Below are positions 1 through 64,000 of a DNA stretch of 64,000 nt, one piece after another (the stretch's first letter is position 1; each line of letters opens with the position of its first letter). The DNA lies in sequence record MH383160.1; one strand, written 5' to 3'. Made by a program: the position numbers and the translations under genes. Under the pieces are notes generated by a model, which was not told the origin of the DNA, did no database searches, and was given only the letters and a program-made list of their open reading frames with translations.

Positions 1-595
1 ATTCAAGAGCTTCTTCTGCATTTAACCACAAATCACGGTCTGCATCTTTAAGTAGTTGTTCGTGTGTTACACCAACTGCTTCTGCAATTTCTTTAGTCAA
101 TAGAGTGTTTAGGGCATCAGAATGTTTAAGTGAAATCTTCTGGTCAGTAATTAGACCTTGTGTACCAGAACTTACTTGGTGACACATGAAATAAGAACGC
201 TTACCACCTAAACGGAAACCTTTAGTGCCAATTACAGATTGTGTATAGCAACCCATTGATGCTGCATAGCCCATTACTACAGTGCGAATTGGAGAAATAC
301 AAGACTTAGCAACATCTGCAATACCCAAACCTGCGTGTACTGAACCACCCGGTGAACTAATGTAGAATGTAATAGGGGAATCACCTTGTGAGTCTAACCA
401 TACCAATTGTTGTTTGATGATATGTGCCATTTGATCATTGAAATCAGTATCAAGGAAAATGATACGGTCTTGCATCATACGAGATGCTAGATCATATGTA
501 CGTTCTGAACCATTAACTTTCTCAACTACGTAAGGAATAGAAATGTTACGTACTTCGCCATTAGCATAACCACCAAACATGAATTGTTCAACCAT
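1..595 (-). CDS. clpP: ATP-dependent Clp protease proteolytic subunit (3' end runs off window)
   Basis: Manual translation: MVEQFMFGG...TYDLASRMMQDRIIFL...YISSPGGSVHAGLGIAD...GYAASMG...FMCHQVS...DRDLWLNAEEAL; Ser/His/Asp triad motifs intact; SD GAGG upstream. Confidence 0.92.
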   Translation of the reverse strand, partial: MVEQFMFGGYANGEVRNISIPYVVEKVNGSERTYDLASRMMQDRIIFLDTDFNDQMAHIIKQQLVWLDSQGDSPITFYISSPGGSVHAGLGIADVAKSCISPIRTVVMGYAASMGCYTQSVIGTKGFRLGGKRSYFMCHQVSSGTQGLITDQKISLKHSDALNTLLTKEIAEAVGVTHEQLLKDADRDLWLNAEEALE

Positions 596-629
596 TATTT
601 ATTTCCTCTATTATTTCGTTGTTGTGAGT

Positions 630-658
630 ATTATATCACTAAGATTTAAAATGTCCAA
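630..658 (-). promoter_or_regulatory. sigma70-type promoter upstream of clpP
   Basis: TTGGAC-17-TATAAT with extended -10 TG. Confidence 0.6.
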
Positions 659-659
659 A

Positions 660-1100
660 CTATTTTACTGGAATATTTGAAAAGAAATCAGTCATCCAAT
701 ACGCCGTCTCTTTGTTGAATAATACTGGATCAAACTTAAGTAACTCAACATGACTTGTATCATACACGCTTGTATCGGTAATGTCAAACAAAGTTTTAGT
801 ACTGAATAGTGGATTACTCACTAGAAAGTAGTAATCAGCAGTAGTGCTAATGTCATCATAAAACACACCGTCATACCATCCATCATCATATACATAAACA
901 GAATCGTCATGAAGATAGTAAACTTCTATATGTAAACTCAAGTTCTTCATGGTTTCAATCATTTTTGCCGTATGAGGATTTAACTTATTGACATTTTCAA
1001 AAACATAAGAGTGTTTTTTATTCATATCAACAAATGAAAATATTCGTACTGAACGTATATTCATATTACTCCAAATAAACAAGTGAATTAATGAAATCAT
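660..1100 (-). CDS. hypothetical protein (true start probably internal, near 1064)
   Basis: 146 aa ORF in operon context. Confidence 0.6.
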   Translation of the reverse strand: MISLIHLFIWSNMNIRSVRIFSFVDMNKKHSYVFENVNKLNPHTAKMIETMKNLSLHIEVYYLHDDSVYVYDDGWYDGVFYDDISTTADYYFLVSNPLFSTKTLFDITDTSVYDTSHVELLKFDPVLFNKETAYWMTDFFSNIPVK

Positions 1101-1449
1101 ATTTCAATTTATCATCAACATAATTCAAATCAACTTTAATCATCGGAGCATGGGAACGTATAGACAGTGTTTCCATAAAGTACTGATTAAGTTTGTATGT
1201 ATGGAAAAGATGAATATCTCGTTTCAACACCACCATTACTTCCCCGAACAGATCACAGAGTTCAACTTCAGTGTTAGTTGGGTCAAACCCATAACGATTC
1301 TTTAATGTACGTGGTTCTTTATTTCGATAATAATGCACAGCTTTATTACTATTCACTAACAAGTGATGATATGCATTACTATAAACTGAGCAAATAACTC
1401 GGCTTGGATAATTGGTATATTCTGGTAGTTCAAAATAAATTAATGACAC
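1066..1449 (-). CDS. hypothetical protein
   Basis: 127 aa ORF in operon context. Confidence 0.65.
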   Translation of the reverse strand: MSLIYFELPEYTNYPSRVICSVYSNAYHHLLVNSNKAVHYYRNKEPRTLKNRYGFDPTNTEVELCDLFGEVMVVLKRDIHLFHTYKLNQYFMETLSIRSHAPMIKVDLNYVDDKLKYDFINSLVYLE

Positions 1450-1461
1450 AATATCCTCTCA

Positions 1462-2253
1462 TTAAATTTCAAATACAAATTTAGGATTGTAATCAAAATT
1501 CTCACAAGCTCCACTGTATGATTCATAGCCTCGTGGATTACAAATGATACGTGTCTTACCAATGTGGTAGTCAAAGCTACTATGAACATGACCATGAATC
1601 CAAACATCAGCACCCAAATCTTCAATGTACTGATCCATATCGGAACAGTAACAACCATTCAGTGAATCATTTTTATATTTTGGTGAAACACTTTGATAAC
1701 TTGGTGCGTGATGGGTAACCACGATGACCTTGAAATCATTATCATGCATAAAGCGAACTGTGTCAATAGAATTTTTGATAAATTGTTTATCTTTGTGATG
1801 CATAAACTCAGTATCATCTGGTGTCAGTTTCTTACGCCAAGGCTCTGATGTTGTTCCATGACGGATATGTTTGTAATCGTTCATCTTCTGACGAGCATCA
1901 AACTTCGTCAAAGAATTACCTTTATCGAAGTCTGTCCACAGAGTACTACCAACAAGCAGTACTCCATCCAGCCATACAAATTTGTTTTGCAAAAAGATGA
2001 AATTTGGAATCTCATCTTGTATATCGGACAGTACTTGGTGCGTCTTGTGAATGTTTGAACCGTAATATTCATGGTTACCTGGAACCAGTACTACATTCTT
2101 AAACTGCTTACACAGGGATTCAATGCCAGTACGATAACGACTACGTTTAACTTCATCAAAATCCCCAGCAATAATCAGTACTGTATCACTGTAATCACCA
2201 CTATGGAGGTAATCAGTACCACCGTGTACGTCAGACGTTACAACAAATTTCAT
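1462..2253 (-). CDS. calcineurin-like metallophosphoesterase
   Basis: Motifs SDVHG, AGDFD, PGNHE, THHAP, HGHVH. Confidence 0.9.
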   Translation of the reverse strand: MKFVVTSDVHGGTDYLHSGDYSDTVLIIAGDFDEVKRSRYRTGIESLCKQFKNVVLVPGNHEYYGSNIHKTHQVLSDIQDEIPNFIFLQNKFVWLDGVLLVGSTLWTDFDKGNSLTKFDARQKMNDYKHIRHGTTSEPWRKKLTPDDTEFMHHKDKQFIKNSIDTVRFMHDNDFKVIVVTHHAPSYQSVSPKYKNDSLNGCYCSDMDQYIEDLGADVWIHGHVHSSFDYHIGKTRIICNPRGYESYSGACENFDYNPKFVFEI

Positions 2254-2272
2254 AATTACCTCCTATAAGTGT

Positions 2273-3691
2273 TTAGCCAAGTGATTCAATGATACTGTTT
2301 GAGAACACCTCAACAGCACTATCACGAATTTCTAAAATACGAGTATAGTCGTCACAAGTGTTTTTGTCAAATCTAAATTCAATAAACACTGGTAAGAACA
2401 GTGATGGCTCACCAGTACGCTTGTCGAATACAATGTCATTACACTCAACTGTAACCACTTTACCAATAAGTTCTTGCATTCTTTCCCAAATGGTTTTAAA
2501 GGTCCATTCAGCATCTTTCTCTTTGATACCAGTACCCACATTAACTTTCAATGAACCACAAGCACTTTCCAGTTGTAAAGAACCTAGGCTTCCTTTACGT
2601 TTACCTTCACCTTCATTGAAACCAACAATACGCAAGTCTAGTTGCATTTTCAATTTCATTTTCAACTGCTTCGGAGAAGTGTGAGATTTCCAGATACCAT
2701 CTTCACATTTCAGTACTGAACCCTCTTCACCTTCGTTCATTAGTTCACTATTGTACTCAAATGCTTCTTTGATGTTTAGAACTTTACGGAATCTAACCAT
2801 ACGAACAAAATCACTATTGAGTTCGTTAATTGCATCTACTAAGATCTCGCGACGTTCTTTACGTTTTACATCCCATACACCTTCACAAAATGCATCATAT
2901 GGAACAACATCCCATAGAACGAATACAGTACGCATTGCTTCATTCTGACTGATGCTATCTTTACCAGCTTTCTGAATTATACCGTTGCCAGTAGTGCGTG
3001 GGAGAATGGTTTCTCCATCATTGTCCAGTACTACACCTTCCCCCATAAAGACCACACCACTACTAAAACGTTCATCTTTACTTTGGATGATGTGAGCAAG
3101 ACCTGCCATCTCACCATCACGACAACCCAGGAAGTCGTATAGTTTACCATTACGGGATGTAGAAGTTAATGAACCATTAATGACAACGTGGTTCAAGTAC
3201 TGACCATCCATTTTCACTTCTGATATAGCGTAACCATAATCTTTGAAGTTGATGTTCTTTGCAGTCTTTTTGTCAATCAAAGAACAACGCATATATGGTT
3301 CGTCTTTAATAAAGCCTTTACCAAATACATCATTGCAGTTCTTTTCTTGAATACCACAATCAAGGTTTTTAGTAAGCATTTTACGGAGAACTTCCTGATC
3401 ATCTTCAGATACAGAACCCAGTACTGAAGCAATGAAATCACGCCCCGCATTTCCTGTCACATCACGCTTGTAAATGCATTCTAGCTTATCAATTGCTTCA
3501 TCTAACGTCATATGTTGATATACGTCATCAGCGGCAGGGAGCTTCTTATAGCCACTAACGATAGAAGGGTCTAGAGTATATTTCAGTACTTTTTGTAAAG
3601 TTACATTATCTTTATTTTGTTCAAGAATAGCTTTTTTGCCTAGTGTACTGCTAGTATTTTTAATGCTTTCAAGAATTGCTAAAATGCTCAT
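2273..3691 (-). CDS. lig: ATP-dependent DNA ligase, T4 gp30-like
   Basis: Motif I EVKMDG, EGEEGSVLK, WKSHTSPKQLKMK, OB-fold VNVGTG and LFLPVFIEFRFDK. Confidence 0.95.
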   Translation of the reverse strand: MSILAILESIKNTSSTLGKKAILEQNKDNVTLQKVLKYTLDPSIVSGYKKLPAADDVYQHMTLDEAIDKLECIYKRDVTGNAGRDFIASVLGSVSEDDQEVLRKMLTKNLDCGIQEKNCNDVFGKGFIKDEPYMRCSLIDKKTAKNINFKDYGYAISEVKMDGQYLNHVVINGSLTSTSRNGKLYDFLGCRDGEMAGLAHIIQSKDERFSSGVVFMGEGVVLDNDGETILPRTTGNGIIQKAGKDSISQNEAMRTVFVLWDVVPYDAFCEGVWDVKRKERREILVDAINELNSDFVRMVRFRKVLNIKEAFEYNSELMNEGEEGSVLKCEDGIWKSHTSPKQLKMKLKMQLDLRIVGFNEGEGKRKGSLGSLQLESACGSLKVNVGTGIKEKDAEWTFKTIWERMQELIGKVVTVECNDIVFDKRTGEPSLFLPVFIEFRFDKNTCDDYTRILEIRDSAVEVFSNSIIESLG

Positions 3692-3702
3692 TGTATATTC
3701 CT

Positions 3703-4905
3703 TTATAGATAATACTTTCCAATATAAAGTGGATTACTAATTGATAGTTGAACGTGACACGGCTTATCTTGGTAGTAACGAGAACTTGATGTTTTGCGTT
3801 CATTTGGTGGGAAGAATGGGGAACGATAGCCATTCCATGTACTAAATGATGAGTGTTCATTAATATCAACATCCATTACCATAATCCCATTATCATCAAT
3901 TTGAACTGGATATGCACTAAAGCGTTCAAATTTATCATTATAATGGATATTATAATCTCCACTACGCCCATAATAACTACGCGTTGTATTATTACTTACA
4001 CCAAAAAATACGCGATATGTTTGTTCATTATCTTTAGTCATAAATGGTACGTTCTCGTTGAAACGTCCATTATTCATAAGATCATCAACATTTATTTCTT
4101 CATATTTAATTTTTAGGTCTTTTGCTTTAAATGATTTATTGTGTACCAGTACTGGAATGTTAGATTCACCTAATGGGTTATGTCTGTTTGTTCTATAGCT
4201 TTGCCAAAATTCATTAGCAAGTTTAATTTCTTCATCTGCCGTAGTCTTCTTATTCAAGAGTGCACGAGGTTCAAGATTGTAATTATCCAAACGTTGATTC
4301 AATGCATAAGTTCCACGAGTACTGTTAAAAAGTAAATGATAAACTGAACTTTTGTCTGGATATGCAAATTCTTTAGTTTTCTTTATACAAATTGCATGTA
4401 CTTTACCGCAGTAATAGTAATCTTCTTTAAGATAAGTGAAACCATCACCAACTTTAAGACCTGCTACAGTTTCTTTTTGTTGTTCTTTTTTATTTTCTTT
4501 TTCAACTAACTTAGCAAACGTTTTTGTTTTACCATTAATTAATTCTAAGTTATTGTTGAAAAACATTGGGTCTACAAAAACACCTTTGATTATATCGTTA
4601 TTGATAATTAAATCATTCATGTTTTTTGCACTAATCATAAATTCAAATCCTTCTGGGTGACGGATCGTGAAATATGTTTCTCGTGCATGAGTTGTTAATT
4701 TATCAACTACACAAAATCCCGTAGTTGGAACGTTGTCAATATATAACGATGGAAGATTGTTCTTCTTTGCCCAGTACTCTGCTCTCTCTTTCTTTGTTTC
4801 AAACGCTTTTGTATGTGATTTTGTTGCATCGATAATAAAACCATCAACTTGGTTGTGGTTTACATAGGAACGTGCAACAAATAACTTCTCTGGAAAATCC
4901 ATCAA
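3703..4905 (-). CDS. conserved phage hypothetical protein
   Basis: 400 aa ORF; IRHPEGFEFMIS segment recalls a widespread uncharacterised phage family (unverified recollection). Confidence 0.75.
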   Translation of the reverse strand: MMDFPEKLFVARSYVNHNQVDGFIIDATKSHTKAFETKKERAEYWAKKNNLPSLYIDNVPTTGFCVVDKLTTHARETYFTIRHPEGFEFMISAKNMNDLIINNDIIKGVFVDPMFFNNNLELINGKTKTFAKLVEKENKKEQQKETVAGLKVGDGFTYLKEDYYYCGKVHAICIKKTKEFAYPDKSSVYHLLFNSTRGTYALNQRLDNYNLEPRALLNKKTTADEEIKLANEFWQSYRTNRHNPLGESNIPVLVHNKSFKAKDLKIKYEEINVDDLMNNGRFNENVPFMTKDNEQTYRVFFGVSNNTTRSYYGRSGDYNIHYNDKFERFSAYPVQIDDNGIMVMDVDINEHSSFSTWNGYRSPFFPPNERKTSSSRYYQDKPCHVQLSISNPLYIGKYYL

Positions 4906-5321
4906 ATTGTCCTCATTGTGCTGATTGCTTTTAATGTGTCAAACAATGCACCATATTTTACTTGCATTAGTTGATCACCAGCAGGAAGATTCATACGCAT
5001 AACAGCCATGTCTTCAATCATTTCAGACGTACACAGTACTGCTACACAGGTAATAGCATCATTCAATCCAGCTTCATTGAATTTGGCAAACGGAACTTTT
5101 CCCTGTTTGCTAAGGTTGTTATAATAAGAATTTAACTTATCATGTCCACCAGCATTTAGTACTACAATAGTTTCGTGTTCATAGTACCATTCATCAATAA
5201 TAGTACTGAAAGCAGTACCTTCATATTCTTTAATTAGTTTAACACCAGCATGGAATGCTTGAATACCAGCTTGGACACCTTGGCAGTACATATTAGTTAA
5301 ACAATACAATTTCATTTCCAT
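4902..5321 (-). CDS. peptidyl-tRNA hydrolase 2 (PTH2)-like protein
   Basis: GVQAGIQAFHA, ETIVVLNAGG, FNEAGLNDAITCVAV pattern typical of PTH2-fold phage proteins. Confidence 0.55.
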   Translation of the reverse strand: MEMKLYCLTNMYCQGVQAGIQAFHAGVKLIKEYEGTAFSTIIDEWYYEHETIVVLNAGGHDKLNSYYNNLSKQGKVPFAKFNEAGLNDAITCVAVLCTSEMIEDMAVMRMNLPAGDQLMQVKYGALFDTLKAISTMRTI

Positions 5322-5539
5322 ACCTCTTGTTTTTCTAAAAACCCTTTACCATCACAGCGTGGACATGCATAATAGCTGCGATAGTCTTCAGATGGCACTT
5401 GTTGTGTTCCATTACATGTAGGACACACTTTACGTGCACCTGAAATAATACGTTCATGATGTTCAGCTTGTTTAGCTGAATCAAAAATGCGACCATCTTC
5501 AGTTTGGTATTTTTCTACCATAACTTGAATTACTTTCAT
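5312..5539 (-). CDS. small protein with DnaJ-type zinc finger
   Basis: CPTCNGT and CPRCDGKG (CxxCxGxG-like) pairs. Confidence 0.7.
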   Translation of the reverse strand: MKVIQVMVEKYQTEDGRIFDSAKQAEHHERIISGARKVCPTCNGTQQVPSEDYRSYYACPRCDGKGFLEKQEVWK

Positions 5540-5549
5540 TTCTATTTCC

Positions 5550-5819
5550 TTATAAAAATGTTAAATCTTCAGTACTTAATTGTGATAATTTACCATCATA
5601 TTCAATTTCAACATATACATTTTGGTCATAAACAGCAACTACACGTTTAATAACTCCAACCTTCACGACATTCTTTTTGTAGTTGAACTCAACTGAACAA
5701 CCAATAAGTTTATTTGATAGAATCTCACGTATTTGATTTGCATGATCTTTTAGGATAGAATTAATAGATTTTTTCATAATATATCTATCATTCAAATATT
5801 TTTTAACTACATCATGCAT
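5550..5819 (-). CDS. family C small hypothetical protein
   Basis: helix then KLIGCSVEF and beta-rich C-terminus. Confidence 0.65.
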   Translation of the reverse strand: MHDVVKKYLNDRYIMKKSINSILKDHANQIREILSNKLIGCSVEFNYKKNVVKVGVIKRVVAVYDQNVYVEIEYDGKLSQLSTEDLTFL

Positions 5820-5824
5820 AATTA

Positions 5825-6583
5825 TTACCTTTTGAAACGATTGAATGAGTACTCATCTTTTTCTTTACGTAAGTATCTCATTCCACCACTTTGTGGAGTA
5901 GCGAGAGTTAAGTCACCCGTCAAGAACTGACTATCAATCCAAATGCGATTACCGTAAATTAGTGGATCTGTAACTGCTGTATGTCCACTAAAGACACAAT
6001 GCACTCCATCTAACTTAGGTGCATAATATGTATTATTAGTTCTACAATAATCGAATGTTTTTCTATCCCACAAGCACTTATCAATTATATCAGCACTAAG
6101 TGATTTTGTCCCATTAACAAATCGTTCCCATGTTGTATATTCCAACGGAACTCCAGCATGAACTAACCCAATCTTCAATCCTCGGTGATTGATTTGGATA
6201 ATCATAGGGAGATCCTTTAAGTACTGACGAAAGAATTGAATGCCTGTTCCTCCAACTTCATCAAGGAATTTATCACCACCATTACTTATCCAGCAATGAT
6301 ACCAATCTCGAAGTGTTTCCGAATCAACGCACATCATCTCATGATTACCCGCAATCATGTAACGATTTTCTCCGAACAAAAATTCAAAAAGGAGCTTTGA
6401 ATTTTGTTCTCCACGGTCGATAATATCACCTACACTGAAAACATAATCATTGTGTGTAATACCAAATTCTTTCACTGTAGCATCCCATAGTTTTCCATTA
6501 CCATGCAAATCACCTACAATGTATAAATCTTTATCATCAGGTACGGTTACTTCTAAGAAGTGTTTCATTATTACTCCAACCAT
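5825..6583 (-). CDS. Ser/Thr protein phosphatase, lambda NinI/PrpA-like
   Basis: GDLHG, GDIIDRG, GNHE, HAG, SGHT motifs. Confidence 0.9.
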   Translation of the reverse strand: MVGVIMKHFLEVTVPDDKDLYIVGDLHGNGKLWDATVKEFGITHNDYVFSVGDIIDRGEQNSKLLFEFLFGENRYMIAGNHEMMCVDSETLRDWYHCWISNGGDKFLDEVGGTGIQFFRQYLKDLPMIIQINHRGLKIGLVHAGVPLEYTTWERFVNGTKSLSADIIDKCLWDRKTFDYCRTNNTYYAPKLDGVHCVFSGHTAVTDPLIYGNRIWIDSQFLTGDLTLATPQSGGMRYLRKEKDEYSFNRFKR

Positions 6584-6822
6584 ATAATATTAGTGTGTTT
6601 AGTAACTTGTGTTCCAGCAAAAGAACCATCTTTAAGATAAGTATTAATTTTAAAACGCCATTCACCACCACTAATATACATATCAGTAATAATATACTTT
6701 CCATACCCTCTGGAGTTTATTAATCGTACTTCTTGACCAATATATTTTGGCTTCAGATCATTTATAAAATCATCAGCCAAAGACATAAGATATCGCAGAT
6801 GTGATAAGTCAGTGTTGAACAT
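6571..6822 (-). CDS. family C small hypothetical protein
   Basis: KYIGQEVRL motif. Confidence 0.65.
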   Translation of the reverse strand: MFNTDLSHLRYLMSLADDFINDLKPKYIGQEVRLINSRGYGKYIITDMYISGGEWRFKINTYLKDGSFAGTQVTKHTNIIWLE

Positions 6823-7037
6823 TATTTCTTTCTCTTATATTTGTTAATAATATCTTGGGTAAGTGAAATAAAAATATATACTAATGTTACAGGCCAAATA
6901 ATAGCCATCAGTGCTGCTGTTTGGAGATTCATGATAATCATGATTTCATCTTTAAAACAACCCCAATTGAGTACTAGAAAGTTGGTTATAAATGTAACAA
7001 ATGCTACAAATCCATATATTGCAAAAAATGTTATCAT
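6822..7037 (-). CDS. small membrane protein
   Basis: 71 aa, two hydrophobic segments, IWPVTL. Confidence 0.7.
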   Translation of the reverse strand: MITFFAIYGFVAFVTFITNFLVLNWGCFKDEIMIIMNLQTAALMAIIWPVTLVYIFISLTQDIINKYKRKK

Positions 7038-7039
7038 AA

Positions 7040-7369
7040 TTATTCCTCATCATCCACTAAAACAAGATAATCCAAACTCAACTCGGTATCTATGTAACAA
7101 TCACAATTCAAGTACTCAATTTCAGCACCTATAGTTCTCCCATTCTTAAATATCTCAATGATTTTCATTCTAGTATTGGGATTAATGTGTTCAATGTCGT
7201 ATTCGTATTCAGGGTCAATATACTGACTTGTCATACGTTTGATGTATTGTTCCGAATATCGTACAGTTTTACCTATAAGATCATTACTCAACGTCTGATA
7301 AAAATCATCTTGAATTTTGAATAATGACCTATAAAAAATATTATGTTGAATTAGTGGTTTCATTGACAT
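7040..7369 (-). CDS. family C-like hypothetical protein
   Basis: DLIGKTVRY motif. Confidence 0.65.
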   Translation of the reverse strand: MSMKPLIQHNIFYRSLFKIQDDFYQTLSNDLIGKTVRYSEQYIKRMTSQYIDPEYEYDIEHINPNTRMKIIEIFKNGRTIGAEIEYLNCDCYIDTELSLDYLVLVDDEE

Positions 7370-7998
7370 TAATCACAACTTCCAGACGATGAACTTGAAT
7401 CAGAACTAGAGCTATCATAGGAACAAGAATCAGAGGAAGAACTGCTGTGACGGCTATAATCACTGTAATCATCATTGTTGTAGATTGGTGATGTTACGAT
7501 TGCTGCTGCGGTCGCTGCCGTTGCAATTTGTGCAGTATGGTCATGAACATCTAGTTTTGGTTCATCCTTAGATTTACCTTTGTTCTTACCTTTAGTGTAA
7601 CGAGCTTTCTTTGCAGTTTTAGTATTTTTCTGTACTTTAGGAGCTTTTGGTTTCACATCTTCAACTACTGGAACTACATTCACTACAACTTTAGGATCAG
7701 TTTCTTCAAGTGTATTATACACTTTAACTTGCATTTGAACTTCAACTTCTTTAACTTCTTCTTTAACTTCTGGAATAACTGTTTCTGGTGCTGGAGTGAT
7801 TTTATCAAGTTCTTTAGTAATAAAGAAGCTTGTATTTTTCTCACCTAGCATAACAAGAAGACCAATGGCAATCACTGGACTTAGTACTGTACCAAGTACT
7901 ACATAACCTAGAACACTTCTGTTATAGTTATATGCAAGCATACCAGAAATAATAATACCGATTACATATGCACTGCTAAGAATAATTGGGGTTAACAT
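7369..7998 (-). CDS. membrane protein with Lys-rich linker and Ser/Asp-rich tail
   Basis: Two N-terminal TM segments; C-terminus SSSSSDSCSYDSSSSDSSSSSGSCD. Confidence 0.75.
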   Translation of the reverse strand: MLTPIILSSAYVIGIIISGMLAYNYNRSVLGYVVLGTVLSPVIAIGLLVMLGEKNTSFFITKELDKITPAPETVIPEVKEEVKEVEVQMQVKVYNTLEETDPKVVVNVVPVVEDVKPKAPKVQKNTKTAKKARYTKGKNKGKSKDEPKLDVHDHTAQIATAATAAAIVTSPIYNNDDYSDYSRHSSSSSDSCSYDSSSSDSSSSSGSCD

Positions 7999-8302
7999 AT
8001 TCTACTCCTTTGTATATAAATTTACTAACTTCTTCGATGTATAAAGACAACCCTGAACGTTCATTTAGAACTAACCAAGCACCAAAACCACATCGAATCT
8101 CGGATATACGAAACTCTTCTACACTATAAATTGAATACGCGTTAAATGGACATATTTCATCAGATATACTTACCACATAGTTATTATTAATTGAATCTAA
8201 CACCTGGGTATTGTATAAATTATTAGTACTGAAAATCTGCATTAACGAGCTAGAAAGCATCTCGGTTGTCTTTTCTAATATTGTTAAAAACGAACCATTC
8301 AC
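7976..8302 (-). CDS. hypothetical protein
   Basis: 108 aa ORF in operon context. Confidence 0.55.
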   Translation of the reverse strand: MNGSFLTILEKTTEMLSSSLMQIFSTNNLYNTQVLDSINNNYVVSISDEICPFNAYSIYSVEEFRISEIRCGFGAWLVLNERSGLSLYIEEVSKFIYKGVEYVNPNYS

Positions 8303-8359
8303 TTCAACTTCTCCCTATTGGTGATGTAATCAAATTATATCACCGAATTCTGATACGTC

Positions 8360-8665
8360 TCATGATATTCGCATTTCATCTATATATAATGAACATGATT
8401 CAGAATTATCGTCTAAACTTAAACCTAAATCGACCATCAAACCGCAATGCGTTCCCCAGAATTTCTTTATGTATAGTTTTTTGCTACTATTACCTAAATC
8501 ATAAACATATTCATTTTTAAATATACTTTTTAATTCTTCACATATACATTTTATTATCTTCATTACTTGATTATGATATTCGTATGGTATTCCATCAAGT
8601 TCGTTAATTATTAATGCAAAACCATTATCATAGTACTTAAGTTTATTGAATGTTTGTATATCCAT
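8360..8665 (-). CDS. hypothetical protein, family C-like
   Basis: 101 aa, helix plus beta architecture. Confidence 0.6.
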   Translation of the reverse strand: MDIQTFNKLKYYDNGFALIINELDGIPYEYHNQVMKIIKCICEELKSIFKNEYVYDLGNSSKKLYIKKFWGTHCGLMVDLGLSLDDNSESCSLYIDEMRIS

Positions 8666-8962
8666 TTAATATATAATCTCACTAGCTTCTATTGTGTAGA
8701 CACCATCATCAGTCATTAATCTTACTGCAACTTTAATATTACTAGACATTCGTGTAACTATCAATCCAATAATTATACCATTCTTTAAAGTACCATTATG
8801 GTATCTAACTTTTACTTCAGTTTTATTATCAATTAAGTATCTTCTAATTATGTGTATTTCATTTCTGAATAATTCTAAAAAAGCTTCACTATTTTCTTTA
8901 TCTGACCCGTCTGAACACCAGTACAATAAATTTACTTGTTCAAATAATTTTTTTATATTCAT
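8666..8962 (-). CDS. hypothetical protein, family C-like
   Basis: 98 aa; YLIDNKTEVKV...GIIIG beta-rich tail. Confidence 0.6.
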   Translation of the reverse strand: MNIKKLFEQVNLLYWCSDGSDKENSEAFLELFRNEIHIIRRYLIDNKTEVKVRYHNGTLKNGIIIGLIVTRMSSNIKVAVRLMTDDGVYTIEASEIIY

Positions 8963-9318
8963 AAAAATCTCACAGATTTAATATTACTGGTTACATGATT
9001 TACCCAAGTGTTATCGAACTTGTAAACAATTGTATTAAGTGATTTATGAAAATTAACCTCGCACACTAAAGCCTTGGAACCATTGATTGTACAGACCGTG
9101 GATGGTAAGTTGTTTGCTAATATCTCTTTTTCATCTAAACATAGTGAACTAATACAATCATAATAGAGAGGTTCAAGAACTTTTTCAGTACTGAGAAATT
9201 CAAAAGAAAGATCATCTATTAGTTTTATGTAATCGAATAAATTATGATAATATTCATTCATTGTAGATCCTTTTAAATTTAGCATTATTAGAATATGTAT
9301 ATGAATGACCAAAATCAT
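8959..9318 (-). CDS. hypothetical protein (start probably MNEYY, near 9261)
   Basis: ORF with overlap-coupled internal ATG. Confidence 0.55.
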   Translation of the reverse strand: MILVIHIHILIMLNLKGSTMNEYYHNLFDYIKLIDDLSFEFLSTEKVLEPLYYDCISSLCLDEKEILANNLPSTVCTINGSKALVCEVNFHKSLNTIVYKFDNTWVNHVTSNIKSVRFL

Positions 9319-9505
9319 TTACACCATGTACATTTAGTACACCGTCACTGAAATAAATTCGATCAATAGTGAGTTCACGTTTATAATCCCAATCATCATA
9401 CCAGCACAGAACACGAATGCCTTTGTACTTTGTAGTTAAATCATTTTCTAATATAGTCAAGTAATCAATATGACTTTTGAATATCTCTAAGTCCTGCTCA
9501 AACAT
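9254..9505 (-). CDS. family C small hypothetical protein
   Basis: KYKGIRVLCW motif. Confidence 0.65.
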   Translation of the reverse strand: MFEQDLEIFKSHIDYLTILENDLTTKYKGIRVLCWYDDWDYKRELTIDRIYFSDGVLNVHGVNDFGHSYTYSNNAKFKRIYNE

Positions 9506-9765
9506 TATTGTTCCTCGTATAATTCTATATCATCAACTCCAACTTGGCGAATTGCAGTACTTCTGATGAATGTATTTTTTTCAAACAAACATACTGTTAA
9601 ACGTATTTCACACTTCAATGCACTGTAATAAATCATATCAATAACACCATATGTTTCATACATTTCTACGTATACATTTCGACCTAAGTACTTTTCTTCT
9701 AAATCAGTAATTAGACTATTGATAAGATTACCTATCTGTGTTATATCTGTGTGAAATTTATCCAT
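9505..9765 (-). CDS. family C small hypothetical protein
   Basis: EKYLGRNVYV motif. Confidence 0.65.
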   Translation of the reverse strand: MDKFHTDITQIGNLINSLITDLEEKYLGRNVYVEMYETYGVIDMIYYSALKCEIRLTVCLFEKNTFIRSTAIRQVGVDDIELYEEQ

Positions 9766-10010
9766 TATAATAAACCTCTCACATAAAACATTGATGAAAA
9801 TAGATAATCATCAGTACTTGTGTTTAGATGTTTAGAAAAGCTATATTTTTTATTTTTATTTTCGTATAAAGACAATCTATAGAACATTTCTATATTTTCT
9901 AAGTATTCTTTTTGTAATAACATCTGTGTTTTTACATTCATTATAATATTCCTTAAAAGAAAAAGGGACCAACATATGATCCCTTTTGTATTAGAAATTT
10001 CCTTCTGCAA
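9765..10010 (-). CDS. small hypothetical protein (start probably internal)
   Basis: 81 aa ORF. Confidence 0.45.
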   Translation of the reverse strand: MQKEISNTKGIICWSLFLLRNIIMNVKTQMLLQKEYLENIEMFYRLSLYENKNKKYSFSKHLNTSTDDYLFSSMFYVRGLL

Positions 10011-10923
10011 CTTGAAAAACTTTCAAGCCAAGTAGCTTACGCCACATGAATACGACTTGTGCTCGGTCATCATATACCTTTTTAACATCGTAATGATCAA
10101 CCACATTTTTCATGTACAGGTCGAATTTTACAACATCATCAGGACGTTTATCATCGATATCTCGCATAAACAATGCATCGTAAGGAACACCCCAATTCTT
10201 AAGCCACTGTTCGGTATCAGCACGACACCCTTCAGTACGCCCACTCATGACGATAATCTTGCGTTTATGAAAAACTGCTTCAGCGATAATAGACAAAATA
10301 ACTTCTTCATCAGGTGTATCCTGAAGAACAGTACTTTCATCGTAAGGATTACGACCCCATTTATGAGCAAGAGTACCGTCAATATCAACGATAACAGCAG
10401 CTTCGCGTGAATTACCATAGTAACCAATGTGTAATGCTTTACTATAATAGTACGTATCTGCCATTTTGTCAATGATATCATCTGGTACTGAACGCCCACG
10501 CTGGAGGTTATATTTCTTACAAAGTTTTACGAACTCTTTAATCTTAAAGAATTCATGAACATCTGCACCACGGTCTTCATTAGGTACAAAATCATCATAG
10601 AAGTTCTTTTCTTTGTAATCATAACCATTATCTGTAGCCCATACTTTCCAGAGATCACGGAAATGTGGTTTAAGGTTCGTATCGGATACGATGATGTTCC
10701 AACCATTCTCTGCTGCTGAATTTGCTGCACTGAACTGTAAATTATCTACGTACTGCTCATTAGCATCGTTGAATTTGTAAGCATCATGTGACCCAGCCAT
10801 AGATTCACGAATATCATCACGGTTGATGTTGATAGTCTTGGATTTGGCTTTTTTAATCTCTTGCACTGCCCATGTAGTTTTACCACACCCAGGCAATCCA
10901 ACTGTTAATGTGATAGTTGGCAT
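9991..10923 (-). CDS. pseT: polynucleotide 5'-kinase/3'-phosphatase
   Basis: Walker A GLPGCGKTT, RDDIR, HAD motif DIDGTL, SGR, DDR. Confidence 0.95.
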   Translation of the reverse strand: MPTITLTVGLPGCGKTTWAVQEIKKAKSKTININRDDIRESMAGSHDAYKFNDANEQYVDNLQFSAANSAAENGWNIIVSDTNLKPHFRDLWKVWATDNGYDYKEKNFYDDFVPNEDRGADVHEFFKIKEFVKLCKKYNLQRGRSVPDDIIDKMADTYYYSKALHIGYYGNSREAAVIVDIDGTLAHKWGRNPYDESTVLQDTPDEEVILSIIAEAVFHKRKIIVMSGRTEGCRADTEQWLKNWGVPYDALFMRDIDDKRPDDVVKFDLYMKNVVDHYDVKKVYDDRAQVVFMWRKLLGLKVFQVAEGNF

Positions 10924-10926
10924 CCT

Positions 10927-11256
10927 TTAATCCTCTAAAAATTTAACATGCTCTATATTATGATAGGTGAGCCATTCCTGTGGTGTTCCCTTTCGTATTA
11001 AAACACCAATATACGCAATACCATTAATTAGACCATTACTATCAGTATTCACATCAACTTTCACAATCTCGGAATCGTACCAGTGTTTAAATGTGTAATC
11101 CCAACATCTGACTTTCTTCCCAATAAGATTGCTCTTGTATTTGTCAATCATTTCATCGACGATAGTTTGCACTGAATTTTTAATTTCAGCTTCTACTGAC
11201 TTTATATATAGTAAATTACTTTGTGCATTGTTTATCATTATATTTCCCAACTCCAA
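10927..11256 (-). CDS. family C small hypothetical protein
   Basis: NLIGKKVRCW motif. Confidence 0.65.
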   Translation of the reverse strand: MELGNIMINNAQSNLLYIKSVEAEIKNSVQTIVDEMIDKYKSNLIGKKVRCWDYTFKHWYDSEIVKVDVNTDSNGLINGIAYIGVLIRKGTPQEWLTYHNIEHVKFLED

Positions 11257-11452
11257 ATCGCTTGGAGATTTTCACAAGTACAGATTCATCACAACGAATA
11301 CTAGCAGTATCATTGGATGAACTGTACTTTAATGGGGTCCACTGTAATTGAGATTCTTCTAGGAACTTGATACATCTGAAATAATCTTTCAAGGAAAGAA
11401 ATTTAACTACTGACATATCCTGAACAATACTATGCTGAACTTCAACTTTCAT
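11216..11452 (-). CDS. hypothetical protein
   Basis: 78 aa ORF with SD. Confidence 0.55.
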   Translation of the reverse strand: MKVEVQHSIVQDMSVVKFLSLKDYFRCIKFLEESQLQWTPLKYSSSNDTASIRCDESVLVKISKRFGVGKYNDKQCTK

Positions 11453-11461
11453 ATGAACTCC

Positions 11462-11719
11462 TTATAGTGGGTCGAATTTATTTTCACGTTTCGATGTATA
11501 GCGAGTTACATCATGTATTCTCGGCTTAACACCTTTTGGTTTCCTTTTCTTCTTGTATTCAGTACTACTACATCCGAAGGTATTCTCGATTCGTTTCTTA
11601 CTTATCTTCACACCTTTCATTGAGCGTTTGTGCTGTAATTCATCGATTTCTTCTTGTATTTTCCTGAACTCAGTCGGAGAAAGGGAACCGTCATTTTTAT
11701 ACTTAGGTTTAGCCATCAC
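11462..11719 (-). CDS. small basic hypothetical protein
   Basis: 85 aa Lys/Arg-rich ORF with SD GGAG. Confidence 0.6.
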   Translation of the reverse strand: MMAKPKYKNDGSLSPTEFRKIQEEIDELQHKRSMKGVKISKKRIENTFGCSSTEYKKKRKPKGVKPRIHDVTRYTSKRENKFDPL

Positions 11720-11746
11720 TTCTCCTTGTGCTTAGGCTAGATAGTA

Positions 11747-12889
11747 CTAAAAATCCTTTAGTACAATTTTCATGTATTTTATAAGAGTCTCTTTGTAATC
11801 AACTTTCTTATTGTTATACATTGCAAAGGCCAAGCCCTGACGATTCAGTTCATTAGTTAAACACTCCTGAACCTTCATTGCGAATTCCTTTCGCTCCAAG
11901 TGCTTGTGTTCCTTGACGAAGCTTTCTACTTCATCTTGTAATGCATTATAGCACGAAAATACCAATTGTTCCATTCTTAATATCTTTTGCATAGCATATT
12001 CATCAGTACTGAACAATTGTTTTAAATCATCACTTGAACCATTTAATACTGCTTCATATAAATGAGAATCAATAATAATACTATCTTTTGTAAGATGTAA
12101 TGAACTGTACCAGTCAGTCTTTATTTTACACATTGTCCCATTATTTAGGATGCACACAAAACCCTCAATATCAAGCATTTTATGAACTTCCTCCACGCTT
12201 TCACGGAAGGTATTTCGTACCGGAAAAGTGTGATGAATATCTTTTCCAGTCATATTAGTACTGTACTGTGCAAGACATGGAAACTTATCACGTAGTGCTT
12301 TACCACATAGCAACTCACCACTCACACGATGACGAACGTTCAGTACAAACAGTTGTTCTACCTGATATGGTAATACAATTCGGTACTCTGGGCTTGTATA
12401 CTCCATATTAACTGTGTAACCTAAACGTTCCGCTTCGTCGATGTACTGATACAAATTCTGGTTCTCGTTAATAAGTCGAGTACTGTTAATCGCATGGTCA
12501 GAATACAATGCTGTATGTGATTTACAACGAATCTCACCATCATTATCACGGTAAGTACTGATAATCGAACCATCCAACTTAGGCATCACTACCGCAATGT
12601 CATCGCATGTGGTGTTAGCAGGGAACATTGTAGCAGGATTCTCGTAAGCATTGAAGAACTTTTTCATTGTACGTGCTGCACAACGTATCATGTCACCTTC
12701 TTCATCAATTTCCCACATAGAGCCACGGGTTTCCAATGCATTTGGTTGCATGAAATCAGTGTATGATGCTAGACGATAACTGAATACACGATACGTGCCA
12801 CCAGCAGGACTTTTATGATCCACATAAAAGAATGCATCGTTTGTATTACATAAGTGCATTAAATCTTCATATATTTGCAAAAGGGTCAT
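11747..12889 (-). CDS. rnlA: RNA ligase 1, T4 RnlA-like
   Basis: FSYRLASY, ETRG, KFFN, motif I PKLDGS, EGFV, KIKTDWY. Confidence 0.93.
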   Translation of the reverse strand: MTLLQIYEDLMHLCNTNDAFFYVDHKSPAGGTYRVFSYRLASYTDFMQPNALETRGSMWEIDEEGDMIRCAARTMKKFFNAYENPATMFPANTTCDDIAVVMPKLDGSIISTYRDNDGEIRCKSHTALYSDHAINSTRLINENQNLYQYIDEAERLGYTVNMEYTSPEYRIVLPYQVEQLFVLNVRHRVSGELLCGKALRDKFPCLAQYSTNMTGKDIHHTFPVRNTFRESVEEVHKMLDIEGFVCILNNGTMCKIKTDWYSSLHLTKDSIIIDSHLYEAVLNGSSDDLKQLFSTDEYAMQKILRMEQLVFSCYNALQDEVESFVKEHKHLERKEFAMKVQECLTNELNRQGLAFAMYNNKKVDYKETLIKYMKIVLKDF

Positions 12890-13194
12890 TTTATTACCTC
12901 TATATCTACATCAGTTCCATAATATGATATTAATCCATCATCAGATTCACACTGAATAGACAACTCAGATTCATAGTATGTTACTTTATTCACTGTTAGT
13001 ACTTGTTCTTCAATTACTCCAGAAAAATAATTCATCTCACGTACACGAACTTTAGTTCCTTTAGGTAGTTCATCTGAGATTTTTCGAACAAGATCATAAG
13101 CAGCCTGTTCAAGTGTGTACAGTAATTGTAATCTATCTTGAATATTCATATTATTTCCACCAACTGGTATCACGTCCATTAGACAAAGATTCAT
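12886..13194 (-). CDS. family C small hypothetical protein (start probably MNIQD)
   Basis: ELPKGTKVRV motif. Confidence 0.6.
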   Translation of the reverse strand: MNLCLMDVIPVGGNNMNIQDRLQLLYTLEQAAYDLVRKISDELPKGTKVRVREMNYFSGVIEEQVLTVNKVTYYESELSIQCESDDGLISYYGTDVDIEVIK

Positions 13195-13840
13195 TGTACT
13201 GATGCCTAAAATTAGTTTTTGGATTATTGTTCATAGTACTAATAAAATCAAATTTAACATTCTCTTGAATATATTTTTTAACACTATCTTTAAATTTAAT
13301 AGTACTGAAGTCTAAATCTAGATGTTCATACAATACCGGATGACAAAACTCATGTGTACGCAACGCTGGCATGGTATCCTTAATGTATTGCACAGTGTTA
13401 ATCATTGCATTGTATTCAGGCATAGCACGCATCATCATTAGCTGAAAGTGTTCTTCCTCTGACATTGACTCATCCAAATCAATAACGACTTCATCATTTT
13501 TAGAGTCATAAACTTTAATGGTACTCTTGGTTGGATCAAGCATAGCCCACTCTGGATACAGGCATGTTTTCCAAAAAGGATTATTGCACTGAAACATACT
13601 AATGAGATTTTGATCTTTATCAAAAATAGCAAATCCAAGATCCGAACTTGGTTGTACTTCACATACACAAATATCGTAAGACGAGTCTTCAGTACTGAGT
13701 GAACCAACTACATTTGATATATGTGAATATGGAGTTTCTCTTGACTCCAACTGAAATGTACTTTCAATTCGATTGATTTGTGGATGTAATGTAATTACAC
13801 CCCTTAGTACATATAAAATTCTATCTAAATCTTTAATCAA
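13151..13840 (-). CDS. family A (FQ-module) protein
   Basis: motif MSEEEHFQLMM. Confidence 0.75.
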   Translation of the reverse strand: MIKDLDRILYVLRGVITLHPQINRIESTFQLESRETPYSHISNVVGSLSTEDSSYDICVCEVQPSSDLGFAIFDKDQNLISMFQCNNPFWKTCLYPEWAMLDPTKSTIKVYDSKNDEVVIDLDESMSEEEHFQLMMMRAMPEYNAMINTVQYIKDTMPALRTHEFCHPVLYEHLDLDFSTIKFKDSVKKYIQENVKFDFISTMNNNPKTNFRHQYNESLSNGRDTSWWK

Positions 13841-14415
13841 AATTCTATCCCCGTATCAGTTAATTTCGTTCCGTCCATGTACTTAACAGTTATTTCAATG
13901 CGTCGATCAGTACTCAATTTTTGAAGATCATTGTAGTACAATTTAAATTCTTCAAAGAATTCAAGTGGTGGAATATCGTATAAAGTACTAATCTGGAAGT
14001 GCTCAGGTAATCCAAATTCCAATATATCAATCTTAGGCATAAGTCCATCGGCTGCTGCACCTTCTGGAGTACTGCTGTCTGCTACATAAAACATAGAATT
14101 ACCATGACGCTGGATAACGAATACGCAATCATCTTCACTTATATAAATCATATTTCCAAGGTATGGATCGTTATCACACCAATTGTCATGGACGAATTGA
14201 TCAACTTGAAGTAAATCGTGTATAATTCCTCGACCACTATCATCGATTCTAATATGTAAACCAGAATCACTTTTGCTCAACCAGCGGTATCTTGAATCAC
14301 ATCCTGATTCCATAAATGGATATTTTGAAAAATCCATATCAGTACCATTATAAAACCAATCGTACCACTCATTACGCATACTAATCAGCTTAGTACTTAA
14401 TTCTAATACATTCAT
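13837..14415 (-). CDS. family A (FQ-module) protein
   Basis: motif LPEHFQISTLYD. Confidence 0.75.
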   Translation of the reverse strand: MNVLELSTKLISMRNEWYDWFYNGTDMDFSKYPFMESGCDSRYRWLSKSDSGLHIRIDDSGRGIIHDLLQVDQFVHDNWCDNDPYLGNMIYISEDDCVFVIQRHGNSMFYVADSSTPEGAAADGLMPKIDILEFGLPEHFQISTLYDIPPLEFFEEFKLYYNDLQKLSTDRRIEITVKYMDGTKLTDTGIEF

Positions 14416-14422
14416 TTTAGTT

Positions 14423-14725
14423 TTATCCTCTTAATTTAATAGTACTGGCTGGATATTCTACAAAAGTATTATCTGGTAATCCTATACAGTAATAAGGTAA
14501 ATACCCCATCTTTATATTAATACCAATTAAAATTCCTGTTTTATATGAAGTATTAATTCCATAGTAATCGTCTATATCAACAGCAAGTCCATATAATGAT
14601 ATGTTACAATCCTTGATGTATCGGTCAAACATTTTATACATTGATGGATATAAAGTTCCATTGGATTGTCTCACCAAATCAGCCAACATTTTGATAGTAC
14701 TGTTAATTAAATCTATACTGAACAT
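14423..14725 (-). CDS. hypothetical protein, family C-like
   Basis: 100 aa; SLYGLAVDI...GILIG. Confidence 0.6.
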   Translation of the reverse strand: MFSIDLINSTIKMLADLVRQSNGTLYPSMYKMFDRYIKDCNISLYGLAVDIDDYYGINTSYKTGILIGINIKMGYLPYYCIGLPDNTFVEYPASTIKLRG

Positions 14726-14769
14726 CTTTGTACCTGCGAAAAAAGACCAGCAAACGCTGGTCTAAGAAT

Positions 14770-15051
14770 TTAAATTATTTCATAAAGACAATATACACCA
14801 TCAACGCCAGCATCAGGAAAATCAACATAGAAATTCACACTAACAGTGTCGTAATCTATATTAGTGATTCGTCCGGTTTTACCTACACTTTTTACAAATA
14901 TATCAGACCCAAGATACACAAACTCGAACTCGTCAGCATACTCTTTTATGATATCTGCGAACCAACAACCACACCTAGGTTCTGTGTTAATAATTTCAAG
15001 ATATAATGTAATATATTGTTCGTATGTCCATGTGTGTAGATAAAAATCCAT
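14770..15051 (-). CDS. hypothetical protein, family C-like
   Basis: 93 aa; YLGSDIFV...GKTGRITNI. Confidence 0.6.
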   Translation of the reverse strand: MDFYLHTWTYEQYITLYLEIINTEPRCGCWFADIIKEYADEFEFVYLGSDIFVKSVGKTGRITNIDYDTVSVNFYVDFPDAGVDGVYCLYEII

Positions 15052-15061
15052 AGAAGTTTCC

Positions 15062-15799
15062 TTAGAAATATATCATACCCATCAATTCAGAATCGGCGGG
15101 GCGAGTGTAACCTTGCTTCTTAACTTTAAAATAGAATGATTCATGCTCTTCTAAATTATAACGTTTTTTCAAGCAACGAGTGTATGTCTGACAATTTGGG
15201 TGAACCCATTCATAAATGTGAATGCCATTTTCGTCATAACCATTTATACTACAACGATTTCCTTCATGCTTCATGAAGTTTTTACTTTTTTCAGTAAATT
15301 CTTTCACTGTAGTTGTATATGGAGATTTGTATTCAAAAGGAACTTCAGTCATACGAAAATAATAGTATTCTTCGTCTTCATCATATCCCAAGAGCACTGT
15401 GTTAGTTTCACGTACATTGTAATGATTCTTACTTTTTAATTCATTTTCGTATATATCTTTCAGTACTTCTGCAAAAACTTCCTCGCTTGATGCATTAGGA
15501 TTAGATACACCTGATACTCGGCGTTCAATAATAAAATCAGTGAATTTACGGTCTTCGGCAATATCTTCGTTCATATAAAGACTAACAAACTTATCCTTAT
15601 ATGTCTTTACACTATATTGCTTACTTTGCACTTCACTATAAACATCTGCTAACATATTCTCCTGACCACACTGCACACCACTTACAGAATAAGCACATGC
15701 ATGTTCAGCCATTACTGATGTTAACATTTGGAAATTTGCCATGTTTAATTCATTCGCCATCTCTGTAGCGAAACGGATACGGTCAAGCATTTCACACAC
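15062..15799 (-). CDS. hypothetical protein
   Basis: 245 aa ORF with SD AAGGAG. Confidence 0.75.
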   Translation of the reverse strand: MCEMLDRIRFATEMANELNMANFQMLTSVMAEHACAYSVSGVQCGQENMLADVYSEVQSKQYSVKTYKDKFVSLYMNEDIAEDRKFTDFIIERRVSGVSNPNASSEEVFAEVLKDIYENELKSKNHYNVRETNTVLLGYDEDEEYYYFRMTEVPFEYKSPYTTTVKEFTEKSKNFMKHEGNRCSINGYDENGIHIYEWVHPNCQTYTRCLKKRYNLEEHESFYFKVKKQGYTRPADSELMGMIYF

Positions 15800-15830
15800 T
15801 CCTTGTGTTAATTATTGTTCCTTACCCATT

Positions 15831-15839
15831 ATTATATCA
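15831..15839 (-). promoter_or_regulatory. extended -10 promoter element
   Basis: TGATATAAT in intergenic space; -35 weak. Confidence 0.45.
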
Positions 15840-15848
15840 TGAATTAAA

Positions 15849-16126
15849 CTATTGTCCCTGTTTATAGCAATAAAGATTCTCTAATTTAAAGTCCACTAGG
15901 TCACATTCAGAACGTACTCGATTCTTGTTCCAGAATAAAATACGAATCCTTTCATAATCACGATAAACACTAATAATGCTTCGGTGCTTGGATTTGTAGT
16001 ACTCCTGTACTATCCCCAGATACACAGTCCTCAATAAAGACTTAGTTGGATAGGGCATATTCTGTGCTGACGTGATATTGTAAATCATCTTCATTGTTTC
16101 AGCAATAAGTACTTCATTTGTTCTCA
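15849..16126 (-). CDS. family C (TYK subgroup)-like protein
   Basis: MRTNEVLIAETMKMIYNI; start re-assigned to overlap-coupled ATG. Confidence 0.55.
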
Positions 16127-16290
16127 TTGTAATCCTTACATACACTATGCAAAGTAAACCCTAAACCAACACCGACAAATGGAAATAGTAAATTGATATA
16201 CCAAGTATTAATTGATGAAAGGAAACAAATCCCACATACTGTCAGTACTGCCAATGAAAAAAGACTCCAGATAAAAAATACTGTTCTCAT
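16114..16290 (-). CDS. 58 aa two-TM membrane protein (not in ORF track)
   Basis: Manual translation MRTVFFIWSLFSLAVLTVCGICFLSSINTWYINLLFPFVGVGLGFTLHSVCKDYNENK; fills gap with ATGA overlaps. Confidence 0.65.
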   Translation of the reverse strand: MRTVFFIWSLFSLAVLTVCGICFLSSINTWYINLLFPFVGVGLGFTLHSVCKDYNENK

Positions 16291-16577
16291 AAAAATATTA
16301 CCTCATCAAATGAAAAGTTTAAGTACGTTGTTGAATCTTGGTCTAAACTATGAATAGTAATATGACCATTGAAATAAAAAGAAACATCAACTATTTGAAG
16401 TTTTGGGTATTTTCTAGTACTGAAATATCTACCCACTAACACAGCATATATATAATCCCTGTACTCTTGAGTAATGAATTCATACATATTATGATTTGCA
16501 CTGCACTTTTCATCATAAGTATTAGTATATTCTTTCATCAGTAGAGCATATGTTTTTTGTATTAATATGATATTCAT
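16287..16577 (-). CDS. family C (TYK subgroup) protein
   Basis: LIQKTYALLMKEY...VLVGRYF. Confidence 0.65.
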   Translation of the reverse strand: MNIILIQKTYALLMKEYTNTYDEKCSANHNMYEFITQEYRDYIYAVLVGRYFSTRKYPKLQIVDVSFYFNGHITIHSLDQDSTTYLNFSFDEVIFL

Positions 16578-16837
16578 AAATCACCTAATACCTCAAAAAT
16601 TACTGATATTGGGTATAATGGGTTACCAGTTGAAGTAATACATACAATTAGTACGTTTTTTCCTGGTCCCACATCCGTTATAGTGAAATTAATATTATTA
16701 ATATTCAGTGATTTACCAATATAATGCTCTTTCAATAATTCAACAAAATAATCCAGTACTGGATTATCTGCACTATATGATAACTCAGTACTTGATATCA
16801 TTTTATATGTATGAACTATTAGTTCAGCTTTAGTCAT
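16574..16837 (-). CDS. family C (TYK subgroup) protein
   Basis: MTKAELIVHTYKMI...HYIGKSL; start re-assigned to ATG overlapping the upstream stop. Confidence 0.65.
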   Translation of the reverse strand: MTKAELIVHTYKMISSTELSYSADNPVLDYFVELLKEHYIGKSLNINNINFTITDVGPGKNVLIVCITSTGNPLYPISVIFEVLGDL

Positions 16838-17030
16838 GAACACGCTCACAATTAAGGCAATAAATGCACTCAATGTCAGGTCGCCATGATTTATCAAAAT
16901 CTTTGTGCTGTTCTTCGGTGTATTCTGCATCATCATTAATAGGGAAGAAATCACCAGCACCAGTCGCCCAGTCTGAATCTAAACGGAAACGAGCTAATTG
17001 AGTACTGTTACAATATGGACATTTATTCAA
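16830..17030 (-). CDS. small zinc-ribbon protein
   Basis: CPYC...CLNC. Confidence 0.65.
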   Translation of the reverse strand: MNKCPYCNSTQLARFRLDSDWATGAGDFFPINDDAEYTEEQHKDFDKSWRPDIECIYCLNCERVHD

Positions 17031-17307
17031 AATTTATTCCTTCTAACTGATATACGTTTAATGAAAATGACCCACTATTATTATCGCATCTGAAACACAG
17101 TGTTAAAGAACCATTAAAACTAACTACATCCGTACAGATACATTTTTCACCATTGGATATGATAGATTTTCCTATATATAAATCTCTTACTATAGTACGG
17201 TAATGTTGCCATAAAAAATAATACACACTTTCATAGTACTCATCTTTTACATATGATAAGTATAAGAATTTATAAAATACTTGTATTTCCTTTAAGTTGT
17301 TTTTCAT
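17023..17307 (-). CDS. family C (TYK subgroup) protein
   Basis: EIQVFYKFLYLSY...LYIGKSI. Confidence 0.7.
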   Translation of the reverse strand: MKNNLKEIQVFYKFLYLSYVKDEYYESVYYFLWQHYRTIVRDLYIGKSIISNGEKCICTDVVSFNGSLTLCFRCDNNSGSFSLNVYQLEGINFE

Positions 17308-17581
17308 TCTTCAATTCCAGTAAATTTACACCAATCCAATCAACATCACTATCAGTACTTAATTCCAATCGTAGCTTACCGCTATGACTAACAATATCGC
17401 GGAATTTGTATATTTTATTATCACGAACTATACACAAATCATGGTAATAATCATGTAATTCATCCAAAAACTTTATCCATACCGAACGATAGATTTCACT
17501 GTAGAGATATTCTCCAGCATCAACCGTAGCGTATTGGATATACAAAAATTTGTATGTGAATTGTATATCATTTAATAACAT
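17270..17581 (-). CDS. family C (TYK subgroup) protein
   Basis: LNDIQFTYKFLYIQY. Confidence 0.7.
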   Translation of the reverse strand: MLLNDIQFTYKFLYIQYATVDAGEYLYSEIYRSVWIKFLDELHDYYHDLCIVRDNKIYKFRDIVSHSGKLRLELSTDSDVDWIGVNLLELKNEKQLKGNTSIL

Positions 17582-17591
17582 ATGTAACCTC

Positions 17592-17903
17592 TTATAAATT
17601 CACCAACTTCACAACTTTAATCTCGATAAATCCCCTATCGGTTATTTCCTGAAATTGAACATGGATTATACCATTATATGATTGCACACCATAGAAATCG
17701 AATTTATCATTTCCATCGATAAAAGTACTGTAATTCTTTTTTATATATTCACCTACTGAATCTAAGTACTCAATATATAAATCAATAAATGGTTGTTCTT
17801 TGTATCGGTTATGTGAACCTATGTTGTTACTAACAAGGTATACATCATACAAATCATATAGGATCTTATAAGTGAATTGTATATCATTTAAATTTAATCC
17901 CAA
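17592..17903 (-). CDS. family C (TYK subgroup) protein
   Basis: LNDIQFTYKILYDLY. Confidence 0.7.
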   Translation of the reverse strand: MGLNLNDIQFTYKILYDLYDVYLVSNNIGSHNRYKEQPFIDLYIEYLDSVGEYIKKNYSTFIDGNDKFDFYGVQSYNGIIHVQFQEITDRGFIEIKVVKLVNL

Positions 17904-18160
17904 GGGAATATCTCCAACGGAATACTGGTAAATCCAAAATCAGTGTAGTACTGAACCTCAACTTTACCATCACGTCTAATGATTATATCAGAAAATTCTG
18001 CATGGTCATCACCAATAATAACAGTACTGAATTTTTTTTTAATCTTACCACGAATCGTATGAATCATTTCAGTGCCTGTGTCTTCTAGACTAGGGCTATC
18101 ATTGTCGTGTGCTAAATCTCGAATAATCTTGTATGTTAGTAGGAAATCTTTATAATTCAT
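17894..18160 (-). CDS. family C (TYK subgroup) protein
   Basis: MNYKDFLLTYKIIRDL. Confidence 0.7.
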   Translation of the reverse strand: MNYKDFLLTYKIIRDLAHDNDSPSLEDTGTEMIHTIRGKIKKKFSTVIIGDDHAEFSDIIIRRDGKVEVQYYTDFGFTSIPLEIFPWD

Positions 18161-18432
18161 ATGTCCACCAAATCTATACTATATCTTTCATTAGTATTAC
18201 TATCTATAAATGATAGTACTAATTTACCACCAAAACTATTAACTTGTTCTATCTTCTGTTTTTTACCACGAATGATTATCTCACTATTAACAAAATATTC
18301 ACGTATCATTATTAAGTGATTAATCCAGATAGTATGAGTGAATGTGTTTTCTCGTATTGTATTGAGATATCTTCCATTGTGATGTAAATCAAACAAAACA
18401 CTGTATGTATATTGTAGAACTTTATAATTCAT
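18157..18432 (-). CDS. family C (TYK subgroup) protein
   Basis: MNYKVLQYTYSVLFDL. Confidence 0.7.
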   Translation of the reverse strand: MNYKVLQYTYSVLFDLHHNGRYLNTIRENTFTHTIWINHLIMIREYFVNSEIIIRGKKQKIEQVNSFGGKLVLSFIDSNTNERYSIDLVDI

Positions 18433-18444
18433 ATATCCCCTTAC

Positions 18445-18473
18445 AAAAATAGCCCGAACTTATGTCGGGCTAT
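18445..18473 (-). terminator. intrinsic terminator
   Basis: ATAGCCCGA/TCGGGCTAT stem followed by T-tract on minus strand. Confidence 0.8.
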
Positions 18474-18478
18474 GTACA

Positions 18479-19165
18479 TTATTCATCGTCGTCATCGTCA
18501 TCTAGATCGATATAGATACTATCATCACCATCATCAAAGTACTCCACAATAACTCCTGGAATATTAAGAGCAGTAAACATTGCATCATATTTCTCATCAG
18601 ATGGAATCAAAACAAATTCATCAATGTTTTGGACTTCTGGCATTTTATCTTCGGGGATACCCATATCAACAAGTGACTGAATAATCTTTTCTTTGAATTC
18701 TAAAAACTTCTCTTCAGATTCAAAATCCATAATAAGCTGTGCAACATATCCTTCATCGTTACCGAATGAAATTGACATTTGTGCATCAGTACCGACATAG
18801 CACCAAACACGTTTGCCTGTGTGTTGCTCAATAAAGTTTTGAATCTGTAACACAATGTCATGGCGAGAACTGTTAGCAATGTTGTTAAGATTTTCTACAC
18901 CAGCATTAATTCCAGTACTGTCATTTGTTTCTTCAAATTCACCATAATCACCCAATACATACTGTACACCTTCATGATGTAATGCATATGCATAGTCAAG
19001 GTCAGCGAGTGAATCGCACTTTCCACGGATCGGACGTAGGGAAAGACCTAAGCGAAGATAACGGAAGTATGTATTAGTATTTGTATTTGTCAACGTAATG
19101 CTCCTTAACAATATAAAAGTAGTTGCTGTTATTGTCAAAAAAGATAACCATCCCTTTATAGACAT
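18479..19165 (-). CDS. acidic hypothetical protein, start uncertain
   Basis: 228 aa ORF, Asp-rich C-terminus; called N-terminus overlaps upstream ORF by 92 nt. Confidence 0.65.
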   Translation of the reverse strand: MSIKGWLSFLTITATTFILLRSITLTNTNTNTYFRYLRLGLSLRPIRGKCDSLADLDYAYALHHEGVQYVLGDYGEFEETNDSTGINAGVENLNNIANSSRHDIVLQIQNFIEQHTGKRVWCYVGTDAQMSISFGNDEGYVAQLIMDFESEEKFLEFKEKIIQSLVDMGIPEDKMPEVQNIDEFVLIPSDEKYDAMFTALNIPGVIVEYFDDGDDSIYIDLDDDDDDE

Positions 19166-19373
19166 TTACACCAATTTTGATTTCACATATGTTATTTGAT
19201 TTACTGGCTTCAGTCAATAACATTTTGTGCTCTTTACTGAAAGTGTGGAACAGTGGTTTGACATGCCACATTTCGATACCATCCAGTACTGAAAATTTAT
19301 CACTAAATTTAATCATTGATTCTTGTAAAAAATATCCTGTAAGATTTATTTCATCACACATGTAAGTTTCCAA
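19074..19373 (-). CDS. hypothetical protein
   Basis: 99 aa ORF. Confidence 0.55.
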   Translation of the reverse strand: METYMCDEINLTGYFLQESMIKFSDKFSVLDGIEMWHVKPLFHTFSKEHKMLLTEASKSNNICEIKIGVNVYKGMVIFFDNNSNYFYIVKEHYVDKYKY

Positions 19374-19647
19374 GAAAATTAATCACATCTTCATGGGTTA
19401 ATGTATCATTACCTTCTAGTACATTAATGATAAACGGCACTTGACGATATAGTTCAGCCAGGAATTGAACCTCATCAGATGTGTAAGAATATCCCATAGG
19501 AACAACCTGTGCAGTCCAGTTTCCTAGAGTTTTGTTAGCAATAATTGCAACTACAGTATTACCTTTGTATTCAACATGGATGGAACGAAATCCTGATTGC
19601 TCATTTTGATCCCAAAGTACTGGATTGGTTTTGAACAGTACTGACAT
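19354..19647 (-). CDS. hypothetical protein
   Basis: 97 aa ORF with SD GAGG. Confidence 0.7.
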   Translation of the reverse strand: MSVLFKTNPVLWDQNEQSGFRSIHVEYKGNTVVAIIANKTLGNWTAQVVPMGYSYTSDEVQFLAELYRQVPFIINVLEGNDTLTHEDVINFLGNLHV

Positions 19648-19649
19648 AA

Positions 19650-20183
19650 TTATTTCCTCATGTATTTTATAACGTCTTCAAATAATTGTATTTTTAAGTC
19701 CTCGTCATTTCCAGGTAAAAACTCACGAAAACTATCAAAATCTTCATTTTTTGCGAAGTTACGCATTTGTGTTGAGCTATATTGACTTGATTGGCGGTCA
19801 ATACCTGCTTGAATTGCTTTTATATTACAAAAATTATACAACTTCCCATTGTAACTGTCAAGTGTTTTCTGAAAAGAATCAATACGGTCTGAACCACATA
19901 TAAAAAATACATCTAAATATTTTCCATCTAATTCACGCATTATATCAAAAAGATTATCTTCAGTATAAATGTTTTCTTGAACCGAAGGATAGAAACCCTC
20001 AGTGTAATACATCTTTAATTCAGGAGGAAGCGGGTTTTTTATATTATCAGTACTGGTGCTTAGATATATTTTCAAATCTGCATTGTACTGTTCTTGTAAT
20101 GTTTTGGCCTTTTCAAAAACTAAACCATGACCATTGTGGACTGGGTTACATCTCATAAATGATAATATACATGTTTCTTTCAT
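19650..20183 (-). CDS. HxGH nucleotidyltransferase (phage cytidylyltransferase-like family)
   Basis: RCNPVHNGH, KNPL, GSDR, SSTQMR, DFDSF pattern of the T4-like/cyanophage family. Confidence 0.8.
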   Translation of the reverse strand: MKETCILSFMRCNPVHNGHGLVFEKAKTLQEQYNADLKIYLSTSTDNIKNPLPPELKMYYTEGFYPSVQENIYTEDNLFDIMRELDGKYLDVFFICGSDRIDSFQKTLDSYNGKLYNFCNIKAIQAGIDRQSSQYSSTQMRNFAKNEDFDSFREFLPGNDEDLKIQLFEDVIKYMRK

Positions 20184-20701
20184 AAATTCTTCATCACCAA
20201 TCCAAGAGATTTAAGATAATTGATTTTAGCAGTGGTTAAGTACTTATCTAGTACTATCAGACACGAAGGAAATGGTGCTGAATCTGTTTTCTTCTCTGGT
20301 TCTTCTGGGATACCAAATCGTAACCTTCCCTTAATAAAACAAATACAATCACAAACTTTCGCAGCATAATCCTGAAAAGCTATAGTATCCGTTCTTGATG
20401 GTACAAGAATTAATACAGTTGCCCCTTTATTATACGCATCTACTGCTTTAGATAACCATGTTTTCAAATCACTATATGGAGGGTTCAACCAAACTATATT
20501 CTTTCCCCAATCCTGTGAAAGAGAATCATCATTTGGTGTAAAATAATTCTCACATAATGCAGTCTCATCAACACAAGCAGCATCAAGCGTAAATCCCCAT
20601 AACTCATCTAACTCTTCAAAGAAATCTTTTGGAGTTGTCCAGTTATCTTTACCAGTACTGAAGTGTACTGAATGTTTGTTCGAAGTATCCTTCTTCGACA
20701 T
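20180..20701 (-). CDS. phage DNA N6-adenine methyltransferase (PF05869-like)
   Basis: WTTP, FTLDA, DSLSQDW, WLNPPYS, LVPSRTDT, KGRLRF, APFPS. Confidence 0.9.
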   Translation of the reverse strand: MSKKDTSNKHSVHFSTGKDNWTTPKDFFEELDELWGFTLDAACVDETALCENYFTPNDDSLSQDWGKNIVWLNPPYSDLKTWLSKAVDAYNKGATVLILVPSRTDTIAFQDYAAKVCDCICFIKGRLRFGIPEEPEKKTDSAPFPSCLIVLDKYLTTAKINYLKSLGLVMKNL

Positions 20702-20717
20702 GTTATAAATCCTTTTG

Positions 20718-21338
20718 TTATAGACAGTTCTGTACTATCTTATCAAAAGTACTACTGTCAATGTTATATTCATACAAAAATTTAAAATGTGAACCATAAC
20801 GCATCATCAGATTAAACTCTTCTTCAGTATTAAATTTGTAATCATGAAGAGTTTCAGGGGTACATGTTAAACCTAAAAACTCAATTATTTCAGATGTTAC
20901 ATCATTTCCTGAATTGAAGTATTTAACCCAAACACATTTTCCTTGTGGGTTGTATTTTCTATATTCTCCTTCTAGTTCTCCTTTTATAATATGAGCCTTA
21001 ACACTTATTAAATTATTACTATATCTTTCCTCGAAATAATTACCATACTGTGCTTTTAATATTGTTGGTTTTTGTGTAGGAAGTAATTTGACTGAAGTAA
21101 CTTCAATGCCGTTCTGTAATTCCTTTATGTACGAAATGCATCCTTTTTCTTTAATAACAACAAATCCTGTAAAGTTATCTTCATCTTGTAATTGGTTTTC
21201 ACAATCAACAAAATCCAAAGTCTTATAGGTAAAAGTTTTTTGTTTTCTAATAAATGCCATCATTATTCCTATGGAAACATCAATGAATATACGTGACGTT
21301 GATTTCATCAACATCAGTAGAATTACCATGCTACGCAT
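20718..21338 (-). CDS. hypothetical protein, degenerate family A-like C-terminus
   Basis: NTEEEFNLMMRY resembles EEEHFQLMM of 13151..13840; start uncertain. Confidence 0.65.
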   Translation of the reverse strand: MRSMVILLMLMKSTSRIFIDVSIGIMMAFIRKQKTFTYKTLDFVDCENQLQDEDNFTGFVVIKEKGCISYIKELQNGIEVTSVKLLPTQKPTILKAQYGNYFEERYSNNLISVKAHIIKGELEGEYRKYNPQGKCVWVKYFNSGNDVTSEIIEFLGLTCTPETLHDYKFNTEEEFNLMMRYGSHFKFLYEYNIDSSTFDKIVQNCL

Positions 21339-21377
21339 GTCTAATTCTACAAGTACTATTTTCTTTTAATTAATATT

Positions 21378-21880
21378 GACGGGGTTTGCTTGAGCATATT
21401 TCATCCCCCCGCAGGGGAAAGAACAAAAAAGTTTGACGCTGGTGGCCTTCACATAGTTCATATCACGAATTCTCTTACGAGACGAAAGCGGGTTGCTCTG
21501 TTTCTCTCTATCGCGGTTCTTGTAGCAACGGTCGTCGGTCTTAAACATCCCGACACATAATACAAATACCATATGACCAGTACTTGTATTTGATTTCACA
21601 AAATTTGGACGCAACTATATTGTATAATTCCGACCGCATATTTCTTATGAAATCTCCCTTAGATAATTGGTAAGGTGCGATCCTTATATGTCTATCGAGG
21701 AACTCTCTTTATCCTATTGGAGTTCTTTATACAGCCGCATTGCCGTGAGTGGTTCAAACTATGCCATCATCTAACGGGTTTCATCTGCTGTTCGTACTGA
21801 AAGGACTACTCATCTACCCTCTACATTTTCGAGTGGATTAGGCTTTTAATCATTTCCTCATAGGAACCTTTCAGGATTAA
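21378..21880 (-). ncRNA. candidate structured non-coding RNA or cis element, unassigned
   Basis: About 500 nt without a credible ORF, about 40% GC (216/540 counted), many short stems including a GTAA tetraloop hairpin. Confidence 0.35.
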
Positions 21881-21913
21881 AAAAAAGGTGACAACAACAT
21901 CTGCTGTCACCTT
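21879..21913 (-). terminator. intrinsic terminator
   Basis: AAGGTGACAGCA-5nt-TGTTGTCACCTT plus T-tract. Confidence 0.8.
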
Positions 21914-21915
21914 AC

Positions 21916-21944
21916 ATTATATCATTAACTTATTCTTTGTCTCA
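21916..21944 (-). promoter_or_regulatory. extended -10 promoter abutting the terminator hairpin
   Basis: TGAGAC-17-TATAAT with TG extension. Confidence 0.5.
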
Positions 21945-22796
21945 GTTATATTCTGTTTTTTCAGTAAAATTTGTCAGTATATCAACGCTTACGCATCTAA
22001 TAATTTCAATCTTACTTGGCATTAAACGGTGTTTATTTTTAACGTACAATTCATCATCTTCAATAAAAGACGTAAAAATGAATGCCATATCTTCACGTGG
22101 AATTTGTAAAATATCACACATTTCATTTGCCGATGCTACTGGTGAATCATTGTAATACTTAGAGTATGCATTGGATTGGCGACCGATTATAATAGAATTT
22201 CTGATTAGAAAATTACTACAGTACTGAAAATCTTTGTAGTACTTTTCAATAATGTACGGCATAAGTGCTTCTTTCACGTCTTCATACCCATTAGTACTAT
22301 CAATTGCTATACAGTAATCTTCACGTTCTTTTTTCTCATGATGGTAATCATAAACATACTCAAAGAATGAATTTTTATTTAATGAATCATTTAAACCAAC
22401 TGATCCACTATAGTATGATTTTCTATCATTCAATCGATCATCTGGGCATGATGCATACATAGAAGTGTCATGTGATGATGTACCAATATAAATTTTCTTA
22501 GTAATATGATTATATGCTATGTAATCATAATCTTGAACTCCAGTTAGCATTAACTGGAACATTAAATCATCAGGAACATCAATTAACGGGTACTCAAACT
22601 TCGAATATCTACTGCGGCAGAAGTTCTTTTCAAATGCTCGGTATGTGATAAAATCTTTTAGATTTTTACAAGATTCATGTTCATGAGCACTACTGATACG
22701 TACATTGACATTAGTCGATGTGCAATATCCATCCGAATCTTCGGTGAAGTTACCAGCATAATCCTTATTGTAGTCAACGATTAGATAAAGTTTCAT
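21942..22796 (-). CDS. family A-like protein (motif in N-terminal third)
   Basis: 284 aa; DVPDDLMFQLMLT. Confidence 0.7.
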   Translation of the reverse strand: MKLYLIVDYNKDYAGNFTEDSDGYCTSTNVNVRISSAHEHESCKNLKDFITYRAFEKNFCRSRYSKFEYPLIDVPDDLMFQLMLTGVQDYDYIAYNHITKKIYIGTSSHDTSMYASCPDDRLNDRKSYYSGSVGLNDSLNKNSFFEYVYDYHHEKKEREDYCIAIDSTNGYEDVKEALMPYIIEKYYKDFQYCSNFLIRNSIIIGRQSNAYSKYYNDSPVASANEMCDILQIPREDMAFIFTSFIEDDELYVKNKHRLMPSKIEIIRCVSVDILTNFTEKTEYN

Positions 22797-22808
22797 ACAT
22801 CTCCAGAC

Positions 22809-22843
22809 AAAAAAAAAGGACGAGATAACAAATCCCGTCCTTT
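22809..22843 (-). terminator. intrinsic terminator
   Basis: AAAGGACGGGAT/ATCTCGTCCTTT stem plus T-tract. Confidence 0.8.
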
Positions 22844-22849
22844 GGTTTA

Positions 22850-23155
22850 TTAGTGACTTGCCCAGCAGTAAACAGGACGTAGATTTTCCATTGGATTTAC
22901 TTCAGGCTTCAGTACTGTTACACGTACTTCATATGGAGTTCCATCTGCATGATGGAATGTTTCATAATGAATACTTTCAATAAATGTTTCGTATTCTTCT
23001 TGTGAACGTGAACGTACTGCTGATGAATATTTCTTCTTAGAATCTGCTTTAAGTGTAACACTGACTAGTTCTGATTCCTCACCTTCTTCAAGTTTGTTGA
23101 AATCGAACTCTGGTACACCTTCAAACATATCAAATTTCATTCCATTGTCTTCCAT
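22850..23155 (-). CDS. acidic hypothetical protein
   Basis: 101 aa ORF. Confidence 0.65.
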   Translation of the reverse strand: MEDNGMKFDMFEGVPEFDFNKLEEGEESELVSVTLKADSKKKYSSAVRSRSQEEYETFIESIHYETFHHADGTPYEVRVTVLKPEVNPMENLRPVYCWASH

Positions 23156-23204
23156 TTTTAAATTCCTTTTATATAATGTTAATTAGATATTTTTAATAAG
23201 CAGA

Positions 23205-23591
23205 TTAGATTGTGTCATACTGTAGTGTTCCGTGACGGAATTTTTCAAGTCGTGCTAGGACTTCTTTTCGTTCGACAATTTCTGGAACATCTTCTTGTAG
23301 TTGATCACAAACTTCAACAATGAAGTCCCAATCACTCTCACAACTTTGTCGTACCGCCTCAATTGTTTTCCAATCAGTACTGATATCACCATCAGCATTT
23401 TGATATACAGGCCAAACTTTTCCATAATCAGCAATGGATTTGTCATTTAGAATACGAATGGCATTGAAAATCTGACCAGTACTGAAGTGTTTTGTATTCT
23501 TCATATCTTCTAAACAGCATAGCTTTGGTTCACCTTTTACTTCAATGAGTAAAACACCACCAATTGCTTTTAGGATTGAACTTGTATTCAT
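23205..23591 (-). CDS. hypothetical protein
   Basis: 128 aa ORF with SD GGAG. Confidence 0.7.
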   Translation of the reverse strand: MNTSSILKAIGGVLLIEVKGEPKLCCLEDMKNTKHFSTGQIFNAIRILNDKSIADYGKVWPVYQNADGDISTDWKTIEAVRQSCESDWDFIVEVCDQLQEDVPEIVERKEVLARLEKFRHGTLQYDTI

Positions 23592-23607
23592 CTATATCTC
23601 CGTTATC

Positions 23608-23654
23608 AAAAAAAGATGTGAACATTATATCACAAGAATCTAATATGTTCACAT
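23608..23654 (-). promoter_or_regulatory. promoter nested in terminator-like hairpin
   Basis: ATGTGAACAT/ATGTTCACAT inverted repeat plus T-tract enclosing TGAACA...TGATATAAT. Confidence 0.55.
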
Positions 23655-23662
23655 TATTTTCA

Positions 23663-23956
23663 TTAGATTTTAATAATATTGTACCAGTTATCAAAATCCT
23701 CAATTGCTAGAATGAACATATTTTCATCATTGAAATCTAAAATATGTTCATTGTATAGGTAACTAATGTACTTGTTTTTGCATAGTCTAGCATTCATTAG
23801 TAACATTTCTACTGCACGTTCATAAGAACAAGGAACAAGGTATAACTTTGTACCATCTTGGTGAATAATTTCCTCAGCACCATGTGGTATAAAACGTTCT
23901 GCTGTATGTGGAATATACGGCTTAGTTTTAAAAATAATTTTGAATTTAGTATCCAT
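23663..23956 (-). CDS. hypothetical protein, possible degenerate family A
   Basis: 97 aa; DFNDENMFILAI. Confidence 0.6.
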   Translation of the reverse strand: MDTKFKIIFKTKPYIPHTAERFIPHGAEEIIHQDGTKLYLVPCSYERAVEMLLMNARLCKNKYISYLYNEHILDFNDENMFILAIEDFDNWYNIIKI

Positions 23957-23972
23957 ACCAAATCCTCCAGAT

Positions 23973-24827
23973 TTATAATGTTTCTTTTATGTTATGTAAC
24001 ATAGTATTAACTATGCACATCTTACCACCTAACTTGTAGTAATATTCTAACTTATTAATAATATTACTTTTTAATATATCAAATATTTGATATTCATTTG
24101 GATCGAAACTAAGTTCGAATTGGAATGTATATAAATTGTTAAAGATGTGAACTAATGATGCATCTGGTGATTCCATTGTAACTGTATATTTTTCACGATA
24201 ACCAGTACTAATCACTACTTCGGATATATCACCTTTCATGTATATGTCAATATTGTACATCATTGGTCTGCCTGTGGCAATATCTTTCATGCGAAAGAAT
24301 GCAGTGCTACGATATACAATGCCTTCTGAAACCTGTTCTTGTATAGTGATATTTGAAACTTCACTCTCTTGGAATTTGGACTCGAATGAATGAGTGTAAT
24401 TTGTTTTTTCATTATCCGTGTGCATAGTACATGTGTATTTTCCAAAATCATCTCTAGATGTATATGATTTATCACTGCTAGTTTTATAGAACGAAACACC
24501 ATTGATATGTTGTTCTTTATACATCATCGTGTCATGTGATTTGTAGTATGAACAATTAGGTGTTGCAAGAGATTCAAACTTGTTCACATCATGACAGTAA
24601 GAAATAGAAGAATCGCTATACATTACTACATCACGAATTGCAACTTCTTTTGTAAAACCTTTTTTGACGGAAATTTGAAAGTCATTGTATGGGAAGATTG
24701 TATATCCATCGTATGCATCTGATGTACTGATACCAAATGGTGTAGTAGAATTCAGAAATTCGTTGATATGTTCAAGTACTGAATACTTTTTAAAATTAAG
24801 AAAATCTGAAATGTCTAACATATACAA
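23973..24827 (-). CDS. hypothetical protein
   Basis: 284 aa, beta-rich ORF. Confidence 0.75.
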   Translation of the reverse strand: MYMLDISDFLNFKKYSVLEHINEFLNSTTPFGISTSDAYDGYTIFPYNDFQISVKKGFTKEVAIRDVVMYSDSSISYCHDVNKFESLATPNCSYYKSHDTMMYKEQHINGVSFYKTSSDKSYTSRDDFGKYTCTMHTDNEKTNYTHSFESKFQESEVSNITIQEQVSEGIVYRSTAFFRMKDIATGRPMMYNIDIYMKGDISEVVISTGYREKYTVTMESPDASLVHIFNNLYTFQFELSFDPNEYQIFDILKSNIINKLEYYYKLGGKMCIVNTMLHNIKETL

Positions 24828-24844
24828 TCCTCATAAATTTAGAC

Positions 24845-24873
24845 AAAAAATTAGTCGAGAATAAATCTCGACT
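24845..24873 (-). terminator. intrinsic terminator
   Basis: AGTCGAGA/TCTCGACT stem plus T-tract. Confidence 0.7.
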
Positions 24874-24982
24874 TGTGTTTTACTTTACCATTTTTCATTT
24901 CTTTTTTACGATCCACATGTGTCTGTGGCTTGTTAAACTCATTCATGTGTTTCTGTACGAAATTGTTTACTTTCTTAGCCAT
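24851..24982 (-). CDS. 43 aa basic peptide (not in ORF track)
   Basis: Manual translation MAKKVNNFVQKHMNEFNKPQTHVDRKKEMKNGKVKHKSRFILD; SD GGAG; N.V.KH...FNK...H.DRKK pattern recalls small conserved phage proteins. Confidence 0.7.
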   Translation of the reverse strand: MAKKVNNFVQKHMNEFNKPQTHVDRKKEMKNGKVKHKSRFILD

Positions 24983-24984
24983 AC

Positions 24985-25458
24985 TTACTCCAAACTGGGA
25001 TCTTTAACTGTTAGACTTTCTATGTCACTCGCATAAAGAACTACATTGGATTGATTTTCAGATACTTTAAAGTCGTGATAACTGTCTTTTACAATAAAAT
25101 TATCTAATATAAACCCTTTACTACAGCACATCATAATTTTATCATCTTTGATTGTGTAGGTGTTTTTCTTTTTACGTACTTCAGATTGTGGCGTAATACT
25201 ATCGTTATTACGAATAACACAATCAATATATTGTTCATTTGTACTCATAGGCATACCCATGATAAACGAGTTTTCAGTACTGATTGTTAGTATAAAAACG
25301 TTAGTATTTGGGTTGTGAAAAAAATCATGCATTGTCTTGCTACACAAAAATAGACATTGAATAATGTCCTTCACATTAAACATTATATCATGAACTTTGA
25401 ATGCGTCCAACTCTAAAATGTCATCAATTTTCCCATTTTCAACAGTTTTAATCTCCAT
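24985..25458 (-). CDS. hypothetical protein
   Basis: 157 aa ORF. Confidence 0.7.
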   Translation of the reverse strand: MEIKTVENGKIDDILELDAFKVHDIMFNVKDIIQCLFLCSKTMHDFFHNPNTNVFILTISTENSFIMGMPMSTNEQYIDCVIRNNDSITPQSEVRKKKNTYTIKDDKIMMCCSKGFILDNFIVKDSYHDFKVSENQSNVVLYASDIESLTVKDPSLE

Positions 25459-25500
25459 GATCTATCCTTGATCTTCTAATGCACTCCATGTGCGTTTTTA

Positions 25501-25998
25501 TTAAGTCACTGCATTATACTTCTCTATAGCATTAGTAATATTTAATATAGCTTCAGGAACCATTTCTTTATTGTATTCACGTTTTAAATTTTCCATTTTC
25601 TTAATAATTTCCAAGAAAAATGGCAAAATACATGAAGTATCTGTAAAATTACATGAGTACAAAGTACTCATTTGAAATAATTCACCTGAATCAATATTAA
25701 GAGTATTGTATTCCTTAACAATGTTTTCGTTTGAATTGAAAATGTGAAATACTGTTCCCATGTGATGAAGATATACACCATTCTCATTTTGAATATTGCA
25801 TGGTGTGATTACAATAGCAGTGTTGTCAATATTATTTACTATTGATAAACGCAGACTATGTAAACCAAAAATAACAGTGCAATCACTTGAACTGCTTTGA
25901 ATTTGGTCAGCAGTTTGTGTAACACTTGTAATATTTTCTCCATCAAGACAACTCTTGATTTTATCAAATGAATTTTTCATTGATTTAGTTAGATACAT
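25501..25998 (-). CDS. family A (FQ-module) protein
   Basis: DSGELFQMSTLYS. Confidence 0.75.
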   Translation of the reverse strand: MYLTKSMKNSFDKIKSCLDGENITSVTQTADQIQSSSSDCTVIFGLHSLRLSIVNNIDNTAIVITPCNIQNENGVYLHHMGTVFHIFNSNENIVKEYNTLNIDSGELFQMSTLYSCNFTDTSCILPFFLEIIKKMENLKREYNKEMVPEAILNITNAIEKYNAVT

Positions 25999-26402
25999 TT
26001 ATGAACACCTTCGAAATATTTGATTAATGATTTTATCATATCGCTACTAATGCCATGTAAGTCAACACCTAAACACTCGTATTGAAAAAAATCAATATCC
26101 TCCAGCGTGTTTAGATCAATTTCCACCTTATCATGACCCAACGAATTCATAATAACGTTTTTATCATTAATTGTCAAGAAAGTTTTATTACTTGAACCTA
26201 AAAAGATTTTAACATGTTTATTTGGCATTGCATCATAAGACAACGATTGTGAACCATAAATGTATGTACCTTCCATCGAACCAGTATCTATAAAGTATAG
26301 ACGAATCCCTTTATGGTATTTTGACTCCTTAGTGATCGCCTCTATTAGTTCATCTGTGGTTGTTAACCTTGTTTCTTTCTTCTCTAAATTGCTCAAATGC
26401 AT
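25989..26402 (-). CDS. family A (FQ-module) protein
   Basis: EDIDFFQYECLG. Confidence 0.7.
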   Translation of the reverse strand: MHLSNLEKKETRLTTTDELIEAITKESKYHKGIRLYFIDTGSMEGTYIYGSQSLSYDAMPNKHVKIFLGSSNKTFLTINDKNVIMNSLGHDKVEIDLNTLEDIDFFQYECLGVDLHGISSDMIKSLIKYFEGVHKCI

Positions 26403-26823
26403 AAAATAATACCTTGATCATTTGTAATGTTTCCGACATTACATCAGCAGAAAATTGAACATCAGTGTATTTTACCATAGTACTTTGAGTAAAGAAAGTA
26501 GCTTCAATATCTTCAAGGTCAAATGGCTCATCAAATAAATTAGTACTGAACATATCAGTTTTTTTCTTATAAGTCAACATAAACTTAGCACTGTATCTCA
26601 ATACAATTTCATCTTTACTTACTAAAATTCGTGCAATGTTCTGTCTACCCAGTGTTGTAATGTTAACATTAAACGTATTCTTTCGTGCCTCAACAATATC
26701 AACGAAATAACCATCACCTTGGTAAACGTTATGACGAACTTCTAATCCTTGTTGAACTGTATTGAACAGTGCGTCCTGGATAAAATAATTTGCAGTATCG
26801 ATGTTTCCTAAAATATCTAACAT
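26350..26823 (-). CDS. family A (FQ-module) protein
   Basis: IEATFFTQSTMV. Confidence 0.7.
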   Translation of the reverse strand: MLDILGNIDTANYFIQDALFNTVQQGLEVRHNVYQGDGYFVDIVEARKNTFNVNITTLGRQNIARILVSKDEIVLRYSAKFMLTYKKKTDMFSTNLFDEPFDLEDIEATFFTQSTMVKYTDVQFSADVMSETLQMIKVLFYAFEQFREERNKVNNHR

Positions 26824-27353
26824 AACTTCTCCTTTATAGCTGTCATATTTAGAAGAAATTCAGTAAGCAATTCCTCCGTAACATGCTCTGTATACCAGAA
26901 TATCACAATATCTTTTGAAAGTCGTGTATTCATAAAAATATCTACTAACTCTTTGTAGTACTCTAGCGTTTCGAGATTTGTGAGAATTAACGAGTACTGA
27001 AAGAGTAATTCTTCCGTTAGATTAAATTCTGGATAAAGTAAATCATTGAACTCATGTGATGCAGTTTGAACTTTAATTTCTTTGAAGTTATTGGTTATAC
27101 AACCGGAATAAATATTTCGGTGCAACTCTCTGTACAACGCAGCATAATCTATGAATTTTGCTTTAGGGTTAAAATCAAGAACACTTTCACCTTTATATGA
27201 CAATCGGTGGAACGCCGAGAACATAGTCACTTCCCACGGTTGCTTAATATCTAGCTCAGTAATATCAATATTATTGGACAGAAGAACCGTAAAAATCTCA
27301 CCAATCTTTAATAGTAACTTAGTACGTGCTAGTACTGTCATAGGTTCAATCAT
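26817..27353 (-). CDS. family A (FQ-module) protein
   Basis: TEELLFQYSLIL. Confidence 0.75.
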   Translation of the reverse strand: MIEPMTVLARTKLLLKIGEIFTVLLSNNIDITELDIKQPWEVTMFSAFHRLSYKGESVLDFNPKAKFIDYAALYRELHRNIYSGCITNNFKEIKVQTASHEFNDLLYPEFNLTEELLFQYSLILTNLETLEYYKELVDIFMNTRLSKDIVIFWYTEHVTEELLTEFLLNMTAIKEKLC

Positions 27354-27766
27354 TATACACCTTCATATTCATCAAGGAAATCTTCGATGATCATTTCAGC
27401 TTCATCCATATGCATCGCATCAACTTCAATAATACGAATTTTAGATGTATCCCAAATCATAAAGCTAGGAACATTGTCTGGCTCGTAATCATTTTTGTAC
27501 TGAACAGCATCATAACCTTGAGCCGTGCAATTCTCAATAAGTGAACGCCACTCATCATCACTGCCTAAATCTTCACACAGAAGCACGTTATCAACATCAA
27601 CTTCTAAGGTATGCAAGTATACTGTACATGCGTCAACAACGTTTAGTGGGCTTCTCAGCTTGCGTAAGGCAGCTTCCAAAGCACTGTGTTTACCTCCCAT
27701 ATGAAGTCCACCATACGGGATATAAAAGTTATCAATTTTTACAGTACTCGCATGATACAGTTTCAT
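27353..27766 (-). CDS. ADP-ribosyltransferase-like (ART-PolyVal-like) protein
   Basis: LYH..., GLHMG, GYDAVQYKNDYE, SFMIWDTSKI pattern. Confidence 0.5.
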   Translation of the reverse strand: MKLYHASTVKIDNFYIPYGGLHMGGKHSALEAALRKLRSPLNVVDACTVYLHTLEVDVDNVLLCEDLGSDDEWRSLIENCTAQGYDAVQYKNDYEPDNVPSFMIWDTSKIRIIEVDAMHMDEAEMIIEDFLDEYEGV

Positions 27767-27775
27767 ATTTCATTC

Positions 27776-28360
27776 CTATTTCAGTACTTTAGTCAATGCT
27801 TTCACAGCGGTTTCGAGTTGAGCATAGTCGTTAATTGTAAGGTAATGAATACCATGTGCATTCATTTCAGCATCTATTTTACTATATAAATCAAACATGT
27901 CAAGGATATGATTGTATGCATATGAAGTATTTGAAACACACAATTCTTGGAACAAACGTTCTTCCAAGTCATTCACAACTTCACCATGAATGTCAAGTAC
28001 TACACCATCTTTGTAAGTATAGTATTCTTCACTCCACTCTTCAGAAAGTCGGAACAGTAACGGATTCCCGCCGAACACTTCCATGTCATAGGAATTTATC
28101 TCACTAAGTAGTGTTTCACCTGGTTCTGGTGTGAAGTCGAAATATGCGAGTGTTGAACCATCATAGTCCTTGAGTGATATACCAGTATGATTTAAGCTTA
28201 CTTCACCATAATTATTATTCTTGAACTTAATTTTGATATTAATCTCAATGTATTTTATTGTCTCATCATCACTGAAATTGTAATCAATTTTATACTTTTC
28301 CCAAAGAAGTTTGATATCTTTGAAGTACTTTAATTTACTTTCAATTTCTTTAAAGTCCAT
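27776..28360 (-). CDS. family A (FQ-module) protein
   Basis: LEERLFQELCVS. Confidence 0.75.
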   Translation of the reverse strand: MDFKEIESKLKYFKDIKLLWEKYKIDYNFSDDETIKYIEINIKIKFKNNNYGEVSLNHTGISLKDYDGSTLAYFDFTPEPGETLLSEINSYDMEVFGGNPLLFRLSEEWSEEYYTYKDGVVLDIHGEVVNDLEERLFQELCVSNTSYAYNHILDMFDLYSKIDAEMNAHGIHYLTINDYAQLETAVKALTKVLK

Positions 28361-28952
28361 CTGGAACCACCATTTCTTGAATGTGCTTACATTTTATATT
28401 TCCCATATTAGTATGCAATATAAGGGTGTGATTACGCAATGATTTTACTTTATAGCACTCATTGAGTACTGAAATAATTCCCCATAACTCTTCTACACTA
28501 ATAGTGATAGGTTCACTTGTACTCAGTTGCATTAGTGCTGCTTCAACATCATCTTTGTTATTAATAGTGAACTGAATTCCTCTTTTGAGAATTTTAGTTT
28601 TTGGATTGTATTCAGCTAATACATCACCTTCTGGATAACCCTCATGAAGTAATAATGTTGTTTCAAAATCACCGCAGTTGAAGTTAATTTCATCATAATC
28701 AGGTACACAAATGTTTCCTTCCCCGTACTCATTAGGTTCAGATTCTAGTGTTAAAATACGCTGAGTCTCATTGCTCAGGATGATAGAATCATTCCAGTAC
28801 TGGGTAGTGAATGCTCTACGTTTCTTTTGAAAGCACATACTCGACATTGACCCATACTTCTTGTATATGGACTTCTTGAACTCAATAGCAGCAGGAGCCA
28901 CCTTGATAACTTCACGAATTAAGTCAATAGCTTCTTGATAACTTTTTCTCAT
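28350..28952 (-). CDS. family A (FQ-module) protein
   Basis: VEAALMQLSTSE. Confidence 0.7.
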   Translation of the reverse strand: MRKSYQEAIDLIREVIKVAPAAIEFKKSIYKKYGSMSSMCFQKKRRAFTTQYWNDSIILSNETQRILTLESEPNEYGEGNICVPDYDEINFNCGDFETTLLLHEGYPEGDVLAEYNPKTKILKRGIQFTINNKDDVEAALMQLSTSEPITISVEELWGIISVLNECYKVKSLRNHTLILHTNMGNIKCKHIQEMVVPDGL

Positions 28953-29500
28953 TTATCGTATCCATATAAAATATGATCTAGTGTACTTTGGACTTCTTCA
29001 TGAAAGAATGAAGGGTAAACTTGTATTAATTTATCTTTAAGTTCAAGGGAATGGCATAGTTCTAATGTTTTGTAACAATCCTCGTACTGTGCCAGTACAT
29101 GCAATGTACTTAACTGAAAATGTTGTTCTTCGGAGTACAATAAATCATAAACCATATTATCGGATAAAAGATTAGATTTGATTGAAGGATCAAGTACTGT
29201 CTGATGGTGACCAACCCAAAAGATAGCTTTGGAGTTAATGTTATTACAACCCCATCCTTTCCCCATCTTTTGGTGAATAGCAAATACACAGGAATCATAC
29301 AAATTAATGTTCAGACGTTCTTCGTCTGCATGGATAGTTACACCATCAATAGATAGTGTATATTTGAAATCCATAGCCCCCTCACTTCGTGCACGGGAAC
29401 TAAAGACGAGATATCGATGAATTATGGTATTGATTTTATCTGCCCATCCTTCAACACATTTGGATGCACATAATGTAAAAAGATCATGATTGTAGTTCAT
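28949..29500 (-). CDS. family A (FQ-module) protein
   Basis: SEEQHFQLSTLH. Confidence 0.75.
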   Translation of the reverse strand: MNYNHDLFTLCASKCVEGWADKINTIIHRYLVFSSRARSEGAMDFKYTLSIDGVTIHADEERLNINLYDSCVFAIHQKMGKGWGCNNINSKAIFWVGHHQTVLDPSIKSNLLSDNMVYDLLYSEEQHFQLSTLHVLAQYEDCYKTLELCHSLELKDKLIQVYPSFFHEEVQSTLDHILYGYDK

Positions 29501-29518
29501 AAAATTCTCCTTGAGAAC

Positions 29519-29555
29519 AATGTATCATACAAAAAAACCAGAGTCAACCCCTGGT
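29519..29555 (-). promoter_or_regulatory. promoter whose -35 lies in a terminator loop
   Basis: ACCAGGGG-TTGA-CTCTGGT-T7 hairpin; TTGACT-17-TACATT with TG extension. Confidence 0.6.
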
Positions 29556-29561
29556 ACAAAT

Positions 29562-30143
29562 TTAATCCATCATAAGTGGGATGATTGCCCATATCTTTTT
29601 CATAATCATATCTTCAGTAAAAACAAATGTTTTAGGAGCAGTATATGATATTGACACACCAAATGGAAGTTTGATTGCATCATCAATTATATTATGAATA
29701 TCAAACCATGTTTTAACATAATCATATGGTGGAAGTTCATGAATTGTACTTAACTGAAAGTAATGTTCTTCACCAAAATCATTATATTCAATTTCACAAA
29801 TTTTAGTGAATTGTTGATTCCATTTAGATATAATACTATTTTTATTATTGTACATAGTAGTTCTATGCATAAAACCATTTTTGCTAGTATGATTTGATAT
29901 TATGTTTTCTTCAATGTCAGTATCTATTTTAAAATTCATATCAAAGTTGTAGTACGGACTCGAAGATTCTTTGAATTTTAAATGTAAATTGCGATTGTTA
30001 TTAATTTCAATTTCAATACAAAACACATCTGAATCAAAACGATTAAACTTGTAATCGTTATCTTCCGGTAGATTCTGTATTTTTTTCATAATACTAAGCA
30101 TAGGGTGTACTACACTTTTAATAAAATCATTTGTTATTTTCAT
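29562..30143 (-). CDS. family A (FQ-module) protein
   Basis: GEEHYFQLSTIH. Confidence 0.75.
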   Translation of the reverse strand: MKITNDFIKSVVHPMLSIMKKIQNLPEDNDYKFNRFDSDVFCIEIEINNNRNLHLKFKESSSPYYNFDMNFKIDTDIEENIISNHTSKNGFMHRTTMYNNKNSIISKWNQQFTKICEIEYNDFGEEHYFQLSTIHELPPYDYVKTWFDIHNIIDDAIKLPFGVSISYTAPKTFVFTEDMIMKKIWAIIPLMMD

Positions 30144-30636
30144 AGTATTCCTTTAGAACTTTATATGATTCAACAATACTATCTTGTGTATAATTTGAAC
30201 TATATACAACAGCACTTGTTTTAGTTGACCATAGATATGACATAAAGGTTATAACACTACTACATGGACTTAATGTATTGTTTTGAAATTCAATTTCTTC
30301 AATGTTATCAGTACTGGTATAGATGAATTGGAAAGTATCTCGTTTCTGATTCGATACCGAAACTAAAGTGCAATCAGTATAAGGGTTGTATATAAATGTC
30401 TCATTACTAATTGAACTATCATTAGTATATGAAGGTTTGGGAATATAAATCAAACGCATGATATCACGTTCAAGACCTGACTTATTACTTTCCACCAAAG
30501 AAATCATATCTATAATTGTCATATGTTCAACACTGACATGGAACTTTTTGTTTAGAATTACATCTTTTGGAGAATTTTTATATGAAGACAAAATCTCATA
30601 CATCTCAACCAATTCGCGTGCATTTAATAAACTCAT
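30127..30636 (-). CDS. family A (FQ-module) protein
   Basis: IEEIEFQNNTLS. Confidence 0.7.
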   Translation of the reverse strand: MSLLNARELVEMYEILSSYKNSPKDVILNKKFHVSVEHMTIIDMISLVESNKSGLERDIMRLIYIPKPSYTNDSSISNETFIYNPYTDCTLVSVSNQKRDTFQFIYTSTDNIEEIEFQNNTLSPCSSVITFMSYLWSTKTSAVVYSSNYTQDSIVESYKVLKEYYENNK

Positions 30637-31061
30637 ATTTTGTCTCTTAATGAAAGAATATCCTTAGTATAAACTGAAACAGAAATATGATTATATTTCA
30701 TCATTAATTTATACACATAAGAAGCTAGTACTAAATCGTAAATTAATTTAGTATTATATAGTACTTGGTATTGTAACGCAAGTGAATCAATATCATCTTT
30801 ACTTTCAATATCCAGAAATGTACCAAAAATTGTAGTACCGTAGAGATGAAAAGTGGAATTAATGCAATCAATGCATTCATTGTCCAACAGAGTAGATGAT
30901 GATGCCCTCGGTGAATCCCAAATAGTCACTGCGTGTATGCCCTCAACGAACAAATCTATCCATATTTTGTGTCGTTGTCTTTTTTTTGTTTTATAATTTT
31001 CTGGATTTGAAAGTGTAGTTTCAATTATATCCCATATGTACAAACAATCATCTCTTGTCAT
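30633..31061 (-). CDS. family A (FQ-module) protein
   Basis: IDSLALQYQVLY. Confidence 0.65.
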   Translation of the reverse strand: MTRDDCLYIWDIIETTLSNPENYKTKKRQRHKIWIDLFVEGIHAVTIWDSPRASSSTLLDNECIDCINSTFHLYGTTIFGTFLDIESKDDIDSLALQYQVLYNTKLIYDLVLASYVYKLMMKYNHISVSVYTKDILSLRDKI

Positions 31062-31639
31062 TATAGCACCTTATCCATTGCTGCATTTAATGCTTTTAAA
31101 CGATCTACATTCAAATTATTGAAGATGTATGTTCCTAACATGTGGAAATCGAACTGGTACTTTTTGTATTCATGATAAATTAAACTACAAAAAATAACAG
31201 TACTAAGAACCTCTTCAGGTATAACAGTGCTCATCTGGAACAGTTCTTCTTCAACTGTACTTGATTCTGGATTGATAGATTTTAACACATACTCTTCATC
31301 ACCGAATAGTACTTTAATATTATATAAAACACCAATAGTACTAATATGGAATGGGTGGTGTGAAAAACTTCCATCATCCTTAATTTGTATATCGGTTCTA
31401 ATCTCACACTCTTGATTACTTTTATTTTTATTTTTTACAATACAAATATTTCTAGCCCCAGAAATAGTAAGAATACCGTGATCGTAATATTCATTGGACC
31501 AACATTTAGATGAAATTGCTACATCACGGATGAGGTATTGTTTTTCAATTTCTTTCGCACTACTAACAATTGATAACATTTTTGTACTGATATCATATAA
31601 TAACTGATGGCGTTCTGTCATATAACTATAAGCGTTCAT
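31061..31639 (-). CDS. family A (FQ-module) protein
   Basis: VEEELFQMSTVI. Confidence 0.75.
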   Translation of the reverse strand: MNAYSYMTERHQLLYDISTKMLSIVSSAKEIEKQYLIRDVAISSKCWSNEYYDHGILTISGARNICIVKNKNKSNQECEIRTDIQIKDDGSFSHHPFHISTIGVLYNIKVLFGDEEYVLKSINPESSTVEEELFQMSTVIPEEVLSTVIFCSLIYHEYKKYQFDFHMLGTYIFNNLNVDRLKALNAAMDKVL

Positions 31640-32210
31640 ATTTTTCCTTAACCGATTCTATATTTTGAAGTAGTGTATTCAGAACATCAGTCTTGTAATT
31701 GATAAAATCATTGTACATAACTAGTTCACCACAATCAAGAACTTTTGCAGTATCGTAACAAAGCATTAAGTACTCGAATTCTTTGTAATTGTCCAACAAT
31801 GATTTCTGGAAAATGAATGCATCTCGAATATCTTCACTTTGGTCTAATTCTGGTGGAACATCCAACCCAATAAAACCATCATCTTCACTGAAATCAGATT
31901 CTACAATTTTATTCATTTTTTCATGTAATGCATTCGCAAATACCATATTAGAAGAAATAGAACCAATACGTTCACGATTTCTGGATGTGCGAATGTACAT
32001 AGTAATCGTATCCCATGAACTTTTAATTTTTTTAGAAAATTCATAAGTTTTATATACATCCAACTGAACTGATCCAAAACGATGTTTGGATTTGTTTTCA
32101 ATTTTCAGTCGATAATCATCAAATTCAACAATTTCTGTAATGTCATGAATCTCTGAAAGTTCTGCAATGTCATGCATGAGTCTCAAAATTTTAGTTCTGA
32201 TATGGTTCAT
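31626..32210 (-). CDS. family A (FQ-module) protein
   Basis: RDAFIFQKSLLD. Confidence 0.75.
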   Translation of the reverse strand: MNHIRTKILRLMHDIAELSEIHDITEIVEFDDYRLKIENKSKHRFGSVQLDVYKTYEFSKKIKSSWDTITMYIRTSRNRERIGSISSNMVFANALHEKMNKIVESDFSEDDGFIGLDVPPELDQSEDIRDAFIFQKSLLDNYKEFEYLMLCYDTAKVLDCGELVMYNDFINYKTDVLNTLLQNIESVKEKYERL

Positions 32211-32773
32211 TGTGCATCCTCGAATTTAACAGGTACATGTTCATTAATGAAATTCTTAAGAGCCTGTACTAAATCCTCTAATTCTTTTGTACTGTATTTT
32301 AAAATAGTTTTAAAGTGAATCAAATCTTTTCTTTCCATGATCTTTGGAATTTTATATGCTAACTCTAAACAGCGTACAGTACTGGCATCATACAAAAGGT
32401 TTGCGTTGAACATTAGCACATTGTATTCATCAGATGAAATTTTATAATTATATGTATCAATCACTTCATGTGTGTATAAATTCTTATACACAATTTTATT
32501 CTCACTGAAGTTTGAGCAAACACACAGATAATCGTTGTAAAATGAAGAACGATAATCTTGTTTACGTTGTACATCTGCTATGATTTGTAATACTGTATAT
32601 TTTTCTTCAGAATCCAACTCAATGTTAGCATAACTGCTCGCAGTTTCAGATACAAGGATATTGATGTTATATTTCTCATTAACTTTAATGTACTGGCGTG
32701 AACCAGTATCAGGAATGAACTTAAAACAATGCTTCAGAAGTAAGGTAACTTCTTTAATTAATTCAGTACTCAT
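32207..32773 (-). CDS. hypothetical protein, degenerate family A
   Basis: DEYNVLMFNANLLYD. Confidence 0.7.
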   Translation of the reverse strand: MSTELIKEVTLLLKHCFKFIPDTGSRQYIKVNEKYNINILVSETASSYANIELDSEEKYTVLQIIADVQRKQDYRSSFYNDYLCVCSNFSENKIVYKNLYTHEVIDTYNYKISSDEYNVLMFNANLLYDASTVRCLELAYKIPKIMERKDLIHFKTILKYSTKELEDLVQALKNFINEHVPVKFEDAQ

Positions 32774-32800
32774 ATCTTCTCCTGTCCTCTATTAAAAGCG

Positions 32801-32829
32801 ATTATAACACATCTAAATGCTACTGTAAA
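32801..32829 (-). promoter_or_regulatory. sigma70-type promoter
   Basis: TTTACA-17-TATAAT. Confidence 0.7.
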
Positions 32830-32840
32830 GACATAAACAC

Positions 32841-32862
32841 AAAAAGACCCATAAGGGTCTTT
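32841..32862 (-). terminator. intrinsic terminator
   Basis: AAAGACCC-TTAT-GGGTCTTT plus T-tract. Confidence 0.8.
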
Positions 32863-33427
32863 ATTTTGGTAAAACACTGTCAATGTACGCTAGAGCTTCA
32901 TCTCCGAGGTACGTTCCATCTATTGTTATGTAATAGTTCATGGGAATATCACACCCAACCTTCTCATAAATTTTCATACATGATATCACATCTTCATCAC
33001 AAATGGTACTCAATTGAAAAAGTACTTCATCAGTTAAAGGTACGATATCATGTTTAGATATAGGATTGGTATTTTCATTTAAAACAATATCAAACAAGTT
33101 GGGAGTATTCTTTGACGAAATGTAACGATGCTTACTACGAATTACCATTCTCGATAGTGAAATACTGGAACTCCATCTTGGATCAACATCTTCATATGAT
33201 AACGATATTAACATCTCGTGAAAATCTTGGAATTTCATTGATGCATAATATGTTTTTTCCTCACCGTACATTCCAAATGATTTGAATTCAATGTCACCTA
33301 TATTGTGTGTATCACTGGCACTATTCACGAAATTTAACAGACTATTGATTAGTCTGATTAGAATATCATCTTTATCCATTCTTAAATAACTCCAAGTGCA
33401 TGTCGTATAAATCTCTGAAGTCTTCAT
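32861..33427 (-). CDS. family A (FQ-module) protein
   Basis: TDEVLFQLSTICD. Confidence 0.75.
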   Translation of the reverse strand: MKTSEIYTTCTWSYLRMDKDDILIRLINSLLNFVNSASDTHNIGDIEFKSFGMYGEEKTYYASMKFQDFHEMLISLSYEDVDPRWSSSISLSRMVIRSKHRYISSKNTPNLFDIVLNENTNPISKHDIVPLTDEVLFQLSTICDEDVISCMKIYEKVGCDIPMNYYITIDGTYLGDEALAYIDSVLPK

Positions 33428-33935
33428 AGAAATCTTTTTCTTCCAGAATATCCTTTAAACTAGGAAACTCTTCCATAATTTCTTCTATATCCGATTCTAT
33501 GAAAAACCCTGATGGATTATCGTAGTTTTGTAACAGATAACTGAAAGTAATAATGTAAAGAAGTTCATTAGGATCGTGAATTAAACTTAGCTGGAACATA
33601 GCTGATTCTAAATCGGATTCAGTACTAAGATCAACCCAACGTGAATTTCTATAATCAATTCGTACTTGACTTGTATTTGGATTCCATGTGAAGCAATGTG
33701 TACCAATATGACCTATACAACCAACCCTTGTACTGTCTCCGGTATCAACACTGATATCAACAAATAGTTCAACACTGATATCGGATGATGTTACACGACC
33801 TTTTTTCAGAAATAAATCATTATCCTTACGAAATTGTTTGGATGAAAGAGTGTCAATGATGCACATCAATGTTTTTGCAAATGCAACACAATGACGAAAT
33901 TCAAGCCTATGAAATTGGTAATCATTGATATTCAT
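33372..33935 (-). CDS. family A (FQ-module) protein
   Basis: LESAMFQLSLIHD. Confidence 0.75.
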   Translation of the reverse strand: MNINDYQFHRLEFRHCVAFAKTLMCIIDTLSSKQFRKDNDLFLKKGRVTSSDISVELFVDISVDTGDSTRVGCIGHIGTHCFTWNPNTSQVRIDYRNSRWVDLSTESDLESAMFQLSLIHDPNELLYIITFSYLLQNYDNPSGFFIESDIEEIMEEFPSLKDILEEKDFYEDFRDLYDMHLELFKNG

Positions 33936-34474
33936 AATTCAACCCCCAATATTTTATCAGCAATTGATATAACCTTATCATTGAATACATTACCAATCTC
34001 AATCCTTATATACATAGCAGGTGGAATCTTTCCTTGTAGTGAATAATATGTTTGTATACCTAAGTACTCATTATCTGATAATGAAAATTTGATTCTCTCC
34101 ATATCAATGTCTGTTACTGGTAAATCAATCATTTCATAATGGTAGTCAACGTTTTCAGTGTATATTTTATCGAAGTAATTTGAATAATCACTACTAATAT
34201 AGATGCTATCATCACGAATAATCACTTTATAATCAGAAGGTTCAAATTTATCTTTAGAAGAAAAGAATGCATCATCTATCTTCTCTTCTCTTATACCGAA
34301 TAACATTTTACCATCATATTTTACATCAAGAATACTACCTAGTATATTAATGGTACAATGCTCATCAATATTATGACGTAAAGAACGAGTCTTGTATTTT
34401 GGGTTAATGAAAATTTTCATTAATTTTATACAAATGTCAGTAATGCATTTTACATTCTCATTTTCTATGTACAT
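33932..34474 (-). CDS. hypothetical protein, possible degenerate family A
   Basis: 180 aa ORF within array, motif unclear. Confidence 0.7.
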   Translation of the reverse strand: MYIENENVKCITDICIKLMKIFINPKYKTRSLRHNIDEHCTINILGSILDVKYDGKMLFGIREEKIDDAFFSSKDKFEPSDYKVIIRDDSIYISSDYSNYFDKIYTENVDYHYEMIDLPVTDIDMERIKFSLSDNEYLGIQTYYSLQGKIPPAMYIRIEIGNVFNDKVISIADKILGVEL

Positions 34475-34952
34475 TAAAAGCCCTCTTTAATTCTTTTACA
34501 TTTTTAATGAATACTTTCATTGCAGAAATCTCAAAAGATAATGTATTAAATTTGCAGTACTTTTTAAAGTACGACATTATGAATAACATTTTGAGTTCTT
34601 TTTCTGTGTAAATTAAACTATTTTGAAAGTAACTTTCTTCTGATAAATCATCAAGAAACGGATATAAAACTCCATTTGTTCTCAAGAACATGATACCTTC
34701 ACTCCATGATCTAAATGAAAGGTAATCAGTCTTACCACATTCATATAAGGAGTTTATCATTCCATCAATCATTAAGGAGAACTCAATACTGTATCCTAAT
34801 CTTTCACACTTGTATCTCTTATCTTCTTTCTTTGTAATTACGAAGTGATGACCCAGTGAGTCTTTGTTATCGAAAATGAAATCAACTGTCTCTAAACACT
34901 CCTTAGCGAACTTCATAGTTTCTCTGTACTTTCGGTTCATTAGTCTCTCCAA
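34458..34952 (-). CDS. family A (FQ-module) protein
   Basis: SEESYFQNSLIY. Confidence 0.75.
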   Translation of the reverse strand: MERLMNRKYRETMKFAKECLETVDFIFDNKDSLGHHFVITKKEDKRYKCERLGYSIEFSLMIDGMINSLYECGKTDYLSFRSWSEGIMFLRTNGVLYPFLDDLSEESYFQNSLIYTEKELKMLFIMSYFKKYCKFNTLSFEISAMKVFIKNVKELKRAFNVHRK

Positions 34953-35353
34953 ACTTTACCAGGGAAGTGTTTCTCGTAGTACTCATCATCACTTAACATA
35001 TAATCAGGAGTTTCTACTTCTATGGTTTTGAAGATTGTTTCTGGAATGTGTGTGACTTTATTGGGTTGTACTTTATGTTCGCGTAAAACCTTCTGTATCG
35101 CTCCTAGACGTTGTAAATCGATACATGTAGGAAAGACTAAGCTGTACTGAAATAGCTCGTCGGGGGTCATTATAGACACATCCTTAGCTTGTTTGATTTT
35201 ATTGTTGGCATCAATGAATATATCAAATCCTTGTACAGCATTATAGCTTACATAGGTTGTTTTATTTTTGTCAATAGGAGCACTTAAACGATATCCATAT
35301 ACCCCGTGTTGGTCAACAATGCATCGTTGCATAATTTTAATCATTTCGAACAT
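34940..35353 (-). CDS. family A (FQ-module) protein
   Basis: TPDELFQYSLVF. Confidence 0.75.
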   Translation of the reverse strand: MFEMIKIMQRCIVDQHGVYGYRLSAPIDKNKTTYVSYNAVQGFDIFIDANNKIKQAKDVSIMTPDELFQYSLVFPTCIDLQRLGAIQKVLREHKVQPNKVTHIPETIFKTIEVETPDYMLSDDEYYEKHFPGKVWRD

Positions 35354-35699
35354 AATTTACCTCGTATGTGTTATAATTCCACGCTTTAACACTATCCATT
35401 TGTATATCCTGAACTTCATGGAAATATTTAAGTACCTTCTGGTATTCCATTATTTCATATACATCTTCAGTATTGACAGTGCTCTCCTGAAACAATTCCT
35501 CTTCTGATAAAGTACTATAATCCGGGATTTTTATTTCAGAATATATCTCATTCATATATGAATCATTTTGGTAAATCTGTAGATAAAACTGATTATATTC
35601 AGGGATATAGGTTACGAAATGGTTCTTGTTGAATTCATATCTTGAAGCAAAGCATTCATTGCCATCCGTCATGTACTGAATTGTTTTCTTATTTTGCAT
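35337..35699 (-). CDS. family A short-type protein
   Basis: PDYSTLSEEELFQESTV. Confidence 0.75.
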   Translation of the reverse strand: MQNKKTIQYMTDGNECFASRYEFNKNHFVTYIPEYNQFYLQIYQNDSYMNEIYSEIKIPDYSTLSEEELFQESTVNTEDVYEIMEYQKVLKYFHEVQDIQMDSVKAWNYNTYEVNYVRND

Positions 35700-36159
35700 T
35701 CAAATAATCCACGCATTTATAGTAGACTGCTAAATCTAAAAAGAATCGTTGATTGTATTTGTAATGATTAAGTAGTGCACCATAAAATAACATAGCATTA
35801 AGTACTTTTACATCATGAATACAAGAACCCTGAAAGTACATTTCCTCTGACATGAAGACTAAATCATTATACGGAACAAATACTGCTTCTCTAAATGTAT
35901 CAATATTAATCTTCAAATCAGACCCAGGGCAATATGAAATGTATTCGGCTTTGTAATGAAAGTCATTATCATCAAAGTACTCCGCGTAGATTTGATTACC
36001 TCTACCATTAGTAAATGCTAGTCTTCCTTTAGATGAACTGAACTCATCGTATTGAAACATACCACCAAAAGGCTTAGGACTTCTGAACTCCTTTGCAATG
36101 CGATAGATATTTTCTGTAAATTCTAAAACACCATAGTAATCATATTCTGTAGTAATCAT
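35689..36159 (-). CDS. family A (FQ-module) protein
   Basis: SEEMYFQGSCIHD. Confidence 0.75.
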   Translation of the reverse strand: MITTEYDYYGVLEFTENIYRIAKEFRSPKPFGGMFQYDEFSSSKGRLAFTNGRGNQIYAEYFDDNDFHYKAEYISYCPGSDLKINIDTFREAVFVPYNDLVFMSEEMYFQGSCIHDVKVLNAMLFYGALLNHYKYNQRFFLDLAVYYKCVDYLNAK

Positions 36160-36632
36160 AAACCATTTTTCTCCAGGTACTCAATAATACAATCGACATT
36201 GTTCAGGTCCAAGTAGAAATGATCACTATCGGAATTTAGTTCATTTTTAAGGGCTGTTAAAATCACTGAACTGAAAACAATCCTCTCTGGATACACAGTA
36301 CTGTACTGGAAGAACTCTTCTTCAGTGTTAATTACAATCGTATTAAATGCTTCATTTATAAGAAGATGATTGTAGTATTTGAAATTATCTGAACTTGGAA
36401 AATGGTATGAAATAAAATCACCACTTGGTACTTCATCAAGTACTCTAATGCTACAAGTTGATTCATCTGAACTATAGAGTAACCCATCCATAAAGGAAAG
36501 GTATCCATTTCGTTTAATAACTTTATGTTCCCCCACGGAAAAATCTTCAGTAACATTCGCAAGGAATTTATAAACCCTGATAATGTCTTTTGCTATTTTT
36601 TGTGCATTGCTAAATGATAGGTCTTTGGACAT
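36156..36632 (-). CDS. family A (FQ-module) protein
   Basis: TEEEFFQYSTVY. Confidence 0.75.
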   Translation of the reverse strand: MSKDLSFSNAQKIAKDIIRVYKFLANVTEDFSVGEHKVIKRNGYLSFMDGLLYSSDESTCSIRVLDEVPSGDFISYHFPSSDNFKYYNHLLINEAFNTIVINTEEEFFQYSTVYPERIVFSSVILTALKNELNSDSDHFYLDLNNVDCIIEYLEKNGL

Positions 36633-36665
36633 TGTGATATAACCCTTTACAATTAATATAAAGAG

Positions 36666-36695
36666 ATTATATCACAAAGAATCGGAGGGTGTCAA
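36666..36695 (-). promoter_or_regulatory. sigma70-type promoter
   Basis: TTGACA-18-TATAAT with TG extension. Confidence 0.7.
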
Positions 36696-37276
36696 GATGG
36701 GTTGCGAAGTTCTACCATTTCTTTCCAAACTAATTGGTAATCTTCTAAGTCCAGATAGAAGTCTTCATTCCAGTGCTCATGAAAGTACTTATACATGAAT
36801 AGAACTCCTAAATCGTATGCAGGAAACAATAATGATAGTTGAAAGTAGTATTCCTGATTTAAAACTATATCAATGAACTCTAATGTACGTATGCCACCTT
36901 TCGATGAACGTATCTCAATGTGTGAGGTATCCTTTATACTGTAACACATGAAACCGCCTCTGAATTCTGGATCATATTCACATTCGAACTGCTCACTGTT
37001 GTTATAGAAATCTCTCCCACTTTCTTTATCTTTCGGTCTACGTACTGATACATGAATATTGTTATCACGGTACATTGAACGATTTAGTATTTTCAAACAT
37101 TTGAACTTATTTTCTTTAATGAACTTGATAATATCAATTATATCTTGTGCAGTACTGATAGCTGATTCGAATGTATCCAACTTAAGATGATTATATTGTG
37201 TTCCATTGTTCATTTTTTCATCTAACATATAAACCTCATAATTCATACATTTTTGATTTGAACTGCATATGACCAC
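36692..37276 (-). CDS. family A (FQ-module) protein
   Basis: NQEYYFQLSLLF. Confidence 0.75.
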   Translation of the reverse strand: MVICSSNQKCMNYEVYMLDEKMNNGTQYNHLKLDTFESAISTAQDIIDIIKFIKENKFKCLKILNRSMYRDNNIHVSVRRPKDKESGRDFYNNSEQFECEYDPEFRGGFMCYSIKDTSHIEIRSSKGGIRTLEFIDIVLNQEYYFQLSLLFPAYDLGVLFMYKYFHEHWNEDFYLDLEDYQLVWKEMVELRNPS

Positions 37277-37571
37277 CTATTTCACATGGATAACAATTCA
37301 TAATTTTGTTCAATAAAATCTGGTATTTTTTAATAACTTCTATATCAATTTTTATATTACTATTAAAAACTAATGATTCTTGAAATAATTCACCCTCGTC
37401 AAGTGAAGTAAAATCATTTATCTTCAACGGTATATTGTTGCATCGCAAGGAGAATGTATTTTCATCACGAATTAAAGTATAGAAATCATTATGTTTTTTA
37501 TTATAATCAAATTTCACAAGTAGTAGTTTAATATGAGTAGCGTACATTACTTTCACTAATTCAGTCTTCAT
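37236..37571 (-). CDS. family A short-type protein
   Basis: DFTSLDEGELFQESLVF. Confidence 0.75.
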   Translation of the reverse strand: MKTELVKVMYATHIKLLLVKFDYNKKHNDFYTLIRDENTFSLRCNNIPLKINDFTSLDEGELFQESLVFNSNIKIDIEVIKKYQILLNKIMNCYPCEIGGHMQFKSKMYEL

Positions 37572-37923
37572 AACGGAATAAAATTCTCCTGTACTGCTCC
37601 GGTCCAGTACTCAATCTCTTCACTGGATAATTATCAAAGATTCTTTTCATTTCTTTCTGGATTAAACATAAGAAATCAAAGTTACAATCGTACTTATTAT
37701 CCCATACTAAACTTTCTTGGAATAACTCATCCTCTTGCATTAGTGTAGTGTCAATTACATCTTCACGAACATAGCTATATACTTCATAGCTCTTGAAGCC
37801 ATCTTCTGATAATTCTAATTCATATGCCGCCATATCAAACATATCATCATGGTTTGTCTTCAATGATATTAAACAAGTAACTAATTTTTTAGTTGTATAG
37901 TATGTAATACTTAATGTGTTCAT
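37561..37923 (-). CDS. family A short-type protein
   Basis: QEDELFQESLVWD. Confidence 0.75.
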   Translation of the reverse strand: MNTLSITYYTTKKLVTCLISLKTNHDDMFDMAAYELELSEDGFKSYEVYSYVREDVIDTTLMQEDELFQESLVWDNKYDCNFDFLCLIQKEMKRIFDNYPVKRLSTGPEQYRRILFRYED

Positions 37924-37928
37924 TTGTT

Positions 37929-38531
37929 TTATACCTCAGTATAAAGCTTACAATAGCTTTCATCAAAATCACAAACACTTCTCAAGTACTGACACAGGTC
38001 AGTAAAAATATTTACATTTGCTATATATACATTATCAAATTCTACTCGTTGAAAGAATGTATGCATAGAATTTGTAATATATCTCATTGCAGATTCACGT
38101 TCCATCGTTAAATCATTTGTGAACATTGCATCTTCATCAGTACTGACTAATTCAATATCAAATGATTGCATATATGGAATACTCTTTCCTAGGGCATAAC
38201 TATCACCATATGATGCTTCTACTGCACCTTTAGAATACACCAATTGATATAAGTCCGAAATAGGGTTATAAAACGTGCGGCAAATTGAGGAACATAATTT
38301 ATTATTCATCCAATAGAAAACCCTATTTGAATTACCGTCAAATGCTATACGCAATCCATCACCATCTAGAGTAATAATCCCATCCAGCATAAAAGAGAAC
38401 TGAACTAATGCTTTTTCTAAGTCCATTCTTTTGTGATAAATGATTTCTTGCATATAGATAATATCATTTACTAATTTCTTAAAAAACAAATGCACATCTG
38501 CACTACAACATTTATTTGCATTTATTGGCAT
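37929..38531 (-). CDS. hypothetical protein, possible degenerate family A
   Basis: TDEDAMFTNDL. Confidence 0.7.
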   Translation of the reverse strand: MPINANKCCSADVHLFFKKLVNDIIYMQEIIYHKRMDLEKALVQFSFMLDGIITLDGDGLRIAFDGNSNRVFYWMNNKLCSSICRTFYNPISDLYQLVYSKGAVEASYGDSYALGKSIPYMQSFDIELVSTDEDAMFTNDLTMERESAMRYITNSMHTFFQRVEFDNVYIANVNIFTDLCQYLRSVCDFDESYCKLYTEV

Positions 38532-39082
38532 AATAGTTCCTTATACATATTATGTACTTTACAAATCTCATTATAGTATTTCATATCAATATCATTTGTA
38601 TTAAAAACGGAAACAGACAATACCGCTAAATCATCAATGAAGTAATTATTATCGGCGTACTCTTTTAACTTATTGAACATATAGATGCATTTTATACTTA
38701 ATTCATCATGCAACACACTGTTCTGAAAAATATTCTCTTCAGTATTAGGAGATAAGTAATCTTCAATTATATACGATAAACTACTATCGCAATCTTTATA
38801 GATTGAAATTGATGGATGTAATGTGTCATACATTACACTAAACAGATCACCGTCATATGTGGATATTAAACTATTATTGGAAACAGTAGGATGATAATAT
38901 TTCAGTACTGAAAACTTTGAACAATCAGTGCAGTAAAAATGATCCATCCCTCGACGACTTTCGTATGAGAATAGTTTACTTGTATATTCAATCCCTTTGG
39001 TGCGACGGATTGTTTCATGCATTTCTGCACATTGCATTAAAATTACCATACGTTCAAACGCAAGATCTAAATCATCGTACAT
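38522..39082 (-). CDS. family A (FQ-module) protein
   Basis: TEENIFQNSVLHD. Confidence 0.75.
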   Translation of the reverse strand: MYDDLDLAFERMVILMQCAEMHETIRRTKGIEYTSKLFSYESRRGMDHFYCTDCSKFSVLKYYHPTVSNNSLISTYDGDLFSVMYDTLHPSISIYKDCDSSLSYIIEDYLSPNTEENIFQNSVLHDELSIKCIYMFNKLKEYADNNYFIDDLAVLSVSVFNTNDIDMKYYNEICKVHNMYKELLCQ

Positions 39083-39263
39083 AACGGATATCCTTCTTCA
39101 ACGAATTAATATATTCCAAAATAACTTGTTCCTGATATTGAGTTCCCAAGTACATCAGGACTTTCAACTCTTTGAATTCAGTACTATATGAGTCTGTTTG
39201 CATCATTCTAGTAGAATATATATTGAATAGTTTAGCAATGTCATTTTGGTCTATTATTTTCAT
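39072..39263 (-). CDS. family B (LGTxxQE) protein
   Basis: LMYLGTQYQEQ. Confidence 0.75.
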   Translation of the reverse strand: MKIIDQNDIAKLFNIYSTRMMQTDSYSTEFKELKVLMYLGTQYQEQVILEYINSLKKDIRYVR

Positions 39264-39459
39264 ATATTCTCTTCTGGATTAGTTCCTGTAAGTGCTGAAT
39301 ATAACCCTTCATTGCAACATCCTGTTTGTTAGAGCCAACGAAGAACAAGAGCTTAAAGTCATGGTAATCCATTTTTGGTTTAGTAGTGAACCATATGTCC
39401 CACACTGCACTCACAGTTCTCATGTATTCAATTCGATTAAATGTTTTTGAATACTTCAT
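39241..39459 (-). CDS. family B protein, divergent
   Basis: LFFVGSNKQDV. Confidence 0.7.
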   Translation of the reverse strand: MKYSKTFNRIEYMRTVSAVWDIWFTTKPKMDYHDFKLLFFVGSNKQDVAMKGYIQHLQELIQKRIYENNRPK

Positions 39460-39973
39460 CGATGTTCATCGCCAATAAGTTAATATACAAATTACTGTTA
39501 AATGCTATCTGCAATTCCATATAGAACTGAATGATAGCATAGTCAGGGTCAGTACACGATAGTTGAAAGCACTGTTCTTCAAATGAATTGTAATTGTACT
39601 TAGGGATGTGAATTTCACGCTTCAAATCAGGTTGACCCCACTTCATCGCGTACACACCAATGTTATTGTTCTTTTTCCTTTTCTTAAATGTTAATTGTTG
39701 AATATTTCCTGCGTCATCCAGGAAAATAGTATTATTCGACACAGGTGCACCAATAGAAAACAATGATGTATCAATTACGTGTGTCGCACGCACCTCACAC
39801 TTCTGGAATGCCCCAGTACCCTGTAATACATAATGAAAATTGTACTTCTCATTAACAACAGTACTAGGATCGATTAAACCAGTACTGCATTTTTTGAGTA
39901 CTGGTACAATGGTGCGAATCTTTTTTGATAAATCTTGTAATGCATCAAAGTCATTGATGTTAACTTTCATCAC
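39437..39973 (-). CDS. family A (FQ-module) protein
   Basis: FEEQCFQLSCTD. Confidence 0.75.
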   Translation of the reverse strand: MMKVNINDFDALQDLSKKIRTIVPVLKKCSTGLIDPSTVVNEKYNFHYVLQGTGAFQKCEVRATHVIDTSLFSIGAPVSNNTIFLDDAGNIQQLTFKKRKKNNNIGVYAMKWGQPDLKREIHIPKYNYNSFEEQCFQLSCTDPDYAIIQFYMELQIAFNSNLYINLLAMNIDEVFKNI

Positions 39974-40419
39974 TCGAATGTAGCCTCTTCAGTAGTAACA
40001 AAATTGGTTAGTGTATCCAGTTCAGCAGTGTCAAGATAAAATACATCTAGTACAGATTTCTGATATATTACACTGAATGTGCATAGATTGTCAAGTGTTC
40101 CTTGTTCATAAACAGTACTACCCTGGAAGTACCCTTCTTCAGTACTCAGGGATAAAATATCTGAAATTTTAAAAGATTCTTCAGTTGCATGTCTTTCTAT
40201 ATTAACTATATTGCCGTTTCGGTTCAATGAAATATAATCGTATGCTAACTCAATTAGACTATAATTATCCGCATTAGTGTCAAATAAAGCGACAATTTTT
40301 CGTCTCAATCTCTCATCGTGATCATGGTTTTCATCAGCTAAGTATTCAGGATTTTCTTTGAAGAATTTAACGACGCGTAGAATATCATTTGCTTTCTTGA
40401 TTGCACTTTCGTAACTCAT
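39970..40419 (-). CDS. family A (FQ-module) protein
   Basis: TEEGYFQGSTVY. Confidence 0.75.
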   Translation of the reverse strand: MSYESAIKKANDILRVVKFFKENPEYLADENHDHDERLRRKIVALFDTNADNYSLIELAYDYISLNRNGNIVNIERHATEESFKISDILSLSTEEGYFQGSTVYEQGTLDNLCTFSVIYQKSVLDVFYLDTAELDTLTNFVTTEEATFE

Positions 40420-40724
40420 AATAATTCAACCACTCCATCTCTAAAGTACATATAACTACCACCATTGGATACTGTGAATTCTATTGTCCCCAATAATATA
40501 TTATATTTTTTTATTTCACATGTAGTACTTGTAGTGTAAGGCTCACCATCTCCTAAGTACATTGACATATGACATAGAACTTTTCTACCAGCATATTTCT
40601 CTTCAAACGATTGTTCAAAACTATGCATAATTTGATTTAAAGCTGAAATGTAATTAATAAAGTCAGGTATTTCTGTCAATGAATTATAAACCGTACAAAG
40701 TGAATCAAATTCATTTTTAGTCAT
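40416..40724 (-). CDS. family C small protein
   Basis: EEKYAGRKVLC motif. Confidence 0.7.
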   Translation of the reverse strand: MTKNEFDSLCTVYNSLTEIPDFINYISALNQIMHSFEQSFEEKYAGRKVLCHMSMYLGDGEPYTTSTTCEIKKYNILLGTIEFTVSNGGSYMYFRDGVVELL

Positions 40725-41038
40725 TATATTTCTATCTCAATGTAATCCTGTGTGATTAAATAATCCCAATGATACTTCACCTGCTTTTGTAATTCAATTA
40801 ACGTAAAGAAGTTGATCGATTTATCCCATACGAGCGATTCCTGGAAAATAAATGATTCATGTTCATCGTAATAATCACACTCTAAAAAATCAGGTATATA
40901 TTCACTATCGTGAATGTATTCAACAAACGAACTAGCTTGGCATTTCTTTACTACTAGTAATAATGAATTATCATGATCAAACAGATACAATAAACTAATT
41001 TCACCAGGGACGTACTGAACACTGAATAAGTTTTTCAT
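40724..41038 (-). CDS. family A short-type protein
   Basis: HESFIFQESLVWD. Confidence 0.75.
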   Translation of the reverse strand: MKNLFSVQYVPGEISLLYLFDHDNSLLLVVKKCQASSFVEYIHDSEYIPDFLECDYYDEHESFIFQESLVWDKSINFFTLIELQKQVKYHWDYLITQDYIEIEI

Positions 41039-41487
41039 TCTATACCTTCTGGATCTTTACGAAGTTCTTCGAAATCCAAATAAAATCGAGGACAGTTAAC
41101 ACTCTTTAAGTACCACATAATAACTAATGCTTCAAGTACTTCATCATCGTAAACAGTACTGTTTTGGAAGTAATACTCTTCACTATCCCACGGACCTTCC
41201 AGTACTTCATAATTCAAAATTAATGGTTTTTTGCGATTAATAAAACGAATGCTACCATTTTCAACATAACTAATAAATTCTGCATCTCTATTGTATTCAG
41301 AAAACGATATAGGACTATTGGAATTCAACCCAAGAATAACCCTTACACCAACGGAGTTATTATACATTTCATCCTTGTAGTAGTTGCCGTTCTCGGCTTT
41401 GTACACTTCTTTGAACTTTCCTGCCTTTATATCGTCAAAGTATCCATGTAGTTCTTTTGCTTTTTCAAGAGCACTTTGTAATGACAT
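41035..41487 (-). CDS. family A, MSL clade
   Basis: MSLQSALEKAK...GPWDSEEYYFQNSTVYD. Confidence 0.8.
   Translation of the reverse strand: MSLQSALEKAKELHGYFDDIKAGKFKEVYKAENGNYYKDEMYNNSVGVRVILGLNSNSPISFSEYNRDAEFISYVENGSIRFINRKKPLILNYEVLEGPWDSEEYYFQNSTVYDDEVLEALVIMWYLKSVNCPRFYLDFEELRKDPEGIE
41164..41209. repeat. 46-bp perfect direct repeat, second copy 43003-43048
   Basis: TTGGAAGTAATACTCTTCACTATCCCACGGACCTTCCAGTACTTCA at both sites, encoding the family A motif. Confidence 0.9.
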
Positions 41488-41953
41488 TACCTTCTCCTAC
41501 AGTATTCTCTACATATTCATAATCAAAATAGAAACTACTGGAGTCAATACTTTTGAAATACCACATAATTACAATAACATCTAATTCTTCTTCATTGTAC
41601 AACGTACTATTCTGGAAGTAATATTCTTCACTATCCCACGGTCCTTCCAGTACTGAATAAGGAATGATAGTGTCATCAGCATCACTATCTGTGTTGTAGA
41701 TGGTAATATCTTCATTACGGCAATAACTAATGTACTGATTGTACATATGATATTCACAGTTATCACTGTCACCAGTATCAGTGTGCAGTACTAATGTTTC
41801 TGCACATATCTCGGACTCGTCATAATCGTCACGGTCTTTTACAAAAAATTCAGTATCAGATGTTTTATACACCCCAGGTACTGAACCTTCCTGTACCATA
41901 ATCATGTACTCATGAATCTTCTTTGCTTCTTTCAATGCACTTTGTAACGACAT
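41465..41953 (-). CDS. family A, MSL clade
   Basis: MSLQSALKEAK...GPWDSEEYYFQNSTLYN. Confidence 0.8.
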   Translation of the reverse strand: MSLQSALKEAKKIHEYMIMVQEGSVPGVYKTSDTEFFVKDRDDYDESEICAETLVLHTDTGDSDNCEYHMYNQYISYCRNEDITIYNTDSDADDTIIPYSVLEGPWDSEEYYFQNSTLYNEEELDVIVIMWYFKSIDSSSFYFDYEYVENTVGEGNVITKCS

Positions 41954-42396
41954 TACAAATCCCCTGTACTTAAATATTCACATGCTCCCCAGTCAAGAAA
42001 AAATGGTTCAAACTTCAATTCCTTAAAGTACCACAAAACAACCAAGGAATCAAGCATTTCTTGGTTAAAAATAAGACTCTGTTGGAAGTAATACTCTTCA
42101 GTACCCCACGGGCCATCAAGTACCCCGAAGTCAACAGGTGTATTTGATGTGTCAAACGTAATCTTAGTACCTGGAATATATACAAAAAAACTAGTATATT
42201 GACTACATGAAGAGTACTGTATAGTATTGTCTTTATCCTGTCCCATAAGTAAAATATCATCAGAGTATGTCTTTATACCTGATAGATAATACTCATCACC
42301 AAATGCACTTACTTTATCACCATAGAACCCACTTTTTATGTTATCGTGGAAGTGATGTATTCTGTGTGCTAGTTCAAGTGCACTTGCTAAACTCAT
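41953..42396 (-). CDS. family A, MSL clade
   Basis: MSLASALELAH...GPWGTEEYYFQQSLIF. Confidence 0.8.
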   Translation of the reverse strand: MSLASALELAHRIHHFHDNIKSGFYGDKVSAFGDEYYLSGIKTYSDDILLMGQDKDNTIQYSSCSQYTSFFVYIPGTKITFDTSNTPVDFGVLDGPWGTEEYYFQQSLIFNQEMLDSLVVLWYFKELKFEPFFLDWGACEYLSTGDL

Positions 42397-42863
42397 ATAT
42401 CCTCTTTAATAACTCGTAGTAGATCCAAGTCCAAATAGAAGCTAGGACAATCTGTATTATTAAAGTACCACAGAATGACAAGCTTGTCAAGTACATCTTC
42501 CTCGTAGATAGTATTCTGCTGGAAGTAGTACTCTTCACTTCCCCAGTCATTATCCAGTACTGAATACGGAAGATGTTTCTCTGCTGCACCAGATATAATG
42601 TCAGAATCTTGTATTAAAATATCAGCATCACGACAGAAGTACATGTAATTATCTTCCAAATTAACATCACACCCATTGAGTGTTGTTTCAGAAGAATCTA
42701 AGTTTTCTTCATACATGTGAATGTACTCACTACTGTCATCGTATCTCATTCGACAATAAGATTTACCTTCCTTGAATAGATATCCATTAAGACAATTTGC
42801 TACAATTTCTTTGCTGCATAAATCAATTAACTTCGCAATCTCTAATGCTCTTTCTAAACTCAT
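42393..42863 (-). CDS. family A, MSL clade
   Basis: MSLERALEIAK...DWGSEEYYFQQNTIY. Confidence 0.8.
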   Translation of the reverse strand: MSLERALEIAKLIDLCSKEIVANCLNGYLFKEGKSYCRMRYDDSSEYIHMYEENLDSSETTLNGCDVNLEDNYMYFCRDADILIQDSDIISGAAEKHLPYSVLDNDWGSEEYYFQQNTIYEEDVLDKLVILWYFNNTDCPSFYLDLDLLRVIKEDI

Positions 42864-42864
42864 T

Positions 42865-43356
42865 TCAACCCCTGTTAATACCGTTATCTACAGTTTTCTT
42901 TACGTATTTGTAATCGAAATAGAAGTTCCCAGAACCAATACTTTTAAAGTACCACATAATTATAATAACATCAAGTACTTCATTATCATATACAGTACTT
43001 TGTTGGAAGTAATACTCTTCACTATCCCACGGACCTTCCAGTACTTCACTCGGAATTATAATGTCATTGGAATCGCTGTCAGTACTGTTGATGGTATCTG
43101 TATCATTAATATAGACCATGTACTCATTATGCATATTAATGAAGCATTCATAATCATTAGGGTCGGTATCTAGTATGCACGTTTCTGTATCCAGTACGCA
43201 CGTTTCTGTATCTGAGCAGTCATTATAAAGGAGGTTATCCGGTACATAATATTGAGTACTTGTGTCTTTGAAAACACCGTAAACTGAACCTTCTTTTGCC
43301 ATATTCATGTACTCATGAATCTTCTTTGCTTTTTCCAATGAACTCTGTAATGTCAT
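42865..43356 (-). CDS. family A, MSL clade
   Basis: MTLQSSLEKAK...GPWDSEEYYFQQSTVYD. Confidence 0.8.
   Translation of the reverse strand: MTLQSSLEKAKKIHEYMNMAKEGSVYGVFKDTSTQYYVPDNLLYNDCSDTETCVLDTETCILDTDPNDYECFINMHNEYMVYINDTDTINSTDSDSNDIIIPSEVLEGPWDSEEYYFQQSTVYDNEVLDVIIIMWYFKSIGSGNFYFDYKYVKKTVDNGINRG
43171..43212. repeat. 21-bp tandem duplication (7 codons, ETCVLDT/ETCILDT)
   Basis: TAGTATGCACGTTTCTGTATC CAGTACGCACGTTTCTGTATC. Confidence 0.85.
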
Positions 43357-43365
43357 TTTATAATC

Positions 43366-43725
43366 TCATATATTGAAATAATAATTATTCGTTCTTGATG
43401 GGGATGGATTAAATACGTTTTCTTTTTCAAATCTCTTCATTTCATTTTGCAAAGAAACCATTTCTTCAAATGTACAGGAGTACTTATTCTTATCAAACAC
43501 TAATGCAGCCTGAAATAGTTCGCCATCGTCCAGTACTGTATAATCTATAAGACTCTCAGATTCATAGTCATAGTCGTCATGTGATACATGAATAAATTTA
43601 AAACAAGAATCTTTGTAATGCATATATAAACTCAACTCATGTTCCGAGTCGCCCTTAATAAGATTACAGCACAAGTCCCATCCTTTAGGTAACTTATAAT
43701 AGTACATAGAATAATCATATGTCAT
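43366..43725 (-). CDS. family A short-type protein
   Basis: DYTVLDDGELFQAALVFD. Confidence 0.8.
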   Translation of the reverse strand: MTYDYSMYYYKLPKGWDLCCNLIKGDSEHELSLYMHYKDSCFKFIHVSHDDYDYESESLIDYTVLDDGELFQAALVFDKNKYSCTFEEMVSLQNEMKRFEKENVFNPSPSRTNNYYFNI

Positions 43726-44081
43726 TCTTGAATTCCTAAATTGAATTTGTATTCTTGATTAATACTTGCATTGGGTTTATGCAAAGCAGCATACTCTTTC
43801 ATTTCATTTTGTATTGCAATAACTTCTTCAAATGTACACAAGTACTTCTTATCAAATACTAATGATTCTTGGAATAGTTCTGCGGTATCCATTAATGTAT
43901 AGTCCGGCATATCTTGGTGTGGATACTGTAATGAACTGTAATCAATGAATGTAAATTTACCCTGAGTGTAATGAATATACTCATTCGCACTGTGCATTAA
44001 ATCACCTTTGTTTAAATTACAAAAGTACTGATAACTGTGCTTGAAAGTATGTACTGATATTAAAAAATCAAATTCCATCAC
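43722..44081 (-). CDS. family A short-type protein
   Basis: PDYTLMDTAELFQESLVFD. Confidence 0.8.
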   Translation of the reverse strand: MMEFDFLISVHTFKHSYQYFCNLNKGDLMHSANEYIHYTQGKFTFIDYSSLQYPHQDMPDYTLMDTAELFQESLVFDKKYLCTFEEVIAIQNEMKEYAALHKPNASINQEYKFNLGIQE

Positions 44082-44455
44082 TCTTCTCCTAGATTAAAAA
44101 ATTTCCAGAAATCGGCCTCACCAGTACTGCACCAGATATCTATACATTCCCTGTGAATACATTTAATTCTACGCTGTAATTCAATCATCTCTTCTAATGT
44201 ACAGATGTACTTCTTATCAAATACTAATGCCTCCTGGAACAGTGCAGCATCATCAAGTACTGTATAGTCCGGCATCTCGATAGATATCCCATGAAACCCA
44301 GTACTAAAATCCATCAAATAAAAGTCAGCATTCCAGTACTTTAAAATCTTGTCCCTAGCGTAGTTTAAATCACCCTTGTATAAGTTAGAGTGCGTAACTA
44401 ACTCACCAGTGTACATCCATGTCCTTGCACAAAATTCATTATATTTTATTTCCAT
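44078..44455 (-). CDS. family A short-type protein (start re-assigned to MEIKY)
   Basis: PDYTVLDDAALFQEALVFD. Confidence 0.8.
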   Translation of the reverse strand: MEIKYNEFCARTWMYTGELVTHSNLYKGDLNYARDKILKYWNADFYLMDFSTGFHGISIEMPDYTVLDDAALFQEALVFDKKYICTLEEMIELQRRIKCIHRECIDIWCSTGEADFWKFFNLGEE

Positions 44456-44565
44456 CTTAATCTCTACTATAATTAATAAGGTAAACTCCAATATAAGGAG
44501 CACGTTGCGGGGGCGGGGTATTTTTTGTTTCAGGAAACATGAACTGTACTCTGAAAAACACAATA

Positions 44566-44620
44566 NNNNNNNNNNNNNNNNNNNNNNNNNNNNNNNNNNN
44601 NNNNNNNNNNNNNNNNNNNN
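44566..44620. other. assembly gap, 55 N
   Basis: Run of N flanked by G-rich and C-rich tracts. Confidence 0.99.
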
Positions 44621-44652
44621 ACCCCCCTGCGGCCTGTAAAAATGAAACGTCT

Positions 44653-44862
44653 CTATTTATTCAGCCTAGAAAGCTTGATTTCTTCAATCCTTTTCATCGC
44701 ACAAAGCCTTCGACTCGTCATCTCGTATAAATTCAATACTCGGTGTACCGTATTATCTACACTCTGAACCAAATATGTATCCTTCAAAATCAAATCCATC
44801 ATGTATTCAAAACCCTTAATACTATGCGAACTTAACACTTCCGGCTCTTCAAACGTAATCAT
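44653..44862 (-). CDS. small hypothetical protein
   Basis: 69 aa ORF. Confidence 0.55.
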   Translation of the reverse strand: MITFEEPEVLSSHSIKGFEYMMDLILKDTYLVQSVDNTVHRVLNLYEMTSRRLCAMKRIEEIKLSRLNK

Positions 44863-45079
44863 AATTCCAATCCCCTATCCCATCTAACCTTCTAAGATAT
44901 CTTGCGTAAATTATTTCGAAATATCTGTGCAACGAAATTACGGATTGCTCATAATCATCATTCCTGTACATTGTGCATGTAAGAAAATCATTTAACCCAA
45001 AATCTAAACTGCACTTGAACTTCTCCTTTGCAATATCACTATTACTTGCACTTTTCATAATAAACCCTTTGTACCGCAT
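44849..45079 (-). CDS. small hypothetical protein
   Basis: 76 aa ORF, start uncertain. Confidence 0.55.
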   Translation of the reverse strand: MRYKGFIMKSASNSDIAKEKFKCSLDFGLNDFLTCTMYRNDDYEQSVISLHRYFEIIYARYLRRLDGIGDWNYDYV

Positions 45080-45218
45080 TGGTGTACTGTGAACTCAGCA
45101 CCACTAATAGGTAATCTATATTGTAAGCACGATTTCCTCGTTGACTAGCACGGCTGGAATAAAGAATATTATCCACATATGTATTGAACTGATCTTCAAA
45201 TAACTCTTTCATCAGCAT
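45042..45218 (-). CDS. 58 aa hypothetical protein (not in ORF track)
   Basis: Manual translation MLMKELFEDQFNTYVDNILYSSRASQRGNRAYNIDYLLVVLSSQYTNAVQRVYYEKCK; fills operon gap. Confidence 0.55.
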   Translation of the reverse strand: MLMKELFEDQFNTYVDNILYSSRASQRGNRAYNIDYLLVVLSSQYTNAVQRVYYEKCK

Positions 45219-45233
45219 TATCCCATCACATAA

Positions 45234-45857
45234 TCATACATTAACAACTTTATCGATGTAATCTTCTAACATATCAATATATCTGGTATTGGTTCTAACT
45301 AAAAGGTATGCAAATCCAGAGAACTCATGTGTATAATGCTTTACAGCGTACATACAACGAAGCTTATCATTGTCATACATTGTACTGTACTGAAACAAAC
45401 TCTCGTCTGATAGCTCTAATAACGCTTGGGCTTCACTTCTCGTGAACTTCATAGGGTCATGTACTGCATCACAAAAACAAACCTGTGTCTCGCTATTGAA
45501 ACCCTGTGATAGATATATACCTTCACACTCTGAACGCACCGATACTGCATTATAACTATGTGTTGCCCCCATCATATCTGAACTCAAAACTAAAATCAAC
45601 CCATTTTTATTTTTAATCAACAAATCTGACTTAAGGGATTTGATCTCCGTATGGGAAATATCACCAAATCTTCCTGGGACTTCAAACTTATCAACGTTGT
45701 ATACAATCTTTTGTACTTGCTCTTTTAAACGCTTAATTGCACTTCTGTCTTTTTCTAATGTATCTAATAAACTCATTGAACTCATTGTGCTTTCCTTACA
45801 TATTTGTACCGAACAAAACGGAACTTTGAATGCCATTAATCGACACTTCATGTACAT
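45234..45857 (-). CDS. family A (FQ-module) protein
   Basis: SDESLFQYSTMYD. Confidence 0.75.
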   Translation of the reverse strand: MYMKCRLMAFKVPFCSVQICKESTMSSMSLLDTLEKDRSAIKRLKEQVQKIVYNVDKFEVPGRFGDISHTEIKSLKSDLLIKNKNGLILVLSSDMMGATHSYNAVSVRSECEGIYLSQGFNSETQVCFCDAVHDPMKFTRSEAQALLELSDESLFQYSTMYDNDKLRCMYAVKHYTHEFSGFAYLLVRTNTRYIDMLEDYIDKVVNV

Positions 45858-46140
45858 ATATATTTTGTCTGAACAAAGGAACTAATTGAACTAAACTCGT
45901 TTGCATAATAATATGCATATGTACATTGTCATATGCCGTTTCGTATTGGAAACGTGCAGCTTCATCTTCTATGAAATTCGGAACTTGGACTGGATTCTCA
46001 AAATTTGTCCTTGTACTGAACTGTACATCATTGTCCTGTACCTTAATACCATATGAATTATCATTGTTATCAACTACATCAAATTCAATTAAACTACCAT
46101 CTTTACTGACGTTTACTATATAAACCGAAAATCGACTCAT
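45796..46140 (-). CDS. family A (FQ-module) protein
   Basis: DEAARFQYETAYD. Confidence 0.7.
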   Translation of the reverse strand: MSRFSVYIVNVSKDGSLIEFDVVDNNDNSYGIKVQDNDVQFSTRTNFENPVQVPNFIEDEAARFQYETAYDNVHMHIIMQTSLVQLVPLFRQNIYVHEVSINGIQSSVLFGTNM

Positions 46141-46685
46141 AAACCTATTTCCTCTAAATCTTTGACAAATGTATCATAATCCGATAATGACAAAAATATG
46201 TCTGTACTGATGTTTTGACGTAATGTATTAAACAAATTATGTACCTGTAATAAATCAGGTGCATAAATCAGGGATTGCTGGAAATACGATTCTTCTGTAT
46301 CTAATATATCCCTGCACTCAATTTCACGAACTCGTTGGTATATTGAATTTAATAATACATTTTCATCTTTGAGCATTGGAAGGTATCGGATGTACATGTG
46401 CTCCATCAACTCATCCTGGATTGAACCCCTGAACTGCAACACGTATTCAAAACACATCACTACATCTTGTAGGTAATTGGCACTGTAATTATTGCTGTAA
46501 ACAATCTTATGACTTCTGAACTCATCATCATTTCTGAACCAATTGTCACCTACTTTGGTGTACTTATGACTAAGCTTCCCATCCTCCAACGCTCGAATGA
46601 ACTTCATAATGTTAATTGCAAAATCATATGAATGATGCTTGTGTTGATGCATTTTTACCTCAATTCTGTCCGAAAAAATAACCAA
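46137..46685 (-). CDS. family A (FQ-module) protein
   Basis: TEESYFQQSLIY. Confidence 0.75.
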   Translation of the reverse strand: MVIFSDRIEVKMHQHKHHSYDFAINIMKFIRALEDGKLSHKYTKVGDNWFRNDDEFRSHKIVYSNNYSANYLQDVVMCFEYVLQFRGSIQDELMEHMYIRYLPMLKDENVLLNSIYQRVREIECRDILDTEESYFQQSLIYAPDLLQVHNLFNTLRQNISTDIFLSLSDYDTFVKDLEEIGL

Positions 46686-46854
46686 AATGTTTAAAGCAAG
46701 AAAGCATTACTATGTTCATCACTCTATCATCAAATTCATCTTGTGTTTCTGCACATAATGTTTCACAGATATTCAAATGTAATAATTCAAGCTGGAAACT
46801 GTCGGTGAACCAATCAAACTTACGGTATTTTTGTTTAACATCAACTGTAAGCAT
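46660..46854 (-). CDS. small hypothetical protein
   Basis: 64 aa ORF in operon context. Confidence 0.55.
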   Translation of the reverse strand: MLTVDVKQKYRKFDWFTDSFQLELLHLNICETLCAETQDEFDDRVMNIVMLSCFKHFGYFFGQN

Positions 46855-46855
46855 A

Positions 46856-47479
46856 CTATATATCCAACCCTTTTACAACATCTACGAAATGTTCAAACAC
46901 TTCTTTTGAAAAATAACCACCTTCACAAAAAAGCATACTAAACGGTGGCAGCATGTCCGATAACTCTTTAGCTAAATTGATTTCTGCTCTTAACTCTTGA
47001 ACATCAATGATATCATGTACTAAAGATAATTGAAACATGAATGCATCTACATCTTCATTCATTTCTGAATTGTAATATAACTCTTCAGGGAATTTGTCGG
47101 TTTCGTAATAATAAAAAACTTTATTGTTGAACACACCACTAATAGGAACATCATTTTCATCTTTCTTTGAAATGTTTGTTTCCCATGACTCTATATTATT
47201 AGGAACAAAAAAATCATAGGCTGACTTTGAACCCTGTACTGAATCCAACTTTATTCCATAATATTCCGTATCCATGTATTTCTGCTGTAATGTAATACCA
47301 CGTGTACTGACATTCACTTGGAATATATCATCTTTATCTGGAACACTAAATGGAATACATAACACTGAATTCTCAGGGTATTTGGCAATGAATGCATCCA
47401 GCACTTTATTAAGCACTGGAATGGCAATTTTACTGTACTGCATCAAATCATACATTTTAATTCTGGTCATATCATTCAC
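46856..47479 (-). CDS. family A (FQ-module) protein
   Basis: VDAFMFQLSLVHD. Confidence 0.75.
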   Translation of the reverse strand: MNDMTRIKMYDLMQYSKIAIPVLNKVLDAFIAKYPENSVLCIPFSVPDKDDIFQVNVSTRGITLQQKYMDTEYYGIKLDSVQGSKSAYDFFVPNNIESWETNISKKDENDVPISGVFNNKVFYYYETDKFPEELYYNSEMNEDVDAFMFQLSLVHDIIDVQELRAEINLAKELSDMLPPFSMLFCEGGYFSKEVFEHFVDVVKGLDI

Positions 47480-48011
47480 CTGTGTATGTTTTCACCCTTA
47501 GCGATTCAAAATCCCATACATCACTGATTGTACCATTGTGCCTGTAATCATAATATTCTACTAATACATTATACAATAACTTCAACGATACAAATTCATG
47601 ATTCCACGGAGCTTTATTGTCATGAACACATTTGGTGATATAAGGTATAATATATAAACTAAACAACACTAATGGTGAATGTATACATTGCATTTGAAAA
47701 TATTCTTCTTCTTGCATACAATGTTCAGGAATAATTAGATCATAATGTGTCTCAAATAAATGTAAACCTATTGTGGTTTTTTTCGTATCACATGCGTACC
47801 ATATTGTACTATCCGAAATAAATGGAATGATACCATTATTGTTTGCAATGTACATCATATGGTAAGAGCGATTTGTCTTGTTAAATATCTCGATACTTTC
47901 GATATTACTACAAATCATGTATTCAAGGCAATCAATGATCTTATCTTTAAATGTACCAATTTCATTGAATGACATTGCTTTCTGTACTTTTGATACTGTT
48001 GTACTGCTCAT
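47472..48011 (-). CDS. family A (FQ-module) protein
   Basis: QEEEYFQMQCIH. Confidence 0.75.
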   Translation of the reverse strand: MSSTTVSKVQKAMSFNEIGTFKDKIIDCLEYMICSNIESIEIFNKTNRSYHMMYIANNNGIIPFISDSTIWYACDTKKTTIGLHLFETHYDLIIPEHCMQEEEYFQMQCIHSPLVLFSLYIIPYITKCVHDNKAPWNHEFVSLKLLYNVLVEYYDYRHNGTISDVWDFESLRVKTYTGE

Positions 48012-48520
48012 ATGTTCTCCTTAAAAAAATCCAAATACTCTTCATTGAAAGCATATGTATCATCTTTTTTGTTATGCACCACATAATCATAAAGAGCTAT
48101 GAATGCAGGGATTATGATCTTACATGATTTATTATTGTATTTGTACTGCTCCAAATCAACGGTGTTCAATTTAGCAATAAGCATAGCAGCAAAGATATCT
48201 TCATGGCGGTGTACTGTGCTGTACTGAAAATACTCATCCTCTCCAATATCGGGATGATATAACGGTATAACCAAATTATTACGAATTGACATTTTATATT
48301 TTTGTAATGCAGCTAAATGCATGAACCACAATCTATCTTCATGGAAAGATGGAAAAATAATTTTGTCTGTGCTAATAAAAATTTCTTCATTTCGATTATT
48401 TGTCACAAGAGGTGCATACATTTTAATTTTTGCAGATTTAATAATTAAATTAAAAATATAATGAATCTTATGAACTGCACTTGATGCATCTTCGTATGTA
48501 CTTGGGATTATGAAACTCAC
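48008..48520 (-). CDS. family A (FQ-module) protein (GTG start after SD AAGGAG)
   Basis: GEDEYFQYSTVH. Confidence 0.75.
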   Translation of the reverse strand: MSFIIPSTYEDASSAVHKIHYIFNLIIKSAKIKMYAPLVTNNRNEEIFISTDKIIFPSFHEDRLWFMHLAALQKYKMSIRNNLVIPLYHPDIGEDEYFQYSTVHRHEDIFAAMLIAKLNTVDLEQYKYNNKSCKIIIPAFIALYDYVVHNKKDDTYAFNEEYLDFFKENI

Positions 48521-48548
48521 TATATGTTCTCCTTTAAAATGAATACAC

Positions 48549-48577
48549 ATGATAACAGCTTTGGTCTTCTATGTCAA
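48549..48577 (-). promoter_or_regulatory. sigma70-type promoter
   Basis: TTGACA-17-TATCAT. Confidence 0.75.
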
Positions 48578-48587
48578 TACCAAAACG

Positions 48588-48624
48588 AAAAAAGCCCATA
48601 TCTTACGATACAGGCGTTATGGGC
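48588..48624 (-). terminator. intrinsic terminator
   Basis: GCCCATA...TATGGGC stem plus T6. Confidence 0.65.
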
Positions 48625-49109
48625 ATGTTGATTTGAATTTCATTGTACAAATCATCAATATATAGACATGAAAAAAATACACTATCTTGTACTATATTGT
48701 TGTGATAAAGCATTTTAAATACTACATAAAAAAATAAATCAATATCATCGTGGACTAAATTCTGCTGGAACCACCACTCGTCTGTTAAATCTTGTGCATT
48801 AAAATCATCAGGAACTTCAATGAACGACATATCACAATCTTCTTTGTACTCAAACCACATGTCGTCATTCGGATAACGTTCATGCTTCTCTGGGTAACAA
48901 TTGCTGGGATTAAATGTTAAAATATTAAACCCCGTAGAGCAACGTTCTTTATTTAAAAATGTATTATTCCATACCTGATATTTTTCACCAACATCAAGCT
49001 CTTCTGTTACTGATTTTATTGCACATAATGTACTGTATATTGTTTCTATCTTGTGAACATATTTAAATGCAGCATCTAAGCTGAACTCTAAATCATACAT
49101 GTACTGCAT
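48603..49109 (-). CDS. family A (FQ-module) protein
   Basis: TDEWWFQQNLVHD. Confidence 0.75.
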   Translation of the reverse strand: MQYMYDLEFSLDAAFKYVHKIETIYSTLCAIKSVTEELDVGEKYQVWNNTFLNKERCSTGFNILTFNPSNCYPEKHERYPNDDMWFEYKEDCDMSFIEVPDDFNAQDLTDEWWFQQNLVHDDIDLFFYVVFKMLYHNNIVQDSVFFSCLYIDDLYNEIQINMPITPVS

Positions 49110-49429
49110 AAAATTACCTCAACTAAAGCAAGGACTGTATTGAATTCCACTATACTTGTAATTCCTTGAAGGTACATGTACTTTGCTACTACATATTTCT
49201 GTACTAAATTATAATTATTAAATTCCTCAAAATTGTAATTTAGAACATAATCTGTACTCAAAAATATCTTATGCATCTCTAATGCACTTTGATAATACGC
49301 GTACAACTCACGGATATCAATACTGGTTAAATTATATTGTTCATATCTATGATACGGGATGGCTTCAATTTCAATACTATAAAACCATTCTCTTAACTTA
49401 TTAATATCAAATGTATTATTCAGCTTCAT
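49088..49429 (-). CDS. hypothetical protein
   Basis: 113 aa helical ORF. Confidence 0.65.
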   Translation of the reverse strand: MKLNNTFDINKLREWFYSIEIEAIPYHRYEQYNLTSIDIRELYAYYQSALEMHKIFLSTDYVLNYNFEEFNNYNLVQKYVVAKYMYLQGITSIVEFNTVLALVEVILCSTCMI

Positions 49430-49982
49430 AACTCAATACCTCCATTAAACACTCATACACACCGTCAATCGCATAAGCACAAAAATTGAAATTAATTTTG
49501 TGATTCTTGTGTAATGGACTATTGTGTACTGTACTCATTATGACATTATAAAATAACAAACGCACTGGTACAAGCATTGAACCTTGGAAAAATTCTTCCT
49601 CTGATTTATATGTATTGTACTCTATTGCGTTGTTCGTTTCTTTATCATATGTTACCATTACTAACGGGGCATTTTTATTATACCATGCGTACTCTAAATC
49701 ATTCTTTCCAATAACAGAACCAGGTGCGAAATCCAAAAGACCAATAACACTACGGGCATTTGGTATATCTGGTGTATTGAATCGTTTATCAAAATGACTC
49801 GTGCACGCAATATATGTATTGTACTTCGATGGAATAATACCAATACATTTGTGGAAATGACGCTTGTGATATTTCTGGGCATTATATAAGGCTGCAACAA
49901 TACAAGCTAACTTTTGTCCCATAAGGATGGCATTAGCGTAGGTGTACTGAATTTCATTGCTGGTATGGTACTTCGAGGTCAT
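49416..49982 (-). CDS. family A (FQ-module) protein
   Basis: SEEEFFQGSMLV. Confidence 0.75.
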   Translation of the reverse strand: MTSKYHTSNEIQYTYANAILMGQKLACIVAALYNAQKYHKRHFHKCIGIIPSKYNTYIACTSHFDKRFNTPDIPNARSVIGLLDFAPGSVIGKNDLEYAWYNKNAPLVMVTYDKETNNAIEYNTYKSEEEFFQGSMLVPVRLLFYNVIMSTVHNSPLHKNHKINFNFCAYAIDGVYECLMEVLSYEAE

Positions 49983-50265
49983 AATATTTCCTTTGCCATA
50001 TCATGGGCTTAAAATCAATAACAGCTTTCTGTATCTTTTTTAATAATAAGACATCATAACCACCCGTGTCAATCACTAATTGCTGTTGGAACAATTCTTC
50101 ATCGGATAATGTATTGAAATCTACAAAATAATCTGTAACTATCGAATCATTTAAATGTGCCATGTACCAACCTGAACTTCTTGAATAAATCAAATTCCAC
50201 CCATCGTCATCATCTTCTAATTCAACATAAATCATATCTGGGGTATACATCATTTTATACTTCAT
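49954..50265 (-). CDS. family A short-type protein
   Basis: DFNTLSDEELFQQQLVID. Confidence 0.75.
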   Translation of the reverse strand: MKYKMMYTPDMIYVELEDDDDGWNLIYSRSSGWYMAHLNDSIVTDYFVDFNTLSDEELFQQQLVIDTGGYDVLLLKKIQKAVIDFKPMIWQRKYYDLEVPYQQ

Positions 50266-50803
50266 AACTATATCCTTGCATTAATAAATCATAAACTACA
50301 TGGACTAAATTTAATTGAATATAAAATTTTAAACCTTTAATTAATGAATTCAAATGCATTGTACTGAATAACATTAGATACATCATCTCATGCGGTTTTG
50401 TGATTAATGATTTTTGAAATACTTCAGCTTCATCATAAGGGTCTATGAACTGAAATTTGTCTTCATCATAATTTGTATTGGAATGCTGATATATAAAATA
50501 ATCATCATTGGTATTGTACCACAAATATCCTTCGAATCCTGTACTAACATCTTTGGTCAATGGGGATGCTGATACTGGATTTGAACTGATTAATGCACCT
50601 ACATCAACAATCCCCGTTGTATCATATTCGATTTCAACATCAATATCAATGTATTTCCTTGCGATATCTGCGTTTATGGACAAATATAAACTACCACCTG
50701 TCCTCTGACTCAGGATTCCATCTATCTGCGATATAGGATGGTTGTTATTGAGGATAAGCATTATTGTACTTATCTTGTGTGCTAATAACTCTATCTCATT
50801 CAT
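50255..50803 (-). CDS. family A (FQ-module) protein
   Basis: DEAEVFQKSLIT. Confidence 0.75.
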   Translation of the reverse strand: MNEIELLAHKISTIMLILNNNHPISQIDGILSQRTGGSLYLSINADIARKYIDIDVEIEYDTTGIVDVGALISSNPVSASPLTKDVSTGFEGYLWYNTNDDYFIYQHSNTNYDEDKFQFIDPYDEAEVFQKSLITKPHEMMYLMLFSTMHLNSLIKGLKFYIQLNLVHVVYDLLMQGYSYEV

Positions 50804-51003
50804 AATTTACCTATCGATGGATACCTAGGATTTGTAGGATGTAAAATCCTGTCCTGTACTGAAAGGTGCTCAAATGTAATTAAACTCAAATAATAATCGT
50901 AATTATCAATACCACCCTTCAAATGTATATTGTAATACATCTTAATACTATCTAATAATGAATCCTGTAATGCATTTAATGTTATCGTATTAATCTTTTG
51001 CAT
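50800..51003 (-). CDS. small hypothetical protein
   Basis: 67 aa ORF, overlap-coupled. Confidence 0.6.
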   Translation of the reverse strand: MQKINTITLNALQDSLLDSIKMYYNIHLKGGIDNYDYYLSLITFEHLSVQDRILHPTNPRYPSIGKL

Positions 51004-51209
51004 TAATGTTCTTCTCTTAAAAATCGTTTGATAGCATAATCTAAATAAAATTCATAACACATGCTATCTCTGTTCTTTATCCATATTTTGTAATCGGATT
51101 TTATATTACTCAACAAATAATTTGTATTAATTGTGTAATAATCCAAACGACCTAATCGTGCCATTTGATAGGATACTCCGTTCCATTTATTGTATAAGAT
51201 ATAATCCAT
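51003..51209 (-). CDS. small hypothetical protein
   Basis: 68 aa ORF, overlap-coupled. Confidence 0.6.
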   Translation of the reverse strand: MDYILYNKWNGVSYQMARLGRLDYYTINTNYLLSNIKSDYKIWIKNRDSMCYEFYLDYAIKRFLREEH

Positions 51210-51562
51210 CCGTAATGAATAGGACTATTCTTTTCTCCTTTAGGAATAAAATATAAAGATGTACTGGGGTTATAACTGAATAAATCGTTGTTACCAAATG
51301 TAAAATGCGATAACTCAATTTTCCTTGTACCTGTACTTGGACGAAGAGCATTCTTAACACCGAAGACTGTACCTTGATATTTCTCGGAAAATTCAAACAA
51401 TACATCTGTAATTAAATCACGAAACTCCGCATGTATGGTTTCAAAAAAATCTATATTACACGATGTTTTAATATCCTTGAACTCATTATAAAAAGCATGT
51501 CTTGTATTCAAAAGAAATATTACTTTTTTAAGATCCTGAACTATTTCTGGATTCATATTCAT
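51152..51562 (-). CDS. hypothetical protein, family C-like
   Basis: helix then EKYQGTVFGV. Confidence 0.65.
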   Translation of the reverse strand: MNMNPEIVQDLKKVIFLLNTRHAFYNEFKDIKTSCNIDFFETIHAEFRDLITDVLFEFSEKYQGTVFGVKNALRPSTGTRKIELSHFTFGNNDLFSYNPSTSLYFIPKGEKNSPIHYGWIISYTINGTEYPIKWHD

Positions 51563-51794
51563 TTATCTCATTCTGTAACTTAAGCATCAAAATTTGCATA
51601 TTAATTTTTTGTAAAAGGTGCTTGATAAATTTCTGTGCCATTTCTTCTTGTTCTTTTGTACCAAGATAAAATAACAGATTAAATTCTGATAATCGCAAAG
51701 AAAAATCTTCATCACCACCCTTTAAACAAAAATCCCTGTACTTTGTAGCGTACAAATATTGGTTTACCTTTTTATAATACCCTGTGTTTTGCAT
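51528..51794 (-). CDS. family B protein
   Basis: LFYLGTKEQEE. Confidence 0.75.
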   Translation of the reverse strand: MQNTGYYKKVNQYLYATKYRDFCLKGGDEDFSLRLSEFNLLFYLGTKEQEEMAQKFIKHLLQKINMQILMLKLQNEINEYESRNSSGS

Positions 51795-51982
51795 ACTATC
51801 TCCGTTCGCAACGAATTTATATAATAATGAACAAATTGTTCTTGTGAACGTGTTCCAAGAAAAATAAACATATCAAACTCTGTTGTTTTTAAATTCAATG
51901 CATCTTTTGTAAAATTCCTGTTGAATTCCCTGTACTTTTGGGTCTTCCATTCTTGATTAATTGTCTTGTATATCGATTTCAA
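51764..51982 (-). CDS. family B protein
   Basis: FIFLGTRSQEQ. Confidence 0.75.
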   Translation of the reverse strand: MKSIYKTINQEWKTQKYREFNRNFTKDALNLKTTEFDMFIFLGTRSQEQFVHYYINSLRTEIVCKTQGIIKR

Positions 51983-52277
51983 TGATTCTCCCTGACATAC
52001 CTTGTATTAGCTTATCATACATATCGAGCATCACTTTTTGAATATTAATTAGTACTGGCATCGTGCAAATATCAATGTCGTATACTAAGCTGTACTGGAA
52101 TAATTCATCTTCCTGCATTTGTACTAAATTAGGTAAAAGATAATTGTCTGCCTCTTCATCCTGGTACTTGAAATGCATAACACCATCCTTTTTGTACAAA
52201 AGAATGTCAATATCACCTAACTCTTCTGCATAACCAAAAATACATATACTCGATGTTTTTGCTATATTAAATTTCAT
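51957..52277 (-). CDS. family A short-type protein
   Basis: QEDELFQYSLVYD. Confidence 0.75.
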   Translation of the reverse strand: MKFNIAKTSSICIFGYAEELGDIDILLYKKDGVMHFKYQDEEADNYLLPNLVQMQEDELFQYSLVYDIDICTMPVLINIQKVMLDMYDKLIQGMSGRIIEIDIQDN

Positions 52278-53083
52278 GATTTATATTGTTCCTTAAAAAC
52301 ACCACAATGATAATTTTTATTGTATTGTGTAATACTATAATCACACGGCATTGTCCCGCACGAAGCTCTGTGTTTTAAACGTTCCAATACCTTATCGTAA
52401 TCTTTACTGAAAATGCCATTTTCATTGGGCGTAGCAATCATTAATGCTTGCTCATATAAATCTTTTGTTCTTGTTGAACCATGCGAATGTTTGTTAAAAT
52501 AAAATACATATTCAACTTCCCAATTACTTCTTAAATAGGATATTCCGTAATTGATAATCATATAATAATGTAAATCCTTGTAATAATTGAATGTCTTATC
52601 TGTATTAATCAAAATATATGAAGAACTATCATTGTCCTTAATAACAAATAAACGACCAATCTTATTTTCTTTATCTTTAACTAATTGTCTAATTTCATCA
52701 CCTTCTTCAAATTTACGATGCACTTCAATTACAGATTTAGCAATCCCAGTCTGTACTAAAGATTCATATGTTGCGTACATAAAATCACTTACATGACCTA
52801 AACCAACATCTTCTTTTCTTGGTGTCTCTGTTGTATTGACAAACATATTCAATAACTTTTGAATTGAAAAATCAGTACTGCAATCTTTATTAATTTTAAT
52901 TTTTTCTCGAATCTCTTCCTTTAATGCATTAATATATTGCTCTTGTGCTGCTTCCTGATAATTTGTACCAAGATATAAACTCAAGGCAACTGAACCTTTG
53001 TAAGATGCTGATTTCTTTAAATCACCAGAACTAAATTTTTTCATAATCAAATTGGTTGCTTCAGATTCTGTTAAAAATTTCAT
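52274..53083 (-). CDS. family B domain fused to a roughly 190 aa unknown domain
   Basis: N-terminal MKFLTESE...LYLGTNYQEAA then unrelated C-terminal region. Confidence 0.8.
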   Translation of the reverse strand: MKFLTESEATNLIMKKFSSGDLKKSASYKGSVALSLYLGTNYQEAAQEQYINALKEEIREKIKINKDCSTDFSIQKLLNMFVNTTETPRKEDVGLGHVSDFMYATYESLVQTGIAKSVIEVHRKFEEGDEIRQLVKDKENKIGRLFVIKDNDSSSYILINTDKTFNYYKDLHYYMIINYGISYLRSNWEVEYVFYFNKHSHGSTRTKDLYEQALMIATPNENGIFSKDYDKVLERLKHRASCGTMPCDYSITQYNKNYHCGVFKEQYKS

Positions 53084-53119
53084 ATCATTGTACCTTATCT
53101 TAAAATTGAATAGGTAAAC

Positions 53120-53148
53120 ATGTTAACACTATTCAAATGGAGTGTCAA
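53120..53148 (-). promoter_or_regulatory. sigma70-type promoter inside inverted repeat
   Basis: TTGACA-17-TAACAT; arms TGTTGACACT/AGTGTTAACA. Confidence 0.65.
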
Positions 53149-53191
53149 CATTGATCTTCATTCTGTGAATATTAAATTTCATATTATTCTC

Positions 53192-53524
53192 TTATATATT
53201 GAATTCACATACGTGTTGAACAAAATTCTTTGGAAGATGACAATGTGCAATCATCTGCTGTTGCACTTTCTTCATATCTTCTAATGTAAAACCTAAAGAA
53301 TCATCGTGTACTAACATGTACTGAAACTCTTCTTCTTCAGAGATAGAACATAAATTCGGTACTGAAATTGTTTTTGTTTTTCTTGCACCTAATTTCCAAT
53401 GAAAAGAATTATTGCATTTTCTGTACTCAAATATCTTCAACCCAGCACCTCTATTAAAATCAGCTACTACAATGTAACATGAATTCTTACGTACAATACA
53501 ATTAAATTTACGCATTATCTCCAC
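53192..53524 (-). CDS. family A short-type protein
   Basis: SEEEEFQYMLVHD. Confidence 0.75.
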   Translation of the reverse strand: MEIMRKFNCIVRKNSCYIVVADFNRGAGLKIFEYRKCNNSFHWKLGARKTKTISVPNLCSISEEEEFQYMLVHDDSLGFTLEDMKKVQQQMIAHCHLPKNFVQHVCEFNI

Positions 53525-53760
53525 CTCTCTCCGTCATCGCAAGAGTACTGGTACGTTGTCGTTAGGGTAGGGACCATGTTGGTAATGGGCATATTATTAA
53601 CAATAACCGTAACAGGCATAAGAATCGTCTCTACTCTACTCTGTCCTGTCCTTGTGCAATTCATCTTTTGCATTTCATCTGAATCCATGAAATACAATAC
53701 AAATGGTGCAATCCCAAGAACAATACACAAGACGATAAGGAAATTTAAAAAATTTAACAT
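53515..53760 (-). CDS. membrane-anchored protein with two Cys
   Basis: N-terminal TM; CTRTGQSR...YSCDDG. Confidence 0.7.
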   Translation of the reverse strand: MLNFLNFLIVLCIVLGIAPFVLYFMDSDEMQKMNCTRTGQSRVETILMPVTVIVNNMPITNMVPTLTTTYQYSCDDGERWR

Positions 53761-53789
53761 AATTTTTACCCTATGATTAACGTTAGTGT

Positions 53790-53818
53790 ACTATATCAGT
53801 AATGAAAAGTACTGTCAA
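53790..53818 (-). promoter_or_regulatory. sigma70-type promoter
   Basis: TTGACA-17-TATAGT with TG extension; AGTACT overlaps -35. Confidence 0.75.
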
Positions 53819-53819
53819 G

Positions 53820-54215
53820 CTAGTACTGCACTGTTCTAATGAAAGTACCTTTACTCATGGATTTAAGCTTATGAACCTCTTCCTGCATACCCTTAATTAA
53901 CCCTAAAGGTATAGGTAAATCATGTACTAAGCTGTACTGAAAGTATTCTTCTTCAGATAAAGTACTAACATCTGGGACTCCAATTTTAGTTAGATAATCT
54001 TGATGTGTTGACCAATAAATTATATCTTCAGTACTATTGTACTCCCCATATACTGAACAATATTGATGAATATCTTTCCTGTACCCTTGAGCAATAAAGA
54101 ACTTATCTACTGCATTACCAGCATTAATAGAATTCACTTCTATTGTCACAGTACTTGAGCTTGTATAACTCTTAATATTATCAGTACTCAATAATGTGTT
54201 CTTCATAATCACCAT
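53820..54215 (-). CDS. family A short-type protein
   Basis: PDVSTLSEEEYFQYSLVHD. Confidence 0.8.
   Translation of the reverse strand: MVIMKNTLLSTDNIKSYTSSSTVTIEVNSINAGNAVDKFFIAQGYRKDIHQYCSVYGEYNSTEDIIYWSTHQDYLTKIGVPDVSTLSEEEYFQYSLVHDLPIPLGLIKGMQEEVHKLKSMSKGTFIRTVQY
53937..53966. repeat. 30-bp perfect direct repeat, second copy 54301-54330
   Basis: CTGAAAGTATTCTTCTTCAGATAAAGTACT at both sites. Confidence 0.9.
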
Positions 54216-54525
54216 TAGGCTCCTGTTTAGATTCTTTCATTAGTACTATCATCTTATGTACTAATGGCATAGGAAACTCTAAATCCCATACTAATGATTC
54301 CTGAAAGTATTCTTCTTCAGATAAAGTACTTAAATCTTTAATATCAACGTGCTTGTATATTTTATTTTCGTAATTAACAAATGATATATATAAATCACTA
54401 ACATAAGAATCATAGGTAATTGTGAATGGCTTACCCTTGTAATCCATTACATCTCTACATAGACTACTTTTGATATATGTATGTTCAAATGATTTATATA
54501 CCTTGAGTTGTATATTAGTTTTCAT
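54181..54525 (-). CDS. family A short-type protein
   Basis: DLSTLSEEEYFQESLVWD. Confidence 0.8.
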   Translation of the reverse strand: MKTNIQLKVYKSFEHTYIKSSLCRDVMDYKGKPFTITYDSYVSDLYISFVNYENKIYKHVDIKDLSTLSEEEYFQESLVWDLEFPMPLVHKMIVLMKESKQEPNGDYEEHIIEY

Positions 54526-54790
54526 ATTTCTCTTTATTAGCTTGTTTTGTTTTATGGTGAATTAAATCTATTAATGTAATCAAGTACAACGTCAAATAGT
54601 ACTCTTGTTGATCTGTACCTAATGATACAAAGAACTTGTGCTCATAGATTAAAACCTGTTTCTCTTCAAATGGACATTTAATCCTCTGTATAGGCTTAAG
54701 TAAATGATAGTACTTATTAAATCTATGATACATTTCTAGTTCTGTCAGTACTTTCATATTAAACACGTACTCCATTAGCAGTAGCATCAC
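54515..54790 (-). CDS. family B protein
   Basis: VSLGTDQQEY. Confidence 0.75.
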   Translation of the reverse strand: MMLLLMEYVFNMKVLTELEMYHRFNKYYHLLKPIQRIKCPFEEKQVLIYEHKFFVSLGTDQQEYYLTLYLITLIDLIHHKTKQANKEKYEN

Positions 54791-54980
54791 GTAAAGCTGT
54801 CAAATACTTCTGTACTGCTTGCTCTTGTTTATTTGTACCTAAAAGTATATACATCCATAATTCACTGTAATGTACATCTTCTGTATAAGGGTTGTTGTAA
54901 CTTTTTGATAATATAGCATCAAATTCAGATGCATGAACCCTTGTGAACTTAAGAATATCTTGTTGTGTTATGATTCTCAT
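54759..54980 (-). CDS. family B protein
   Basis: ILLGTNKQEQ. Confidence 0.8.
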   Translation of the reverse strand: MRIITQQDILKFTRVHASEFDAILSKSYNNPYTEDVHYSELWMYILLGTNKQEQAVQKYLTALRDATANGVRV

Positions 54981-55192
54981 ATCTTTTCCTGTACAATCTG
55001 TATAAGAATACCTATGTGTGAATTAACAGTTCTCTCTTGATGCTGTGTTCCTAAGAGTGTCAGTACTATCATATCTGAACGCAAAAGATTTTTTTCAAGT
55101 TCACTTATATCAGTTCTTGAATCAAGTGCCATATATTTGTGATTATTCTTCCTGAATAGTGCCAAGTACTCTTGATTTGATATTTCCTTCAT
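54977..55192 (-). CDS. family B protein
   Basis: TLLGTQHQER. Confidence 0.8.
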   Translation of the reverse strand: MKEISNQEYLALFRKNNHKYMALDSRTDISELEKNLLRSDMIVLTLLGTQHQERTVNSHIGILIQIVQEKI

Positions 55193-55410
55193 AGTTTATT
55201 CCTGATGCCATTTAAAAGTGCTCTAATATGCTCATTGACAAATCGCTCTTGGGAATCTGTTCCTAGAGTGAGTAGCAATCTTAAATCTGAACTTTTGATG
55301 TGATATTCTAAATCATTATTTGATTCTTGCATCAGTTTCTTAAAGGATGAGAAGTTTGCAGCCATTAGTTCAATGTATTCTGCTGTTCCTAGTGGTTTGT
55401 GTGTTGACAT
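55189..55410 (-). CDS. family B protein
   Basis: LTLGTDSQER. Confidence 0.8.
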   Translation of the reverse strand: MSTHKPLGTAEYIELMAANFSSFKKLMQESNNDLEYHIKSSDLRLLLTLGTDSQERFVNEHIRALLNGIRNKL

Positions 55411-55622
55411 TTGAGTTGTATTACCCTTTTGAGTGTATTAATGTAATTATACACATTGGCTTCTTGATAGTTTGTTCCTAGAGTAGCTTGAACATAGATT
55501 TCATTTAACTTAATAATTTTATCAGTATCTGGTAGTTTTGATGTGTTAATGGCAAATAACTTCAAAAACAGTCCATTTAAGATTGTTAGGTATTCTTCGT
55601 CGGTAATGATTCGCATTTGCAT
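55389..55622 (-). CDS. family B protein
   Basis: ATLGTNYQEA. Confidence 0.8.
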   Translation of the reverse strand: MQMRIITDEEYLTILNGLFLKLFAINTSKLPDTDKIIKLNEIYVQATLGTNYQEANVYNYINTLKRVIQLKCQHTNH

Positions 55623-55834
55623 TGGATAAACCTTTTTAGTTCTTTGATGTAATCATTAATATTGCATTCTTGGTAGTTAGTTCCCAGTGTAGCTTGAACA
55701 TAGATTTCACTTACTAGAATACTTATTTCATCATCTGGTAATTTCATGCTTTTTGTTATAAACAACTTTAGAATTAAACTACTTAATAGTTGGTTGTATT
55801 CTGTGGGTGAAATGATTTTCATTTTCATTTGCAT
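55586..55834 (-). CDS. family B protein
   Basis: ATLGTNYQEC. Confidence 0.8.
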   Translation of the reverse strand: MQMKMKIISPTEYNQLLSSLILKLFITKSMKLPDDEISILVSEIYVQATLGTNYQECNINDYIKELKRFIQCKCESLPTKNT

Positions 55835-56040
55835 TTTCTCAGTACTGATTCTTTAAGTTCATTGATGTAGTCCTCAACGAATTGTTCTTGTAGGTTTGTT
55901 CCGAGATATAACAGTACTCTTAAATCTGCTCTAAGTACTTCTTTGTCATCTTCATCTATATCAGACAGTGTTATGTTTAAGAATTTACTTGAATTCTCTA
56001 CAAGTAATATTACTTCTTCACCTTCTCTTAAAATTTTCAT
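55825..56040 (-). CDS. family B protein
   Basis: LYLGTNLQEQ. Confidence 0.8.
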   Translation of the reverse strand: MKILREGEEVILLVENSSKFLNITLSDIDEDDKEVLRADLRVLLYLGTNLQEQFVEDYINELKESVLRKCK

Positions 56041-56246
56041 AATCTTAGTGCTTTCCTCGACAGTAGGTACAGGTAACGTTCAGTGCATTGTTCTTGATAG
56101 TTTGTTCCTAATAAATGAACTAAATGTTGTTCAGCTATAGAAAGCTGCTTGTCTTCATAACAAGCGTATCGTTGTTTCCTATGGTATTCTTTATTGATAA
56201 CATCAAGGATGATAACACCGTATTCGTCATCTGTCAAGTGTTTCAT
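56037..56246 (-). CDS. family B protein
   Basis: HLLGTNYQEQ. Confidence 0.8.
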   Translation of the reverse strand: MKHLTDDEYGVIILDVINKEYHRKQRYACYEDKQLSIAEQHLVHLLGTNYQEQCTERYLYLLSRKALRL

Positions 56247-56484
56247 GCTTTTTTCTTTTTCTTATATGTTTAGTTAAAAGGTATATTAGTTTTCTGATGT
56301 ATTCTTCCTGATAGTTTGTTCCTAAGAGTGCAAGAAGTTTTGCTTCAACTAAAGCTAATTGACGTTCTTCGAATGTGTGTTCCAGTATGTACTTGGGGTT
56401 TGATTTTTTAGCGTAAGCACTATTAGTCTTCATTACAATCTTATGATATTCATTAGCTGTTAGGATTTTTAAATACTTGATCAT
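56227..56484 (-). CDS. family B protein
   Basis: ALLGTNYQEE. Confidence 0.8.
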   Translation of the reverse strand: MIKYLKILTANEYHKIVMKTNSAYAKKSNPKYILEHTFEERQLALVEAKLLALLGTNYQEEYIRKLIYLLTKHIRKRKKHETLDR

Positions 56485-56704
56485 GTATCTTTTCCTTTAT
56501 AGAGAATTTAAGATATCGAAGCATACTTTCAATGTAATACTCTTGTCTGTCAGTGCCAAGAAAGTACATGAGTTGAATGTATAAAACTTCTGCACTCCTT
56601 TCCGCTGGAGACTTGTTTGTGTCGTTTGGAAGTTGATTTGTATGTTTTCTTGATTTAATTAGTCGTTCTTTTAACTCATCGTCTGTTAAGTATTTCATTT
56701 TCAT
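56453..56704 (-). CDS. family B protein (recent triplet)
   Basis: PAERSAEVL...FLGTDRQEY. Confidence 0.8.
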   Translation of the reverse strand: MKMKYLTDDELKERLIKSRKHTNQLPNDTNKSPAERSAEVLYIQLMYFLGTDRQEYYIESMLRYLKFSIKEKIHDQVFKNPNS

Positions 56705-56930
56705 TTACTTTTTCCTTAATAGTAATTTTAAGATATCTAATCATACGTGCAACATATTCCTCTTGTCTATCAGTTCCCAGAAGATATGGTAGTGATTGGA
56801 ATAATACTTCTGCACTCCTTTCTGCTGGGGTTTGGTTTAGGTCAATTGGACGTTTATTGGTATATCTCTTGGCACGAACTAATCTCTCGACGTATTCATT
56901 ATAGGTTAAGTATATCATTTCATTTTGCAT
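56676..56930 (-). CDS. family B protein (recent triplet)
   Basis: PAERSAEVL...LLGTDRQEE. Confidence 0.8.
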   Translation of the reverse strand: MQNEMIYLTYNEYVERLVRAKRYTNKRPIDLNQTPAERSAEVLFQSLPYLLGTDRQEEYVARMIRYLKITIKEKVNENEILNRR

Positions 56931-57156
56931 TTACTTTTTCCTTAATAGTAATTTTGAGATATTTAATTATACGTTCAATGTGATACTCTTGCCTATCAGT
57001 TCCAAGAAGGTATGGTAATCTTTGGAATAAAACTTCCGCACTCCTTTCTGCTGGGGTTTGATTTGTGTTGTGAGGAAGTTTATTTGTAAGTCTTTTGGAT
57101 TTATCTAGTCTTTCTGTTAACTCATCATGTGTTAAGTATATCATTTCATTTTGCAT
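56920..57156 (-). CDS. family B protein (recent triplet)
   Basis: PAERSAEVL...LLGTDRQEY. Confidence 0.8.
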   Translation of the reverse strand: MQNEMIYLTHDELTERLDKSKRLTNKLPHNTNQTPAERSAEVLFQRLPYLLGTDRQEYHIERIIKYLKITIKEKVNAK

Positions 57157-57383
57157 TTAATGTTCCTTACGTAAATTGTCTGGATTAAACAATCAATCCA
57201 AGTTTGAATATATTGGTTTTGATACTGTGTGCCTAAGAGACTCTGCATTTTAAACTCTGCTTCAAGTTCATATCTCTTTTCTATAGAAAAGCTCAAATGA
57301 CCATATTCTTTATCGTATCTTCTCAGTGCTTCCCCAATTCTATTAAATCTTTCTGCTAATCTGATGTTATTCACAATATTCAT
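57141..57383 (-). CDS. family B protein
   Basis: SLLGTQYQNQ. Confidence 0.8.
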   Translation of the reverse strand: MNIVNNIRLAERFNRIGEALRRYDKEYGHLSFSIEKRYELEAEFKMQSLLGTQYQNQYIQTWIDCLIQTIYVRNIKCKMK

Positions 57384-57670
57384 CGATCAGTATACCTCAG
57401 TGGTTGGGTCATTTGATAAAAGTACAGCTTACCTTTGATTTCCAGTAGTAACTCCGCGATTAAGCGATTTACTTCTGTATCTTGATAGTTTGTTCCTAAG
57501 AATACACCCATCTTTAACTCACGCATCATAATCATTTTCTTACTGTGTTGGATTTCTGGGTTGTGATAAATTGTATTACGTTTGTGCGTAATTTTTGTCA
57601 TACGCTCGGTATATTCATCTTTACTTAAATTGATCATTTGCATGTTAATTACCCTTACATTTATTTTCAA
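57380..57670 (-). CDS. family B protein
   Basis: VFLGTNYQDT. Confidence 0.8.
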   Translation of the reverse strand: MKINVRVINMQMINLSKDEYTERMTKITHKRNTIYHNPEIQHSKKMIMMRELKMGVFLGTNYQDTEVNRLIAELLLEIKGKLYFYQMTQPLRYTDR

Positions 57671-57875
57671 TACTATTCATGAGTTCTATAAGATAGTTTT
57701 CTACCTTACCTTCCTGATAGTTAGTCCCTAGGAAGTTGCACAACACGGCTTCTATGATTTTGATTTTCCTGATATCAGGCTTCAATCTTTTGTTATTGAA
57801 TATTTGAATCCTTATATCTCTGGATGCATTTAAACGTTTTTGATATTCATGGTAAGTTAAATGAATCATTTTCAT
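57645..57875 (-). CDS. family B protein
   Basis: NFLGTNYQEG. Confidence 0.8.
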   Translation of the reverse strand: MKMIHLTYHEYQKRLNASRDIRIQIFNNKRLKPDIRKIKIIEAVLCNFLGTNYQEGKVENYLIELMNSIENKCKGN

Positions 57876-58090
57876 TTACGTTTAACCTCTCGCTGGAGGG
57901 CATCAATTAACATCAGTACAGCATTCTCTTGATAGTTTGTTCCTAAGACTGAAAGCATCTTTATCTCATTTACTAAAATCAACTTCTTTGAGGGTTCAAT
58001 AATGTGACTATCATAAACGGCCTTACGTGCTGGATAAGTTTTCGCCAGTATAACATAAAATTCGTCTTTACTTAAATTAATCATTTGCAT
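57872..58090 (-). CDS. family B protein
   Basis: SVLGTNYQEN. Confidence 0.8.
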   Translation of the reverse strand: MQMINLSKDEFYVILAKTYPARKAVYDSHIIEPSKKLILVNEIKMLSVLGTNYQENAVLMLIDALQREVKRK

Positions 58091-58299
58091 TTACTTTTAA
58101 CCTCTTTCTGTAGAGCGTCAATCCATAGATCTACATACATTTGTTGATAGTTTGTGCCTAAGAGTGCACCTACATAGAGTTCAGTTACTAGTGCGTGCTT
58201 AAGGTTAGCTTGGATGCTCTTATCGCTTGATATCATTCTCCTTCTGCTTCCACATGTTTTCAGGAGTCTGATGTATTCAAAGCCTTGTAAATTTCTCAT
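58081..58299 (-). CDS. family B protein
   Basis: ALLGTNYQQM. Confidence 0.8.
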   Translation of the reverse strand: MRNLQGFEYIRLLKTCGSRRRMISSDKSIQANLKHALVTELYVGALLGTNYQQMYVDLWIDALQKEVKSKCK

Positions 58300-58511
58300 A
58301 TTTTGGATACCACCTTGTTACGTAAGGAACTTAATAATACGTCAGTGTAGATGTTTTGATAGTTTGTCCCTACGAATACACCCAACTTCATTTCAGCTAT
58401 TATAACACATTTGTCCTCTTGTGCAATAGATTTGTTTAACACAATACTATACACTTTTGATTTGATAGTTTGTAACCTCCAATGATACTGATACTCATTA
58501 AGGATTATCAT
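58296..58511 (-). CDS. family B protein
   Basis: VFVGTNYQNI. Confidence 0.8.
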   Translation of the reverse strand: MIILNEYQYHWRLQTIKSKVYSIVLNKSIAQEDKCVIIAEMKLGVFVGTNYQNIYTDVLLSSLRNKVVSKI

Positions 58512-58746
58512 TCTCTTTCCTCCAGATTTCGGTTCTCATGTGTTGGCAGTGTGCTTCGATGAACATATCTATTGATTTGGCAATTGCGTTTTTATCAGTG
58601 CCTGTCATCAGTACAAGCATCTCGGCCTCACAGTGAAGTAAACGCATGATATCATAGGGTAATATTTCAGATACAGTGTCATAGTGTTTCTGTGCCAGTG
58701 TCTGCAATAGTTTACAATACATTTTGTGATTTAGTCTTTGTCGCAT
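58498..58746 (-). CDS. family B protein, divergent
   Basis: LMTGTDKNAI. Confidence 0.7.
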   Translation of the reverse strand: MRQRLNHKMYCKLLQTLAQKHYDTVSEILPYDIMRLLHCEAEMLVLMTGTDKNAIAKSIDMFIEAHCQHMRTEIWRKENDNP

Positions 58747-59003
58747 TGTTTATTCCATTCTTTTTTGGCCTTGATGGTTTTATATTGGATTTGGTTTCTT
58801 AATGCTGATAAGTATCGTTGAATGAACAGATCTTGATAGTTTGTTCCAATGAATTTCATAAGATAAAGTTCACCGTTGATAACATCCACTTCAGGTGCAC
58901 CATATAAGGCATTGTTTTTTCTAAGGGCATGGATTAAAGAGAATAGGGCAGTTTGATACTCAACTCCTGATAAAGTCTTCATGTTTTGTGAGCAAATAAT
59001 CAT
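58731..59003 (-). CDS. family B protein
   Basis: KFIGTNYQDL. Confidence 0.8.
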   Translation of the reverse strand: MIICSQNMKTLSGVEYQTALFSLIHALRKNNALYGAPEVDVINGELYLMKFIGTNYQDLFIQRYLSALRNQIQYKTIKAKKEWNKQCDKD

Positions 59004-59217
59004 CTAGTTTATCCTGTATAACATTCGTTAATTGTTCGATATATTCTGTGCAAAACTTATCTTGATATTGAGTCCCCATAAAGTACAGCAACCATAGCTC
59101 ATTAACTTTAGCTCGCATTTGGTTCCATGTAAGGCTGGGGTCACCGTAGACTATCCTTGTGATGGGGGTTAGTTTACGAATTATAGTTTCAAATTCATCA
59201 TCAGTTAAGTGTTTCAT
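58960..59217 (-). CDS. family B protein
   Basis: YFMGTQYQDK. Confidence 0.8.
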   Translation of the reverse strand: MKHLTDDEFETIIRKLTPITRIVYGDPSLTWNQMRAKVNELWLLYFMGTQYQDKFCTEYIEQLTNVIQDKLDDYLLTKHEDFIRS

Positions 59218-59432
59218 TTACATTTGTCCCTTATTAGATCAGTGAGGGCAACTATGTGTGCAACAACATACTCTTCCTGAAAGTTCGTCCCCAGTACAGC
59301 CATCATGCGTATATCGGTGGTGTTTATCCTGTGTTCCCTTACACATAAACCTTCTGTGTGAGGAAGTGTAAAATATTTGTTTATTGCAGCAACGATAATT
59401 TTATTCTTCTCGGAGTTACTTAAATGTTTCAT
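59214..59432 (-). CDS. family B protein
   Basis: AVLGTNFQEE. Confidence 0.8.
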   Translation of the reverse strand: MKHLSNSEKNKIIVAAINKYFTLPHTEGLCVREHRINTTDIRMMAVLGTNFQEEYVVAHIVALTDLIRDKCK

Positions 59433-59641
59433 AGTTTACTCCTGATATAATTCTGAAGTGCAATTAAGTATTCCCCTACATAATACACCTGAAAGTCTGT
59501 ATCAAGGAATGCACCCATAAGTAAATCTTTTTCTAATACCCTTGATAAGTTAAGGTCTGCATTTGAAAGGTATATAAGTAAGATTTCACCCTGTGCGGAA
59601 TTGAAACGTTTCTTATATTCTTCTGATGTTAAAAAAATCAT
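59429..59641 (-). CDS. family B protein
   Basis: AFLDTDFQVY. Confidence 0.8.
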   Translation of the reverse strand: MIFLTSEEYKKRFNSAQGEILLIYLSNADLNLSRVLEKDLLMGAFLDTDFQVYYVGEYLIALQNYIRSKL

Positions 59642-59853
59642 AATTTGCTCCTGATATATTTCTCAAGAGATGACAAATACTTTTCCTCATAATACTTCTG
59701 ATAGTCTGTTCCTAAGAATGCACCCAATAGTATATCATTTTCCAATACCTCGGCTAAGTTTAAATCAGAAGTCTCTTCGTATATTATGAGGATTTCAAGT
59801 TGTCTGGCAGCGATGCGTTCAGTATATTGATATGAGTTTTCTATAATAATCAT
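59638..59853 (-). CDS. family B protein
   Basis: AFLGTDYQKY. Confidence 0.8.
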   Translation of the reverse strand: MIIIENSYQYTERIAARQLEILIIYEETSDLNLAEVLENDILLGAFLGTDYQKYYEEKYLSSLEKYIRSKL

Positions 59854-60059
59854 AGTTTACTCTTAATATCTTCTATTAAAAATCGAATCCATTCTTCAAC
59901 ATAATCTTCCTGATGGTTTGTGTTCAGTACAGCCAACATGCGGATCTCTGCTCTTGCAACTTCAATTTCAGTTTTAGGAAGGTCTTTGCTGATATCCACC
60001 ATTAAGTCCATGTATTTCAAGATAAGACCGTATGATTGGGTTCGTGTTATAGTTTTCAT
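59850..60059 (-). CDS. family B protein
   Basis: AVLNTNHQED. Confidence 0.8.
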   Translation of the reverse strand: MKTITRTQSYGLILKYMDLMVDISKDLPKTEIEVARAEIRMLAVLNTNHQEDYVEEWIRFLIEDIKSKL

Positions 60060-60256
60060 TGTTTCCTCGTGGACAATATTTTATTTTTCAATGTATCCAT
60101 ATATTGAATCACCCATCTTTCCTGATAGTTAGTTCCCAAAGTAATCAAAAGGTATAACTCCATTCGTTCTACGTGTGTGTCTGTATTATAAATCTTTGTG
60201 AAGTTTTTACGTAACAGTGATTGATATTCTTCTTTATTTAAAATACGCATTTTCAT
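60056..60256 (-). CDS. family B protein
   Basis: ITLGTNYQER. Confidence 0.8.
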   Translation of the reverse strand: MKMRILNKEEYQSLLRKNFTKIYNTDTHVERMELYLLITLGTNYQERWVIQYMDTLKNKILSTRKQ

Positions 60257-60450
60257 AGTTTACTCGTTATATCTTCAATTAAATACCAAATCCAATCGTT
60301 GACATACCTTTCCTGAAAGTTAGTTCCAATGAATAGTGCCATAATTAATTCACGCTTATAGGCAATACCACGGTCATGGGACTTATACATTATCATAGCC
60401 ATGTTATTGATAAGTCTTTCGTGGTGCTGTTCTTTAGTTAAAATACGCAT
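60253..60450 (-). CDS. family B protein, first of the array
   Basis: LFIGTNFQER; SD GGAG. Confidence 0.8.
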   Translation of the reverse strand: MRILTKEQHHERLINNMAMIMYKSHDRGIAYKRELIMALFIGTNFQERYVNDWIWYLIEDITSKL

Positions 60451-60480
60451 AGGGACTCCATTAAAAATAATATCAATCCT

Positions 60481-60508
60481 ATAATATACGATTCGTATAA
60501 AAAATCAA
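60481..60508 (-). promoter_or_regulatory. probable promoter for the family B array
   Basis: TTGATT-16-TATTAT. Confidence 0.5.
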
Positions 60509-60605
60509 TAACATTTTATTCGTAATACCCCTTTATCGAAGTCGCTAAGGTTACCCGCCCTTTAGCCCCCTACGCATTTTGCCATAGTCCAATCCCTTTT
60601 ATTTC

Positions 60606-60672
60606 AAAAAAGTCAAGGGATTACCTATGCATTTTTTTAACGCATAATTTTAAAAACGCCTTGACTTTTTTC
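60606..60672. repeat. inverted repeat in non-coding junction
   Basis: AAAAAAGTCAAGG ... CCTTGACTTTTTT. Confidence 0.7.
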
Positions 60673-60699
60673 TGAATCAGTACTAGATCCCTTTACGCA

Positions 60700-60909
60700 T
60701 TAATCCTTCGTTACGCTAACGATTATCTGTGTATCCCCGTAGTCCTGCCATACTTCCACGCCATCGGTCGCCCTGGTTAGTCGTGCTGTCATCTGCTTAA
60801 TGGTCTTAGGCTTTAGTGGAACCTGTTGCAGTACTGTACGCATAGCATCATTGACGTTATCATGTACGCCTGCAATAGTACCTAGAACGCTGTATACTGT
60901 ATAGAACAT
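60700..60909 (-). CDS. small hypothetical (probable early) protein
   Basis: 69 aa, SD GGAG, upstream GC hairpin 60934-60953. Confidence 0.7.
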   Translation of the reverse strand: MFYTVYSVLGTIAGVHDNVNDAMRTVLQQVPLKPKTIKQMTARLTRATDGVEVWQDYGDTQIIVSVTKD

Positions 60910-60977
60910 ATGTATGTACTCCTGATATAGTTAAGGCCGCTAGAGAGCGGCCTATGATGTTTGGTGATGTGTATTGC

Positions 60978-61379
60978 TTACAGCCCTAAGATAGTACGTG
61001 CTTCGTTACGTTCCGTACACAGCTGCATGATGTGAGCAAGTAAGTCCTTGCTAATGTATCCGGTGTTCATAGCTTCACGAATAGATACATCATAAGCACC
61101 GAACCCCGTGCGAACGATACGCACATCATTCAGGTTAGTATTATAGATACCGCCGAGATCAACGGCTTCGAATACTACATCAACAGAATATTCATTGTTG
61201 CCATCGTGGAAGTTTTCCAGTGCAATAGTATTGGATACCGCCCAACGTTTGCAGTTTCCAATGATGCGGCACTGTTCCGGTTGGATAGTGCCATTACTTA
61301 CAGCGTACTCCAGTGCATCTTTACCAAAAGTCCGAGCCAGTACTAAAACGTCAGCGAAGGAAGTGATTGAGAAGGTCAT
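60978..61379 (-). CDS. hypothetical (probable early) protein, start re-assigned to MTFSI
   Basis: SD AAGGAG 7 nt before ATG; the track's N-terminus is promoter/leader sequence. Confidence 0.75.
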   Translation of the reverse strand: MTFSITSFADVLVLARTFGKDALEYAVSNGTIQPEQCRIIGNCKRWAVSNTIALENFHDGNNEYSVDVVFEAVDLGGIYNTNLNDVRIVRTGFGAYDVSIREAMNTGYISKDLLAHIMQLCTERNEARTILGL

Positions 61380-61399
61380 GATAAAACTCCTTAATTTAG

Positions 61400-61470
61400 G
61401 AGGGAGAACCATTTCCCCCTCTCTATGTAAAACATTATACATGAATCTAAGTACTATGCAAGTACTTTTT
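61400..61470 (-). promoter_or_regulatory. promoter-hairpin cassette
   Basis: A-tract, TTGCAT-16-TATAAT, GTTTTACATAGAG, G/C hairpin. Confidence 0.8.
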
Positions 61471-61801
61471 ACATTTTGATACCTGGATTCAGGTAGCGGT
61501 GAGATCCATATTCTGGATCGGTTTCGGTCCAGTACTGTAAATCAATAGTGCCTTTAGCGTTAATCTTGTCTACCAGCTTATTCATCTTAGCGTATACTAC
61601 ATCGGCATCGATGCGTTTAAAGCCAGTAGCTTTAGTGAAGTAGTAGTGATTTGCTTCACTATCATTGAGGATATACCGAGCACCGTTTGCAGTCTGTGCG
61701 ATAATGATTGAGTATTCTACTTCACGATCCAGTCCGTCGATGAATACAGATGAAACATTGGTACGGATGAAAGCTTTAACGATAGCGATTGAAGTACTCA
61801 T
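61469..61801 (-). CDS. hypothetical (probable early) protein
   Basis: 110 aa, SD GGAG. Confidence 0.75.
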   Translation of the reverse strand: MSTSIAIVKAFIRTNVSSVFIDGLDREVEYSIIIAQTANGARYILNDSEANHYYFTKATGFKRIDADVVYAKMNKLVDKINAKGTIDLQYWTETDPEYGSHRYLNPGIKM

Positions 61802-61854
61802 TTTGAATCTCCTAACTTTGTGGGCCGTCGCACCATTGCCGCCCTACGAGATAC

Positions 61855-61883
61855 ATTATCGCAGTACTGATATACTTTGTCAA
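61855..61883 (-). promoter_or_regulatory. sigma70-type promoter
   Basis: TTGACA-17-GATAAT with upstream A-tract. Confidence 0.7.
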
Positions 61884-61995
61884 TACTTTTTTATTAATAG
61901 TTTTAGTTCCACCAGCAGATAGTTACTCACCGTTATTAACTATATATTTTGGATACACCTATGCACCCTGTGGGCTAGTTTTTGTCTATGCGTAT

Positions 61996-62034
61996 ATAAT
62001 AGCAAAGGGACTGACCGGAGTCAATCCTTTTTTT
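61996..62034 (-). promoter_or_regulatory. promoter overlapping a hairpin (plus-strand terminator-like)
   Basis: TTGACT-17-TATTAT; GGGACTGAC-CGGA-GTCAATCC-T tract on plus strand. Confidence 0.6.
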
Positions 62035-62045
62035 ATTCTTTTTTG

Positions 62046-62246
62046 TTAGATGATTCTCCAATCATCAACGATCATGGTAAGATACCGAACCAGTGATTCG
62101 AGTGATTCGTGTTCTCGATAGTCTGCCGCTCCACCAGCGGTACAAGTACAGCCGATTACGCCGTTTTGTAGTTCCTGGATCTTTACGTCGATCTGGTTGG
62201 CTTTAGCTTCTTTCAGTACTTCAACCAGGGCGATAGCGATAGACAT
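62046..62246 (-). CDS. small hypothetical (probable early) protein
   Basis: 66 aa, SD GGAG. Confidence 0.7.
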   Translation of the reverse strand: MSIAIALVEVLKEAKANQIDVKIQELQNGVIGCTCTAGGAADYREHESLESLVRYLTMIVDDWRII

Positions 62247-62267
62247 AATGTTTTACTCCAAACTATT

Positions 62268-62338
62268 GGCGGGAGAACTATTCCCCCGCTCTATGTAAAA
62301 CATTATACATTACTGGTTAGTACTGTCAAATAGTTTTT
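62268..62338 (-). promoter_or_regulatory. promoter-hairpin cassette
   Basis: TTGACA-16-TATAAT, GTTTTACATAGAGCGGGGGAATAGTTCTCCCGC. Confidence 0.85.
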
Positions 62339-62594
62339 ATGAAATATCTTCGATGTAGTCGGCCCATTTCATTTTTTCAGTACTGTCAATGGCTACCGGA
62401 TTATTTGGATCAAACCATTCACCATCCCCGCAATACATACCCACGGCAACGGTTTTATAGCCATCCTGGGCAGTACTCCACGACATAGCACGATAGATAT
62501 GGCCTTTAACTGGTTGCAGTACTGGTAACGTTTTATGGTCTTCTACGTAGGCCATAGCTTGAGGATTTACCCGATATTGTGTGAATTGTTCCAT
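62337..62594 (-). CDS. small hypothetical (probable early) protein
   Basis: 85 aa ORF with own promoter. Confidence 0.7.
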   Translation of the reverse strand: MEQFTQYRVNPQAMAYVEDHKTLPVLQPVKGHIYRAMSWSTAQDGYKTVAVGMYCGDGEWFDPNNPVAIDSTEKMKWADYIEDIS

Positions 62595-62622
62595 TATGTT
62601 TCCCCTTGTTGTTAGTAAAGTT

Positions 62623-62651
62623 ATTACATCAGTACTATCAAGCTATGTCAA
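62623..62651 (-). promoter_or_regulatory. sigma70-type promoter
   Basis: TTGACA-17-TGTAAT, flanked by two AGTACT sites. Confidence 0.55.
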
Positions 62652-62670
62652 TAGTACTGAAATAAAACTT

Positions 62671-62895
62671 TTAGATTAGATTATTGATGCCGTTGATGGT
62701 AGACTCGCTTTCTTCTTTCTCCCATTGGCGGTAGTACTTCCATGCTTCATGATATGTGGCGATTAGTTCATCTTTTTGATCCTGAGTACATGCCAGTACT
62801 GAATCACTGTAAGCGGTGTTATAGATAGAATCAAATGATTTCTTATCTGCCGCCAGGTTTACTACTGCCCGGATCAGGTCATCGTGATTAGCCAT
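62671..62895 (-). CDS. small hypothetical (probable early) protein, start re-assigned to MANHDD
   Basis: SD AAGGAG before ATG. Confidence 0.7.
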   Translation of the reverse strand: MANHDDLIRAVVNLAADKKSFDSIYNTAYSDSVLACTQDQKDELIATYHEAWKYYRQWEKEESESTINGINNLI

Positions 62896-62914
62896 CGTAT
62901 TACTCCTTATTAGT

Positions 62915-62982
62915 GGGGGAGGATATCTCCCCCTATGCAAAACATTATACTTTGTTTTAGTTATTATGCAAGTACTTTTTTC
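62915..62982 (-). promoter_or_regulatory. promoter-hairpin cassette
   Basis: TTGCAT-16-TATAAT, hairpin GGGGGAG-ATATC-CTCCCCC. Confidence 0.8.
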
Positions 62983-63227
62983 ATATAAACATTAAATTCT
63001 ACACCGCCGTAACCTTCTACGATGATATGTTTTGCGTTATCACGTTTGCACATAGTGAAACCGTTGTTGATATGTTCTGCATTTTCCAGGGATACATCAC
63101 CGATTGCAGCACATACGGCACTAATAACAGTATTCCGCAAAGTACTGGTATCATTAGCGGTCATAGTAGTTTGCAGTACTACGTTGTCGTATACGTGTGC
63201 ATTGATAGTGATTTCGATAGTGTTCAT
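62964..63227 (-). CDS. small hypothetical (probable early) protein
   Basis: 87 aa, SD AGGAG. Confidence 0.7.
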   Translation of the reverse strand: MNTIEITINAHVYDNVVLQTTMTANDTSTLRNTVISAVCAAIGDVSLENAEHINNGFTMCKRDNAKHIIVEGYGGVEFNVYMKKVLA

Positions 63228-63243
63228 GGTGTATCTCCTGGAC

Positions 63244-63316
63244 TAGCGGGAGAACTATTCCCCCGCTCTATGTAAAACATTATACGTTAATCTAACTACA
63301 ATGCAAGTACTTTTTA
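63244..63316 (-). promoter_or_regulatory. promoter-hairpin cassette
   Basis: TTGCAT-16-TATAAT, AGCGGGGGAA-TAG-TTCTCCCGCT. Confidence 0.85.
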
Positions 63317-63505
63317 AATTTTATTTCCGATATAGTCCGGCCTGTTCTTTTCGGTCATACGCTTAAGCATTTTTTGCATATGGCTTATTGCTTGTAGTGT
63401 ATCCTCTTCCAGGGATGAATCGAGATAATCAGGATCATTCTTTACCTTGCAATGATTATGATAGCGTAGTACTGCCAGTACTTTTTTAACTTCTTCAACT
63501 GTCAT
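63314..63505 (-). CDS. small hypothetical protein
   Basis: 63 aa, ATGA-coupled. Confidence 0.65.
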   Translation of the reverse strand: MTVEEVKKVLAVLRYHNHCKVKNDPDYLDSSLEEDTLQAISHMQKMLKRMTEKNRPDYIGNKI

Positions 63506-63774
63506 AATAAGTACTCCACTTCGTTAGCTTTCAGGTTAGTATCAATCATCAGTGGTTTTTTGTAGTCCACAAAACGATTAGTTTTCTCGATGGCGAATCC
63601 CATATAATCCAGCTTACTTACCGTGCATTCATTCTTAAAAACTTCTTTCGCTGCATTGATGGCTGATTCAATTGATAACCGACCATCTAAGTTAATGTTT
63701 CCAAATGATCCACCAGCAGAAGTAGGATTACCGTTCATATCTTTAATGATCATAGTAGCGGAGTAGCTAGACAT
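63502..63774 (-). CDS. small hypothetical (probable early) protein
   Basis: 90 aa, SD AAGGA. Confidence 0.7.
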   Translation of the reverse strand: MSSYSATMIIKDMNGNPTSAGGSFGNINLDGRLSIESAINAAKEVFKNECTVSKLDYMGFAIEKTNRFVDYKKPLMIDTNLKANEVEYLL

Positions 63775-63796
63775 AATTTTGTTTCCTTTTATTGGT

Positions 63797-63862
63797 GGGG
63801 AGAACTATTCTCCCCTTGATGTAAACTATTATACAGTACTGATATACTTTGTCAATACTTAA
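63797..63862 (-). promoter_or_regulatory. promoter-hairpin cassette
   Basis: TTGACA-16-TATAAT, GGGGAGAA-TAG-TTCTCCCC. Confidence 0.85.
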
Positions 63863-64000
63863 TTACGTTTAAAATGATATGTGCCTTTATCATCCTGTAC
63901 GCCCCATACTGATTTACCATCAACACCAGTGAAACCGGATTGTAATTCAATATGGAAACCATTATTATCAACTACAAAAACTTTTTTATTTTCATCCCGA
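63859..64000 (-). CDS. 3' end of hypothetical protein entering from beyond the window
   Basis: Open frame RDENKKVFVVDNNGFHIELQSGFTGVDGKSVWGVQDDKGTYHFKRN-stop. Confidence 0.6.
   Translation of the reverse strand, partial: RDENKKVFVVDNNGFHIELQSGFTGVDGKSVWGVQDDKGTYHFKRN

What the first reader, a model, noticed from the sequence alone, without database searches (positions are those of the whole stretch)
54515..60450. 27 consecutive small helical genes built on an LGT(N/D/Q)xQE turn
Seen: every ORF from 54515 to 60450 is 65-96 aa with the layout M(K/R/I)x(L/I)(T/S)xxEY, helix, variable loop, helix, LGT(N/D/Q)(Y/F/x)Q(E/D/N), then a helix with Y/W-I/L-x-x-L. Period is about 220 bp, genes are joined mostly by ATGA-type overlaps, and one probable promoter sits at 60481-60508. 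Five further copies lie at 39072, 39241, 51528, 51764 and 52274. The first helix and loop are hypervariable while the second half is constrained. Inference: a diversified binder repertoire on a constant three-helix scaffold, such as anti-defence inhibitors, decoys or toxin-neutralising proteins.
Basis: partly seen in the sequence, partly recalled or inferred. Interest (0 to 1): 0.8.

Follow-up and report, generated by a model that had tools for sequence, protein, structure and literature searches.

The report
Tandem small-protein family in jumbo coliphage
A giant E. coli phage carries 27 back-to-back genes, plus 5 scattered ones, for small three-helix proteins that share one core but have different surfaces; they are kept by selection and are probably made early in infection, but their function is still unknown.

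Summary
The window is Escherichia phage UB (Asteriusvirus, 353 kb). Bases 54515-60450 hold 27 contiguous minus-strand genes of one family (PHROG 4148, unknown function). AlphaFold2 gives a very confident three-helix bundle (pLDDT 97.8). No solved or predicted structure outside the family matches it informatively, and no sequence library names it.

The conserved residues are the core plus two helix-capping boxes (TxxE, GTxxQ). Surfaces differ widely between paralogues (pI 4.4-9.8).

The array is old and syntenic across Asteriusvirus (22-32 copies). Klebsiella phage RaK2 has 12 dispersed copies; five other jumbo-phage lineages have none.

Orthologues are under purifying selection (dN/dS 0.23 at scaffold positions, 0.44 elsewhere). 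There is no hypervariable face. Phages differ by gene-sized swaps of old alleles and by whole-gene gain or loss.

The array starts about 99 bp after the left terminal repeat, behind a conserved sigma-70-type promoter and downstream of consensus host-type promoters. It is absent from the phAPEC6 virion proteome.

An early, non-structural, host-directed binder repertoire is the best reading, but it is untested. One 2017 paper may already mention the array in a single sentence.

The parts
60481..60508 (-). Sigma-70-type promoter-like element (TTGATT, 16 nt spacer, TATTAT) about 30 nt upstream of gene 1
   Evidence: 9/12 match. It is conserved at the same position in Ecwhy_1, vB_Ec-M-J, phAPEC6, ph0011 and Turkey5, with TTGACT as the first hexamer. 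Function is inferred.
60456..60459 (-). Shine-Dalgarno GGAG of gene 1
   Evidence: Read from the sequence; conserved in the relatives that align there (UB, Turkey5, Ecwhy_1, vB_Ec-M-J, phAPEC6)
60253..60450 (-). g01, family member, 65 aa (the copy that was modelled)
60056..60250 (-). g02, 64 aa (alternative start at 60256 gives an ATGA overlap)
59850..60059 (-). g03, 69 aa
59638..59853 (-). g04, 71 aa, acidic (pI 4.4); 53% identical to g05
59429..59641 (-). g05, 70 aa (has D in place of the motif G)
59214..59432 (-). g06, 72 aa
58960..59217 (-). g07, 85 aa
58731..58982 (-). g08, 83 aa (longest ORF starts at 59003); replaced by an old allele in phAPEC6 (65% aa identity, dS 0.71)
58498..58746 (-). 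g09, 82 aa; degenerate motif with a 6-residue insertion, yet low dN/dS (0.19-0.30), among the lowest in the array
58296..58511 (-). g10, 71 aa
58081..58299 (-). g11, 72 aa
57872..58084 (-). g12, 70 aa (alternative start 58090)
57645..57869 (-). g13, 74 aa (alternative start 57875)
57380..57637 (-). g14, 85 aa (longest ORF starts with TTG at 57670)
57141..57383 (-). g15, 80 aa; allele swapped between phages (47% to phAPEC6, 99% to Ecwhy_1)
56920..57144 (-). g16, 74 aa; recent triplet with g17 and g18 (52-72% identity); no reciprocal orthologue in SD-15_S21, vB_Ec-M-J, phAPEC6, A4 or Turkey5 (missing from the nucleotide alignment in SD-15_S21 and vB_Ec-M-J)
56676..56918 (-). g17, 80 aa; missing in ph0011
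56453..56698 (-). g18, 81 aa
56227..56484 (-). g19, 85 aa, the most basic copy (charge +8.9)
56037..56246 (-). g20, 69 aa; old-allele swap (66% to phAPEC6, dS 1.17; 94% to A4)
55825..56040 (-). g21, 71 aa, acidic (pI 4.5)
55586..55822 (-). g22, 78 aa; 55% identical to g23; missing in SD-15_S21
55389..55616 (-). g23, 75 aa
55189..55410 (-). g24, 73 aa
54977..55192 (-). g25, 71 aa
54759..54980 (-). g26, 73 aa; the only copy with pairwise dN/dS well above 1 (1.6-2.1) in three of six comparisons, based on few substitutions
54515..54757 (-). g27, 80 aa (longest ORF starts with GTG at 54790); last gene of the array
52274..53083 (-). Outlier: 269 aa fusion of an N-terminal family domain (residues 1-63) with a C-terminal domain related to RaK2 ORF380
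51764..51982 (-). Outlier copy, 72 aa
51528..51794 (-). Outlier copy, 88 aa, matching only the C-terminal half of the profile
39241..39459 (-). Outlier copy, about 72 aa, matching only the C-terminal half of the profile
39072..39263 (-). Outlier copy, 63 aa

Best explanation
This is a lineage-specific multigene family of about 30 small, soluble, non-structural three-helix proteins. It grew by local tandem duplication in the ancestor of the Asteriusvirus jumbo phages. The 27 tandem copies form one compact operon, partly translationally coupled, that starts directly behind the left direct terminal repeat. A sigma-70-type promoter precedes it, and a block of consensus host-type promoters lies further upstream. 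The genes are therefore most likely transcribed by host RNA polymerase early in infection. All copies keep the same hydrophobic core and two helix-capping boxes, but each has its own surface, and selection conserves each one separately. The most likely function is a set of host-directed protein binders for host takeover or counter-defence. Each paralogue would have a different partner, and phages would exchange them as gene-sized cassettes. Shown here: the family, the fold, its distribution, purifying selection, the mosaic pattern, the position in the genome, the promoter-like elements, and absence from the virion. Inferred: early expression, protein binding, and host or defence targets.
For: Family and array. 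Fold: pLDDT 97.8, pTM 0.81, helices 6-24, 29-39 and 46-64, with a beta-bridge between residues 2 and 43. The conserved columns are the core (L4, Y9, L13, V30, L35, L37, F40, L41, V50, Y53, I54, L57, I61) and the T5xxE8 and G42-T43-xx-Q46 caps. No conserved pocket-like set of polar residues is evident beyond these caps (inference). Surfaces differ: pI 4.4-9.8, and mean paralogue identity is 29%. Selection: pooled dN/dS is 0.32-0.45, with 0.23 at scaffold columns, 0.44 at variable columns and 1.0 in the tails. All reading frames are open in the 7 verified relatives examined. Translation signals: a Shine-Dalgarno-like 4-mer precedes 16 of 27 starts against a 14% background (p 8e-8), and there are 12 ATGA overlaps. 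Position: the array starts 99 bp after the annotated DTR in vB_Ec-M-J and about 93 bp after it in fEgEco12. Promoters: the element before gene 1 is conserved. Perfect TTGACA-N16-18-TATAAT sites number 4 in the window, all on the coding strand, against 0.28 expected. Two of them, plus an 11/12 site, lie just upstream of the array. Analogy: in the related jumbo phage PA5oct, the small DTR genes are the early class by RNA-seq (PMC7318152). Not structural: none of gp467c-gp489c appears among the 62 phAPEC6 virion proteins. Cassette exchange: gene-sized blocks of 50-75% nt identity sit among blocks of about 100%, and the swapped alleles have high dS and low dN/dS.
Against: There is no direct evidence of transcription timing, translation or any binding partner. 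Contigs from wastewater RNA libraries cover about 70% of the array, but DNA carry-over cannot be excluded. No similarity was found to any known anti-defence, host-takeover or regulatory protein. There is no excess of non-synonymous change and no hypervariable face between orthologues, which is not what a fast arms race predicts. dN/dS is no lower than in neighbouring accessory genes (0.30-0.50). Single copies are dispensable in nature: g16, g17, g18, g22 and g23 are each missing in some phage. The UB promoter match is weak (9/12).
Confidence: 0.4

Rival explanations
1. Genome filler. The copies are near-neutral products of tandem duplication that only expanded the genome to fill a larger capsid, as Hua et al. 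proposed for jumbo phages, and they have no individual function.
For: Hua et al. [quoted passage not shown] Adjacent copies are more alike than distant ones (0.34 vs 0.29, p 1e-4). Individual copies are lost in some phages. dN/dS is moderate, at 0.32-0.45.
Against: All copies stay open at dS up to 0.5 (A4), and beyond saturation in Turkey5. Scaffold columns have dN/dS of 0.23 while the tails sit at 1.0, so selection acts on the fold. Order is conserved across the genus. Shine-Dalgarno signals are kept. Paralogues have diverged to 29% identity without decaying.
Confidence: 0.1
2. The proteins act on nucleic acid or on the phage's own gene expression, as small DNA- or RNA-binding regulators. The N-terminal strand followed by helices joined by a G-T-N turn recalls ribbon-helix-helix proteins, and the last two helices resemble a helix-turn-helix.
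For: The N-terminal strand and the G-x-(S/T/N)-like turn are visible. Sixteen of 27 copies are basic, with pI above 8.
Against: The model has three helices and an intramolecular strand pairing, not the two-helix dimeric RHH. Neither Foldseek nor VIA-align returns an RHH or HTH protein, and neither do the profile searches. Five copies are clearly acidic (pI 4.4-5.3). The conserved polar residues are explained as helix caps.
Confidence: 0.12
3. The paralogues assemble with one another into a hetero-oligomeric intracellular structure. Translational coupling would give roughly equal amounts, and the conserved end of the bundle would be the shared interface.
For: There are 12 ATGA overlaps and tight packing. 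One end of the bundle is conserved: the N-terminus, the T5xxE8 cap and the LGTNYQE turn.
Against: Copy number varies from 22 to 32 between phages, and single copies are lost. This fits poorly with a fixed assembly. The one complex prediction (g01 with g02) gave no verdict and cannot be used either way.
Confidence: 0.1
4. The proteins are binders whose targets are competing phages or other mobile elements (superinfection exclusion or inter-phage conflict) rather than host proteins or host defence systems.
For: The same structural and evolutionary evidence as for the best explanation. Exchange of old alleles among co-circulating phages would fit frequency-dependent conflict.
Against: Nothing here separates this from host-directed binding. 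No known exclusion protein is similar.
Confidence: 0.13

Closest known systems
PHROG 4148 (with phrog_28039): uncharacterised proteins of 121Q, PBECO4 and phAPEC6 (121Q genes 319-341, phAPEC6 gp467c-gp489c)
   Same: This is the same family. 26 of 27 copies match at E down to 1.6e-25. Order is syntenic across the genus.
   Different: Nothing is known about it: every record annotates these genes as hypothetical. The UB record annotates only 16 CDS across the 27 genes.
[quoted passage not shown] 2017, mBio (PMC5646251)
   Same: Probably this array (32 copies by profile), seen in a phage of the same species group and read as tandem duplication.
   Different: It is one sentence without coordinates. 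It could instead refer to the second 31-member family found here. No fold, selection analysis, position or function was given.
The roughly 35-copy zinc-ribbon expansion of Bacillus phage G (Iyer et al. 2021, PMC7824862)
   Same: A lineage-specific expansion of a small domain in a jumbo phage.
   Different: The fold is unrelated and the host is Gram-positive. It was proposed to be DNA-binding or a set of transcription factors. The present family has no metal ligands.
Blocks of small early genes at phage genome ends: PA5oct DTR early genes (PMC7318152); SPO1 host-takeover module and T5 pre-early genes (from general knowledge)
   Same: Small genes of unknown function, co-oriented at or next to the terminal repeat and driven by host-type promoters.
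   Different: Those blocks are made of unrelated genes, not one expanded family. Early timing is measured for them and only inferred here.
Terminal multigene families of large eukaryotic DNA viruses, such as ASFV MGF110/360/505 and poxvirus gene accordions (from general knowledge)
   Same: Tandem paralogue arrays near a genome end, variable copy number between isolates, and exchange by recombination.
   Different: The hosts are eukaryotes and the folds are unrelated. Their role in host range and immune evasion is shown by experiment, whereas here it is a hypothesis.
Small three-helix-bundle binder domains, such as S. aureus Sbi-IV / Efb-C and the protein A Z domain
   Same: About 60 residues with three helices. 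These were the best Foldseek rows (6rmu, TM 0.51), but at E about 6, which is not significant.
   Different: There is no detectable homology, and the extra N-terminal strand pairing is absent from them. The resemblance is generic.

Membership tests
PHROG 4148 | Significant full-length match to the family profile | tested here: met
   26 of 27 copies match, best E 1.6e-25. Three of the outliers tested also match.
Ribbon-helix-helix (Arc/MetJ/CopG) DNA-binding proteins | An N-terminal strand followed by exactly two helices joined by a G-x-S/T/N turn, about 45 residues | tested here: not met
   A strand and a G-T-N turn are present, but the model has three helices (6-24, 29-39, 46-64) and is 64-85 residues long.
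Ribbon-helix-helix (Arc/MetJ/CopG) DNA-binding proteins | Structural or profile similarity to solved RHH proteins | tested here: not met
   No RHH chain appears in Foldseek PDB (best E 4.8), in VIA-align (best Z 5.5, unrelated helical proteins) or in the PDB profile search.
Ribbon-helix-helix (Arc/MetJ/CopG) DNA-binding proteins | Obligate dimer with an intersubunit two-stranded sheet | tested here: inconclusive
   The monomer model pairs the N-terminal strand within the chain (residue 2 with residue 43). The only complex job gave no verdict.
Tetratricopeptide (TPR) repeats | A 34-residue helix-hairpin repeat with the W-L-G-Y / A-F-A-P signature, detectable by profile | tested here: not met
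   The family does contain L-G-x-x-Y. However, no TPR model matches in NCBIfam or the PDB profiles. G-T lies in a non-helical turn. Atlas TPR rows reach only TM 0.52-0.57 over part of much longer proteins.
Known anti-defence proteins (anti-CRISPR, Ocr/ArdA-type DNA mimics, anti-CBASS/Thoeris sponges) | Sequence or fold similarity to a characterised member | tested here: not met
   No annotated PHROG, PDB chain or BFVD model other than the family itself matches. No dedicated anti-defence library was available, so distant membership stays open.
Known anti-defence proteins (anti-CRISPR, Ocr/ArdA-type DNA mimics, anti-CBASS/Thoeris sponges) | Inhibition of a defence system in vivo | not testable with these tools
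   This needs plating assays.
Virion structural or inner-body proteins | Detection in purified particles | tested here: not met
   The phAPEC6 virion proteome (62 proteins, including one of 4.7 kDa) lists none of gp467c-gp489c (PMC7247149).
Early (host-RNA-polymerase) phage genes | A sigma-70-type promoter and a position at the leading genome end | tested here: met
   A conserved promoter-like element precedes gene 1. Consensus promoters lie upstream. The array starts 93-99 bp after the left DTR.
Early (host-RNA-polymerase) phage genes | Transcripts present in the first minutes of infection | not testable with these tools
   Only metagenomic contigs from RNA libraries were available, and they are inconclusive.
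Diversity-generating (targeted hypermutation) systems | Ongoing variation confined to a variable region | tested here: not met
   Many copies are 99-100% identical between UB, phAPEC6 and SD-15_S21. Substitutions are spread evenly with dN/dS below 1. A reverse transcriptase or template repeat was not searched for.

The most novel reading that the evidence does not exclude
The array is a natural library of about 30 single-domain binders built on one minimal three-helix scaffold. Each binder would neutralise a different host defence or host factor, they would be made together in the first minutes of infection, and jumbo phages would trade them as gene-sized cassettes. That would be a phage counterpart of the terminal immune-evasion multigene families of large eukaryotic viruses, built on a fold not seen in any characterised protein.
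Probability: 0.22. Interest if true: 0.85.

Novelty: new member of a known kind. Interest (0 to 1): 0.55.

Why it matters
Most genes of jumbo phages have no known role, and the Asteriusvirus group is being proposed for phage therapy. In this window, 62 of 158 minus-strand ORFs of at least 50 aa belong to just two expanded families, and this one is the more compact and better defined. If the copies are early host-directed binders, the array offers about 30 ready-made small proteins with high-confidence models. Each could point to a host target or a defence system, and together they would show how phages keep and exchange a standing repertoire. If they turn out to be dispensable filler, that bears on the capsid-size ratchet idea for how jumbo genomes grow. 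Either way the question can be tested directly in E. coli K-12, which phage Sharanji, a close relative, infects.

Tried and rejected
- **Whole genome file:** none is held for this window. The phage record was searched through locus handles instead.
- **Fold searches of the g01 model:**
  - PDB Foldseek gave nothing below E 4.8.
  - BFVD returned only the family itself.
  - ESM Atlas returned only partial TM 0.5-0.58 rows in long helical repeat proteins.
  - VIA-align against 48,161 chains gave a best Z of 5.5, below the noise level stated for helical bundles.
- **Sequence libraries:** PDB profile, PADLOC and NCBIfam gave only chance-level rows.
- **Protein atlas by features:** no usable hit.
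- **Complex prediction, g01 with g02:** no verdict (score 0.01; the partner was poorly folded without an alignment). It is not evidence either way.
- **Expression from public reads:**
  - Three wastewater RNA libraries hold short contigs over 21-22 of 30 bins.
  - Contigs cannot show strand or level, and DNA carry-over is possible, so this is inconclusive.
- **Fusion protein 52274-53083 as a functional clue:**
  - Its C-terminal domain matches only a hypothetical protein of RaK2-like Klebsiella phages.
  - It matches nothing solved.
  - Word-based homologue searches returned only its own cluster, so no alignment could be built and it was not folded.
- **Link between the two big families:** hhalign probability 0.1, so they are unrelated.
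- **Model of the second family:** only pLDDT 66, and its fold search gave a best Z of 4.0.
- **RHH, TPR, hypermutation and virion-protein readings:** considered and rejected, as set out in the membership table.
- **Positive selection:**
  - Only g26 shows pairwise dN/dS well above 1 (1.6-2.1).
  - That rests on dS of 0.02-0.06, which is too few changes to count.

Full report
**What the window is.** Bases 54515-60450 are 100% identical to Escherichia phage UB (MH383160.1, positions 187477-193412). UB is a 353 kb myovirus of the genus Asteriusvirus, species PBECO4. Thirty-six phage records hold the same stretch at 60-100% identity. All are Escherichia (32) or Salmonella (4) jumbo phages. Every gene under the match is annotated as hypothetical, and the UB record calls only 16 CDS across it.

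**Check of the observation.** The ORF list shows 27 contiguous minus-strand ORFs from 60450 down to 54515. The period is 220 bp, and 5921 of 5936 bases are coding. The minus strand has 27 stop-free stretches of at least 64 codons, against 5 on the plus strand.

- The T of the LGT turn is invariant.
- G, Q and L57 are conserved at 93-96%.
- M1, L4, E8 and Y9 are conserved at 59-85%.

A profile of the 27 finds each copy at E 1e-20 to 1e-26. A search of the whole UB record finds 32 matches and none outside the window.

The junctions and translation signals look like this:
- With the first in-frame start, 13 of 26 junctions are ATGA overlaps.
- With the Met that fits the family, 12 are ATGA overlaps, 6 are gaps of 1-7 nt and 8 are overlaps of 14-32 nt.
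- A Shine-Dalgarno-like 4-mer lies 4-18 nt upstream of 16 of 27 starts, against 14% of all positions (p 8e-8).

**The fold.** AlphaFold2, using the 27 paralogues as the alignment, gives pLDDT 97.8 and pTM 0.81 for g01. It places helices at 6-24, 29-39 and 46-64, and a beta-bridge between residue 2 and the invariant T43.

Read against this model, the conserved columns fall into two groups:
- A hydrophobic core with i, i+3/4, i+7 spacing on helix 3 (V50, Y53, I54, L57, I61), together with L4, Y9, L13, V30, L35, L37, F40 and L41.
- Two N-capping boxes, T5-x-x-E8 for helix 1 and T43-x-x-Q46 for helix 3. G42 ends helix 2.

That the conserved polar residues are structural caps rather than an active site is my inference from standard helix-capping rules. 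I had no coordinates to measure.

The most variable part between paralogues is the second half of helix 1, a loop of variable length, and the start of helix 2. By bundle topology this part lies at the opposite end from the conserved N-terminus and LGT turn. The C-terminal K/S-K-L overlaps the ribosome-binding site and start codon of the next gene, so part of its conservation may come from dual coding. Isoelectric points run from 4.4 to 9.8 and net charge from -6.5 to +8.9.

**What it resembles.** Nothing informative.
- PHROGs place 26 of 27 copies in phrog_4148 and 12 also in phrog_28039, both of unknown function.
- Foldseek against the PDB has no row below E 4.8.
- BFVD returns only 121Q, UB and PBECO4 family members.
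- The ESM Atlas gives partial matches of TM 0.5-0.58 inside long helical repeat proteins.
- The exhaustive VIA-align search peaks at Z 5.5, which the tool itself rates as noise for helical bundles.
- PDB profiles, PADLOC and NCBIfam give chance-level rows.

**How wide the family is.** A profile search of 1.84 billion representatives finds only 83 clusters at 50% identity. All are 52-121 aa apart from the 269 aa fusion, and all carry the same turn motif.

Profile counts per genome:

| Phage | Copies |
|---|---|
| UB | 32 |
| phAPEC6 | 32 |
| vB_Ec-M-J | 31 |
| Salmonella phage SD-15_S21 | 30 |
| A4 | 25 |
| Turkey5 | 22 |
| Klebsiella phage RaK2 (Alcyoneusvirus; small dispersed groups, 244.9-263 kb) | 12 |
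| CBB and GAP32 (Mimasvirus) | 0 |
| Munch | 0 |
| fENko-Kae01 | 0 |
| fHe-Yen9-03 (Eneladusvirus) | 0 |
| PA5oct | 0 |

Two metagenomic contigs from other lineages also carry arrays:
- L018: 101 kb, 35% GC, 15 copies, 12 of them in tandem.
- L020: 40.8 kb, 29% GC, 6 copies.

**Evolution.**
- **Synteny.** Reciprocal best hits are syntenic across the genus, so the array predates the Asteriusvirus radiation.
- **Duplication.** Adjacent copies are more alike than random pairs (0.34 against 0.29, permutation p 1e-4). A few duplications are recent: g16/g17/g18 at 52-72% identity, g04/g05 at 53% and g22/g23 at 55%.
- **Selection overall.** Nei-Gojobori counts pooled over orthologues give dN/dS of 0.32-0.45 against each of seven relatives. 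The N- and C-terminal halves give the same value.
- **Selection by column class.** Scaffold columns give 0.23, variable columns 0.44 and the C-terminal tails 1.02.
- **Comparison with neighbours.** Neighbouring non-family genes give 0.30-0.50. Most genes of the terminal-repeat part give 0.0-0.3 (one reaches 0.41 against A4).
- **The atypical copy.** g09, which has a degenerate motif, still has low dN/dS, among the lowest in the array at 0.19-0.30.
- **Mosaic pattern.** Between UB and phAPEC6 most genes are 98-100% identical at the nucleotide level. In contrast, g08, g15, g16 and g20 are only 50-77% identical, with dS of 0.7 up to saturation and low dN/dS where it could be estimated (0.25-0.32 for g08 and g20). 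g15 of UB is 99% identical to the Ecwhy_1 copy.
- **Presence and absence.** Whole genes come and go (g16, g17, g18, g22, g23).
- **Contrast with the repeat.** Against Turkey5, the terminal-repeat genes have dS of 0.04-0.5, while the array genes are saturated at 31-72% amino-acid identity, most of them below 50%.

Taken together, this is a standing set of about 27 distinct, individually constrained paralogues. Each has a few old allele classes that recombination shuffles in gene-sized units. It is not a rapidly hypermutating repertoire, and it is not decaying junk.

**Position and expression signals.**
- **Distance from the repeat.** In vB_Ec-M-J the annotated direct terminal repeat ends at 21,525 and gene 1 of the array starts at 21,624, on the forward strand of that record. 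In fEgEco12 (repeat of 20,993 bp, PMC13070987) the mapping gives about 93 bp. Window bases above about 60549 therefore correspond to the end of the repeat.
The element at 60481-60508 is a 9/12 match in UB, and such matches are no more common here than in shuffles. However, the element is conserved about 30 nt before gene 1 in five relatives, with TTGACT, a 16-nt spacer and TAnnAT. This includes Turkey5, whose array proteins are only 31-72% identical.
- **Consensus promoters upstream.** The small genes upstream are each preceded by near-perfect host-type promoters. There are 12/12 sites at 62302-62329 and 63828-63855 and an 11/12 site with an extended -10 at 61855-61883. Three of these upstream regions carry a conserved hairpin downstream of the promoter, in the 5' leader.
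- **Against chance.** Perfect TTGACA-N16-18-TATAAT occurs 4 times in the window, always on the coding strand, against 0.28 expected.
- **Other lines of evidence.**
  - Close relatives encode their own sigma factor (PMC11895373).
  - In the related jumbo phage PA5oct, the small repeat-region genes are the early class by RNA-seq (PMC7318152).
  - None of the array products is among the 62 phAPEC6 virion proteins.

Early expression by host polymerase is therefore a reasonable inference, not a measurement. Public RNA libraries from wastewater hold short contigs over most of the array, but these cannot exclude DNA.

**Explanation.** I commit to the following. This is a lineage-specific, tandemly expanded family of early, non-structural three-helix proteins whose constant core carries paralogue-specific surfaces. 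They most likely act as binders of different host or defence proteins. My confidence in the functional part is about 0.4.

The rivals are:
- Near-neutral genome filler (0.10). Open frames, scaffold-specific constraint and conserved order argue against it.
- Nucleic-acid-binding regulators (0.12). The G-T-N turn and N-terminal strand recall ribbon-helix-helix proteins, but helix number, fold searches and the acidic members argue against it.
- Co-assembly of paralogues (0.10). Variable copy number argues against it, and the complex prediction gave no verdict.
- Binders aimed at competing phages (0.13). This cannot be told apart from the best explanation here.

**Novelty.** The family is already a PHROG. 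Hua et al. [quoted passage not shown] That is probably this array, although a second 31-member family in the same region fits the count equally well. Wagemans et al. 2020 repeat the remark for phAPEC6. Iyer et al. 2021 describe the phage G expansion but not this one.

New in this report are the fold, the family limits, the selection and mosaic pattern, the position behind the terminal repeat and the promoter context. As a kind of thing it is another lineage-specific multigene expansion in a large virus, so I rate it a new member of a known kind. Interest is moderate because the function is open and easily tested.

Noticed in passing
window 13837-54525 (dense from 29562), minus strand: A second multigene family of 31 paralogues, 103-194 aa. 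They share a C-terminal motif D-x5-EEExFQxSLVxD in which F and Q are invariant. The family starts right after the last array gene and surrounds the five outlying copies. It falls in PHROGs 13866, 12674, 9317, 15629 and others, all of unknown function. It is unrelated to the array family by hhalign. The AF2 model reaches only pLDDT 66 and has no fold match. With the array family, it accounts for 62 of the window's 158 minus-strand ORFs of at least 50 aa.
   Followed up: partly
window 17023-18432, minus strand: A third small tandem family: five adjacent paralogues of 88-103 aa.
   Followed up: no
window 61855-61883, 62302-62329, 63828-63855 and leaders near 62260, 63240, 63790 (minus strand): Consensus or near-consensus sigma-70 promoters with A-rich upstream tracts lie in the part that corresponds to the terminal repeat. 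Three of these upstream regions carry a conserved G+C-rich hairpin of the form GAGCGGGGGAATAGTTCTCCCGC in the 5' leader. Similar TTGCAT-type promoters precede the genes that start at 62940 and 63227.
   Followed up: partly
window 52274-53083, minus strand: A 269 aa protein fuses a family domain (residues 1-63) to a domain of about 200 aa. That domain is 40% identical to the stand-alone RaK2 ORF380. Among phage records the C-terminal domain is found only in UB, EC.P1 and six RaK2-like Klebsiella phage records, so the fusion is seen only in UB and EC.P1.
   Followed up: partly
window 54515-60450 as annotated in MH383160.1: The public UB record annotates only 16 CDS across the 27-gene array, several of them truncated. 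Relatives annotate 24-30.
   Followed up: yes
window 60934-60953: A perfect 8-bp G+C-rich palindromic hairpin (AGGCCGCT, 4-nt loop, AGCGGCCT) lies between the genes 60978-61442 and 60700-60909. On the coding strand it has no T-run after it.
   Followed up: no
L018:5777-9927 and L020:1860-6243 (metagenome contigs): Uncultured phage contigs outside the named genera carry their own arrays of the family: 15 copies with 12 in tandem, and 6 copies. Their N-terminal motifs are more divergent but they keep the LGT-x-x-Q turn.
   Followed up: partly
window 56934-57389, 58092-59688, 59593-59846, 59635-59848 (run X1, probably DNA, and run X5, a wastewater RNA library): Public contigs of related strains skip 212, 252, 454 or 1595 bases inside the array, which is about 1, 1, 2 and 7 gene units. 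These could be real unit-sized deletions by recombination between copies, or assembly collapse across paralogues.
   Followed up: no
L005:6194-7012 (phage A4) and L009 near 6976-7176 (SD-15_S21): The junction between the terminal repeat and the array varies. A4 has an extra 819-nt gene inserted before gene 1. SD-15_S21 lacks the promoter-bearing segment.
   Followed up: no
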